Source: Takakia lepidozioides (lineage: Eukaryota; Plantae; Bryophyta). Taken from it: a stretch of DNA of 64,000 nucleotides. Numbering within the stretch: position 1 is the first letter of the stretch; every line of letters begins with the position of its first letter. Location: contig CM060734.1 of assembly GCA_030704615.1 (NCBI GenBank), forward strand, positions 27,466,001 through 27,530,000, in the 5' to 3' direction. Positions 1-64,000 of the stretch are shown here, in pieces. A program made the translations under genes and the position numbers. The notes beneath the pieces are model-generated. The model made no database searches and was not told the DNA's origin. It saw only the letters and a program-made list of their open reading frames with translations.

Positions 1-470
1 TTATCAGCTTGGCTCTGGCTGAGCAACGCAGAGTGCGGAGTACACTTCCCTCAATGGTCTCTCTGCCTACCGAGACGGTACAAGCAGTGAGTGGGGGCGA
101 GCATGTGAGGACCACGGGGTGCATGCATCCATGGCACACGTGGGAGGTGCTCGAGGTTCAGAGGGAGTTGGCAGCCAAGGCGGCTGTGATAGATGAGGTT
201 GGGGATTCTTCTCGGGTTGAGGAGGTCCTCAATGATGAGATGATGGGGCAGGATGAGGTCTTGTCATTGACTGAGCAGGCAGGGAGTACTGCTCAAGAGG
301 TTGCAGCATAGCAACCACGGGACGCGTCCTCTACCTCTAAGCCCACTGGACTTAAGGTTGTAGTTACGGAGGACAATTGGGAGCCTGACATTGGACCCAT
401 TGTCACCGGAGGAGAGAGACGACGTATACGGCGGTTCCTGAGGGCTTACAGGAATTGCTTTGCCTTCAGT

Positions 471-3439
471 TTGAAGGACTTGGGAGCACTGAAGGGTCAA
501 GAGATCCGTATTGAGTTGGCCACTGACACGCCAATCTTTCGGAGACCCTATAGATACAGTGACATGGAGAGGTCTTTGATTCAGATGAGGACTCAAGATC
601 TCTGGGAGGCAGGTTTGGTGGAGCTCTCTGGTGGAGAGTATGCTTCAGCCACAGTGATGCCAGCCAAGAAGGATGTCTATGGCAATTGGACGGAGAGACG
701 TATGTGCGGTGATTACCGGCCTGTAAATCGTCAGACCAAGTCCGATAAGTATGCCATGCCAACACCAGAGGAGATCTTTGATGCCATCGGGCATGCTAAG
801 GCCTTTAGCACTTTGGATTTACGATCCGGATATCACCAGTTGCCAATCAAGGAGGCGGACAAGCAGAAGACGGCATTCTGGGGGATCAATGAGCACGGCA
901 AGATTGCCTATACCAGTGGCGGTTCTTACCATTTGGGCTTAAGAATGCTCCTGCAGAGTTTCAGAGAGTCATGGATAGGATTCTAGCAGGGGTGGACTTT
1001 GCTCGGTGCTACATAGATGACATCATCATCTTTAGTGTTACGATGGAGGAGCATGAGAGACACCTTCAGTGGTATTGGAGCGCTTGAGAGCGCACGGATT
1101 GAAGTTGCATCCGGGGAAGTGCAAGTTTTTCCACAACCAGATTGAGTATCTGGGTCACATGATATATCCTGGAGGATTGGGGGTACAGCAAACTAAGGTA
1201 GAGGCCATTGCACAAATTCCACGCCCCACGGATGTGAGCCGAGTTCGAGCTTTCATGGGGTTGGCAAACTATTATAGACGGTTTGTCAAGGGATTTAGTA
1301 CCATTGCAAAGGCTCTAACCAAGCTGACCAAGGTGGACCAGGAGTGGCAGTGGGAAGATGAGCAGGAACGAGCTTTTCAAGAGCTCAAGGCGAGGTTGAC
1401 CTCGGCGCCTATCTTGAGACGACCTATCAGGGGGCGTCCTTTTCAGCTGCATACGGATTGGAGCATGCTGGGGCTTGGAGCGGTGCTCACACAGGTGGAT
1501 GATGAGGGAAGAGAGTTCGTAGTGGCTTACGCTAGCCGCTCGAACAACGCTGCAGAGGCTAAGTACAGCTCATATGAGGGAGAGTGCTTAGCTGCAGTGT
1601 GGGCCGTGGCACACTTCAGGTGCTATCTATACGGCAATCTTTTCACCCTTGTCACGGATCACCAGCCACTCAAGTGGTTGATGGAGTCAGACAAGCTTAC
1701 GGGGAAGCTTGCACGGTGGGCACTTATACTCCAGGAGTATGACTTTCAGGTTGTGCATCGACCGGGTTTGGTCAATCGGGATGCGGATGGATTGAGTCGC
1801 AATCCATGCATGAGCCAGCAGGATGACACTGGAGCTCGGTGGCATGGTGAGACGGACGAGGAGATGGTGCCGGGATGGCACGCATCTGCATTTTTGTGTA
1901 TCTTGGCATCGGGAGGTCAGATTGGACCTACAACAGGGATGACTGTAGACGGAGTGTCTGAGGACCCTGAGGCTAGTGATGAGCTAGGTGGTGCCAGAGA
2001 TATACATGAGGATTCGGCTGTGTTGGACTACCTCCGCACGGGAGACACGGCAGCCATTGTGACTGCCAGGGAGAGGGATCGGATCCTGCAACGAGCCAAG
2101 AGGTTCAAGTGGGAGGGGATACACCTACTTGAGTGTGGGAGGATGGTCGGGTGAGGATTGTGCCTCACCCCACACAGCGTGCACGGTTAGTGCGGCATGC
2201 CCATGAGGAGTTGGGGCATTTTGGAGTGCGACGCACTCACAGTTTACTGCAGGGGCAGTATTGGTGGCGTGGTATGCATACAGAGGTGCAACAGTTTGTG
2301 GCTAGGTGCATGGTGTGTGACAGGGTGCGTGCTTCATTCAACGCCCCTACACCACAGTTGCATCCTTTACCTATCATGGGATTGGGCTACAGGTGGAGTC
2401 TTGACTTCGCAGGACCGTTGCCACTGACTATGCGCCACCACAGATATGTGTTGGTGATGGTGGAGCACTTCTCCAAGTGGATTGAGTTGGTTCCATTGCC
2501 TGACAAGGCTAGTGAGGGGGCTGCGTATGCATTCTTGGATCGTGTGCTTAGCCGATTTGGTGCTCCAGCTGAGGTACTCACGGACCAAGGGAGAGAGTTC
2601 TTGGGGGAGTTTCAGGCTTTGTGTGATAAAGCCTTGATAGACCACCGCACCACTTCTCGGGATCATCCTGAGGCCGATGGCTTAGCAGAGAGAGTTGTTC
2701 AACGGTGAAGAGGGGTTTGCGCAAGTATGGCTTGCAGAAGGGACACCTAGGAGATTGGGATCTTCAGGTTCCTTGGTTAGCCATGGGCTACAGGTTCAGC
2801 AAACAACATCACTTGCCTCCTTCTCACCATATTTCCTTCTCTTTGGCCGAGAGCCGGATTTGCCTGCAGCATTCGTAGGGACACTGCTCAAGTCCTTAAC
2901 CTTGACGATCCGGACGTGTGGGTACGTGCATGTGATCAGCGTGCAGAGTTGTTCAAGAAAGTCATGCCCATGGCTTTTGAGAACCTTGCCATTGCACAGC
3001 ACCGTGATACGTTGAGGTATGCCACTATACGTGGTGGAGGATATCGTCCTGGGGTTCGGAGGTTTAGCCCTGGTGACTATGTTTATTTGCAGCAGACTGC
3101 TCCTACGACTCTGGATGTTACTGCAGGGCGTGTTATTCTGAGGGTTCGAGAGGTGTTGCCCTCAGGGTCCTGATCTTAGAGGGTCGGGATGGCATGACTT
3201 GGAAAGACCATGTGCGTAATTGTGCGCCATGTCACCTTCCCAATGTCGATGGCAGAGTTGACCCAAACTTGGCAGTGGTACCTGCAGGTTTGAGGTGCAT
3301 GCTCTGTGGGTCTGCCAAAGGGGCAGCCACCATGCTGGTGTGTGATCGGTGCTCAAGGGGTTGGCATATGGGATGCTTGACACCACCTCTTGAGAAGGTT
3401 CCTGACGGAGATTGGTTGTGTCCACACTGCTTGGGATAG
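471..3439 (+). pseudogene. pol polyprotein (reverse transcriptase, RNase H, integrase, C-terminal PHD finger), split by several frameshifts
   Basis: [23 protein letters not shown] (about 1009-1020, off-track frame), RNase H LHTDWS/DHQPL/NRDADGLSR, integrase HHCC (HEELGHFG..CMVC), WSLDFAGP, LTDQGREF, GLAER, then a C4HC3 PHD at 3296-3430. Confidence 0.92.
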
Positions 3440-3699
3440 TGGCAGTGGACATGACTGGAGGCAGCTAACAAGACATGGGAGGCCAAGCTCATAGGAGTCA
3501 ATACATGAGATCCCAAGCTCAAGTTCACAGGTTGCAAGACGGCGACTAACGATGGGGCAACTCTTGCACCCGGCCTCTTGATCTATCGAGTTTGACTGTA
3601 GTAGGGATAGTGGTGGAGGACTTAGTGAGGCTATGGTCACTATCACATCTTGTGGCTACCTGGACTTAGAGGGACCTAAGCACCAGCTAGGGGGGCGAT

Positions 3700-4405
3700 T
3701 GTGTGGACTAGTGACTGCCATAGTGGGCAGCGTAGTGGCAGCCTAGTGACTGACTAGTTGTAGCCTAGTGGTTGGACTAGTGGCTGGACTAGTGGTAGAC
3801 TAGTGGTATACTAGTGTGTGGTGTGCACATGTGTTGTGTGATTTTGGACAGCGATGTAGTTGTGTAGCGATATGTATGCGCACGACAGCTGTCAAGTTAT
3901 TTTACCACTAGTGTGAAACTAGCTAGGAAATAGCTAGTTTTTACATATTGATATTTGGGATTGGCCCAAGTGTCAATCCAGGGGTCAAGGCAGATTTAGG
4001 CCCTGGAGTGGTTATCTTCACGGCAAGCGCGGGAGGCTCATCTTTCTCGAGTTGAGCCTCACCGCGCCTAGCTATGGCGCCGTAGTGTGGATTCCCCATG
4101 GCGTGGGGTGCACTTGGCTTGACTTGTATTTGAGTGATGAGGTTATATATGCATGAGTTTATGCTTCAGCTTTGTGAGCTCGCATGAGCTTGTGCTTGTA
4201 TCCTTCCTCTTTATCATTGTGTGGACTAGTGACTGCCATAGTGGGCAGCGTAGTGGCAGCCTAGTGACTGACTAGTTGTAGCCTAGTGGTTGGACTAGTG
4301 GCTGGACTAGTGGTAGACTAGTGGTATACTAGTGTGTGGTGTGCACATGTGTTGTGTGGTTTTGGACAGCGATGTAGTTGTGTAGCGATATGTATGCGCA
4401 CGACA
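3700..4405 (+). repeat. 3' LTR region with a 188-bp direct repeat at both ends (3700-3887 and 4218-4405)
   Basis: TGTGTGGACTAG...CACGACA occurs twice, almost identical. It contains 12-bp GACTAGTGG subrepeats. TATA-like TTATATAT at about 4143. Confidence 0.85.
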
Positions 4406-4797
4406 GAGCGTTCAGTGATTGCGGCACTGAAATTGACACCATTTTTTATTGTCTTTGTTTGCTTGCGCGAGGAAGCGAATCATTCTTGACTTTGGCTTTG
4501 GTTGTGTCGTATGAATTTGCAGGTGCCTGTATGTGGGCGGCAATGATGTCCAACCGATTTGTGTTCTCATTTGAGGGGGATACGGCCTTGTACGATTTTA
4601 ATTTGGCGGGCCTACAGCGTCTGCCTCTTACTGAGGATCCCAACAACGCAGAACAGGACGTGGAAGGGGAGGAGGAAGTCTAGGAAATTCGTCCGATGCA
4701 GGGGCGCCCGAAGCCGCTTCCTGCAATGCCTGTCTTCGAGTGAATTGCACCATAGTAAGTGTATTGGTTTCGGTTGTAGGGACCATGCAACCTGTCG

Positions 4798-5355
4798 ATG
4801 ATTCCCTGTTTGAATGTTCTAATGTGCTTCATTCTCTGTTTGTGCATACACTCAGCCTTGCAGAGTCGTCCGACAAGGAAATGCTGGGAGACTTGCCCGA
4901 ATCGGACCCTGTTAGAGGAGGAGACAGAATCGCATCGGCCATTCTTTGCCAGAAAATCGTTTCTTGTGAGTCCCCAGAAGCCCTTTTTTCTACCACCCTA
5001 TGCAGACATGGCTGCCAGAGAAGCCATCAGGAGGGAGGATATGCCTACTCGGTTCGAGCAATTGATATTCGGGAAGGAGCAGAAAATTATAATGAGGCGT
5101 GAGGCCAAACATGGAATTGTGAAAGGCAGAGTAGGCAAGTTCGTCATAGAATCCGCGTCTGAGAGTGAGGGGGATGATGAGGACAGTTCCGCACCCAGGT
5201 GGACAGTTCCAGCTGGTGAGGATGGTATTTTTGAGGGGATGGCTTCTCACAGTAACAGCGGTAGCAGCAGTGCAGGTTCGGAGGCAGGTGGAAGGCAGCC
5301 ATCCTTGCATGAGGCCGGGGATGCATTGGACAGTGATCGCAGATCCTCGCCATAG
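4798..5355 (+). pseudogene. Unknown transposon-associated ORF remnant, homologous to 44440-44660
   Basis: FVIESASESEGDDEDSSAPRWTVPAGEDGIFEG resembles FVLDSVEESGGEEAEDSQEVRWMVPQGEDGILRG in ORF 44292-44657. Confidence 0.45.
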
Positions 5356-6459
5356 CAAAGTCTCATTTGGATCCTTCTGTTGTATAGTTCTAAATCACTT
5401 AATGAAAATATTGACGATTTTTGAAATCATTGTGTTCAAACTGTGCATGTCCGATTCCGAACATTTCTTTCGCAAACCACAATGTAATAATAAAAGCAGA
5501 AGAGACGCAAAGTAAAGTAAAGAACCCTACAAGTAATTTATGCACACCAGCGAACCGCAAACTAGAAGCCATGAGCGCCATCTTAATCCAGAAAATGGCA
5601 GTGCGCAGTGGACGACTACCGCACCATTCCTAATTCTGGACCTGTGGTTCGACGACTCGGTGGGTCGTGTTGTGGATGTCAACGCAGCAACATAGAGCAT
5701 TAAGGATCATTATGGAGGGTGATTGGAGGGCACAGGCTTTGGGTTATGGTAGATCCACAGGTTTCTTATGCCGCAGTGGTCCATTTCTGATGATGGAGTT
5801 GTCGGAGTTGCTCGGAGTTGTCGCTGTACAAAATAAAAACTTGTAGTTTCCTAATGTTTGTATTTCGAGCGTGTATGGCAATTTTATGTCATGTCAATGT
5901 GGTGTTGATGTTGTGTTGAATGGGGTTTGCAAGTTGAACTGTCGTCTGACCCTAAATATATTACCCTGTCAGCACAATGGCTTGTGAGGGCTACAAGTTC
6001 GTGTCTCTTTCCTATCCTGCACAATGTTTTACAGTCGTGACGTGGAATACCGGCGCCGAAATACCTCATTCCGCATCCTGGACCAGGAGAAACAGACCCT
6101 ATTATCGAGGTATGAGGACATAATACCGTCAATAAAGGCACGAAAATTCCAAGATAATGTGAGTGTGCACATGCTTTCCAACTTCCAGGCCTTTCACCTT
6201 GATGCACTTATGCAAGAGACAGACATGAGTTTATGAATCTGCTGAAATGCCTCCTTGGTTTAAAGTCTGTAGAGCCTCTTTCAGTCAGCGTGCCTCACAA
6301 GGCATCTTCACATTCCCAGAAGTGCCAGAAAAGGCATTGTGGACTCCCTCTCTTGATCCTCTTCCAGAAGCTGTGGTCATGGTTGAGGTGCCTGATTTTA
6401 TCAACTATTAAATGTGCAACCCACTGTATAGTCTATGTATTTTTTGGAAATACGAGGTT

Positions 6460-8107
6460 CATCCTTTGAACCATTTTTGAATGACCTCATACTTGTTTGG
6501 TACCTGTTTGACGGCATGTACAATATACTGGCAAAGTTTCAAAACAATTAAAAATTGCTGAATGAAGATACCATTGGTTCACCCATTGCAATATTTTAAA
6601 TCGAACTCATACTTGTCCGGTACCTTTAAGAGGGCATGTACAATGCAATGACAAAGTTTGAAAGCATTCAGAAATCGGCACATCAAGTAACCATTGGTTC
6701 CTCCTGTGAACCATTTTTTATTGATCTCATACTTTTCCGGTCCATGTAAGAGGCATGTAGTACATACTGGCAAAATTTCAACTCATTCAATTTTTTTTTG
6801 ATCAAGGAACCTTTAGTTTATCCTTTTCACCATTAACGATTACACAAATAAATGAACATACGCATAAATCATTTGCCTCCAAATGATTTTGGTTCGCTTT
6901 GAGACTTGGCCAGTATCTTCAATGTACCATGGAAGAGGCCCCAGAGTAATATGAGATCAATCGAAATTTGTTCAATGGGCCAACGGATGGTTGCCCATCC
7001 AAATGATTTTCGTTCGCTTTGAGACTTGGCTTATGTGTTCAATGTACCCTCTGATAGGTCCCAGTGTAATATGAGATCAATCAAAATTCGTTCGATGGGC
7101 CAATGAGGCGTTCAGTTGTCATTTGGTTTTTGTTCATTGCGAAAAAGAAATCTTGCAATAGGTAAACATTCAAGGGCATATAACCAAGGACCAGATTTGG
7201 CCACAAAAGATCCATCCGGATGTGGTTGAAGCCCCTCTTTTGCCCGCATGTGCTTGAACATGTGTGCAACACATGTGCGGAGACACAACAGACAAATAAA
7301 TCATTTGCCTCCCCATCGACACCAAGCCATTCCATAATGTAATTGAATTTAAATTAATTTTAAGCCAATAAATAAGTTTGCACTGCCTTTCATTGGGGGT
7401 TTCTGGCACGTATCGATTTTGTTTTTGGCTCAATTTTGTTCTGCGGCTTCCAGCATCCCACCACTATTCCCCCGCCAAAATTTGGACCAATCAGAAATGC
7501 CCCCAAAAAAAAGTGTTCTCTTCATTTACTATTGTAAAACTCTCTATGAAGAGTGCATGAAGTTGAACACAAATCAAGTTTGGAGTGTAAAACAGGGAAG
7601 AAACTGTGGTTTTGGGTCCAAATGAATTATGTTTGCTCCCAAATTTGGCACGCACATTACATATGGCTACATTACACGCCCCATTCAAAAACCGGAAAAA
7701 AAATAAAATCGTGAGCACGCGAAACACAGTCCAACAGGTCCCAAAGCAATAGTAGATCTAGCAGAATACATTCAACGGGTGAACAGATGGTTGCCCATCC
7801 AAATCATTTTTGTTTGCTTCCAAACTTTGCCAGTACGTTTGAGACACCCTCTCATAGGTCCTAGACTAATATCAGATCAATCAAAATTCATTCAATGGCT
7901 CAACGGATGGTTGGCCATCGAGATGATTTTGGTTTGCTTTGAGACTTGGCCAGTATGTTCAATGTGCCATGGAAGAGGCCCCAGAGTAATATGAGATCAA
8001 CCGAAATTCGTTCAATGGGCCGACGGATGGTTGCCCATCGAAATGATTTTCGTTCGCTTTGAGACTTGGCCAGTGTGTTCAATGTACTTTCTGATAAGTC
8101 CCAGTGT
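6460..8107. repeat. 120-bp-period tandem repeat array plus one unit of an approximately 1-kb higher-order repeat
   Basis: AAATGATTTT(G/C)GTTCGCTTTGAGACTTGG recurs at 6881/7001, with variants at 7801/7921/8041 (120-bp spacing). 6460-6790 holds diverged, apparently inverted 120-bp units. Confidence 0.85.
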
Positions 8108-8666
8108 CAGTGCCCACCCAGTTATGGGAAGGAGCAGAGGAAAAGAATAGCTATCAAGGCTCTACCATACACTATGATAGGTGGAAGATTGTATAAGCTA
8201 GGACCTAATGGAGTTCTTAAGCGATGCTTGTACCACCATGAAATAAATAAAGTTTTGGAAGAAGTTCATAAATGAGTGGCTGGAGGTCATTTTGGAGAGG
8301 AGACTACCAGTAGAAAAATACTACTTGCAGGTTACTGGTGGCCTACTTTGTTCAAGGATGTACACAAGTATTGCAAGAGTTGTGATGAGTGTCAGAGGCT
8401 AGAACCTTTGCAAAGACCTGGGAAGATGGCTTTGCATCCTACGATGTCTACTAAACCATTCCAAAAATGGGGACTAGACTTTCTTGGACCAATTAATCCA
8501 CCAGCCAGGAATACACAGAACAAGTATATAATCACAGCCACTGATTATACTACAAAGTGGGTGGAAGCTAAGGCTCTGAGGGACAACACAGCTAAGTTCA
8601 CAACAAGGTTCCTATATGAGAACATACTTACGAGATTTGGCTGTCCCCTGGAATTTATCAGTGACC
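8108..8666 (+). pseudogene. Ty3/gypsy integrase fragment (HHCC and start of the DDE core)
   Basis: GGHFG..GYWWPTLFKD..CDECQR, KWGLDFLGP, TDYTTKWVEAKAL, RFGCPLEFISD; ends abruptly at about 8666. Confidence 0.9.
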
Positions 8667-11108
8667 GCCATATCAGTGAGCCCAAACTTTGCAGCTATGG
8701 CTGTTCTGAAGTCCACCCAGTTGTCTGGTCTGGGTTTTTGTTTGTGATACCAATCATCAGCCCTAGCTCTCAGATTCAGCCTTGCCACTTTAAAGGTCTT
8801 GTCCTCGTTCAGATTTCTGACGTCTGCCTCCATCTGAATCCTTTCCAGCCAGTCACTTACATCCTCACTATTCCTACCATGGTAAGGCACAACTATGCTA
8901 GTAGGATCAGTCATCCTGCTGCTCTTTCCAACACTATTCTATCTAACTGTGAGGTTATAGAAATACAAATGTGGTTTAGCATATGTATTTGTTGAGCGGC
9001 GACTAAAGCAAATCAACACACCCCCAATGCTTTGTTCATCAAGAATCAGGGTATGGTCCCTGCCTGCCATCAACCTTGCATCTGTTTCAACCAAAAATCC
9101 TACTCTAAACAGTTCAGATTAAGCAAAGCTCTGATACCAAAAGAAGGGGCATAAATCCCCTTCTGTCTAATTCTAATCTAGTTCTTAGTGAAAGGTCTTG
9201 TTGTTATTCTGGTTCTCCCACACAGGTTGGCTACATCCATGTTGTTTATGATCAGAGTTCATAAAGCCCTCATCCACGCCGCAGCGGAAGAGAAGACATG
9301 GATGGGACAAGTGAAGGTGTTTCCTGCATAGTACAACAGGCCTGACTAGGGTTCTGTCTTGCACCAGCTAAGTTTTCATGCTGATATAGTCACTCAAACA
9401 GCTTACCAGAGGGTTAATGACAGCCTATGAGTTCACCATTTGCATGTAGCATCTACTTGAACCCCCTTTGTTGTCATGCAATCACCAAAAATGCAAGGCA
9501 ACATGGATCTACCATACAGTACAGGTCTGATATTTCTATGCAACTCATGGTCTTTCCTTTATCTCTCAACTGGCCCTCCCTTCATCATTCTTTTGCTGAA
9601 CAGATCTCTCTTCTTCCCAATGTTTTCTCTCCCTTTCTAATGCAAGTGCCCTGGTTTCTTATATCAGACCAGACAGCCCCTCTACATGCAATGCAGATAT
9701 ACCAAGGCACACATCCAGTGGAGACCTTTTGCAAAAATCCTCCTTGGAATCATAAGTACACACCACATTCTCTCTTAGCTTTTCTCTCCTCCCAAACAGA
9801 ATCTCTCCTCGTTCTCATACCCTGATGCTGACAGTTGCAGACCTTGTCCCTCATTTCTACCCTGTAACAAGTGCAACGATTCCCTTGGTGAATCTCCCTA
9901 TACTGTTCATTTTGCAGACTTGTTTAACTCTAAACACTGATGCACAGTTTGCTCCAGATTCAGTGTGCTGAACCATAAAATCAAAAGCAAGACAAACGCT
10001 ATGCATTCATTGATTGTAGATGGGCTGCATCTGCCTTCTATCACCATTCCCAAAGACATGCATCATCTCTCATCCTCTCTACACCATTCTGGTTTGAAGC
10101 CAGACCACCACTCCATTCCATTTTTCAAAACGTTCTCATACTCTCTCTACTAACTCCAGAGCCCTCAATCATTTCAGCGACATCTATCTAAGTAGAAGAA
10201 GAAGAAAAACCTTCGCACTTAACTGATATATACCCCTGATCAAGCGGTGGGTTCCCTGCTCAAGCTGGCACCTCACCCTCCTTGACATCAGCCGCCATAA
10301 TGTTTGCTGTTACTTGCATCTGCCGGCGCTTCTCCAAAATGAAGATCTTGCATACTAAATTCTTCATTGTCGCAGTACCCCAGTCTACATTAATCCCTAA
10401 TCTTAAGAGTTCATCAAAGCCTAACAGTTCTGCTCTCTCATGGCAGCCCCCTTACCATCTAGCCAGACAACTCTTGTTTCTCCCCTCATTACTTCTACCT
10501 TACCCTAAGATAAGATCTCCAACTTTGACAACAAGCTACTGTGACCACAGCCCTTATGCATATCTACAGTCGTTCTCCCCACAACTCTCCTCATCTCTCA
10601 GCAGGCCTAGATCTATATCCCTTCAAGGCAGTGACGGCACCACCCTTCCTTTCTGTCAACAATACATAGTGTCGAAGTGCTCAGTCCACCGCAGGCCTAT
10701 CCTCCAGCGATCCCCACTCTTTAAAGCAACCTAGTGATGATGGCACCGCCTTCCTTCATCTGGCACGAGCACGTTTCACCAAGCTGTTTCCTTGTAGGCT
10801 TATCCTCCAACAAGCTCGACGTCAAGAATTCATCAAGACAGAAGCGGCACCGCTTCTCCTTCTGGATGGTGCACAGATTACCACGCTGCCCTTTTGTTTC
10901 CCCATTACTGCTCATCAGGCTTCAAGGTAAATCCAGTTAGCACAGCAGGGTTAGTCACCCTTAACAAAACAGCTCTGCTAATCCATTGCAGCACCTGCGC
11001 ATCTTCCCGCAATCCTTTCCCTCGTCATCTTCCCTGTGAATCTAGGGCAACATTAGATGAATGACATCCCCTTAACGAATGAAAAATACAAGGGGTTCAC
11101 ATCCTTCA
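8660..11108 (-). mobile_element. 5' end of an LTR retrotransposon: approximately 1.97-kb LTR (9142-11108), tRNA-iMet PBS (9129-9139), gag N-terminal fragment (8660-8914)
   Basis: CTCTGATACCA is the reverse complement of PBS TGGTATCAGAG. Putative LTR termini are (t>a)GAAGG...CCTTCA. Gag-like YHGRNSEDVSDWLERIQ...RARADDWY. Confidence 0.7.
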
Positions 11109-11176
11109 AATGACTTAGGAAAATTCAACTCTAGGCCTCAGATTTCTTCCCTGCACACCCATCAAATTCAGTGTGA

Positions 11177-12819
11177 GTGACAAACACCCCCCAATGGTTT
11201 CACACTACAGTGGAGGCCAACCTTAAGTTGCAGAAAGAGTTGGAGGACACTCAATCTGCTCTACAACTTGCGAAGGAAAACCTGATTGAAGCAGGTCTGG
11301 AGCAGGAGAAGTTGCATGAAGTACACAAGCAACAGCTATACCAGTTGCAAAAAGCATGAGGGCAAATTGCATGAAGTGAAGTTGCTTCATACAGAGTTGG
11401 AGGCAGTTCATCAGAAAATGACCATCCAATGTGCCACACTAACAACTACTCTGGAGCTGACTGCATTAGAAGTTAAGAATCAAGCTGAGAGATGTTTAAT
11501 GGTGGAGGCTGAGTCAGTGGAACAGGCGAAACTCATTGCTGACTTGAAGGCTACTATCCGTCGCAATGAGGATACCTTTCAACAATACAGTTAGATTGAT
11601 GCCCAGAAGGACAGGTACATCCTTGAGTTGCAGCAAACACTCACTGCACGAAAGAATGAGCTTTCTGTGACTAACAAGGCCTGGAAGGAAGCCAATAATC
11701 TGTATGCTGCCTATGCAGCTCTGGTTGAACCTCATGGAGAGTTTACAGCAGCAGTTGCAAACATATAGACTCAAGGAGGAGCAGGATCTCCGGGGTGCTA
11801 CACAGGATTTGGTGGATAATCATCTTTTGCAATAGTGGTTAACACAAGGGCCGGTAGAAGGGAAGGCACCAAGAAAGCTCACCCAAGAGGAGATGAATGA
11901 TCTCAGGCTACGGGTGCAGAACATTGCCACAACCACTATAGACAATGTCTATAGTCGGATAGCTGAGTTGCAGGATGATGTGGAAGGACTGCAGACTCAA
12001 GTGGATGACTTGAGCACCAACATTGACAAAAGGGCCTTTGTTCCTGAGGAACAGCTTATGGCTACTTATTTGCACGCGAGGACTCTGATTTTCCAATCTT
12101 CATCACAAGAGGTGTAGGACTTGCCAACAACAGGAGGGACAGTGGCGCCAATATCACAGCAACCACAACACGTCGACACTGTTGATACCATGGCACTGCA
12201 GCAATCTGAGGTTTGGGGGGATGCTTCTTTTAACCCACCTAAGACTCATGCTGCACTTGAGTACAATCGGGCTATGATTATGCCCTTCACCCAAATTCCC
12301 ATTGTTATGGATTTGGCTTGGAAAGAATTCAGTCCTCCAGAGTCTTTGGCACACTATTACCAGATCATGTGCATTTGGTTGCCAGTGGCAACTCGGACTA
12401 AGGTTCTTCCGAATAACCGACCCATTGAAGATCACCATTTTGCGAGGTACTTGTCTGAGGCAGGCACCATGCTGAAGGAATTAATTGCCTTCCAGATTGT
12501 TCATGGGTACATCTATACCAAGACCAAGGAGGTACCTAGTTTGGTCATGGGTTGTGGACTATACTATGTTGCTTGTTTCATTTCACACTATCACATTGAG
12601 CAGCAAAAGATGCAGATGCAATTTCAGACTTACTCCAAGTCTGAGGATCATTGGGTGATACCTTCAATTCCATCCCATACATATCTGTATGATGTGAGGA
12701 TCATGTTGCAGAAGGATCCCCAACTTCGTTCTTGGTTCGATTTTGGTTTGGAGAACTTGGCCAAAGAAAACTTGGGTCTTGACCACATCTTTTCTAAGGG
12801 ACATGAAGCCAGGAAATGA
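11177..12819 (+). pseudogene. Decayed coiled-coil-rich ORF, probably a retrotransposon accessory ORF
   Basis: Successive + ORFs rich in L/E/Q heptads (11177-12117), then a 232-aa segment, broken by isolated stops. No family recognised. Confidence 0.45.
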
Positions 12820-13279
12820 TTACACTGTTCCAATGTCATTGGCACACCCCTCACCTATACGGACAAGGAACTGCGGGAATACACTAATTTTGCCCACAAG
12901 AGATTGATACAAGTCTTAAAGTTTAAACTTCCACACATAGTGGGCAAACACTGTATGCCACGCAGGATTCCTGAGACGCCACAGAAGGTCAGAGCACCAT
13001 CGGGGGGAGGATGATTATGATACTACTGGTTCTATGGAGGAACCTTTTGACATGGCTGAGGACTATGCAATACAAATGGCAGAGAAGAAACGACGGGGAT
13101 CTCCTATGCCGGAGAAGTTACCTCCTTATCAGCCGAAGGAAGGGCAGTCATTTCCATTTGGGGGACAGTCATCTCCATCAGCTAACGACAGGGCTCGGGC
13201 TCGCACACAGAGCCCTCCACGGAACTCTCACCAGCAGTGCCGAGACGCGGTAGCGTCAAGGGATTGGTGTCCCGCTACA

Positions 13280-15636
13280 CCCCGTCTTCGTAATGAGATG
13301 CTTCTCCAACTCTTATTTTTCCAATGTTGATATCTTCCATCTGGAACATATCCACACATGCGTATATAAAGACTCAAAAAACCAAATGACCGTCAAAACT
13401 GGAAGCTGGGGATGAGGCTTATAAAAGTGGAGATGGTCATTTGCTTATTTAAGGATTTCTGCACACATGTGTGGATCTGTTCCAGGTGGAGAACATCAAC
13501 ATATTGGATAAAGTGGACATGGAGAAGCACTGCATTACGAGGCAGGAGACACTACAAAAAAGAGCTTCAAAAGGCATACCATGTAACATGTCCTAGTATA
13601 ATCAAAGACGAAACCCGATTCATTCAATGGGCGATTGAATGGTTGCCCATCCAAATGATTTTCGTTTGCTTTCAATCTTTGCCACTATGTTCAACATACC
13701 ATGTATCAGGTCCTGGACTAATATGAGATCAATCAAAATTCATTTGATAGCTCAACGGATGGTTGGCCATCGAAATGATTTTGGTTTGCTTTGAGACTTG
13801 GTCACTATGTTCAATGTGCCATGTAAGAGGCCCCAGAGTAATATGAGATCAATCGAACTTTGTTCAATGGGCCAACGGATGGTTGTCCATCCAAATGATT
13901 TTCGTTCGCTTTGAGAATTGGCCAGTGTGTTCAATGTACCCTCTGATACGTCCCAGTGTAATACAAGATCAATTGAAATTCGTTCGATGGGCCGATGAGG
14001 CGTTCACTTGTCATATGCCCCTCTTTTGCCCCCATGTGCTTGAACATGTGTGCGACATATGTGCGGAGACACATTAGACGAATAAATCATTTGCCTCCCC
14101 ATCGACGCGCTCACCCCTCAAGCCATTCCACAATATAATTGAATTTAAATTCATTTTAAGCCAATAAATAGGTTTGCACTGCTTTTCATTGGGGTTTTTG
14201 GCACGTATCGATTTTGTTTTTGGCTCAATTTTGTTCTGCGGCTTCAAGCATCCCACCGCTACTCCCCCACCAAAATTTGGACCAATAAAAAATGCCCCAA
14301 AAAAAAAGTATTCTCTTCGCTCACTATTGCAGAATTCTCTATGAAGAGTGCATGAAGTTGAACACAAATCAAGTTTGGAGTGCAAAACAAGGAATAAACT
14401 ATGGTTTTGGGTCCAAATGAATTATGTTCACTCCCAAATTTGGCACGCACGTTGCATATGGCTACATTATACTCCCCATTCAAAAATGGAATGAAAAAAA
14501 AAACCGTGAGCACGTGAAACACAGTCCAACAGGTCCTAAAGCAATAGCAGATCCAACGGAATACATTCAACGAGTGAACGGATGGTTGCCCATCCAAATC
14601 ATTTTTGTTTGCTTCCAAACCTTGTAAGTACGTTCGAGACACCCTCTCACAGGTCCCCGACTAATATGAGATCAATCGAAATTCATTCAATGGCTCAACG
14701 GATGGTTGGCCATCGAAATGATTTTGGTTCGCTTTGAGACTTGGCCACTGTGTTCAATGTGCCATGTAAGAGGCCCCAGAGTAATATGAGATCAATCGAA
14801 TGGGCCAACGGATGGTTGCCCATCCAAATGATTTTCGTTCGCTTTGAGAATTGGCCAGTGTGTTCAATGTACCTTCTGATACGTCCCAGTGTAATACGAG
14901 ATCAATCAAAATTCGTTCGATTGTCCAATGAGGCGTCCACTTGTCATCTGGTTTTTGTTCAATGCGAAAAAAAAATCCTGCAATGCGTGCACGACCATTG
15001 CACCCATTGAACGGATGTGGTTGAAGCCCCTCTTTTTCCCCCGTGTGCTGGAACATGTGTGCGACACATATGCGGAGACACATTAGACGAATAAATCATT
15101 TGCCTCCCCATCGACGCGCTCACCCCTCAAGCCATTCCACAATATAATTGAATTTAAATTCATTTTAAGCCAATAAATAGGTTTGCACTGCCTTTCATTG
15201 GGGGTTTTTGGCACGTATCGATTTTGTTTTTGGCTCAATTTTGTTTTGCGGCTTCAAGCATCCCACCGCTACTCCCCCGCCAAAATTTGGACCAATAAAA
15301 AATGCCCCCAAAAAAAAGTGTTCTCTTCGCTCACTATTGCAGAACTTTCTATGAAGAGTGCACGAAGTTGAACACAAATCAAGTTTGGAGTGCAAAATAG
15401 GGAAGAAACTGTGGTTTTGGGTCCAAATGAATTATGTTCGCTCCCAAATTTGGCACGCACGTTGCATATGGCTACATTACACGCCCCATTCAAAAACGGA
15501 ATGAAAAAAAAATCGTGAGCACGCGAAACACAGTCCAAAAGGTCCCAAAGCAATAGCAGATCCAACGGAATACATTCAACGGGTGAACGGATGGTTGCCC
15601 ATCCAAATTATTTTTGTTTGCTTCCAAACTTTGTCA
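13280..15636. repeat. Higher-order tandem array: approximately 1.01-kb units built from 120-bp subrepeats, same family as 6850-8107
   Basis: GAACATGTGTGCGACA...GCGGAGACACATTAGACG at about 14042 and 15051; the same block is at about 7257. Confidence 0.88.
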
Positions 15637-15749
15637 GACGATGGTGGCGCGGGGGTGGAGCTCCGCCCCCTTGCGTTTTACTGAATGACATATTTGACAT
15701 CTCAACGTGACCTGATCTGGAATCATACCTTCCCATATCATTTGCTCAT

Positions 15750-16110
15750 ACGTTCACAAAGCCTCCCTTCCTCTGTCAAACTCTGCAACCTCCCGCGCTG
15801 ATTTGTCCGCACAGGCATGCTGGACTTGTTGTGAGACAAAGAGGAACAAGACTTGCCGCCCTCTCAGATGCTGATAAGCAGATGCAAACTCCAACCTACA
15901 CAGAGAGAAAGCACGGTCCATGTTATAGAGAAGTCCATTTGTATAAGGATAGGGGAAGTTTCCAAAGAATTTTTCACCTTCCTTGGCTGGTGGCACGCCT
16001 ACCTCCACCTTGAATACCCTCGCATCTTCCCAACATTTTCGTATTCCTCTCTACTCATTAACCAGGGAATTCTCCTGGAGCCAGTTTGATCTGCGAGCTT
16101 CATCGCGAGG
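15750..16110 (-). pseudogene. Fragment of cytosolic leucyl-tRNA synthetase N-terminus with degenerate HIGH region
   Basis: [47 protein letters not shown] matches the eukaryotic cytosolic LeuRS motif [37 protein letters not shown]. Confidence 0.88.
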
Positions 16111-16299
16111 TTAGTGAGTCTTCTAACTCTCGCACATGTCGTGGCCTTGTAGTACAATCAACGTGTCGTTGAACCTAGGCATAAATCTACGTGTAATGAT
16201 GATTAGGCATATTTCATACAGGTGGAAGCTATTCCATCCATCTATCTTCCACCTAGATGGTCAATGTGCCAAGTCACCCTAGTTGACCCAAATTCCATT

Positions 16300-16565
16300 A
16301 TTTCTCAGTGTAGGAGATCTCACACTATATGGCTCATTTCACACTCATGTGAAATGCCTCATATAGATTATCTTACACATCACATGGTTAACGCCCGTTG
16401 ACCCCAAAGGGTGTCAAACGGTGTGAAATTTGCAACACAATCTGGCTTTTCCTACAATGGTCCAGATCACACCTTGCCTCCTCTCACATGGGTGTCAGAT
16501 AATCCGTTGAAAGAGCCAGGTGTGATCTATAGGTGGTGTTGCTAAAACCATTTTCTCTCGTAGTG
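16300..16565. mobile_element. CACTA (En/Spm) transposon right terminus with subterminal repeats
   Basis: Ends ...TTTTCTCTCGTAGTG at 16565 (reverse complement CACTACGAGAGAAAA). Multiple TCACAC/GTGTGA subterminal motifs. LINE coding sequence starts immediately after. Confidence 0.75.
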
Positions 16566-18347
16566 TCCATCTCACGGACTCTACACCCCGCACATCATCC
16601 TCTTACAAGAAACTAAACTCAACACACACAACCCCAATAGTTCCTATATCAACAAACTCCTACCAGCCTATTGTATGTTATATGGTAACTCACTCACAGC
16701 AACAAAGTGCCTAACTAGATGCTCCACGCCATACTATCCTACCTGGGGCGGGGTGGCTTTTGGTATCCTCCGCACACACCACTCCCCTAGCACTACGGTC
16801 AAAAAACCTGTCGCTCTCCCCCTCCGGTCACACCTCCAAATCATCAAACTACTACCCCCCCCCCCCCCCCCCCGCGCCCCCCCATTACCATTATACACCT
16901 ATACATGCCTTCACACGCCGAAGATCTCCCCCTGATCCCTGACATCTTACTCACTATCTCCAACACACTAACCCAATCCTCCACCCATTCTTAGCACTAC
17001 ATCCTAGCGGGCGATTTCAACAGGGACATTGCCCTCATGGGTCACACATACAATGGTATACACAAAACCTTACATACCCGTGGATCACCATTACTCCAGA
17101 CAGGGTGGACTCAACTACTCCTCCTTAAGCCTTCTCGACGGTTTTTACCTCAAGACACAAAATGACATTCCAACGTACCTTAACAGTCATGTGCACATTT
17201 ATAGCTTATGCAACTCAGACCACTACCCTGTTTCAGTAACCTTCCCACCATCCCTCATCCCCTTCAGACCTATCCCACCCATACATATCCCTCCGCCTCA
17301 ATCTAGAATTTTATCCCCACTCCCCCAAAATAACATAACCACCTTTCTAAAGCACTTCCAACCAACATCCTCATATCCTTATACTAAAACTCTCCGACAT
17401 ACTCTCCAAAGCAAACCTCGTGCAATCCCCTGACAAAGCCTGGACTGAATCCGAGATTATACTCACAACCTCTATGCAGACCAAAAGTGTCATTGCCACC
17501 TGCTCTGCCCCTCCTGAAATACCGCAAACTACACGTTCAAAACAAAATGGTGGTTACCTCACCCGTACTGAAAAACATACATGGACATCACATCTTAACA
17601 CATACCACACGATAAGACACGCCCTCACCATTATACCTACTACTACCCCCATACACCCGGAGAATAACTGGACAACGGATCCCCGCATCACTTGCCTAAA
17701 TACCCTAACAACATGTCAAGCACTTATGCCCCCACATAACAACCGGGCAGTTGTAGGGTACGGTGGACCAAAAGAGGTAGATTTTTTCTCCATGAAAGTC
17801 TATATAGGTACCTAAAATTGAGGGAATTTATCCAAATATTTAATTTTAGATGATAGATCTGATATATTTAACACTTTTAGTAAAAAGTCCCACCCCAAAT
17901 AGGCTAGAATTTTTTTATTAGAAATTTTAGTATTTAATTATGAAAAAAAATTCTAATAATTAGAGATTTTTGAGTTTTTTCCATATATCACTTGGCACCT
18001 CTAGATTATGGGTTTTTACACCTTTTTAGTAATGATGATATCCCAAAAGCCTCTAAATGAGGATGATGTACATTAGGGAAAACAGGCCCAGTGTTTAGTA
18101 TAAATTAGTCCATACCTCTCATTCCTTGATGTTTTTAGTCCATATAAAAGTGCATTTGGGTAGCTTTCAAAAATGGCACCCCCAATGTGTTTTCCTTTTT
18201 GCTATTACTTAGATGTATATGATGTTTTTTTAGTCCATATGGTTTTTCATGTGTAACACTGCAGTCCATAACTTTAAGAGTCCATAACTCTTTCATAGAT
18301 GATCTTTTTTACAATAAAAAAATTGTAGTATGTATCTACTGTAGTTG

Positions 18348-18519
18348 ACAACCAGCATGTAGCCCAGTGGTAATGGGCACATACCACGTTGGATGTGGTT
18401 GTGGGTTCAAACCACGGTCTGGTGTGTCATGAAGGTGTCCACTTTCCTAGCGGAAGGCAGTAGCCCTTCGAGGTGAAGTGACTCCATAAGTTACGCTTCC
18501 TTCGGGAACTTTTTTTTTT
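18348..18519 (+). ncRNA. tRNA-derived SINE-like unit (Pol III A/B boxes, T-run terminator)
   Basis: A box TAGCCCAGTGG 18360-18370, B box GGTTCAAACC 18404-18413, T10 at 18510-18519. No complete cloverleaf. Confidence 0.6.
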
Positions 18520-18601
18520 CTACTATAGTTACAAATCTTAGACCGTATAAACTTGTATGAAATATTGAGTTGTGATTTTTTTTTAAAGGGTGGACGCGTT
18601 G

Positions 18602-18758
18602 CCGAAACAAGCGTAACTTATGGTGTCACTTGACCCAGAAGAGCTACTGCCTTCCGGTAGGAAGGTGGACACCTTTGTAACAACCAACAGGGTGGTTTGA
18701 ACCCACAACCACTTGTAAGAGGATATATGCCCTTACCGCTGGGCTACATGTTGGTTGT
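18602..18758 (-). ncRNA. Second tRNA-derived SINE-like unit, inverted copy of 18348-18505
   Basis: Reverse strand reads CATGTAGCCCAGCGGTAAGGGC...GTGGGTTCAAACC..., homologous to the left unit over about 155 bp. Confidence 0.6.
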
Positions 18759-19442
18759 TTGTTGTGATTTTACTATTAAAGGTTACCTCCAGTGCAGAAA
18801 CTGCCATGTTACGCAGTTTTTGGTCTACCGTAGCCTGCAACCACCCAACCCCCAAGATATTCCTAACTGGATAGCAACTCTCTCCAAAGTTGGAAGAGAT
18901 ACAAAAAAAGCCGCTTACAATATTATTAAAAAAAAAAAACCACCGCCAATCACAAAAAAATTGTCTCCTCTTTTAACCAACTTCTCCGCGATCACCCCAA
19001 AAAGCTCACAAAACCATCTTTAAACCCGTCCTCAACCCACCCATCGACCGTCTCAAACACCGGAATGGCCATCTGCTAACCAACCCAACGGACATCAACC
19101 AAGAAATATGGTCACAAACATCCTTAACCTACACACCCACAGTCACAAATTGTTTGCAGATCCCAGTGTCCATACTGTATGTGTAAAGCTAAACACTACC
19201 CATGACATGATATAGATGGCTTCTCAATAGACAACATGGGATCCCCAACGGATCACATTCTAGACTTATTTACAATCGATCTTTACGAATCATGTCTTAA
19301 GAAACTATCTAAATCTAAAGCCCCGAGCCCAGATCTTATAGCAAATGCCATACTTCAAGCATTGGACCCTCAACTTCAACACTTCATTTTCAAAATTTTC
19401 CAGCTATGTTACAAACTAAAACGAATTCCACATTCCTGGAAG

Positions 19443-19709
19443 GAGGTTTACTATTTCATGAGCAGAAACCATGAGCCATGAGCCATGAGCCGCATGAGCG
19501 GTGAGCCGAAGTCTAAGATACGCGGATTTCATGAGCGGACTCCTCCAAATTTGGAAATGCGGCAGATTAAACAAGTATTAAAATAATAGTTTTTTATTTG
19601 ACCTTGCCGTTTTTGGACGTTCCAGATCATGTAATGCGGCGAAGATATGTCGTCAGTAACAAGTCCGCTCATGGTTTTTTAGATCCGCTCATGGAAATAA
19701 GTGACCGTG
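19443..19709. mobile_element. Short CATGAGC-rich dispersed element (MITE-like)
   Basis: Begins GGTTTACTATTTCATGAGC with tandem CCATGAG; ends GCTCATGGAAATAAGTGACC (imperfect inverted match). Relatives at 45769, 55494 and 62601. Confidence 0.6.
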
Positions 19710-19719
19710 CAACGGGAAA

Positions 19720-20245
19720 TCCAGTATACCACTGCAAAAGGACGTCGCATACTGGCCTGGTATGTTGAACATAGTGGCAAAGATTGAAAGCAAACGAAAA
19801 TCATTTGGATGGTCAACCATTCGATCGTGAATTTCGTTTCGTCTCATATTAGACCGGGTCCCGTTACATGATATGCCTTTTGAAGCTCTTTTTGTAGTGT
19901 CTCCTGCTTCGTAATGCGGTGTTTCTCCATGTCCACTTTTTCCAACGTTGATGTTCTCCACCTGGAACAGATCGTCAACCATTCGAGAGGGAGGTGAATG
20001 ATTCGATCGCCCATTGATGAAGCACCTTCATGGGTGCACTGCCTTTTGAAGCTCTTTTTGTAGTGTCTCCTGCTTCGTAATGCGGTGCTTCTCTATGTCC
20101 TCTTTTTGGTGCCACTCTCGATCTGGAAGAGATCTACAAGTGTATATAAATCCTAAAAAAACCAAATAACCATCAAAATTTGAAGTCTCATTCCCGGACC
20201 GCAGCTTCAAATTTTGATGGTTTTTAAAAAAAAATGATTTCTATA
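19720..20245 (-). repeat. Inverted fragment of the repeat family at 13280-13700
   Basis: GCCTTTTGAAGCTCTTTTTGTAGTGTCTCCTGC (twice) is the reverse complement of about 13542-13576. Confidence 0.8.
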
Positions 20246-20246
20246 C

Positions 20247-23200
20247 ACGTTTTGTTGGCATGTGGTGCATGTCTCGACATACTCCTCGGCCTCCTCCCTC
20301 AGTTTGGGCCAGAAATACTCTTTCTTCAGGAGTGTCGCGGTGCGCTTGGTTCCGCCGTGGCCCGCAAGCGGGCCATCATGGCATTCTCTCAAGATCTCTG
20401 ATCCCTCCCTTCGGCACGTAGAGACGCTTTTGCTTGTACCGGAGCAGTCCATTGTGCAAGTGGAACTGCGATTTAATCCCCAACCTCAAGTCCCGCATCA
20501 CGGACTTCGCCATCTCATCCTTCCGATAAGCCTTCCGGAGCGCCGTCTCGCCTCTGTATACCAACATGAGCTGCTGCTTTCTACTTAAAGCATCGGCCAC
20601 CACATTGTCCCATCCCGGTTTGTACTGGATATCAACGTCAAACACTGCCAAAGTGTCTTGCCACCTAAGTTGTTTTGGGGACAACTTAGACTGTGTGGCA
20701 AAATACTTCACTGTGACATTGTCCGTGAACACCTTCACCGGGTTGGAACCAACATAGTGGCGCCAAAGCTCGCACCACCGCCTTCATTTCTTTCTCGTGC
20801 GTAGGCCACCGTTGCTCTACTTCATTCAGTTTCTTACTTTTGTAAGCCACTGGATGTCCATCCTTCATGAGCACACCCTCAATTGCGAAGTCCGACGCAT
20901 CTGTATGAATCTCAAATGGACGGTCAAACTCCGGGATTTTCAGGACTGGAGTTTCCGCCATCCGCTGCTTCAACTCGGCAAAAGCTTGGCCACAAAAGGT
21001 GTTCCATACCCATATCTTGGACTTACACAGAAGGTCTGACAGTGGCCCCGCGATCTTGGCGAAATTTCTCACATACTTTCGGTAATAGGAGGCGAGTCCT
21101 AGGAAGGATCGCACTCCCGGGACCGAAGTCGGAGGCTCTTAGTCCAAGATCGCTCTCACCTTTCTATCATCCATTTTTATCCCATCCTATGTAATCACCT
21201 GCCCTAGAAACTCCACTTTTGTGACCCCAAATTCGCACTTTGAAGCTTTGGCATACAGCTTCTCTTCCCACAATTTTTGGAACACCCTTTCGAGGTGTTC
21301 CAGGTGCTCTCTCCTTTGTTTTCGAATACACCAAGATGTCGTCGATGTACACGATCACAAAGTCATCCAACCACTCCTGGAAAAGGCTGTTCATTAGCAT
21401 GCTAAAGGTCGCGGGTGCGTTGGTGAGCCCAAAAGGCATCACCAAGAACTCATATGAACCATATCTTGTCCTGCACGCGGTCTTCTCCTCATCTCCTTCC
21501 GCCACTCGGATTTGATGGTAACCTGAGCGCAAATTGATCCGGCTGAATTACTTTGCTCCTGCCTTCCGATCGAAGAGGTCGTCGATCCTTGACAAAGGGT
21601 ACCGGTTTTTTATAGTCACCTTATTCAGAGCCCTGTAATCGACACACATCCGCAGCAATCCTTCTTGTCTGCGAATAGCATCGCGGCTCCGTAAGGTGAC
21701 TTACTCGGCCGGATGTACCCCTTTGACATTAGATCCTTGAGCTGGGCCTTCAGCTCAACCAACTCTCTGTGGCTCAACCGGTAAGGCACCTTGGCAGGCG
21801 GCTCCGATCCCAGTATCACCTCTATCTTGTGGTCAACTGCTCTTCGCAGTGGCAAGCCACTTGGTAAATCCTCCGGCATCACATCCTGGTATTTCTCTAG
21901 GATCCCCTTGATCCAATCTGGGCTAAGCTCCCTATCGACTTCTCCTTCCACTTGTCTTACGTAAAGTAAAACTGGGGCTCGTGTGGCTCCTCCACTGCCC
22001 ACTCCTTTGCTATCAGCAGGTTTATTCGCCCTCCCACTCGGTTGGGCGTTTCCGACACTCGTAAAACTTTGCCACCATTCCCACACGGTAGCGTGACTAT
22101 TCTCTTGCGGCCATCTATGACCGCTCCGGATTTGCTCAAAAAGGTCATCCCCAAAATGAGATCCACTCCATCGATCTCGCAAATGGTGAAGTTCTCACGT
22201 CCCTCCCAACTCCCGAGCTGAAGAGGGACATTGAACGCCAACCTCGTTGCCAGTTGTAGTTCTCCTTTGGTAGAACGCACTTCAATAGAGGCCCCCACAT
22301 CACTCGTCGGGAGCCCCAGCTTCCGTGCCGTTGCCGGTGTCATGAAATAGTGCGACGTTCCTGTGTCCACCAACAACGACACGTTAGTTCTGGAAATTAT
22401 CCCACTCACGAACATTAACTGACTCCCTTTACGTAAGGGGCCAGTCTCCTGATACAACTCACAAGAGTAGTTGCCTACCTTGCAAGTCTTGGCGACTACT
22501 GCCTCCACCAAGCGACTGATGGAATCTTCGGACAGCTCCGTGGTTGCCTGAGTCATATTCAATTGTCGGGGTTTCGCGCACTTCTTGGCCATGTGCCCGG
22601 GCTCCCTGCAATTAAAGCACACTCCATCAAAGGTCGCCTTCTGTCCGCCATAAGCCGCCGCACCTGATTTTCCTTTCGAAGCACCAAATGCCGCTTTGAC
22701 GTGTGAAGGCCCTCCCTTCGATTTCCATGTGCCATTGTCGCCGCGTGGCCTATCCCACTTCTTTTCTAGTCAGAAGGAGTCACCCTCCTGCCGGGCCTTC
22801 TTGTGGTTCAGCTCCGTATGGCCTTGTCTTTCACCCCTAAGGACATCCGAGAAACATTTAGCCCTTTCAATTGCCTCGTTCAAAGTCTTAGGTGGCTTCT
22901 CCTCCAACTTCCGCCTGGCCCATGGGGCCAATCCCGCCACAAACTTGAAGACCATTTCTGGTTCCGCCATATCCGCGACTTCGAGCAACAACACATTGAA
23001 AGCCTAAACATATCCCCGAGTGTCATCCGTTTGCTTCAAATTCCTCATCTTGTCCCAGGTGAGCCATGACGCGTTGAGGGGCACAAACTGTCTTTTCATA
23101 AGTTCCTTGAATCCACTCCAGCTCAAGGTTTCTAGGTTTGGACCTTGGTCATAAAGGCGTTTTTGCCACCATTGTTGAGCATAGCCCCTCAAATAGGTGG

Positions 23201-24420
23201 GAGCCACTTCCACTCGATCCTCGTCACTCAACTTGGCCGCCCGGAAGTACTGCTCCAGCTCCACGAGCCAGGTGTTGAGTGCCTTCCGATTTCAGACGCC
23301 CTCGAAGGTGTCGGGTTCCTTAGGCTTCACCTTAAACTTTGCCTTAGTGGAAGTGGCATTAGCCGCCCTCATCACATCTTTCAACGTCCCGCCAAATTGC
23401 GCCAAAAACCCTTCCCAAAAGGCTGCTGGCATGGGAGGCATCTGTTGGTCTGGCAGAGCCTCTGGGAAGTCCTCGGGTTCCGACTCCCCAAATTCTTCCC
23501 GTTCTTGAGCGGCCTCGCTTTCAGAAGCATAAATCGCCTCTTCCAATTGTCGCTTCGGTGACACGTCGCCCCCACCGGGCTCACCAGGATCATCATCTTT
23601 CGGGCCGTTCCGCTTTCGTTTTGTCTTGCCCGACCCCATGATGAGGCCGATCTCAAGGACGATCGCGTACTGAACTCTAGGCTCTGATACCAAGTGTCGC
23701 GCACCTCACTTCGGTAAGCTCCCCTTCACGTCATAGTTACTCGCTTTGATGCGCGCGCCTAATTCCCAAACTGGCCGCCGGGCCAACTCGGAGTTTCGGC
23801 TGCTCACCGGGACATAATGGTCCCCTTTTGCTCCTTCACAAGACCCTCGCTCACTTTGGGCCTAGTGGAAATTCCCTTTGGTTGTTGGCAGTCCGGAACA
23901 GCTCCCCACACCTTGGTCGCTTTCCGGCTCGCACGCTTACTCACTAGTTTTTGGTCACCAACGGGCTTGCACCGTTCTTGGGGTTACTACTCCCTATATA
24001 TACTTCAATGACTGTCCGCGGGGGTTTCACAAACAACACCGTCCTTTTATGGCGAACCACCACGAAGGCCCTTGACTCCCGGTGATGAGTCGCGGTGAGT
24101 CTTGGCCCGACCACCACGGCCCCAATGGACCGTGATGAGTCCCAAGACTTCCCCACGACTCCCAGCACAAGGTCTCCGCCCCATAGTGAGTCTTATGCCA
24201 CCCCCACTAAGACCCACTAAGCTACCATCACCCCTCGTGGAACCACCCCCACCGCAACCCGGTGTGCGGGGCTCCACCTAGTGAGCGCCTCCGCCTCTTT
24301 GAGTGCCTTGGGCACTCAGGGGTGCTTCAGCCCCCGTACCTATTGTTGCCACTGCCCCCACCACAGGGGCAACCCCTCTTGTGTCCCGACCCCCTGCCCT
24401 CAAGGCAAAGGGCCGCGACA
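20247..24420 (-). mobile_element. Chromovirus-type Ty3/gypsy element, 3'-truncated (5' LTR, PBS, gag, PR, RT, RH, start of INT)
   Basis: LTR 23695-24420 with TGTCGCG...CGCGACA termini; PBS tRNA-iMet 23682-23692; gag CCHC CFNCREPGHMAKKC; protease LVDTGTS; RT YIDD; RH IHTDASDF; multiple stops and frameshifts. Lineage inferred from homology to the 56921 copy. Confidence 0.95.
23695..24420 (-). repeat. 5' LTR (726 bp)
   Basis: 7-bp terminal inverted repeat TGTCGCG; adjacent PBS; homologous to 56921-57646. Confidence 0.93.
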
Positions 24421-25031
24421 GCCTTCATTGTTTCGAGGCGTGTTTTTCAATGTACCCTCCAACTCGGCTATGCGCAGTCTTTGTCATTCCACAAAGTCCT
24501 CCAGGGTCCCGATTCGCTGTTTTGTTTCCGCCGGTTGTTCCTCTAACATTCCAAATACTTGTTACACCGGTGCCTCGGGCATGCCCAGTATCATAGCCTA
24601 GGGTGCTGGTGCCTCGCGCACGCCCAGTATCGTAACCAGGGTTGTTCCGAACGTGTCCGGGATGTACTCCAAATCGTATTGCATCATTGCGTTCCTCCTA
24701 CTAGCAATTTGCCAATTCACTGGACGCAACAGTATAACCTCCACGTACAACATGGCTGCCAAGGTGTACGAGATTTGGCCCCCCTTTAAGAGACGTTGAC
24801 CCCACAATGTGCAATGCACCTCAGTCGTCCCCTTGGGGGGTGCACTCTTTATAAAATGTGCGTATCACGTGCGTTCGCCGGCTAATAAAAAAAACCCCCT
24901 GTATATGGGTCCTGGGATAATTTATACCCCCTCTGTACATACTTTTTGAAGATTATAAAACCCTCTCCTATAAATATACCGAAATTTACTTTTTAAAAAA
25001 CACCCCCCTTCTGTATGTATATTCCCCTTTT

Positions 25032-26130
25032 CTCGCCCATTGCCCTAAACTTTTGCTTTCTTTGCCCTTCCCTGCCCGGACCTTGCACGCACTTCCCCAT
25101 TATGCAATTTGGGGGAATGATAAGAACAACCTTCCAGAGGGTATTCTAATATTATTTGGATTAAGCAGTTTTAAACTTGACATGAACAACCTTCCGAAAG
25201 GTATCCATCACGCATGACCTAATGGTAGGAACAACCATCAGTAAGGTATTAAACATATTTGTTTCGATTTTTATGCAAGTTAAAAAATGACACGGAACAA
25301 TCTTCCGGAGGGTACACCAATATGTTTGGATAGAGCAATTTTATAATTGAGATGAACAACCTTCCAGCTGGTTTCCATGTGCATGACCTAATGGTAGAAA
25401 CAACCTTCCGTAAGGTATTAAACAAATTTGTTTGGATTTTATGCAAGTTAAAAAATGAGTCACAACAACCTTCCAGAGGGTACTCTAACATTATTTGGAT
25501 TAAGCAATTTTAAACTTGACATGCACAACCTTCCGAAAGGTATCCATTGCGCATGACCTGATGGCAAAAACAACCTTCCGTGAGGTATTACACATATTTG
25601 TTTGGATATTATGTAAGTTAAAAAATGATAGAAACAACCTTCCGGAGGGTATACCAATATGTTTGGATTGAGCATTTTTAAAATTGATATGAACAACCTT
25701 ACGGGAGGTATCCATCGACATAACTCAGTGACAGAAATAACCTTTTGTAAGGTAAAAATATTATTTAGATTCTACTCAATTGAAAAATTGACAAGCACAA
25801 CCTTCTGGAGGGTATAATAACATTGAGGATTCAAAACTAGGAACAACCTTTTGGCAGGTACCCATCAAACAAGACTAAATGATAAAAACAACCTTATGTA
25901 AGATAAAACAATTTTTTTGGTTTATATTCAATCTGAAAATGAGCCTTGTTAGAGTTAGCAATTTTAGAGTACCCTCTGGAAGGTTGTTCTTATCATTCCC
26001 CCAAATTGCATAATGGTCGTCCCCTTAAAAAAATAAAAAATAAATAAAAATAATAATAATGGTGAAGTGCGTTCAAGGTCCGGGCAGGGAAGGGCAAAGG
26101 AAAAGCAAAAGTTTAGGGGCAATGGGCGAG
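25032..26130. mobile_element. Foldback/MITE-like element with approximately 118-bp TIRs and internal approximately 57-bp tandem repeats
   Basis: 25032-25149 is the reverse complement of 25964-26130, apart from a 46-bp insertion in the right arm. Internal ACAACCTTCC..GGTA repeats. Confidence 0.8.
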
Positions 26131-26678
26131 CCAATTTTGGCGAGCATGTGTGGCCAGGCGTGTGAAGCCTAGGGAGGTGCGCTGCTGGGGGACCAGGGAG
26201 CCAGCGTCATTACCAGTGTCCGGGAAATATTTTGAGTTGAACCAGCCAGTGGCCGCTCATTTTCAACACCAACCGGCTAAGTGGGTTGGGGGGTCGACTG
26301 CTGCCCCTTAGTGGTAACTTCAGGCGGTCAATTTCCTACATATTGTTTTACAACCGGTAATATTCCTTTTTTTTTTGGGTGTGTTCGGCTATAAATCCGG
26401 CCATTGTACATATCAACCGGTTCATTTCCTGCAAATGAAAATTAAATTCGGCTGCATACAAATTCAACAAATGAACAACAATAAATAATCGCAACCAATT
26501 TTAAGCAATTCAAACAAGTGCAGAAAAGTATCCTTGGCAGGAGTTGAACCTGTCAATGCCCTCCACCAGTTGGAGGCCAAGGATCGAACCCTTCTAAAAT
26601 GCAAGGACCTCAACCAAAAGTTGAAGGGCCTTGAATTTTAGAAGCGTTACCTATCTAAACAAACAAACAAACATAAAT

Positions 26679-28895
26679 TCAAAACTGCAAATCATCATTC
26701 GTACCTTCTGCATATGATGGCCCACCTTCTGGTTGTCCAACTATTGGCTGTCCAGCTAAATATAGCTCAGGATGAGAGAACAAATGTCTGAAGTTTGTGG
26801 AGTTCTTCCACAAAGATATGGCCTCAATCAAAACAGGTTGACATGCCTGCACACTTGGCCCTTCCAAAGCAACACGAAGCACACTTTCCAAGTTCTTTGT
26901 TTTCAACTTGTTTCGAAATTTAGTTTTGATTGAGTTTTGAACTGAGAATGCCCTCTCACATGCGGCAGTGCTTACACATTGAACTCGAGCAATTTCAGAA
27001 AGCACAAACAAGTTTTCATACTTCATCGTTAGAGAAGGGTTCCAAGTCACCATGCCCCAAAGATCCTTGAAAGTTTTCTCCATCCACTCGGTACTTGCCT
27101 GTAGTTTGAAAGCAAAGAACTCTCGTTTCACCGCTGCTATGTCAACAAGGGCAGGCAATGTCCTTCCTGCAATATGTCTTTCGACACCATAGTGCGCACA
27201 TAATATTTCCAACTCTACTACACCCCAACTTGCTAACCCCACTTGCCTAGTTGGTAGGTTACATGGACTCAATATTTTGAATGCACTTACAACTCCGTTG
27301 TCCTCAAATCTGGCATCCAAAGCATTGCAAACAGCCTCTGCATAAAGCTTTTGGAAGGTAAGTGCTGCCTCCAAATCACCCCCCATCCTCTCTCGTGTCA
27401 TTTGTACACCATGAAAATTGGATCCCCTAATCTCAGAGGCTAGCCGCCTCAAATACCCACCAGGAGGACCAAATTCCGGGATGATGTGATAACCCATTTC
27501 CTCATTGAAGGTAGATTGGTTCAAATCCGTGCTATCCTCAATGAAAAACATTCGTATTTGTGCAATCTCTGTCTTAACTATGGACCCAATGCTGGTTACA
27601 TCCACAAACTTCCATTGGAACACACATGAGAGTAGAGATAGTGCAACATATCAGCCAAAAAATACAAGACATAAATCATTTTGAATGACCTAAGCTTGTT
27701 ATACAAAAGAGAGGCTGATCCATCATCATTGGCAACCGGCACATCTCTAAAATACGTGACAACACTCTCAAGACTATCACAAAGCGATGTCACGGCCTGC
27801 CACCTAGATAACCAACGAATCTTGTGAAACCTTTTGAGGCACTTCTGAGCATCATTAAGCTCGGTCTGCAAAGCTTGCAAGGTTGCCTTACGCTTAGATG
27901 ATTTGCGAAAATGACCAGCAAGAGAGTTCAAAAGTGTGTCAACCTCATTTGAAATAAGATGACATGCTGATGTCTACGCAATGGACGGCCAACATAAAGG
28001 GGTTTACCTTTTGCTTAAGACGAGCAGCCACGCCGGATCGAGCCCCCACCATGGTTGCTGCCCCATCCGAACCAAACCCCAAAAACTTATCTACATCCAA
28101 ACCCCACTCTTTCAAACTAGTTAGTAAACACTCATATATCATTGCGGCATCCTTCTTGCCATCAATAATCTGAAGTAAACCCAAAAACAGAGTGACTGGC
28201 AAACCCTCTTCAACAAAAGAAGCAAAAACAACAAGATGACCGGTCACTGAAATGTCAGTTGACTCATCTATCATGATTCCATAGTACTTGGAATCCTTCA
28301 CTCTATCCAACACTTTTTTCTGAACAACACATGAGATACAATACAATATATCAGCACACGACTTCTCATCATGGTACAGTTTCTGGGTAATACAAGCTTT
28401 GAGAGTAACCAAAAGTTGACACAAACCTGGAAATTTGCTAAATGGCAAGGCCTCCAAACCAATGTAGTAAGCAACTTGGAAAAGAGCCAAAACAACATCA
28501 TCACAAGCTCGATTAGCACTAGCTATGGCTTTCTCCATGGCTTTCTTACCAGATTGTAGGGCCCAAGAGAACTTACGATGCTCTTCTGACCTAGCATGGT
28601 CTTGGAATGAACTCACCTTGACATTGACAGAACCAGCATTTGCAAAGACTGTCCTCCTTCCTTTCCCTCTACAAACTTTACAAAAAACCCTACCTAGATC
28701 ATGGTTAAACTCAATCCAATCAAATTGAGTGTACCAAACATCTTTCCATGCTTTCTGGGCTGCCTCTACACTATTCGATGGCTTGTCCATACCACTTGAA
28801 GATGAGGCAGGGGGGACAGCGGAAGGAGACTCCTCATCACAATCACCAGTGCGACCAGCCCTAAATAACATTAGATTCCTTTGGCGCTTGGCCAT
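26679..28895 (-). pseudogene. hAT transposase (ZNF862/DUF4371-like with hATC dimerisation domain), two frame breaks
   Basis: FCKVC..H zinc finger, IMIDESTD, FGSDGAATMVG, VHCV, IRWLSR, STAACERAFS; breaks near 27950-27975 and 27610. Confidence 0.92.
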
Positions 28896-29374
28896 AGCCA
28901 AGACCTTACAAAATACAAATTTATAGCACGGAAATTGCAACAAGGAAGGGCCAGCGAGTGCAAGCAGGCGGGAGCGTCGGCAGCACATCAACATACAGCC
29001 AGTGGTAAGTGCGGGCCCCGGCAGGTGACATGTGGACTTAGCAAAGAACGAGTGCAAGGCCTGCCAACTGCCTGAAGCAAATCAGAAAATAGAAGGGGAG
29101 GTGGGTCAGAAATGGGTGCGAGGTGAGTTGCAGCCCTCCCAGCCGCCTTTGCCCGACACAAAATAGACACAGCTTGTGCCTGCTGCAAAGCAACAGAAAC
29201 CGTGGTCGAAAGAACGGTAGAAGAACCGAAGGGGGAGGCCTACCAATGCCCTTGCTTTTTACTGCATGATGAGCACAAAGTATGCAGAAAGTCATGTAGC
29301 TGTAGACTTCGAAAGGCAAAAGTCATAACCTCTCACTAGGAAAAGCAAAGACATAACCAAATGAAACAAAGACT

Positions 29375-29850
29375 CATGCCTGGGCCTTGAAGTGTGGTAG
29401 CACGCAGCGAGTGCAAGCAGGCGGGAGCGTCGGCAGCACATCAACATACAGCCAGTGGTAAGTGCGGGCCCGGCAGGTGAGCAAAGGACTTAGCAAAGAA
29501 CGAATGCAAGGCTGAAAACATGCCTGGGCCTTGAAGTGCGGTAGCACGCAGCGAGTGCAAGCAGGCGGGAGCGTCGGCAGCACATCAACATACAGCCAGT
29601 GGTAAGTGCGGGCCCGGCAGGTGAGCAAAGGACTTAGCAAAGAACGAGTGCAAGGCTCTTCTAGGGTTTGCCCCCAACCACCCTGGCTCCGTCCGTTGGA
29701 TGTAACCAGGCGTGGGCCCTGGCATGCTGGATTTCCGCCACGTGGCAAGGCTCTTCTAGTCTCTTCTAGGGTTTGCCCCCAACCACCCTGACCCCGTCCG
29801 TTGGATGTAACCAGGCCTGGGCCCTGGCATGCTGGATTTCCGGCACGTGG
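29375..29850. repeat. Tandem duplications inside the hAT element (2 x about 144 bp, then 2 x about 105 bp)
   Basis: CATGCCTGGGCCTTGAAGTG at 29375 and 29519, with a related copy at about 28953-29060; CTCTTCTAGGGTTTGCCCCCAACC twice. Confidence 0.85.
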
Positions 29851-32255
29851 CAGCATTCAACGGCCATTTTCCGTTTTCTTATAAGATAAGAACGGCTGGA
29901 ATCCGTCCAGGCGTGCCAACTAAGGCATATTTCCGGCATTTACTGATACGGAAAGGCAAAAATCCGTCCTCTGAGTCAGGCACTCGGATGATTTCCTCTT
30001 GGGCCATTTTTTCCGTCGGTTCATTTTCCGGAGGTTTCATGTCATACCCGGGAATTCCAGGATGGCACTCGGCTGGCATGTAACTGGCTGCCGGTTCTTC
30101 CCGTTCATTGGTCATTACGACGTGGCTACCAAAAATTCGCGGGCGGCTTAGCCTCTCGTTCTCCCTTAGTTTTTCTGACATGATCTGCCTCTTGAACTCT
30201 GGTTAGTGAGCAGTGCCTCCTTGTTGGTCTCATGGCTTCCCTGCAAGGTTATTTTTTCCTTGCTTGTACCCCCTTTTTACCTTATTAATAAAAGTTATCA
30301 GGGCCTCTGTCCCAGATTTGCCTCTTTGTCCGGCGTGTACTAGAACTTGAAAATTCAAGTATCTTCACTATAAACGTACTTCAACTTGCCTACTCGACTT
30401 GTTGTCCATGTCTCCATTCACCACTCGCCTCGATCTCTTTCTCCAGTGGAAGCTATTGCGTACCGAGCAAGAGCGTGATCCGCCAGCTCGTAGTGCGGGG
30501 AATTTTTCCATTGGTTTTCACATTCCTTCTTCCCTCATCACTACTTGGTTGTTGTGGGCTTGACGCTCAAAACACATGTATTTTTAGTCTGGTTCGGACA
30601 AGTGCAGTTTCTTCTTGTGTAAGCTTCATCAGCCCCGCAAAGCATGATTTTCCTGGTTATCCATTCTTTGTCCTCCAAGACGTCAATACGGCCTGAAACA
30701 TGTCGGAGATGATATATTCACTAAATTGTGAAATCTGGTCGTTCTTTTCAAATTGCAGCCCTTGCAGTTCTGGATTTTGTTAGACATTCTCTCATGTGCA
30801 TCCTTCAGGTGGACTTGTGATCTGCGGGCAGGGAATTCAGTTCCTTGGAGATGCTATTTTGCGTGCTCTAGACTGATTAAGGGACATAGATAGAGATATT
30901 GGTATGTACATTCCCTTATGACTAGGGTTGATGGGAGCTATATCCTTGAAGAAAGTCTGTACACAGAATAGTTGGACATACTGGCAGAGCTCAGTGTCAG
31001 AGATAGAGACAGTTGCTTCACATTTTGGCTCCTAACCAACATCTTGCTTGCTTTCTAAGCCAACGGTTGCTGAGTGGTGAAGCCAGGTGCATCTTCTATC
31101 TGATTCGTCATTGTCATCAGGAGGAAGTGGTTAGGAGGGTCATACGAGCAAACCATGTTTGTATAACACTGTCAGCGTCCCGAGAAATGAGGCTCTCACC
31201 TTCTACCTTTACATCGTCATCTTACCTTAGCCAATCTTCAAATCTTCATTATGACATAGTCAATTTAGGAGACTGGAGTTTAGCACGATACGAGGAGTGC
31301 CTACTGACAAGGGAAGATGCACGGAGGATACAAAGAGGGTGAAGCGGCTGCAGGAAAGAGAAGGGTGCAGCGGCTATCGCAGGAAGTGCATTCGTGGGTC
31401 TTTTTATGCTCCAGAAGAGTACGCTCCTTGTAGTCGAGACAGGTCGGTTGTTGTTCTCAGTACGACCTAATTTTTTGACACAGCTGCTGATTGAAATCAT
31501 TATCAGAATAGAACTTGTAGAGTAGACTGCGTGCCGTTAACTTTCTGATGAAGGGAATGTAGCCTTGTAGAGCCAGGGGACACGAAGCACTTCTCCCTCC
31601 CTTGCACGCAAGCAGAGGTTAGATGCCTACCTCATTCCTTCTGCCCCGATCAGTACTTCCGTCAGCTCCTTTGCCAGTGGGATTCACAGGGGAACATTGG
31701 ACAACTAGGCCTGGAATCGCCACTTGCTTATTGCAAAGGACTTCTTCATTAAAAGTCACTGCAAATGTGGGTTGACATTCTGGCAGCCTGTCAGTTACAC
31801 TGTCTTAGCCAATCTTACACTTCCTGCAATTTTATTGATCAGATGTGGAACTAAATGCAGAGATTGTGTTAGAGGGTGCTCGCAGATTCCACTTCTACCA
31901 AGGGCTTGCTGCCCCTCTCCTCCTCTTCTCTGCTTCTATGCAGCTATTGGAGCAGGACTTCTGCCAGACTCCTTTTTAAGAATGCATCGATTTATAGCTC
32001 ATAAAACCTTTATATCACACAAGTATCAATCGCGTCCGTCCTCCCGTCTGGTCCGAGCTCCTCCGCTCCTGCTCCGCTCACGGGTGGGGGCAGCCACAAA
32101 GCTACTCTTGTTTGTGTTTTGTGTTTGTGTTCAAGTTGTGTTATTGTTGCATCTTTCTGTTTCTTCATTTTGAAGAGATTTTTCCTCTCTTGCTCAGATT
32201 TCTTCACATCAATCTAAAATGCTAGTATTTCTCATCCGCAAAGTGGAAACAAGCA

Positions 32256-34909
32256 ATGGTGGTTTTTGAAGCAATCAGTGGAGACGAAAACGAAGGAGTG
32301 AAACAACTGGCATTGGAACATGGCGATAGTGAACCAGTGGTGACATGGCTTAAGCATGCACAACATCTGGCACCCCTTGTTGCCGCAGAGGCCTCTTCTG
32401 TGAGGGCATTTCTAGGAAAATGGAAGGCCTTAAGAAACCGATTGCTGCAATTGCTGGCCCTACTGGATAAGCTTGCAGATCCTTGGTGCTCTGAAGTCAC
32501 AAGTTGCAGGGATCTCTTGCAGGTAATTTAGCTTTTACATGTCATAGGGTTCGCAGAAAGCAAGTACAACCACATTTGGTTTGAACGCTTGGCATCCTAT
32601 ATATGCTGCAGTGATCAAGGCAGGAAAGAATTTGACAACTTGCCAGTGTTGCACCAGGTTGATTCTGCTACAGATGTGGAAAAGTATTATCATGAATATT
32701 GTGGACTCCAGTGTTCAGTTCAGATTAAGCATAATGTCACTTGTGGTCATTCTGTGGGAAACTTGAAATGCTCTTCCATATCGTGTCAGAATTCTCACCA
32801 CTCCTGATTCTGCTCCATGAAAAGCCCTGCCAGGGGCGACTGTGACGGGAGTCTTACAGTGCTGTCGTGAGAGTCAGAACCATGTGGTTTAATTTCAGGA
32901 CAGGTTTTACCCAAGTCAGGCTGCTGAGTACCTAAGACTGGAAGACACACTGCTGCTTGTCTTTCCCTTTCTAGTAGGTCTAGGTCATTCACACTGAAGG
33001 TTTTGTGTGCAGGCTATTGTTTCAAGTCTGGAAGAGGCCCATGTGCTGGCAAAGAAATGCACAGATCTGAGCTATGGCGGAAAACTCCATACGCAAAGCA
33101 ACCTGGACTCACTCACTGGGAAGCTTGATCTCCATATTCATGACTGTCAACTGATGGTCAAGAGTGGAATTTTGCAAGAGAACCCTCTGGCTATTTGTCG
33201 GGTGACCCCTGAGTCAACCAGGGAAGCCATACGGTGGACTATCAGAGACCTGCTTGCCTGCCTTCAGATTGGGAGCTCTGACTGCAAGCAGAAAGCACTA
33301 GACAGCTTGGTCCGGGTTATGTCAGAAGATGACAAGAATGTTCTGGTTGTTGCGGGGCAGGGTGCGGTTACGGCATTGGTACATTTGTTGGATGCCAGCC
33401 AATCTTCTATAAGGGAGAAAGCAGCTGCTGCTATGTGTAGGCTGGCCCTGAATGACAGTTGTGCACATTTGGTGGTTAGTGAAGGAGCTATAGCTCCCCT
33501 TGTCCGTCTTCTTGAGTCTGGGAGCTCTCTCGCGCAAGAGAAAGCTACTGCTGGACTGCAAGGCTTGTCGTTTGCTGCAGAGAATGCATGTGCAGTTGCG
33601 GCCCATGGTGGGATCCCTGCCCTTGTAGAAATTTGTCGGATGGGCACACCAGGAGCACAAGCTGCTGCTGTAGGGTCCTTAAGAAATCTTGGGGCGGTAG
33701 CAGAGCTCAGAACTAGCATTGCGGAAGACGGGGCAATCCCTATTATCATTAAGTTGGTTACATCAGGTACAGCCATTGCACAAGAGAGTGCCGTGGCCAC
33801 CTTACAAAACTTGGCTGTGAGTGATGATTCAATCAGGCAGGCCATTGTTAGAGAGGGGGGGATCCAACCCTTGCTGAGATCCTTGGACAATGCAACTGGA
33901 CCACGGTCCCAAGAAATAGCTATTGGAGCACTCCGCAACCTTGCTGCTTGCATGGTGAATACTGAAGGTCTTGTAGCAGCAGGATTTCTTCCACGCCTTG
34001 TAGGGATCCTTCAGAATGGAGCAGTCACAGCACAACAGGTTGCAGCTGCTGCTGTGTGCCACATGGCAGCCACAGCAGATACCAGAAGGCTGTTGGGGGA
34101 TGCAGGCACAATCCCACCATTGGTGAAGATGCTGGATGCCAAAACTTGTACTGCACAAGAGTATTCTGCCCAGGTATTGTGTATTTCTTGAATATCTATT
34201 GCACTCCAATGTGGGATTATGGCTAGCCCTAGGCCCATAAAAAATTTCTCATGAGTTCGATACTTCCTGGCTTTTATACAAGCTTTTCAGCGACAATTAA
34301 TAGATTCTATGATGTTTGAAATTTAACATGGTTTGATGCAAGGCTGACGGCTGGTTTGGGACCACCAGATATAAATTCTGGACCAGTTCAAGTCAACGCT
34401 TTGTACAGATCATACCTACGCAGTGTCCCTAAGTCTTTGCTCAGGCCCTCACGGAGTAATAGTGATAAGTGATGTGTCTGCAGGCATTGTCAAGCCTTCT
34501 CCTAGTGGATGGAAATCGCAAGCGCTTCTTGACAGAGGAAAGGGGTATTATGGGGCTGGTCCTGTTACTAGATACTCGGTCCCCAGGGGTTGCAAAGCAA
34601 TTTCCAATTGCCGCATTACTCACGCTTGTTGGCAATATCAAGTGTAGAAAGCAAATGGTGGTTGCAGGTGCCAGCTACCACCTCCGGATGCTGGCGGACA
34701 TGGAAATCACAGGTGCAAAGCGGCTGTTGGATAGGTTAGAAAGTGGCAAGCTGCGCAGCATCCTCAGCCGAACACTGCTGGCAAGTACTTTGATCATTTT
34801 ATTGGGTTGCATCTCTAACATAAACTGTCAAATGTGTAAGTCTGTGTTGCTGAATGTGGAGAGACTCCTCCCTTTCTCTCCCCGAATTTCAGAAGCAGCA
34901 AGTTCATGA
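32256..34909 (+). CDS. Plant ARM-repeat protein (Vac8-like armadillo superfamily); exons 32256-32522, 33013-34173, 34484-34909 (3' end uncertain)
   Basis: GT-AG introns in phase 0 (CAG|GTAATT at 32523; TGCAG|GCT at 33013; CAG|GTATTG at 34174; TGCAG|GCA at 34484). N-terminal FLGKWKALRNRL..SYGGKLHTQSNLD domain, ARM repeats (EGAIAPLVRLL, HGGIPALVEIC, EGGIQPLL), C-terminal GAKRLLDRLESGKLRSI. No internal stops. Confidence 0.93.
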
Positions 34910-36641
34910 CATTCTCAGCATCATGTAAGGGGGCTTTATCCATCTGCACATTTTAGCAGCTCTGCTATGCAAGAAATGGTTGAATTATCTTGTCCTCTGA
35001 GATCGACTATCTTTCGAAACAGTAGTCTATCTGCTCTTTTGTCGTTTGACTAAAATATTATTCGGTTCTTCTTCATCAGTCTTTTGTCTTAATTTTATGG
35101 AGCATTCACTGTTGCCTTGGATTTGGTCCATCTTTCTAATGGTTAGCTTTCAATTGCAAGCCTGCAGTTCTCTGCTCTTACATTCATAATATAGTTCTTG
35201 TCTTACTACCAACGTCAGCCCCTGACAGAGGTAGGTTCTGTCCCTTTTGTTCCCACTCAAACTGGGCGCGGGGTCAATGGCCACAAGGCTACGGCAAACA
35301 ACGTCTTATGAGTACAATATAGTTCTTGTGTCAATAAATCATCATACTTCTGTGTAATTTATGAGGTCAGTCTGAAGTTAATAAACTTTTAGATTTGAGC
35401 TTGGGAGTGGATTAGGTCCCAAAGGTACATTCACATGGCGGAGATCTGTGAGGGAGCTTCAGAGCAATTTTAAAATGGAGGTTGGGCAATTCTCCAAACC
35501 TCTTCTTGGGTCTCTTTCAAGCAGGACCTCAAGATCTACAGTGCCTCCTAGAAGCCCAGAATGAGGAATCCTTCATAAAGCATGTTGGAACAGGGGAGGA
35601 CTGTAATTTGCAATTTATTGTGCAGGCTGTCTGGTTGTTTATGTTTCACCATTGCTGGTCAATTCTAACGGAGGGTAGCCTCAGAGCACCTTGCTGTCTC
35701 TGTTTCGAACATGAAACAAGACCTGAATTTCTGTTATTTTAGAAATAGGCATTTTTTTTGTTCGTCATTTTCAGTCGTTTATGGGCATCAGTCGATTATG
35801 TTGACTAAGGTGCATGAACGTAAATTTGTGGTTGCAACCACCATGGTACATATACTGATAGAATTTGTTTTTTTCATTATGTGCGTGCAGATGGGAGGCT
35901 TGCATGGTTGACCCACAGAGAGACAAGGTGTATTTTGGAAGAATTTGCGAAGGATGTCGGGGTTCCGGGTGCATCATTGATGCCTATATTCTCAGTACCT
36001 TTGATCAACAGTAAATTGGGATAGTAGAATTATCAGTCTCTTAGGGGAGGGAAAATCCTACGTTGTTTACTTAAGTCTCGTACCTCCCAGGCAAATCCCT
36101 TTGGATGAGATCTGTGCAAATACAACCTAAAGAGGAGATGCATATGCCCATTGGGGTTGTCTTCATTACGACCTTTTGTAGGTGGTTGACATGCGCTCCA
36201 CCTTCTTTGTTTACATCTCATGAATTGCAATGTATTATAACCTCAGTGATGGTCCAAACTAGCCTGTAGTAAGTTATTTCCTCTTTGTAGGCAGTGGGCT
36301 GAGCCTGTACTGATATTCTCAGAGTTGATCCTACAAGTAGCCTCTTTTCTATTTGGAATCGGTAAATGAGATCTAATACAGTGGTCTAATCTGTAGAAAT
36401 CCACCATGTGGCATTATGCCTGTTCATTATACCCATGGAACCAGTGTTGGACAGTTACCTGCTTGGCCCCCGGTTCTGAGGAATTGGACTCTGAACCTGA
36501 ACCGGGGTTTAGGGACATGGCAAGAACCGGATACCTGTCTGGCCCCTGGTTGCGGAGCCGGCGGTTCCATGGAACTGGACCGGATCCGGGCCCATCCATG
36601 CAGTACACGGATTGAACCAGGGTTTAGGGACATGACAGGAC

Positions 36642-38250
36642 CAGTGTTGGCGGGGTATGGCATGTGGACATGCATATCCGGCGGTTATTTGCCGGTTATG
36701 CACATATGCACAACCGGAAAGTGTAGCCCCCACAGGAACCGGCTATGGAAGGGAACCGGCAAAAGCCATCGAGCTTCCTAACCGGCTAGAGAACCGGCAT
36801 CGTGATTGTAAGGATGTTATACCCGGAGCAAGATCCGGAGCAAATGTGGATGTCGTAGAGGCGGTTCTAGATAATACAAGTCATGTAGGGGCTGGTGATG
36901 GTAGTTAAGAACATTACAGATGGACAGATCTTGAGGGGAATGTTATGTCTTACTAGTTACAATACATTTACATTGGTTAGGGAGAATGTCCAAGTATATA
37001 GGAAATTAATTAGTTGGGCATTTGGCTAAAATAATAGTTGTAAGCTGTAAGCTTAGGGTATTACAAGGGCAGAGCCCCAGAGATAGATGACAGGAGTTGA
37101 ACATTTGAAAATCAGATCCACAGGCCAACACACGAGTGGCTTACCACCAGGCCACAACCCTCTTGTAGTTTTACACACATACACAAAAAGTCTAGAAAAA
37201 GTAAAAAAAAAATAGTGGATGAATCCCATAACCTGTACCATGGAACCGGCATTTTTTAAGATGACATAACCGGTAGATTGAGAACTGGACAAAAAAAAAA
37301 TTCATGTGTTTAACCCCTAAAGGATGACGGGATCCGATTCGGGTCGCGTCAGATTACTTGCCAGGCTCCAATTCCCATGGATGATAGTGGATGGAAGTGA
37401 ACCTTGAAGATGAATTGTACATGTCAGAGAGGAGCACATGTGGGAATTTATAGCGCCAAAAAATCATAAAAGCTCTGCTCCCTAGAATTTTGCAAAGTGC
37501 CAGGGTTTCATGAAATCCAGTGTTAGAGCACCATTGACCTGCCTACGTGGCAGTCAAATGGGCAATGTTCAAGATTACATCTAGGGCTGAAAATTTATCA
37601 TAATGCCAAATTTTTTGGACAAGGCACCATGAAATATTATTGTGCACTTACTTACCAGAGGAATTGGAAAACAAATGTCACCTCATGGGTGTACTTGGGA
37701 AAGAAGCCAAAACAAGATTTTTTACCCCCCAGATTTCACATACAAAGCAGCCCCCCCATATTTTTGGCATTTTGGTCTGAGATTTTGGGAGATGACCTGC
37801 TGGTTGCCCCTTATCCAGATTCTGGAGGCCATTTCTTCAACAAAAAATGTAAAATCACCAAACTTGCATGGTCAAAGCAATTTTTCCTCTCTTTTTTTGT
37901 TCGTGGTTTCAACTTGGCCAATTTTCTTTTGTTATAATCTACTGAATGGAACGGTCAAAAGTGCTACAATTTTCTGAGGACCTTCATGTAGTAGGTAGGG
38001 ATAAAATGGAACGGTTCATCCAGCTGGATGTAAGGGGGTAGGAAGTTACAGCTCAGCAATGGAGGGTATGGCCCATTTTTTGGGAAAACTCCCAAAAGTT
38101 AGCTCGTCCTTTAGGGGTTAATGAGAACCTGTAACCGAGATGTTTTTTAAACCTATTGGTATACCCTGCCCCGGCCGTCCATTTTTTTCAAATAGTAGGC
38201 TATAACCGGGATCGGAAGAGGGCTCAAAACATGGTACCCGGCCAACATTG
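36642..38250. mobile_element. Non-autonomous hAT element
   Basis: Exact 8-bp TSD GACAGGAC (36634-36641 and 38251-38258); TIRs CAGTGTTGGCGGGG / CCCGGCCAACATTG; many AACCGG subterminal motifs. Confidence 0.9.
37314..38117. mobile_element. piggyBac-like MITE (804 bp) nested in the hAT element
   Basis: TTAA|CCCCTAAAGGATGA ... TCGTCCTTTAGGGG|TTAA: 14-bp TIR (1 mismatch) starting CCC, flanked by TTAA on both sides. Confidence 0.8.
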
Positions 38251-41200
38251 GACAGGACCCGGAAATGGCAGTTCCTGCCAGGCTACAGGGGCTGCGAACC
38301 AGTTCTGGATCCAGTTATTGGCCTCTCCCTAAAGGCAAGTAATAGAAGGAGCTGGGGAGCTTGATGCGCCCTAGGCGGGTGTGTCGCCCGCTGCTATGCC
38401 CCCGATCGGCGCCTCAGCTACCCGCGGTCGCAACGACGTGGCCCTTCCCCACCTCACCTGGCCCTGTCCTCCCACATATAATACATGATTCCATAACATG
38501 AGTCATGTCACAATCTATCTCATCATGATCCATGCATCATGTATGACACCATGGGCATGTTCCATGCCGAGATGCGTATGTGATCGAAATCTTCATCGTT
38601 GCGCTCCGCTTGTGAGGTCCGCACTCACAAGCTTGAGATGTCGCTTCGAAGGTGAGATGTTGCCCGTCGCTCTTACGTCATAGCTTGAGTGCCCCCCAAG
38701 CCATTGCATCTATCGTTGGCACAACGATCTTCTTGAAGCCTCCTCGCCAATCTCTTAAAAGATATGGCCTCCATCGAAGCGCTTTTGGAGGAGGTTATCA
38801 CCAGCGTCAGTTTCTCCTTAGCTCTCATTTCCTTGCATGCAACAAATGTTTTGAGTCATTTGTGTTACATGCCATTGGGGAGGTTGCGGTAAAGTGAGAA
38901 GCCATTGAATCTTCACTTTAGGGTTTCTCTGTAGGTATTTGGAGTTTTGCTTTCGTTTTTGTTGTTTTTCCTTATTGCCATTGTCGTGCACTTGCAATTG
39001 GCTATACTCCATCTGAATTGCGTTCCTTCATTGCATCTATCGCAATCGCCTCCATAATGTGCATCGCGTATAGTGCATTGTGAGGGCCCATTGTGAGTTT
39101 TTGTGTGAACATCTTTATTGGATTTTCCGCAATTTTTAAGAGCATGAAGGTATCTAGAGGCTTTCCGTAGGACGTCAATATGGGAAAAAAATCCACCGTG
39201 CACGAAGCGTGTCGGATGTACTATGAGGTGTATGATTCTGATGAGTGGAAAGCACTGATTTGTGAGGCTCACTCGAAGGGCAACAGATGATGAACTCAGT
39301 TACAATAACATGAGGGTAGATGCAAGATATGGTGGCTAAAAAACGGCATATGTTTTTTCCACACAAGTCCATCGTTTGCAATTACATGGGGCCCACGACA
39401 AATTTTTAAGCACTGCCATTGGTTGATGTCACATGAAAAATTCAAGTCTGCCGTAGCAGGCGCGCGTGTTTCACTGGCACGTCGTCTGACATGTTTGGGA
39501 TGACCAGAGCTAGCCCACGATCGTCACATGACTATTCTTTGTGAAGGCGTGTGGTTGCCTCTCTCTCTGATTGTCAGACGTACGTACTAAGCACAATTCA
39601 AAGGTTGCGATCTTCTTTGAAGATGTCGATAACGAGCAGTGAGAAAATGTTCGGTAGAAAATCCAACGTGAAAAGAGTGAAGGTAGAAAGGGCCAGTTGC
39701 CCAGTCGATTTATGTTGCACCTCTGCACGGGGGAATGCTAGACTGTGAGCAGCTCACGAGCAAAAAAATTCTGTGAACAAAAAACTGCTCACGTTCCCAA
39801 GGTGAGCTTGAAAGCATGGGGCCTATAACTGCGGACACCACAGCTACAGAGGGCCTATTACCGTGGCAAGGAGATGTCAAAAGTATGGCCGAAGTTCAAA
39901 TTATTGGCTGCAGAAGCAGTCCACAAATGGCATAATTCTCCCTCCATGTTCAGGAAATGTCTGTATATGGCTTAGCAATAAGAACAGTACAGAGCCATGT
40001 CTGCTTTTTGGATGAAAAACAATGTGAAAATGACACATACAAAATGATTCACTAAACCTAATTGTCTTTCAATAATCCCCAATAGTGACATTGTCAAAAT
40101 TATGGAGACTACAATGTGAAAATGTCAGAGACACAGTGATTCAGTAAACCTCATTATCTTTCAACAAACCGTTGATTCTGACACTGTCAAAATCAACATT
40201 GAGACTCTCATGTAGAAACACCGCCAAAAGAGTAAATGGAGGCTCTTCAATTATGTCGATTCCAACCAGACGTTGAGGAAAGCGAATGGTAATCCATGGC
40301 GAGGGGCTCAAGAGATGAGCCCCGCTTTCATGCAAACTTTGATAGAGTCTTGCAGCCTCCACGGCACCCGAATGGTTGATCTCTCCATGTCCACAGGTTT
40401 GTACACCTTCTTTGTCGTTCTCGGGACTCTTCACAGAATCCTCTAAAATTTCCCAAGACTTCATCTTTTTCCTGTGCACTTTCGTAGGTGCATCCTTTCA
40501 TGCTTGCAAGGCATCTGGTAGGAGTTTTTTTGGCATGGAGGGAGACACAGACATTTTCAACAATGTCCTCGTGCCACTTCAATCGGGCTCTTTCTCCGCC
40601 ACACAGACGGAGGTTCCGGTGCAGAATCTTGAAGGAGATCCTGAGAACAAAGACATTGACAATGATTTTTTATGTGAGTAAGTTCTCAATTGATATCATT
40701 GTCTTGATCTTTGCCTCTGCTTCGCATTCCAGTCACTTCATGTTTCATTTGGAATTCCTCTTCTGTAAATGTGATCATCATTTCATTATCTTTGCCATCC
40801 TCTCTGCAGGAAATCGGAGTCTACGTCCCCGCCGGCTTCTGTGCTTCCAAGGTGGTCGGTTGTCCGCAGTCCCTCCCCTCCCTTTGTTTTACCTCCTTAC
40901 GCAAAGGCTACGGCAATGCATATGGTTGCGGCTGCTTCGCCCCCCCCTCCCATGTTCGATGAGCGCACACATAGACGACGACGTTTTGAGGCCATGGAGT
41001 TCATGGATGTTTTTGCATGTGTTGTTGGGTCCGATTTTGCACATGACATACATAGTTTCTCTGATTCGGGTCATAGTTCTAGTTAGTGTTGTTCATGAAC
41101 ATACAGATACAATTGGAGGTCCCTCTTTGTTAAACAATCGAATTGAGGGAACGCTGAACATTGTCCTGTTACGGACTTTCGAATTCCTTCAACCGTGTTT

Positions 41201-41669
41201 TAAGTTCATTTTGCAGAGTCACGACTTAGTGCGGTCATTATTCAGTTTGTGCCCAAGTGTGTTCTCATTGAGTAGTTTGGGACTGTTCATGCAACCCCTG
41301 ATATGGCCCTCTATTTGGGATGGTTCAACGTTCACCTGTGAAGACTGTAACAGAGTCTGTCTTTTGGGGTTGTAGTCCCGTCAAAGATTTACTTTTGCTC
41401 TGTGCTGTTCTTATTGGTAAGCCATATACGAGCTTGTAGTTCCGAGTCTTTGTTTTGATTTTGACAGTGTCATTTGGTAAGGTTTACCGAATGTCCATGC
41501 CGTGCACAAGTGTCGTCGATGTGAGGCTCGCAGGTCGGATCAATGAAGGAGCCTACATTGGAGATCTTGAAACTCTTAACAAATGTCGGAGTGGTGGGCA
41601 ACCGCATTCTGGTGAGGATGTACACCAAGGGAATGTTCAGAATGACATCTGGTACAATTCCAGCTTTGA

Positions 41670-42280
41670 TCGGTCGCCGCTATTGTTGTTTTTTGTAATT
41701 GCAGCGACCACCATTAGTGGCGGTCGCTTTTATTTAAATTTGGTTGGAAATGGAGCGACCGCCATTTGTGGCGGTCGCTTTTATTTTAATTGTTTTGAAA
41801 ATGAAGCGACCGCCATTACGGGCGGGCACCGCAATTGTTTTGTTTTTTTTAATCTAGCGACCGCCACTACTGGCGGTCGCTTTTATTAAAATTTTGTTGG
41901 AAATGGAGTTAGTGGTGGTCGCTTTTATATTTTTATTTTTGGAAATGGGGCGACCGCCATTACTGGCGGTCGTTTTTAATTTATTTTAAATGGAGCGACC
42001 GCGAAGGTGCCGGTCGCTTCTACGAGGTCTGTCATGCGCGTGGAGCGAGGAATGAGGGGGGGGGGGGGGGGGATATACATGGCGGTCGTTTTTATTTTAA
42101 TTATTTGGGAAATAAAGCGACCGCCATTACTGGCGGTCGCTTTTATTTTAATTATTTTGGAAATGAAGCGACCGCCATTACTGGCGGTCGTTTTTATTTT
42201 AATTATTTTGAAAATGAAGCGACCGCCGTTACTGGCGGTCGTTTTTTTGTTTTTTGGAGGAAAATCGAGCGACTGCCATT
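41670..42280. repeat. Array of about 11 GC-rich palindromes GCGACCGCCA-N4-TGGCGGTCGC, approximately 51-bp period
   Basis: Copies at about 41703, 41755, 41806, 41857, 41950, 41995, 42117, 42167, 42219 plus partial ones; AT-rich linkers similar to each other. Confidence 0.9.
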
Positions 42281-42878
42281 AATTTTCTAGCTCTCACTTG
42301 TAATCTACGAATATATTTTACCACCTGGGTCTTAGAGAAGGATAGCTTGCACGCACCATCTGTCCCGGACAACCTCATTTTGACAGATATAGGGTGTTAA
42401 CACAATTCCCAAGTCTTGATAATCTGGAAACCAGATGACTTCAAATATGATGCCAGTGTACGATGACATTCCTTGTTACAAGACTAAAAAAGTAGAAGAG
42501 CCCCTTCATCAAAAAAGAAAGTGTAGGAAAGTGTTGCAAAACCAGAAACCCAACTCCAGTATCGCTCATCAAATGCGTTCCACGTAGGGGTGACGTCAGT
42601 AGGAAAGATATCTGGGACTGGTTGTCCACCTATAATTGTCCGGGCAAGACATGATAAAATGGGTGAGTATGGCAGAAACCATAAAGGAGCCACTAGAAGG
42701 AAAACGCATAATAACCACTGGCCCATTCAACCACTGACGTCTTTTACCACTCTATAAACCACTTATAGTATTAGTAACCTCTTATAAGTGGTTAATCTAG
42801 ACGAATTGCAAGGGTGGCATCCGATGGAGTGGTTGGAAGTAACTTGAACCACTTACTCATCCACGTGTAATATTATTT

Positions 42879-43214
42879 TTATTTTATTATTTTTATTTCA
42901 ATTATTTTTGCTCTTGGATCCTTCCGAAGGACTACCTTCCACTCTGCACCTGTTGACTCATCAGAAAAGAAGACATGTTCAACTTGAGAGGGAAAAATGA
43001 ACGGCTCTTCATCTTCGGGCAACATCCTCCCAAAATTCGCAAGAAGAAAACCAGATGAATCCCTTGTCATTGTAGCATTCTCTCCAACAAGGTTGGCCCT
43101 CACCCATGCACAACAAAATACAATTGGGTGTACTCGTCCATAATCCAGTTTCAAGATCTCTTTGTTGACCCAAACGTATTCTAACGGTGACATGACTGGA
43201 TTTCTATCACGCAC
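42879..43214 (-). pseudogene. CACTA transposase C-terminal fragment (DUF4216-like)
   Basis: EILKLDYG..IVFCCAWV..RDSSGFLLANF..EEPFIFPSQVEHVFF..WKVVL matches the Tnp2 C-terminal consensus. Confidence 0.85.
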
Positions 43215-43854
43215 ATTATTTCTACTCTCTTGGTGGAAGACGGATGCAACTCCGGAATCAAAAGAGACAAGAAAACGACTCTATGCGTCGTCCACTCGAT
43301 AATGATTTCCGTATGCCTTCATCCCACGAACTGAGGCTGATCTCAACGGAGGGGGACGAGACAAATTATGAACAAGATCTGTATCCTCAACAGTATTCTC
43401 AGATACATGAATCTGGATTACATGTCGTATCCATACCGGTAGGGGTGGAAACTCCAACAAATGGTTCAGGTTGTTTTCAAGCTTTTTTGGTGCTTCCCCT
43501 CTTGTATCACGTAGATTTCCGACATTTCTTGAGGAATGCTGAATGATGGGGACTGTCCGCAGGTCACCACAAATGCGCAAGAGCAGCTGGACACCCAAGC
43601 CCACTAGTTCAAGCTGAAGATAACGGCAGGAGCAGAGAGCCTCACCGACTATGTGACGAGGTACTTTCTGCTATTCAAAACCGACCTATTCTATCGAGAG
43701 ATGCCGCATGCCCGGAGGAGTCATGAGTTCACCGATCAGCCGAACGCGGACAAAGCGGCAATGCGCCTTCTATACATGTAAACCTCCTGGGCTCTTATTA
43801 CATTCGTACCCATTTTCTATGTCGCCCAATTCTTTGGCGTGGAAATGGTTGTCC

Positions 43855-44440
43855 CATGAGCGGCTAAGTTCCATGAGTGCCTATATTCAGCTTGGGGCCC
43901 AAAACGGCTAAGTCCCATGACATCGGAAACTACTCGGGGACTTAGCCATTTTGGCCCCCCAGACTGGAAATTCGGCACCATATATCCAGGTTGGGGCCCA
44001 AAACGGCTAAGTCCCATAAGTGCCTGTATCTGACTCTGGAAAAATGGCGCCGCATTTCCAAATTCGGGCAAGGCCACCCCTGGGACTTAGCCATCTCTGG
44101 CCGCACACTGGAGATTCGGCGCCATATATCCAGCTTGGGGCCCAAAACGGCTAAGTCCATGACATCGGAAGGTACTCGGGGACTTAGCCATTTTGGCCCC
44201 CCAGACTGGAAATTTGGCGCCATATATCCAGGTTGGGGCCCAAAACGGCTAAGTCCCATGACATCGGAAGGTACTCGGGGACTTAGCCATTTTGGCCCCC
44301 CCAGACTTGAAATTCAGCGCCATATATCCATGTTGGGGCCCAAAACGGCTGTCCCATGAGTGCCTGTATCCGACTCTGGAAAAATGGCGCCGCATTTCCA
44401 ACTTCGGGCAAGGCCACCCCTGGGATTTAGCCATTTCCGA
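43855..44440. repeat. GC-rich tandem array, units of about 98-145 bp
   Basis: GGGGCCCAAAACGGCTAAGTCCCAT near 43894, 43993, 44137, 44235 and 44335. Confidence 0.88.
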
Positions 44441-44812
44441 GGCGGCAACTATTAGAGCTCGTCAAGCTCGTAGATTTGTCTTGGATTCTGTTGAGGAAAG
44501 TGGGGGAGAAGAGGCAGAAGATTCCCAGGAGGTGAGGTGGATGGTTCCCCAAGGAGAGGACGGTATTTTGAGAGGCATAGTGGAAGTGATGCATCTCAGA
44601 TGTCAGGGGATGAGGGGGATGAGGAGGCAGGTGGGGCAAGTTCCTCGGAGGGTGTAGGAGAGGAGGATAGTAGTTCCCATTCCGGCTATGACAGTTAGGA
44701 CAGTTGTATAGATATGACTCGCAACAAAATTTGCAATAAAATGTTGCATTTCATTGCTATGACAAGTCCAGTGGTGCCACATTCCAACTTCACATGACCC
44801 TATTTCCGTGTC

Positions 44813-45758
44813 TGATAACGGCTAAGATACGAGGGCCAGACAACGAGGGTCACGATGGGACATACCGGGTGGTGATTGGCTTACACTACGGGTAGAAAAA
44901 GCTAAGTACGCGACACTTAGCAAATGGCGGAACAAGGGTACATTACCACGGGAGCAGTAGTGGGTAGTGTAGCAACCGTGGGCCGTGAACCACGATATCA
45001 CACGGCCACGTTAGCATCGGCTTTTACTAATAGAGGAAGTAGTGAAGGACCGTGGACCGTGTACCACTATGGCACACGACCACTACAACGAGCCACTTTT
45101 ACTAATAGAGGAAGTAGTGAAGGACCGTGGACCGTGTACCACTATGGCACACGACCACTACAACGAGCCACTTTTTTAGCAAACCCTTTAGGTTGTGTAG
45201 GCAGTTAGGCAACGGTCATTAACGACTGCAGGCTGTAACGGCTCTTTCGAGCATAGTATAAAAGGGTTGCACGCAACTTATAAGATATCAGTGATTGGTG
45301 TGTATTCATTGGACTCAGAGTGATTCGAAGTGTACTTATACTATGATGTGATGGACTCTGAAGTAAAGCCATGTTATTCCAAGTATCTCTGTGTAGAGTG
45401 AATGTGAGATGGAGAGAATGTGCATTATGAGAGAACGTGAGATGGTGAGAATGTGTATCATCTCAGAATAGCTCTTGTTTTGTCTTGACTACCATCTGAC
45501 GTATGGACAAAGAGGCTTCAGCCTTTCCGACTAAGATCTTTTGGGCTAGTGAGACTGTAGGTTGGGCTTAATCAATAGGATTAAGCAACCTGCAGAGATA
45601 TTGATTCATACGACGGCCATGGTTTAGTTATCCTTAAAATGATTACTTTGTAATCGTTTCTGAAAGCATATCGTCGGACAACCTCTGTTGCATGTCTTGG
45701 GAAATGGGCAGTAGTGCTGAGGGCATGTTTTGTCTAAGTCATGAACCAGCGGTTAACA
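44813..45758 (+). mobile_element. Solo LTR (946 bp)
   Basis: TGATAAC...GTTAACA termini; 5-bp TSD GTGTC/GTGCC (1 mismatch); TATAAAA at about 45257; internal tandem duplication of about 75 bp at 45021-45175. Confidence 0.8.
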
Positions 45759-45768
45759 GTGCCTCCTA

Positions 45769-45855
45769 CCCCTATTTCCGTGGACACACAATGGTCCACT
45801 CATGTTTTTTTTTTTTTCCGCTCATGCTCATGCCGCTCATGAAATAGCAGCCCCC
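45769..45855 (-). mobile_element. Short CATGAGC-rich element, same family as 19443 and 55494
   Basis: Reverse strand reads GGGGGCTGCTATTTCATGAGC...GTCCACGGAAATAGG, matching both ends of 55494-55613. Confidence 0.65.
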
Positions 45856-48800
45856 GAGACTAGGGTGCAAACAGTTGCTTACGATGGGTGTGTAGGACGA
45901 TGAGGCCTGAAGCCAGATTTTGTGATTGATATCCTCAGGCTTGGTTAATAGGTGGCCTAATCTGTATTTAAGGCAGTCAATGGGCAGGTTGATAGCAGGA
46001 TTGAAGATGGCTTTATGGGCCCTTTTAGGGTGATCATGTAGTAGTTGGCCAAAGGAGGCAACAATTTTTTTGTGGTTGTCGGTGGCTTTTTGTTTTGTGA
46101 TAAGTTAAGCGGCTTTTTTGGCTTCCCTTCCGATCTTGGAGAGAGAGGCAGTCCATTGGGAAAGAGAGGATGTGTCCTCGGGTGGGGGCAAAAGTGGTTG
46201 GCATATGGGTAGGGTGTTTGAGCAGGTGATACGGGGGTCCGCCCTCCAATTATTATATGGGGGGGGTCGAAGCGAGAGGTATAATTGTAATGGCTCGGCG
46301 TATGGTATGGTATATGTTGAGGTGGGAGGTCCATTCACGTTTCTGAGTTCTGATGAGGTAGCCGCCATTTTGTTTCCAGCGTGGGATTTGGGCGAGGTCG
46401 CGGGGGGGGGGCATGTGGCTATTACACTTTTAGTCATTTCCTGCATTGTGGATGTGAGTGTAATTTCAGCTTCAACCCACGTATCTCGGGGGATAACAGT
46501 CTGTTGGTATTGGAGAGGATGTGGGACATTTTGTGTATGGGTGGAAGTGTTTTTGAAATGCCATGATGTTACTGTGGGGTATGGGCGAGAGTATTCTGGG
46601 TTGAGAGGGTGGAGTATGTACATCTAGGATAGGTCGGAAGGGAACTAGGGATGGGGGGAGGGAGACCTATGAGGTTCAGAAAGTATCCAATTTTTTCAAC
46701 GTTAGGTGTTTCACCATGAGCTCTGCGAAATCCATGAGAGGTCCTTGCGAGTCATGAAAATAGTTAGGTCATATTTTGGTGCATCTATTACCAGAGTCTG
46801 GTCCTCTGAGGTTCAGAAAGTATCCAATCTTTTCTGTTGACACGGGAGCCACTGTTTAGAACTCCCAGAAGCATTATGTTTAGGAGCATTTAGGCCCGTC
46901 CGAGCTCGAGTCGAGGCCCTAGCATTTTACAATGAGTTGTGCAAATCCATGAGAGGTCCCTGCAAGCCATGTCAAGAGTAGTATAGACTGGGTAGTGGTC
47001 AGAGTTGCATAAGTTGTTGATGTGAACATGACTTAGGAGGTATGTCGGGATGTCATGACGAGTTTTAAGGTAGAAACCATCTAGTAGGCTTAAGGAGGAG
47101 TAATTGAGACCCCCTTGTCTGGAGTAGTGATAGTCTGTGGGAATGTATTTGAGTTGCAGGGACTGGGTAAATCTGGCCCACTCATGGTCTATGGGAGATG
47201 GGGGTTTGTGGGTTCTGTTGAATGAATGGCCTTGCAGTGCGATGTCCCCGATGAAATCCCCTGCCAGTATGACATGGTTGTGTTGGTTATCCGGGTGGGA
47301 AATTGTTCGGGAGATGGTGTTAAGTATGTCAGGTATGAGGGGGAGATCATCGGTATGAGAAGGCATGTACAAGTGTATAAGAGTAATAGGGCATAGGGCT
47401 GTTGGGTGCAGCTGGATAATTTGTAGGTGAGATCGGAGGGGATGGGCATGGTTTTTTTAGTGGTTGTACTGGGAGAGTAGTGTGTACGGAGAATACCAAG
47501 TGCTACACCTCCCCTAGCGGGTTTGTATGGTGCTGAGCGGCGAGAGAGACATCACTGGGCTATTGGAGGATTTCCATATAAGATGTAGTAATCGGGTAAT
47601 AGTTTATTTATATAAGAGCTGCTAGTGTTGTTGGTGTGCAGCTCGGATAAGAAGTGGGGAGGGGGGGGGGGGGGGGGGGGGGGGGGGTAGTTTTGGGGAT
47701 AGGGGCAACCTTTGTAGTTGGTGGAGAAGGGAGCGCATTTGAGAGATGGAGTGAGAGTGAAGATAGCCATTACACGTAGTGGGGAGAGGAGAGATAGTGA
47801 CGATAAGGGAGAAGAGAAGATGTGAGGGAGGGAATTTGTTGAGTTTGAGGAGGGCTTTAGAGAGAGCTGGGTAACAGCTGGAGGGGAGTCCAAATGTTGT
47901 GATTTGATGTATAGGTGAGGGGGCTGGGTATTGATTGTGTGAAATGGTCTGAGATATGGCGGTAGTTGTGTATGAGTGATATGGTGTCTGGCTGGAAATA
48001 GAGAGTATATCTTTCTTGTGCATCTGTGGAGAGTTTACTAATAATTCCATTAATAAAGAGAGGTCCCGGGTTAGGATGTATGTCCCCACAACGTAATAGT
48101 GTAAGTGTTGTGCAGGTTTTTAGGTATGCATTGTTTTACGTGGGTGGGTGATGGTAAGAGTGTTTAGATTTATTTAGGTGCGGATGACGCTTGGCTTGTG
48201 GGTTGTGGCTTAGGAGATGTCGGTTGTGATATAGTAGGGTAAGTAAAAGGTCGGGGCTAGGGTATGTATAGTATGGGTGGACTAGATGGTGAGTGGTTTG
48301 AGGATAAGTATAGTGAGTTGTGGAACTGGTGGGTAGTGGGTGGGGGGTGTATGTTGAGCGAGGTTATACATAGACTTATAGGTATACCATAGTTGTAACG
48401 TAGGTATATTTATATAGGCATACCATATTTTCAGATTAGTTGATTGGTGTATTTGGTTGTGGGTGCCAGTGAGAGGTGGGGGGATGATTGTGGGCGATAT
48501 ATTGGCCTAGAGTGTACGTGGATGGATGAAATATCGGTTAGGTGGGGACGGATTGGGCCGGCGGAAAGATCCGAGTATGCAGGGTACGTGGCTTTGTTTG
48601 AATTTAAGCAGCATGTTGGGGGCAGGGTAGCACATTACGGTGGGTGGTGGTTGGGTGTGACTGCGTGGTCAGTGAGTGGGTTGTAGGTTGCATATTTGTT
48701 GTAGCACCAGTATGGAGCCCTGATTTTGTTGGGTAGGTATGGCGCATTGATGTAGTAGTTTTGGATGAATGATTTGGATGGATGACATCCTGGTTATAGT

Positions 48801-48960
48801 AAGCGGGGTATGGTACCGGTAGGTGTTAGAGGGCTGTCTGGGACTTAGACAGTTTTACGGGTTCTGTGGTGTACCCTTAATTTTGCGTAGACCTACGGTG
48901 ATAGACTTAGACCAATACAGACCTTAGGGGTGACAGACACAGGTCTTAGGGGTGGTAGAC
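45856..48960 (-). mobile_element. LINE fragment (5' region plus APE endonuclease), second copy, with an insertion at about 46665-46978
   Basis: VILAGDF, HYSRQGGLNYSSLSLLDGFYLKT, CNSDHYPV, ADPRITC, SLSKIGREAKKAA are shared with 16566-19442; strong C/A sense-strand bias continues to about 48900. Confidence 0.85.
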
Positions 48961-48964
48961 ATGC

Positions 48965-49130
48965 TTACACAGTCAGGCACAACCTTACACAGTTAGACAC
49001 AGCTTGACACAGCCTGTCACAGCCTTACACAGCCTAACACAGTCAGCCACAGCCTTACACAGCCTATCACAGTCTATCACAGCCCGACACAGCCGACACA
49101 GCCCGATACAGCCAGTCACAGCCCGTTACA
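48965..49130. repeat. Degenerate 10-11-bp minisatellite (ACACAGCCTT-like)
   Basis: About 15 tandem ACAGCC/ACAGTC units. Confidence 0.85.
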
Positions 49131-49653
49131 GCGTTCACATGGAACGGTTATCATTGGCAGGGAATGACTATGTGGGAACGACATCTGCAGAGGGAATGTG
49201 TGTTTTGTCTTGGATGACAGTTAGTTAGTTAGGCGGTTAGAACAGCTTGCAAGTAGAATAGGCAGAGTAGCGACATGGAGAGGTTCACTTCTGAGATCAC
49301 TTCTTGAACATCATTGGAGGAGATCAGGCGGAGAGCACGATCTTAGAGCACAGGGATGGAGATTACACAGAGGAGGAGATACGATGAGATGATGCTTAGC
49401 TGTAGAGATGCACTGTAGAGCAGATTAGAGACACCATGGCTTCGGCCTAATACATGATAGATATTAATATGATTCATATTTCATATTCACACCGTGTAGA
49501 GAGATATAAGTGAAGTTGTGGAATGAATGCTTGAGTAGATGGAACATGGTAGATTGCAGAAGCAATCTGATACTTAATCATAGACAGTAAGGTAACTTGC
49601 TAACACGAATACGAGAAGGAATACAAATTGGAAGCACCCCCATGATACACTAG

Positions 49654-52600
49654 TTGCAGGTCATGACTGATTGTTCTGAGCGGGCTGAGTACTTAGAGAT
49701 TTCCAACTCTTCTATCTTGGAGTTTCCACCTTGGATAGCTAAAGGATGGGTGAGTAAAAGCCGCTCGACATTTGGCGACCATACTGGGGAACTGAGTCAA
49801 GAACAGCCAGATGTGACAGGCATCTGGTGGGATCATGGTGGATGGAGAATCAAGGAATTTGATGTGAATCAAATTCCCTGTGAAACTGAGAAAGAAATAT
49901 TATCTAAACAATTCTTGCAGAGGTTCTTGGAATTGCCAGGCGGTTGCAAGGAAAACATTCTTAAGAGAGTGCATGATGCTGATCCAGAGTGGGGTTTGGA
50001 GAAAGGAGTGATAAAGATTTATCAAGTGGCCTGTAGAGGGAGAGCAAGTTGGTTACCAACACTGGTTTATGTGATAGCATTGCTATCCATTAAACGAGTG
50101 GAGTTTGAAAGCTGGGAGGAACGGAAGGTGAATGTTTACACTCACATGCATGAAGAACTTGAACTGGGAAAGAATTGGATTCCTAAGGATATCTTGTGGA
50201 TCAAACTTACACCAAGAACAGCTTTTCAGACGTGCTTGCCATATGGTTATATGGTAACGGAGCCTTCTAGTATAGCCAAGGGTGCATTAAAGCTTGAAAG
50301 AAATCCAGGCATATACGAGAGATACTACATAAGAGAGTTTTGGTTATTGCCTCATTAAAGATATGAAAGACATGGGACATGAGTGATGAAAGGGAAGCGA
50401 GACTCCACAGATATTCAGCGAAAAGAGAAAGTTATTTGAAAGCTAATTATCCATATCTCTGGGAGAGAGGGATAGACATAGGGGAATCATCTGGACCTCT
50501 CACACCATTAAGGCCAGAGAGTACATTACCCATACCGGAAGAACCAGAGTTGGATGCCACTCCTTCTTATTCTTTACAAGAAAGATTAAGGGATTTGGTA
50601 CAGGAAGAAGATCAACCACGAGGGGAAAGATCTGAGGTACATCCCTTGGTTAAAGATTTGACAAATTTTTTTGATCAGATTTGGCATGGAATACCAAGAG
50701 CAGGAACTCCAGTTTCTGAAACACAAGACAAAGAAGGAGAGGAAGATGTGGCAGAGCCAACAAAGAGTTCAGAATCTCCAACACCACTACAGTTGAGTTA
50801 TATGAGTGAGGTAGAAGAAATCCAAGAGAAGAACTTGGAAGATGAAAACAGAGAGAAGAATTTGGAAGATGAGGAGTATGAAGAAGTAGACCCAACAGTT
50901 GAGGTTGAGACTACAACCAGGACATCCCAACTTGTTGGATTTGGATCAAGTGGAGCACTTGGATCACAGGCCAACATAGGTGTCAGCTCAGGGGGATCAG
51001 GCGGACAGCTTGGATCTGGCTCTGGGGGGACAGGGAGTGTGGGAAGTAGTGCAACTGGAGCTGAGGGTACTGCAAGTACAGGGGGGCCAGTAGCAGGGAG
51101 TGCTCAGGGGCCAACACCTGGTGGGAGTTCCACCACTACAGCACCTACAAGTGGACCAGCACCCGTCAGAGGGCAGGGTGTTGGGCCACAGATGGCGGTA
51201 CCTCCAACACGGGCAAAGCCACATTTTCCAATATATGCAGGAAAAGGGGATCATGATGTACACATCAGCCAATTCGAGCACATGTGTATTGTGAACAATG
51301 AGAATGGCGATGATGCCAAAATGAGACTGTTTCCTTGTTCACTTATCAAAAAAACAAATGAATGGTATGCAAGGTTTCCTAGTAATCATTTCATAACCTG
51401 GAATGGCCTTAGTACAGCATTCTGAAACAGGTTCAGGACAAGCAAAACTGAGGATGAAGTGTATGGGAGTTTACAACAGTTGAGGCAAAAGAAGCATGAA
51501 ACTGTTGAAGAATATATGGAAAAGATGGAGTTAATGATGAAAAAGCTGGCTGCTGTACCAGCACCAGGATTACAGAAGACTTGGTTTGTGAGTGGACTAA
51601 GACCCAAATTACAAAAAAAAGTGGATATGCTACCCCATAATACAGTGGAGGAGGCGTTCAAAACAGCCAACAGAATTGAGCAATTGGGAATGCTCAGGAG
51701 AGATAAACGGGATGATGATGACTTTGAGGATGAGTCAGATGAGGAGGAAGAGCAAGAGCTCAGGAGGAAGAGCAAGAAGAAGGAAAAGTTGAAGAGGGAC
51801 AACTATGAAAAAAGATTGGAAGAAATCTTGAAAAAGTACGCCACAGAGGCTGCAACACATTGGAGGAAGGGTGTTTGGTGTGCAAAGTGCCAAAATGAAG
51901 GCCATACCACAGCTGAATGCTACATGAAAGAGAAACATTGTACTATCTATAAAATGGATAACCATTCTACTGAGAATTGTTATTACAATAGAAGGACAGC
52001 TACAAGAGAACCTAGGCAAGTGAGGGTGCATCAAGTGCAACCACAGCCAAGAAGAAACAATGACCAGGACCACTATGGTAGGCCTGGTGGATATAACAAT
52101 GGTGTGGCAGGAAGAGGTAATCCAAGAGGGAATTACCAAGGCAATCCAAGAGGCAACTATCAGGGTAATCCAAGGGGGAATTACCAGCCAGGGAATCAGG
52201 ATTATAGAAATAATCCCAGAATAGACCAAGGGCAAGGACCCAATGGTGAAAAACTGTGTTACTATTGTAACCAGGCAGGACATCGCAAAGCAGCCTGTCC
52301 ATTATCACTTGAATGAGATGAGAGCTCCTGTGAATGAGGGCCCAGTAGTGGCAGCTCACATGGTTATGCCATGTTTTGTACCAGAAGTAAGTACAATGAT
52401 AGTTACCAGAAGCAAAGCTAAACTATTACCTCCAGTGGATGAGGAAGAAGATGTTAATAAAGATGGCAGTGATGTGCTTGAAGATGATGAGGCATGGAGA
52501 GATGAGAAGGAACTGCACAAGGAAGTGGCTGATACCATAAGGGAAATGCAGAAGGATACTGATATCCCTATGGCAGATTCTTCTGACTCTGAAAGAGAAG

Positions 52601-53400
52601 ATGAAGAAGGTGAAGATGAAGTGAAGCAAGAGGCTTCACAGGTGCAAGATAATGAAGGGGCTTTTGCTGAAGTAATATGCTAGTCCAAAGCTGAGATTAC
52701 AATTGGGCAACTGTTGGCTGTGGCACCCCATTGTAGACACAGGTTGTATCAAGCAATCAATCAGATTGCTCATGTGATAGAGAATACAGACCTGAACAGC
52801 AAGGTGACAAGTTATAATGTGAAACCTGAAGGGCCAGAAACCGTCATGGACTTTGATGATTCCATGCCAGTAATCCAATTGAGAATTGGAAGCACAGACC
52901 TGACTGATGTACTGATAGATGGAGGCTCAAGAGTGAATATCATGACAGACCAATTAAGGCAGAAGCTTGGTCTGAATAACATGAAACCAGCCCCATTCAC
53001 AGTAACAATGGCAGATCAAAGGAGTGTACAGCGATTAGGCTTGATAAGAGGAGTAAAGATACAGATTCAGAAGATGATCTTTAAGATCACAGTGACTGTG
53101 TTGAAAATGGATGATGTCATGGAAGCTTATTCCTTATTGCTGGGTCGACCATGGCTGAAACAGGCCAGGGTATTCCATGACTGGAATTCCCAGTTACTGA
53201 CTGTGCATGATGGGAAGCACAAGATACAGATCACCACTAAGAAATCTGGTAGGCTACCTGCTACACGAAGACCTCGTGGAGTCAGAGAGTATGACTGGAG
53301 GGGAGGGCTTGATGATGAGCAGGAAGCTACTCTGTTTGCTGCACACCCAGAGTGGGAGCAGGTTGCAGAAATGCAACTGGGTAGTGTGGAGGAACATTGA
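49654..53400 (+). mobile_element. Non-chromovirus Ty3/gypsy remnant: 5' extra ORF (49654-50358), long gag (50379-52316, one internal stop), protease (52714-53400); truncated before RT
   Basis: Retrotrans_gag-like YAGKGDHDVHISQFE..RLFPCSL..LRQKKHETVEEY; zinc knuckles CAKCQNEGHTTAEC and CYYCNQAGHRKAAC; aspartic protease VLIDGGSRVNIM and LLLGRPWL. Confidence 0.88.
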
Positions 53401-55493
53401 AAGATATGGCATTGCTGATGCCGCCAGGATGAGTTCTACCAACTCTTTTCAATAATGCTCTGTATTCTTGTATTGTTCGTTCTCAACTATTTCTCAACAC
53501 AAATACTGTAATTGAATTGGAGAATAGTTAGTGTTTAAATTATTCTCTATTGATACACTGGCTCGAGTTGCCGCCATCGCCCGCAATGAGGCGGCAGGGT
53601 AAAAGCAGACTACGGTGTCTACATTTTCGTGTCACAGCAGTGTTTTACATGACATAGTTTGATTCAATTGTACCTTAGAGACAAATTTTTATTACAATGA
53701 TGAAATGGGACTCACTCTTATGTTTCCAATTACTACAAGCTATAATCTTTAAATTCTCACCAAGACGTAAAGTTGATTTGTCGAAGTAATGGATTTTAGA
53801 AAATTGCATACGTAGTGTCACAGTCCATAAAAAGACTTCTTATGGACTTTTTGCACTCATTATAGAAAACAAATAGGATAAAAGGGACTCATATTAGTAT
53901 TGCTCTACTCTTTAAGATACTAAAAGTCCTATAAAAAAACATCCAAAAAGTGAAATTTCTTATTTCTATATATTATTGTGAGCCTCGAAAAACTGATTTT
54001 TGCCAAAGTACATTAATGCATGGAAACAAGTAAAACAATGGACTTGCTTCACTAAAAGATACATTTCATGTAGATGAAGAGTAGCCCGAGTCCCACTATG
54101 CGATATAATGAAAATATAAAATGTAGAAAATAAAATAAGAAAATAGAAATAATTATAGCTTGTACTAGGAAAAATAGAAATAATGCCATAGTGTCTGTTA
54201 CTGTCAACTTTAGATGGTTCATATCTTTCAGCATGGATGAATCTAGCGACTATAATCTTTCTATAATCATCAAATCAAAACTCTAAAAAACCTTGGGACT
54301 TCTTGTGTACGCCACATAGTGGACTTTTTCTAGCCACCGGGCAAGGGATGCATTTGAGGATGGTTTGGTACCTGTGCTTGAGGTCCATCCGATTCCAAAG
54401 GTGACAGTCTTTTTTCCTCAAGATGAGATAGATTATATTCGCGAGACACGGGGTTACAAGTATTGCTATAGGTTGTATGGTAGACGAGCATGCATCCCAT
54501 CACCAACTCTCTCCCCTCCTTCAACACCCTAGTCTGAATCGTGATGTTTGTGAAACGGATATACATGTGCGTGCCGCTTAGCTACCAACAAGACGATTAC
54601 AACTTTGAACAAAGAAAATTGTATTTGCACTGGAAATGTGTGGCATTGTTTGAGCACCGTTTTGGCTTTTGAATCAATGGAAGGGTAACATGATAACTTA
54701 CGTCCCTGCTTCCGAGTGTCCCTTTAGGTTTAGGGGTGTTCTCGAGCACTAATATGTCCGACGTGACGCACATCTGGATGGGACCAGCCCTCAACTTCCA
54801 TTGGAGGCTCCACAGATACTAACTGGATAGAGCAAGTTGCAGCAACTAGTACCGTGCGGAGGCTCAAGGCTATCCAAATTCAAGGCATACCACAATTTGT
54901 TTCCTGCCTTGAGTTCTTCACATGTTATGTAATATCAAGCACTAGCAATGCAATCTTATCGTTCACATGACAACCCCGATCTGGATTTTTAAGTATCACG
55001 TGCCAAGGTAAACAACCATTGTTAAACCATTATCTTGCCTGCCCCTATCCAAGACAGATAATACAAACATGAACTACCAGATTGTCAGTGAATTGATCCT
55101 CAAATTGTTAACATATTATCCGGAACTAGAACGGCAACAACAAATGAGAAGCGTGAAGCCCAAAGAAGCCATTATGAAAACCTCAAAAGAGAGCACTTTG
55201 GACAAATTTTAAGCCAAAGTGCACATGGTCCTGTCATCCAATTTTGTCTATGATTGCGGATTTTTCCTAATCATATGTTATGATGTAGATGTGTTTTAAA
55301 TTGCCCTATCTGATTCTGACAAGCTAGGGGACTGCTGAGAATGCTACTCTCAAAGGCAGATCCCGACTTCTGCACAATCTAATCATCTTATCTCACATGG
55401 AAGATGGGATAACACCAGCTTGTTGAAGACGAAGGTTACAATAGGAATACGGAGACCCCTTTGTCTTATTCTGTATAAGGTCCTTATCTCCAT

Positions 55494-55613
55494 GGGGGCT
55501 GTTATTTCATGAGCCATGAACCATGAGCAGCATGAGCCATGAGCAGACTCGTAACTATTGAAAAAACCATGAGCAGGAATTTTTTTCAGAAATGATTGTC
55601 CACAGGAATAGGG
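55494..55613 (+). mobile_element. Short CATGAGC-rich element
   Basis: GGGGGCTGTTATTTCATGAGC + CATGAGC repeats ... GTCCACAGGAATAGGG. Confidence 0.65.
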
Positions 55614-56920
55614 TTTGGGGTGTCACGGTCATAGGGGGACAAGGACCTCCCGATGAAGGAGGTTGGGCAATGTTTTTTAGAATTACATATTGAAAGGCAA
55701 TGTTTTGCGAATGGTAGGGTGGTACTACTCAATACAATGGGCGCCCATTACAGCCTACCAGGCACTTCCAAAATCCACCCCCACTCCCAATCCGAACCGA
55801 TATGACGAATGATGCATTGTGAGAACGATGGATGCCTGAATAGAACAAAAATGAGGGCACAATGGGGTTTTATGATCGACATGAATTGCATTTTAAGCAC
55901 GTCTATTGTGCTGATGGTGCAAACAAATCTATAGCCTTATGCCTTCTGAATACAAATCACGTGGTCAACGGAACTTTGACTGCTCTAAAAACTAGATCAT
56001 GAGTCATCGGGCTCCTACATGTAAACTGGATTGCAGCCGCCCCTGTTCATGTTCACCACAATGTCGTGCCCTTCAATCATTTCACCATCGAATATGGAAA
56101 GCTTGACTTACACCAATGCAAATGTCCCCATACAATGGAGAAGAGGACCGCACTCCTTCAGGAGTATACGTCTCCCCGATGGAGTCCACCCCGGTCCACT
56201 GGCAGCAGTTCCACCGCAACAGCATAACAGTGCTCATTCTTCCGCATGGGTGCACGTCGTAACTGGGAAAATTGGAATCAAGGATGTGTAAGAGCCACGG
56301 ACTCCGCAGACCAAGATCGCCACCCCGCTCAAAGGCGTAGTGGCCTGGAATATACTCATAAGCTGACAATGTTTCCACATTTTCCCCACAACCTTCTGTG
56401 GAAACTGTGTGCCAGATAACAATGTCTCCCGATGTGGCCATATACATTGCATAATCGAAGCCTCCATAAGGGCAATCATCGTGGTTCCGCAAGCACGACA
56501 TCCTTGCAAAGGAGGATTTTGGATGTGTGTGTTGTCGATGACAATGACCTTGCAGACTGCAAGGAAGCCCTTTGATTTTCCCCCTTATGACAAGCGGAAG
56601 AGAACTGCTGGCTCCAATAATGGAGGAACTGGGTCCCACCTCCCCGCCTGTCATTGTGTAACGTGTTAATCACGCCAGCAACGGATGCTTACTCATTCTC
56701 GTCCACGGGGAATAGTCCGCCACCTGCCACCGAAGTCCACCCCCCCAGATAGAAATTTGGCGCCGCATTTATATCGAAGGGGAGACGGATGAAGTCATTC
56801 GGAGGGGCGATAGGCCCACCTGGCAAACCGGGTGACACTTACGGCCCATAGTTTGCATGACACGGATGGAAACTAAAACGGCTACATTCATGGAGCCGCC
56901 ACTTTTCATCCATGCAAGTA

Positions 56921-59900
56921 TGTCGCGGCCCTTTGCCTTGAGGGCAGGGGGGTCGGGACACAAGAGGGGCTACCCATGTGGTGGGGGCAGTGGCAGCGAT
57001 AGGTATGGGGGGCTGAAGCACCCTTGAGTGCCCAAGGCACTCAAGGAGGCGGAGGCGCTCACTAGGTGGAGCCCCGCACACCGGGTTGCGGTGGGGGTGG
57101 CTCCACAAGGGGTGGTGGTAGCTTAGCGGGACTTAGTGGGGGTGGCATAGGACCCACCCTGAGGTGGAGACCTCGTGGTGGGAGTCGTGGGGAGTCTTGG
57201 GACTCATCACGGTCCATAGGGGCCATGGTGGGTGGGCCAAGACTCACCGCGACTCATCACCGGGAGTCGAGGGTGTTCGTGGTGGTTCACCATAAAATGG
57301 CATGGTTGTTTGTGAAACCCCTGCGGACAGCTACATAAGTATATATAGGGATTAGTAACCCCGAGAACGGTGCAAGCCCGTTGGTGACCAAAAACTAGTG
57401 AGTAAGCGAGCGAGCCGGAAAGCGACCAAAGAGTGGGGAGCTGTTCCGGACTGCCAACTACCAAAGGGAATTCCGCTGGTTCCAAATCGTTGGAGGGTTC
57501 TTTGGGAGATCAAAGGGGGACCGTTATGCCCCGGTGAGCAGCCGAAGCTCCAAGTTGGCCCGGCGGCCAGGTTGGGAGTTAGGCGCGCGCATCAAGCGAG
57601 TAACTATGACTTGAGGGGGGAGCTTACCGAAGTGAGGTGCGCGACACTTGGTATCAGAGCTTAGAGTTCAGTACGCGATCGTCCTTGGGATTGGCCTCAT
57701 CATGGGGTCGGGCAAGCCAAAGCGAAAGCGGAACGGCCCAAAAGATGATGATCCTGGTGAGCCCGATGGGGGCGACGTGTCACCGAGGCGGCCGTTTGAG
57801 GAAGCGATGCATGTTTCCAAAAAAACGAGGCCGCTCAAGAGCGGGAGGAATCTGAGGAGTCGGAGCCTGAGGAATCCCTGAGAGCTCCGACCGACCAACA
57901 GATGCCTCCCATGCCGGCAGCCTTTTGGGAAGGGTTGTTGGCGCAATTTGGCGGGACGTTGAAAGACGTGTTGAAGGCGGCTAATGCCACTTCCACTAAG
58001 GCAAAGGTGAAGCCTAAGGAACCCGACACCTTTGAGGGCGTCCAAAATCGGAAGGCACTCAACACCTGGCTCTTGGAGCTAGAGCAGTACTTCCGGACGG
58101 CCAAGTTGAGTGACGAGGATCAGGTGGAAGTGGCTCCCACCTATTTGAGGGGCTATGCTCAACAATGGTGGTAGAAACGCCTTCACGACCGAGGTCCAAG
58201 CCCGGAAACCTTGAACTGGAGTGGGTTCAAGGAATTGATGAAGAGGCAGTTTGTGCCCCTCAACGCGTCCTGGCTCGCCCGGGACAAGATGAGGAATTTG
58301 AAGCAAACAGATGACATTCGGGGATATGTCCAGGCTTTCAATGTGCTGTTGCTCAAAGTCGCGGACATGGCAGAACCAGAAATGGTCTTCAACTTTGTGG
58401 CGGAACTAGCCCCATGGGCCAGGCGGAAGTTGGAGGAGAAGCCACCTAAGACTTTGAACGAGGCAATTGAGAGGGCTGAATGTTTCTCGGATGTCCCTAA
58501 GGGTGAAAGACAAGGCCGTACGGAGCTGAACCACAAGAAGACCCGGCGGGAAGGTAACTCCTGCCAACCGGAAAAGAAGTGGGATAGGCCATGCGGCGAC
58601 AATGGCACGTGGAAATCGAAGGGAGGGCCTTCACAAGTCAAGGCGGCACCCGGTGCTTCGAAAGGAAAAGCGGGTGGAGCGGCCTATGGCGGACAGAAGG
58701 CGACCTTTGATGGAGTGTGTTTCAATTGCGGGGAGCCCGGGCACATGGCCAAGAAGTGCACGAAGCCCCGGCAATTGAACATGACTCGGGCAACCACAGA
58801 GCTATCGGAAGATACCATCAGTCGCTTGGTGGAAGCGGTGGTCGCCAGGACTTGCAAGGTAGGCAAATTTTCTTGTGAGTTGTATCAGGAAACTGGCGCC
58901 TTACGTAAAGGGAGTCAGTTATAGTTCGTGGATGGGATAATATCCGGAACTAACATGTCGTTGTTGGTGGACACAGGAGCGTCGCACTCCTTCATGACAC
59001 CGGCAACGGCACAAAAGCTAGGACTCCCGACAAGTGATGTGGGGGCCTCTATTGAGGTGTGTTCTGCCAAAGGAGAACCGCAATTGGCGACAAGTTTGGC
59101 GTTTGATGTTCCTCTCCAACTGGGGAGTTGGGAGGGACGTGAGAACTTCACCATCTGTGAGATTGATGGAGTGGATCTCATTTTGGGGATGACCTTTTTG
59201 AGCAAATCCGGAGCGGTCATAGATGGCCGCAAGAGAGTAGTCACGCTGCCATGTGGGAATGGTGGCGAGGTCTTACGAGTGTCGGAAACGCCCAAACCCG
59301 TGGGAGGGAGAATAAACCTTCTGTCAGCAAGGGAGTGGGCCATGGAGGAGGCACACAAGCCCCAGTTTTTGTTCTACATTAGAGAAGTGAAGGGAGAAGG
59401 CGATGGGGAGTCGAGCCCAGATTGGATCAAGGGGATTTGGAGAAATACTAGGATGTGATGCCGGAGGATTTACCAAACGGCTTGCCACCGCGAAGAGGAA
59501 TTGACCACAAGATTGAGGTGATACCAGGATCGGAACCGCCTGCCAAGGCGCCCTACCGGTTGAGCCACAGAGAGTTGGTCGAGCTGAAGACTCAGCTCAA
59601 AGATCTAATGTCAAAAGGGGTACATCCGGCCGAGTAAGTCACCTTACGGAGCCCCGGTGCTATTCGCAGACAAGAAGGATGGGACGCTGCGGATGTGTGT
59701 CGATTACAGGGCTTTGAATAAGGTGACTATCAAAAACCGGTACCCTTTGCCAAGGATCGACAACCTTTTCGATCGGTTGGCAGGAGCGAAGTATTTCAGC
59801 CGGATCGATCTGCGCTCCGGCTATCATCAAATTCGAGTGGCGGAAGGAGATGAGGAGAAGACTGCGTGCAAGACAAGGTATGGTTCATATGAGTTCTTGG

Positions 59901-62267
59901 TGATGCCTTTTGGACTCACCAACGCTCCCGCGACCTTTAGCACGCTGATGAACAGCCTTTTCCAGGAGTGGTTGGATGACTTTGTGATCGTGTACATCGA
60001 CGACATCTTGGTGTATTCGAAAACAAAGGAGGAGCACCTGGAGCACCTCAAAAGGGTGTTCCAGAAATGCGGGAAGGGAAGCTGTATGCCAAAACTTCAA
60101 AGTGCGAATTCGGGGTCACAAAAGTGGAGTTCCTGGGGCATGTGATTACACAGGATGGGATCAGAATGGATGACTGGAAGGTGAGGGCAATCTTGGACTG
60201 GGAGCCTCCGACTTCGGTCCCGGGAGTGCGATCCTTCCTAGGACTCGCCTCCTATTACCGGAAGTATGTGAGAAATTTCGCCAAGATCGCGGGGCCGCTG
60301 TCAGACCTTCTGTGTAAATCCAAAGTCTGGGCATGGAACACCTTTTGTGGCCAAGCTTTTGCTGAATTGAAGCGGATGGCGGAAGCTCTAGTCTTGAAAA
60401 TCCCAGAGTTCGATCGTCCGTTCGAGATTCATACAGATGCGTCGGACTTCGCGATTGGGGGTGTACTGATGCAATATGGACGTCCAGTGGCTTACGAAAG
60501 TAAGAAACTGAATGAAGTGGAGCGACGGTGGCCGACGCACGAGAAAGAGATGAAGGCGGTGATGCACTGTCTTGAGCTTTGGTGCCACTATGTTGGTTCC
60601 AACCCAGTGAAGGTGTTCACGTACAATGTCACGGTGAAGTATTTTGCCACGCAGCCCAAGTTCGTCCCCAAAACAACTTAGGTGGCAAGATACTTTGGCG
60701 GTGTTCGACGTGGATATCCAGTACAAACCGGGACGGGACAACGTGGTGGCCGATGCTTTAAGTAGAAAGCAGCAGCTCTTGTTGGTGTATAGGGGCGAGA
60801 CGGCGCTCCAAAGGAAGATCCGGAAGGCTTGCCGGAAGGAAGAGCTGGCGAAGTCCGTGATGCAGGACTTGAGGATGGGGGTTAAATCGCAGTTCCACTT
60901 GCAAAATGGACTGCTCCGGTATAAGCAAAAGCGTCTCTACATGTCGAAGGGAGGGATCAAAGATAGCCTCTTGAGAGAATGCCATGATAGCCCGCTTGCG
61001 GGCCACGGCGGAGCCAAGCGCACTGCGGCACTCTTGAAGAAAGAGTATTTCTGGCCCAAACTGAGGGAGGAGGCAGAGGAGTATGTCAAGACATGCACCA
61101 CATGCCAACAAAACCGGAGCGAGTACAAAAAGCAAGCGGGGCTGTCACAACACAATTCCAGAGGGGACTTGGGAAAGCGTCTCGATGGATTTCATGATTG
61201 CTATGCCGCTGTCAAAAGGATTCGATGCAATCATGGTGGTGGTGGACAGGTTCAGTAAAATGGGTCATTTCATCCCTACCAAGGAGACGACATTGGCGCA
61301 AGAAACAGGTCGACTTTTCGCCCACGTCTTAAAGCATCATGGAGTCCCAAAGGATATTGTCTCGGACCGCGATCCAAAGTTTACGAGTAAATTTTGGAGG
61401 GCACTTTGGAAGAAGATGGGAACAAGGCTGAAGATGAGCACCGCCTTCTGACCTACGACCGACGGCCAAACGGAAAGAGTGAATTCCGTAGTGAAGCAGA
61501 TCTTGCGAAATTACGTGTCGGCAGACCAAATAGACTGGGTGGAACACTTAGATGCGGCAGAATTCTGTTATAATAACACGGAACACTCCGCAACGGGAGT
61601 TTCCCCTTTCGTATTGGTCTATGGAAAAGCACCTCTGGTGCCCAGGACGTTGAGGAACCGGCAGTAGCGGCGGTACTGGAAGAACGCGAGCGTTTGTTGA
61701 AGCTCACAAAGTACAACATTGCCAGAGCCAAGAAACGGTATGAAAGGCAGGCGAATCGGAAGCGGAGGGAAGTGAAGTTTGAGGCAGGCACGGAGGTCTG
61801 GTTGAACATCAAGAATTTCCGACTACCTCCGGAAGTGAGTCCAAAGTTCGTACCTCTGTATGCGGGACCCTTTCGCATCCGGAAGGTTATGAATGAGGAT
61901 GTGTATGAATTGGAGCTGCCGGCAAACAGCAAGGTGCATCCAGTATTCCACGTCTCCCTTTTGAAGCCTTACTTCAAAGATGAAGCGCGTCCGAATCGGC
62001 TTCAAGTGTTGCGTCCGCCACCTGTGCTGTTGGATCATGAAAATGAACCTGAGTACGAGGTGGAGGCAGTACTTAAGTCGAGGAGGTTCAAGAACTGAGA
62101 AACGGAGTATCTCGTCAAATGGAAGGGCTATCAGCATGTGGAGGCATCTTGGGTGCGTGCCTCAGAAATAGAAAACGCATACGAGGCGGTTGCAGTTTTC
62201 GAAGGGCGACCTCAAAAGCGGAAGAAGCGTTGATGGGGACATCAACCTTGGAGCATGGGGGAGGAAA
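56921..62267 (+). mobile_element. Chromovirus Ty3/gypsy element (5' LTR 56921-57646, PBS 57649-57660, gag-PR-RT-RH-INT-chromodomain, PPT 62257-62267); 3' LTR absent
   Basis: TGTCGCG...CGCGACA LTR; TGGTATCAGAGC PBS; CFNCGEPGHMAKKC; LVDTGAS; YIDD; HTDASDF; SMDF/VSDRD; YAGPF; chromodomain EYEVEAVL..EYLVKWKGY..ASW; several stops and frameshifts. Confidence 0.96.
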
Positions 62268-62600
62268 TGCATGCTTAGCCCGGCTTAGCTAGCTTAGGAA
62301 TCCGATTGCAAAAACTTGTATTGTACAAAAATTTGTTATAAAGGAAATAGGTTCCAAATGTTGTGCGTCCTATTTTGTTTGGAATGGTGATGCATGGTGT
62401 GGTTGGCTAGTGTGTAGAATGCATGCTAGCTTACAAAAGTGGGAGAGGTAAATTGGGTTAATCGTGTGTTTGCACAGTGCCAAAATCGGGTGACTCCCAT
62501 CCAAGAGGCAAGGTACCTGTCCTAGACTGTCCTGCTCCCCTTTCACCCCCTCATCTTCTTTCTCATGTCTAGCGGACTAGTCGTTGGCTAGGCTTTCAAA

Positions 62601-62830
62601 GGGGGTTGCTATTCCATGAGCTCATGAGCTCATGAGCGGGCATGGCTCACCCATGAGCCACCAAGTAACACACTACGAGTAAATGCAAGTTTTTTTCGGG
62701 CCCAAAATGATAAAATAATCAAAAGTAGTATAAGAAGAGTAGGTTTTCGAAGATTTCCGCGCTCATGCTGGAAGCACTCTGCTCATAAGTTCCATTATCC
62801 GCTCATGACTTGGAGCCCAAGCTCATGGAC
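62601..62830 (+). mobile_element. Short CATGAGC-rich element
   Basis: GGGGGTTGCTATTCCATGAGCTCATGAGC start; inverted GCTCATG motifs at 62761-62828; right end uncertain. Confidence 0.55.
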
Positions 62831-62999
62831 CGCCAGCCCAGGTCATAGAAAAACAGAATTCTGGCCAATAACAGCACCGAAATTACCCCAGAGCAAGGCA
62901 CGCGCGCAGAATTAGGATTCGGGTTTGTAGACTCCGAAAACGTAATGATGACCTGTAACCGTGGATAGTACTGTTGCAGAAGTGCATGATGGTTGGGTA

Positions 63000-63210
63000 T
63001 AATGGTGCCGTAATTGGGCACATGAAAAGAAATAGTCGGCTGAAGGCTCGGGAGTGAAGCCAATAACGGTGCCGAAATTGGGCACCGCCAACCAAATACC
63101 CAGCTGAAGCCTGCGGAGTGCAACCAATAACGGCGCCAAAATTGGGGTCCGGAAACCAAATACCCGGCTGAAGCCTCCGCAATGCAACCAATAACAGCGC
63201 CGAAATTGAG
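63000..63210. repeat. Approximately 62-bp tandem repeat (3-4 copies)
   Basis: CCAATAAC(G/A)G(T/C)GCC(G/A)AAATTG...GCTGAAG recurring near 63060, 63124 and 63188. Confidence 0.8.
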
Positions 63211-64000
63211 GACAGGGTCGACAACTGCCAGATGCAAACTGTCCTGAAACTGGTGCGGATTTGTCTAATAAAAGCACACATGTGGGAGGAAATTAAAGTT
63301 CTGCCGCATACGGCATTGGCAGTGCAGCAATGATATATCCCTGTTCTGCCGGCCTCACTCTCATTTTGCTCTTCTCTCTTCTATTTTGTGCCCAACTCCT
63401 CTCTACTCTCTGTTCTTGCTGTGTCGTGAGGCCATGTCATGCCCGAATCACATCTATCGACGTCAGACGGGACTCATTGCCCCGAAAGCAGACGACATCA
63501 TTGTCTTTCTAGATGTTTACAAGGTCGATCATTGACTTGTCCAACTGAGAGCAATGGAGTTTCTTCCAGGATTCTCCACATTCGAGACACCATCTCCAGC
63601 ATTTGTCAAGACCTACCTAAACCCAAGGCTGCGAAAAGGTGGCCCAGCTTACTGAAGAAGGCCGGGGCCTGCACTGATCGGCCTTTGTCTGTGATGAGAG
63701 CAAGGATTCAAGCAATGAAGCAGCAGCATAAAGATCAAATACGCCACAGATCTGGACTGGGAGAGGTAGTTTGGAGAAGTGGGAGGGTAATTGCCCTGAT
63801 CACGGTGCCGGCCATTTATGCCCCTATGTGCTAGATATATCAGCCAACACGTGACTACTTACATGTAACTCTCCATCATGCACCAACACCACAAGTCAGA
63901 CCATCCAGAGAAGTCACCTTACACGCTCTGTGTGATGCCAACTTTACCACCCACTCCTATTGTCGAATGCCACTGTATGTGCTTGGTACTTATAACATGA

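Follow-up and report, generated by a model that had tools for sequence, protein, structure and literature searches.

The classic example of chromatin reading by a retrotransposon is targeting through a chromodomain, and PHD fingers are reportedly also carried by CR1-like LINEs and REM1. In the literature, capture of a PHD finger by a mobile element is described for Ginger1-9_HM (PMC2836005), TE-PHD fusions represent another transposon-borne case (Grau-Bove et al., 10.1101/2021.11.30.470311), and such fingers have been called widespread (de Mendoza 2019, PMC6673714). Two described Gypsy families come closest to the element studied here. Gypsy-7a_cRei of Chlamydomonas reinhardtii has a PHD finger in its Gag-Pol and inserts between genes at 2.6 times the chance level, for which targeted intergenic insertion was proposed (Craig et al., 10.1101/2022.06.16.496473; PMC9940879), with the authors' own caveat that this bias may be the result of selection (10.1101/2022.06.16.496473). 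In KnitGypsy-Dnmt3 of Klebsormidium nitens, a cytosine methyltransferase accompanies the Gypsy pol, and the repeat layout is DIRS-like; the available part of that paper contains no 'PHD' and reports neither termini and target duplications nor a primer site or mechanism (de Mendoza et al. 2018, PMC5890265). A PHD-bearing Gypsy element in Chlamydomonas and split repeats in one Klebsormidium figure legend are therefore already in print. No description of a plant Gypsy clade with a PHD finger at the integrase C-terminus is contained in the available parts of PMC2836005, PMC6673714 and 10.1101/2021.11.30.470311, although Supplementary Table 6 of the last may name members. The term 'split LTR' for Gypsy elements was not found among the literature matches listed, and Repbase, REXdb v4, Craig's 2021 thesis or Perez-Alegre 2005 may describe the family.

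The window, meaning the whole 64,000-nucleotide stretch of Takakia lepidozioides DNA that was analysed (contig CM060734.1, positions 27,466,001 to 27,530,000), contains the 3' part of a Ty3/gypsy retrotransposon, a copy with a broken reading frame from an old clade of green plants (Table 1). Profile search gave the domain order RT-RH-INT with an H2C2 and DDE integrase that defines Ty3/gypsy elements, and the three catalytic residues D/D/E are kept in 194, 198 and 195 of 198 relatives, respectively. The methyltransferase, protease and gag of the element lie outside the window. Positions 3-182 match locus L042 (6679-6861) at 45% of amino acids, and L042 5736-6666 in turn matches the methyltransferase regions of relatives P0071, P0155 and P0037; the PF00145 methyltransferase was identified in P0070, P0071 and P0155. 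The conserved stop followed by CAA would likely allow read-through from the upstream frame into RT-RH-INT-PHD. Seven one-base breaks (901, 1068, 2130, 2701, 2806, 2869 and 3164) interrupt positions 1-3440, and at each of them other records have one base more than the window copy.

Table 1. Features of the Ty3/gypsy element in the window.
Feature	Position	Strand	Basis
Upstream reading frame end	3..308	+	Full-length relatives: stretch between C5-methyltransferase-like region and RT
In-frame stop, then CAA	309..317	+	Conserved in family; stop + CA in 36/37 covering loci
Reverse transcriptase	312..1170	+	PF00078 in three frames; broken at 901 and 1068
RNase H	1351..1740	+	PF17917/PF17919, E 2e-36
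Integrase H2C2 zinc-binding domain	2169..2333	+	PF17921, E 4.8e-17
Integrase catalytic core (DDE)	2388..2700	+	PF00665, E 1.8e-14
SH3-like C-terminal integrase barrel	3057..3235	+	Model of 89%-identical relative P0001; broken at 3164
C4HC3 PHD finger, without aromatic-cage Trp	3296..3430	+	PF00628, 44.4 bits
Stop codon after PHD finger	3437-3439	+	Sequence
Polypurine tract (PPT)	3689..3698	+	Sequence; same tract before A1 in relatives
Repeat A1, ends in CA	3699..3887	+	31 contigs of run X4 exit into unrelated DNA behind 3887
Palindrome at A|B junction (CA, 2-base spacer, TG)	3884..3893	.	Sequence; same junction in relatives' A-B-A ends
Repeat B, starts with TG	3890..4216	+	Unrelated DNA precedes 3890 in 20 contigs of run X4
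Predicted self-primer (RNA 5' end)	4040..4051	+	Complementary to 12 bases after B at family copies' 5' end
Repeat A2, 3' terminus of window copy (CA)	4217..4405	+	1 difference from A1 in 190

The PHD finger is complete, with all eight zinc ligands kept and a PF00628 score (E 1.7e-11, frame 3077-3439) above the cut-off of 24 bits, as the first-pass annotation had proposed for the end of the pol frame. It does follow the integrase core and the SH3-like tail, but in the window copy it is read in a different frame from the integrase. There, the tail ORF (2781-3173) ends after LPSGS, and the one-base break at about 3164 parts it from the finger. As a trait of the family, the expected in-frame fusion holds. 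Of 217 relatives spanning the integrase core, 198 reach the end of the PHD within one protein, a share inflated by homolog searches that started from PHD-bearing queries, and the finger lies in the SH3 frame at 50 of 59 covering loci. The fusion spans chlorophytes, Klebsormidium and bryophytes. Closterium relatives have no PHD finger, which can therefore be dispensed with. The SH3-like nature of the preceding tail was borne out by the strands at 100-150 of the P0001 model and by Tudor/KOW/SH3-type fold matches, including foamy virus integrase (Z 6.6). An atlas search returned as top cluster an INT+PHD group (score 0.94, 80 members), which may be the query's own cluster. The finger stands where chromoviruses have their chromodomain, a position confirmed by the window's own chromovirus (PF00385 at 62102-62233); the integrase C-terminus of the present element has no chromodomain and carries the PHD instead. 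Just upstream, the motif HVRNCAPCH (3209-3235) had been suggested as an extra metal site. As a four-ligand site this was rejected, as the first His is kept in 113, the first Cys in 125 and all four ligands in just 66 of 198 relatives. According to the P0001 model, the motif would mostly form the last strand of the barrel (strand-turn-last strand). Its later Cys (198/198) and His (183/198) form a C-H pair, which is absent from the Closterium relatives.

By sequence, the element falls within a Gypsy clade of chlorophytes, Klebsormidium, Closterium, liverworts and Sphagnum that is well supported, with a value of 99 in the integrase tree (71 of 93 rows) and 100 in the RT-RH tree (30 of 51 rows). 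The Klebsormidium INT-PHD protein P0190 groups in the 40-row subclade of the window element (support 98, integrase tree). The window's chromovirus fell outside the clade in both trees, which are quick trees with few references and long branches. On sequence and published descriptions, the element is probably not a member of Selgy, Phygy or the chromoviruses. PHD-bearing elements had been attributed to Selgy; the main text of Neumann et al. 2019 (PMC6317226), as far as available, does not contain 'PHD' and describes Selgy with a tRNA-Ala primer site, a length of 4.4-6.7 kb and no extra pol domain. Compared with this description, Selgy identity was rejected based on the self-complementary primer site, the length of 8.6-9.9 kb in 8 of 10 copies with both ends, and the PHD finger. 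Phygy (REXdb) is described with a tRNA-Trp primer site and an NCGN target motif (PMC6317226), and against this description it was rejected as well, with NCGN in one of 34 distinct target 4-mers and a self-priming site. Troyka, known from animals only, has CG...CG termini and 3-bp duplications (PMC12440569) and is unrelated to a family with TG...CA termini and 4-bp duplications. Membership of DIRS/Ngaro was rejected on the DDE integrase and target duplications, as these elements have a tyrosine recombinase and no DDE integrase.

The best fold match of the modelled PHD is that of ATXR5 (Z 9.7, rmsd 1.6, 53 aligned), and the top matches ATXR5 and ORC1b were both solved with H3 peptides. The closest solved relatives (KDM5A/B PHD1, ATXR5, CHD4, BAZ2A/B, DPF and UHRF1) agree with the resemblance to KDM5-PHD1/BAZ-type fingers noticed earlier. 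Also as noticed, Gly (178/198) and not the cage Trp (1/198) stands two residues ahead of the His; Gly or Ala occupies this position in 192 of 198 relatives, and ATXR5 has Gly there too, without an acidic loop. Equivalents of the KDM5A-PHD1 residues for H3A1 (L309, P331, G333, W335) are kept in the window copy, as is that of D312, the essential R2 contact (183/198). No equivalents of the acidic H3 contacts E305, D306, D315 and D292 were found in the window copy by residue comparison, and this weakens the predicted reading of K4me0. The E305 equivalent is acidic in 93 and that of D315 in 17 of 198 relatives. In the 12 closest relatives of P0011, acidic loop residues number 0.7 and the net PHD charge is +0.9; the corresponding values for the remaining 186 are 2.1 and -2.7. 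In the bryophyte branch several of the predicted acidic H3 contacts have been lost. On these residues, the finger likely matches best the readers of unmethylated H3K4, and it probably binds H3 tails. A preference for K4me0 together with a measurable bias of insertion is given just under an even chance.

Two other roles were weighed for the finger. It could be a tether to nucleosomes or proteins in general, or cap the SH3 barrel, without mark preference, with the bryophyte branch drifting and little say in site choice. This fits the lost acidic contacts and faster change in that branch and the outright loss of PHD and C-H pair in Closterium, and the mutation E305A alone costs KDM5A about 6-fold in affinity (Longbotham et al., 10.1101/715474). 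However, all zinc ligands are kept, as are the A1 pocket and D312, ATXR5 binds H3 without the acidic loop, and the pN/pS of the PHD is below 1 (0.36 against 52 loci, faster than RH, core and SH3 at 0.14-0.19; values uncorrected, with pS near saturation and loci not independent), so that this role is considered rather unlikely. Reading of H3K4me1/me2, which would steer insertion to gene-rich chromatin, is highly improbable. Met at the KDM5A L308 position (152/198) and host-like genes near some flanks speak for it, while the cage Trp in a single relative, most of the 198 members without an aromatic residue before the first Cys, and the lack of ING/BPTF/TAF3-type chains among the best 60 of 82 solved matches speak against it. 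The 34 distinct flanks are AT-rich (median GC 0.31), and 10 of them contain ORFs of at least 130 aa. In a scan of 17 of 20 flank ORFs, made without a background set, four belonged to one Gypsy element, one to a PPR and one to a prefoldin gene, and 11 to no family; of the 10 loci whose flanks have such long ORFs, 2 lie near these host-like genes.

Behind the finger, a stop, PPT and LTR had been expected. Stop and PPT are present, but the PPT begins about 250 bases past the stop, and in place of a plain LTR there is the arrangement A1-spacer-B-A2. These split terminal repeats were overlooked by the first-pass annotation. Since the 5' end of the window copy lies outside the window, termini and duplications were judged on relatives. 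Copies of the family read TG-B-internal-A-CA or TG-B-internal-A-B-A-CA: repeat B is their 5' terminus and stands alone at all 14 distinct 5' ends, and distinct 3' ends comprise 25 with single A and 9 with A-B-A. None of the 10 loci with both ends has two complete direct LTRs (5' B only, 3' A or A-B-A); a perfect 4-bp target duplication is found in eight and one with a single mismatch in the other two. The palindrome at the A|B junction equals both element termini set back to back. In the window's own family free ends occur exactly at 3887 and 3890, and depth drops more than tenfold past about 4400 in runs X2 and X9. The reverse complement of the predicted self-primer continues behind 4216 in eight contigs of X4 and two of X9, and the primer-site pairing is preserved in two families despite different letters. 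An assembly artefact was rejected based on the target duplications and the free ends in T. lepidozioides itself.

Given the split termini, the 4-bp duplications, the self-priming site after B and the A|B palindrome, the cut made by the integrase likely falls within the repeat; cutting at the internal A|B junction is, from the sequence evidence, considered quite probable. RNA would start inside B and self-prime in a Tf1/Tcn1-like manner, reverse transcription would yield A-B-internal-A-B, and the integrase would use the back-to-back CA|GC|TG ends at A|B. B-internal-A would be the common product, and B-internal-A-B-A could arise from joining of leftover B and A ends, before or after integration. 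The latter form is likely the replicating master, because only it has R at both RNA ends. A different route, DIRS/Ngaro-style regeneration, in which new ends would be copied from the internal A|B junction as reverse transcription proceeds and the integrase would act on ordinary cDNA ends, is unlikely. The layout does equal Ngaro-type split direct repeats, as stated for KnitGypsy-Dnmt3 (de Mendoza et al. 2018, PMC5890265), and seven of nine distinct B|A2 joins are precise. The other two carry extra bases that end like the PPT and look as for a fresh end-join. B-A-B-internal-A copies, predicted from a simple two-LTR circle cut at either junction, make up 0 of 14 distinct 5' ends, which counts against internal cutting and also suits regeneration. 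Collapse of short reads could nonetheless mask B-A-B at 5' ends. Against regeneration, the PPT directly before A and the primer site directly after B point to a normal LTR of A+B, single-A 3' ends dominate, and two distinct fold-back copies are cut at the inverted junction, ending at inverted B start. The least certain part of the reading is that the PHD would bind A1, R2 and K4 of H3 and so bias insertion away from H3K4-methylated promoters. The joint reading, an old green-plant clade whose PHD tethers the integration complex to K4-unmethylated H3 and whose integrase cuts a palindrome inside the repeat, has a little better than an even chance. An unnamed system as old as green plants, with self-primed reverse transcription, DDE cutting at an internal att site, a K4me0-steering PHD and often its own cytosine methyltransferase, is proposed tentatively.

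If true, the PHD would be a second, equally old reader at the chromodomain position and its independent counterpart, and would make it possible to test on a natural case whether avoidance of H3K4-methylated chromatin is a point on which elements converge. Marchantia and the volvocine algae, for which chromatin maps and genetics are available, have members of the clade. Split termini imply that the integrase makes no use of cDNA ends, and no well-studied LTR element is known to integrate in this way as its normal route. Copies without an LTR pair would escape two-LTR annotation tools and REXdb, and an abundant family would then be invisible to such tools.

Compared with known systems, the element shares with H3K4me0-reading PHDs of the KDM5-PHD1/BAZ2/ATXR5 type the lack of an aromatic cage, the A1 pocket and the R2-binding Asp. 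Unlike in KDM5A/B-type PHDs, the acidic patch and second Asp are missing in the window copy; they are partly present in algal members. Like the chromoviruses (Tcn1, Tekay, Reina, Galadriel, CRM, Chlamyvir) it has a putative histone-reader domain at the integrase C-terminus, and like Tcn1 it probably self-primes, whereas these are described with a chromodomain, mostly 5-bp duplications and intact LTRs, in place of the PHD, 4-bp duplications and split repeats found here (PMC6317226). Gypsy-7a_cRei, compared by description and not by sequence, also has a Gypsy Gag-Pol with a PHD finger, but is described with two near-identical LTRs (10.1101/2022.06.16.496473; PMC9940879). The window family resembles KnitGypsy-Dnmt3 in its DIRS-like split repeats with Gypsy domains, a likeness by description in which the Klebsormidium protein P0190 is not equated with the published family. 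KnitGypsy-Dnmt3 was treated as a charophyte family in the available text (PMC5890265), whereas the present clade extends to chlorophytes and bryophytes.

Translation of the window copy, the 3' part of a Ty3/gypsy element, showed a complete C4HC3 finger (CMLC...CDRC...WHMGC...CPHC) followed by a stop at the end of the frame 3077-3439. The HMM scan for PF00628 gave 44.4 bits (E 1.7e-11) against a cut-off of 24, and RT, RNase H, integrase zinc domain and integrase core were placed 5' of the finger by Pfam. The first-pass annotation had described a pol frame ending in this finger; the complete finger and its stop stand, but in the window copy the tail ORF 2781-3173 terminates after LPSGS and the finger lies in a different frame from the integrase. 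Comparison of four public runs with positions 1-4700 revealed seven places at which the window is one base short (901, 1068, 2130, 2701, 2806, 2869 and 3164), each called on an extra base in at least three of the four runs. All seven are single missing bases, and four of them adjoin the same base. One record spanning 2006-3747 is 99.5% alike, with 9 substitutions and 7 gaps, and holds the extra base at at least four of these breaks. The frame breaks could stem from the assembly or be genuine deletions; given the difference of 1/190 between the two A copies of the terminal repeat, a young copy with breaks due to assembly is the reading we lean towards.

A search with 3170-3436 returned 67 matches among 96 candidates, the named ones being Marchantia, Calypogeia and Sphagnum, and six of these matches contain the integrase core together with the PHD in a single record. 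The integrase-PHD query of the related pol protein P0010 retrieved long pol proteins from Tetrabaena, Pleodorina, Volvox, Haematococcus, Chromochloris and Closterium, while a further search with part of P0010 added pol proteins of Klebsormidium, Riccia and Calypogeia (best 120 of 260). In this set, biased towards PHD-bearing matches because the queries carried the PHD, the alignment reached the PHD in 198 of the 217 family proteins covering the core; the other 19 are mostly cut or frame-shifted records, and the PHD is absent at the end of three Closterium proteins and of P0154, another related pol protein. Among 78 metagenome loci (from the best 80 of 212), the stretch from SH3 to PHD was covered in 59 and was open in 15, in the same frame with stops in 35 and frame-shifted in 9, so that 50 of the 59 agree with the proteins on a fusion in frame across the family. 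The PHD-tipped integrase is real; it is old and, against the earlier suggestion that the architecture may be rare, widespread in the green lineage.

In quick trees with SH-aLRT support only, the window fell within a clade of 71 of the 93 rows for the integrase (93 of 240 sequences; support 99) and of 30 of the 51 rows for RT-RH (51 of 127 sequences; support 100). A 40-row subclade of the integrase tree (support 98) takes in all streptophyte-named rows, and the window's own chromovirus lay outside the clade in both trees. This distribution would fit descent from the green-plant ancestor, with transfer as the alternative. P0161, a Gypsy pol protein of 2226 aa that neither tree places in the clade, likewise ends with a PHD (residues 2172-2216), of the cage type with Tyr before the first Cys and Trp two before the His; it is likely a separate, second fusion of a PHD to integrase, and its preference is predicted to be the opposite.

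The best 60 of 82 solved matches of the finger were of CHD4, PHF12, KDM5A/B PHD1, ATXR5, PHF21A, DPF, BAZ, UHRF1, AIRE, KAT6 and ORC1b types, with no ING, BPTF or TAF3 type among them, which agrees with the proposed resemblance to KDM5-PHD1 and BAZ-type fingers. For the AlphaFold model (mean pLDDT 77, pTM 0.38) of P0001, a related protein sharing 89% identity with the window piece, the top fold match was the ATXR5 PHD (Z 9.7, rmsd 1.6, 53 residues), followed by DPF2 and ORC1b. The Gly noted earlier in place of the cage Trp, two before the His, was confirmed in 178/198 proteins (Ala 14/198, Trp 1/198). Roles of KDM5A PHD1 residues in H3 contact, with D312 essential, are described in the available text of 10.1101/715474. 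In alignment to this finger, the window finger retains the H3A1 pocket (L309, P331, G333, W335) and D312, and equivalents of E305, D306, D315 and D292 are missing. The acidic loop is largely kept in algal-type members (n=186; mean 2.1 residues, net charge -2.7) but not in the 12 relatives nearest P0011 (mean 0.7 residues, net charge +0.9); the ATXR5 PHD likewise combines a Gly at the cage position with the lack of an acidic loop. Uncorrected pN/pS of the window against 50-71 loci, which are dead and partly duplicate copies, was 0.14 for RH, 0.18 for core, 0.19 for SH3, 0.26 for linker and 0.36 for PHD. Solved matches, residue mapping and pN/pS together argue for a constrained finger of the non-cage class, for which K4me0 binding is plausible, though weaker-looking in bryophytes. 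A role of the PHD in K4me0 targeting would be a reasonable, if tentative, extension.

The motif HVRNCAPCH, previously suggested as an extra metal site, did not hold up as a four-ligand site: the full set of four proposed ligands is present in 66/198 proteins, and in the model the motif is part of a Tudor/SH3-type barrel, in which it makes up strands 140-144 and 148-150 and the short turn between them. HVSLLKPY occupies the equivalent place in the window's chromovirus. The second Cys is present in 198/198, the next His in 183/198 and a loop Cys in 105/198, and in Closterium the second Cys and next His are lost along with the PHD. The role of this Cys-His pair is perhaps tied to the finger, maybe as a partial zinc site with the loop Cys.

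Full-length relatives carry a methyltransferase-like region 5' of RT. An in-frame stop followed by CAA separates the methyltransferase-side frame from RT in 36 of 37 covering loci (window 309-317; metagenome locus L042:6940-6948), and most relatives, not the window, have an ATG two codons after the stop. The stop and CAA resemble a leaky-stop context; if leaky, they would set the dose of RT-RH-INT-PHD. In the algal-type proteins P0135, P0136, P0074 and P0075 the region with a methyltransferase-like match separates RNase H from integrase instead of protease from RT, and some algal-type members have a G-patch. In the protein cluster of P0011 (integrase and PHD), Mollusca is the commonest phylum among the 24 labelled members.

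Terminal repeats of the element and other features of the window
Feature	Position	Strand	Remark
Polypurine tract (PPT)	3689-3698		
Repeat A1	3699-3887		
Spacer between A1 and B			2 bases
Repeat B	3890-4216		
Repeat A2	4217-4405		
Dispersed family	6813-8199; 13540-15640		120-base periodic units
Integrase fragment	8100-8670		different Gypsy lineage
Chromovirus copy	20250-24390	-	~90% alike to the + copy
hAT-type transposase pieces	26679-29081	-	zf-C17orf113, DUF4371, Dimer_Tnp_hAT
Armadillo-repeat host gene exon	32998-34191	+	DUF7032, Arm; 397 codons open
Chromovirus copy	56950-62230	+	SH3_Tf2-1 and chromodomain (PF00385 E 1.7e-8)

An LTR had been read behind the stop and PPT; instead, the order is A1-spacer-B-A2, and the ends of the element are not LTRs. 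The A/B junction is a palindrome, CA-GC-TG. Relatives with both ends had the form B-internal-A (seven) or B-internal-A-B-A (three); all ten begin at B and finish at the CA of A, with a 4-bp duplication that is perfect in eight and has one mismatch in two. With duplicates removed by flank, and excluding one locus that stops at a contig edge and any locus lacking a complete A or B, the distinct 3' ends of relatives comprised 25 single A, nine A-B-A and two fold-back forms, and A before B was found at 0 of 14 distinct 5' ends. In Takakia lepidozioides, 31 contigs pass into unrelated DNA behind 3887, 20 enter from unrelated DNA before 3890, and behind 4216 ten carry the reverse complement of 4040-4051. 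The relatives have this primer-site pairing too, with a different sequence; it lies about 30 bases downstream of a TATA-like box. Terminus forms, free contig ends and primer pairing suggest that A and B together would act as the LTR for reverse transcription, with the PPT before A and a self-priming site after B, and that integration would proceed via the ends meeting at A|B.

In fold-back copies among the metagenome loci (L018:3699-3880, L037:1750-1930, L023:1619-1800), B is followed by a primer-site copy and by the first half of B in inverted form, ending at the inverted TG; this layout reads as a direct trace of self-priming and junction cutting. Two of nine B|A2 joins hold extra bases with a PPT-like ending. 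These joins and the fold-back cut at the inverted B start point to junction cutting and fresh end-joining. The form B-A-B-internal-A, missing here, could have been removed when the longer B repeats annealed or when short reads collapsed.

In the available parts of the published sources, retrotransposon PHDs are described as widespread (de Mendoza 2019, PMC6673714), many PHD-TE fusions were counted by Grau-Bove et al. (10.1101/2021.11.30.470311), and one Ginger1 with a PHD is reported (PMC2836005). In Chlamydomonas, the Gag-Pol of Gypsy-7a_cRei includes a PHD, and insertions of this element between genes exceed chance 2.6-fold, attributed by the authors to targeting or selection (10.1101/2022.06.16.496473). 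A PHD suggested for Selgy is not borne out by the available text of Neumann 2019 (PMC6317226), which leaves the PHD unmentioned and gives no additional domain for this lineage. No description of a land-plant integrase-PHD of this clade, or of the cutting model, was found in the literature searched, with Repbase, later REXdb versions and Craig's thesis outside the scope. DIRS-type repeats with Gypsy domains are stated for KnitGypsy-Dnmt3 in a figure legend (de Mendoza 2018, PMC5890265), and neither a PHD nor a mechanism for it appears in the available text or searched supplements of that paper. The split terminus with DDE-type integration is a more unusual feature than the PHD tip, and the self-priming site of this family is like that described for Tcn1 (Neumann 2019, PMC6317226).
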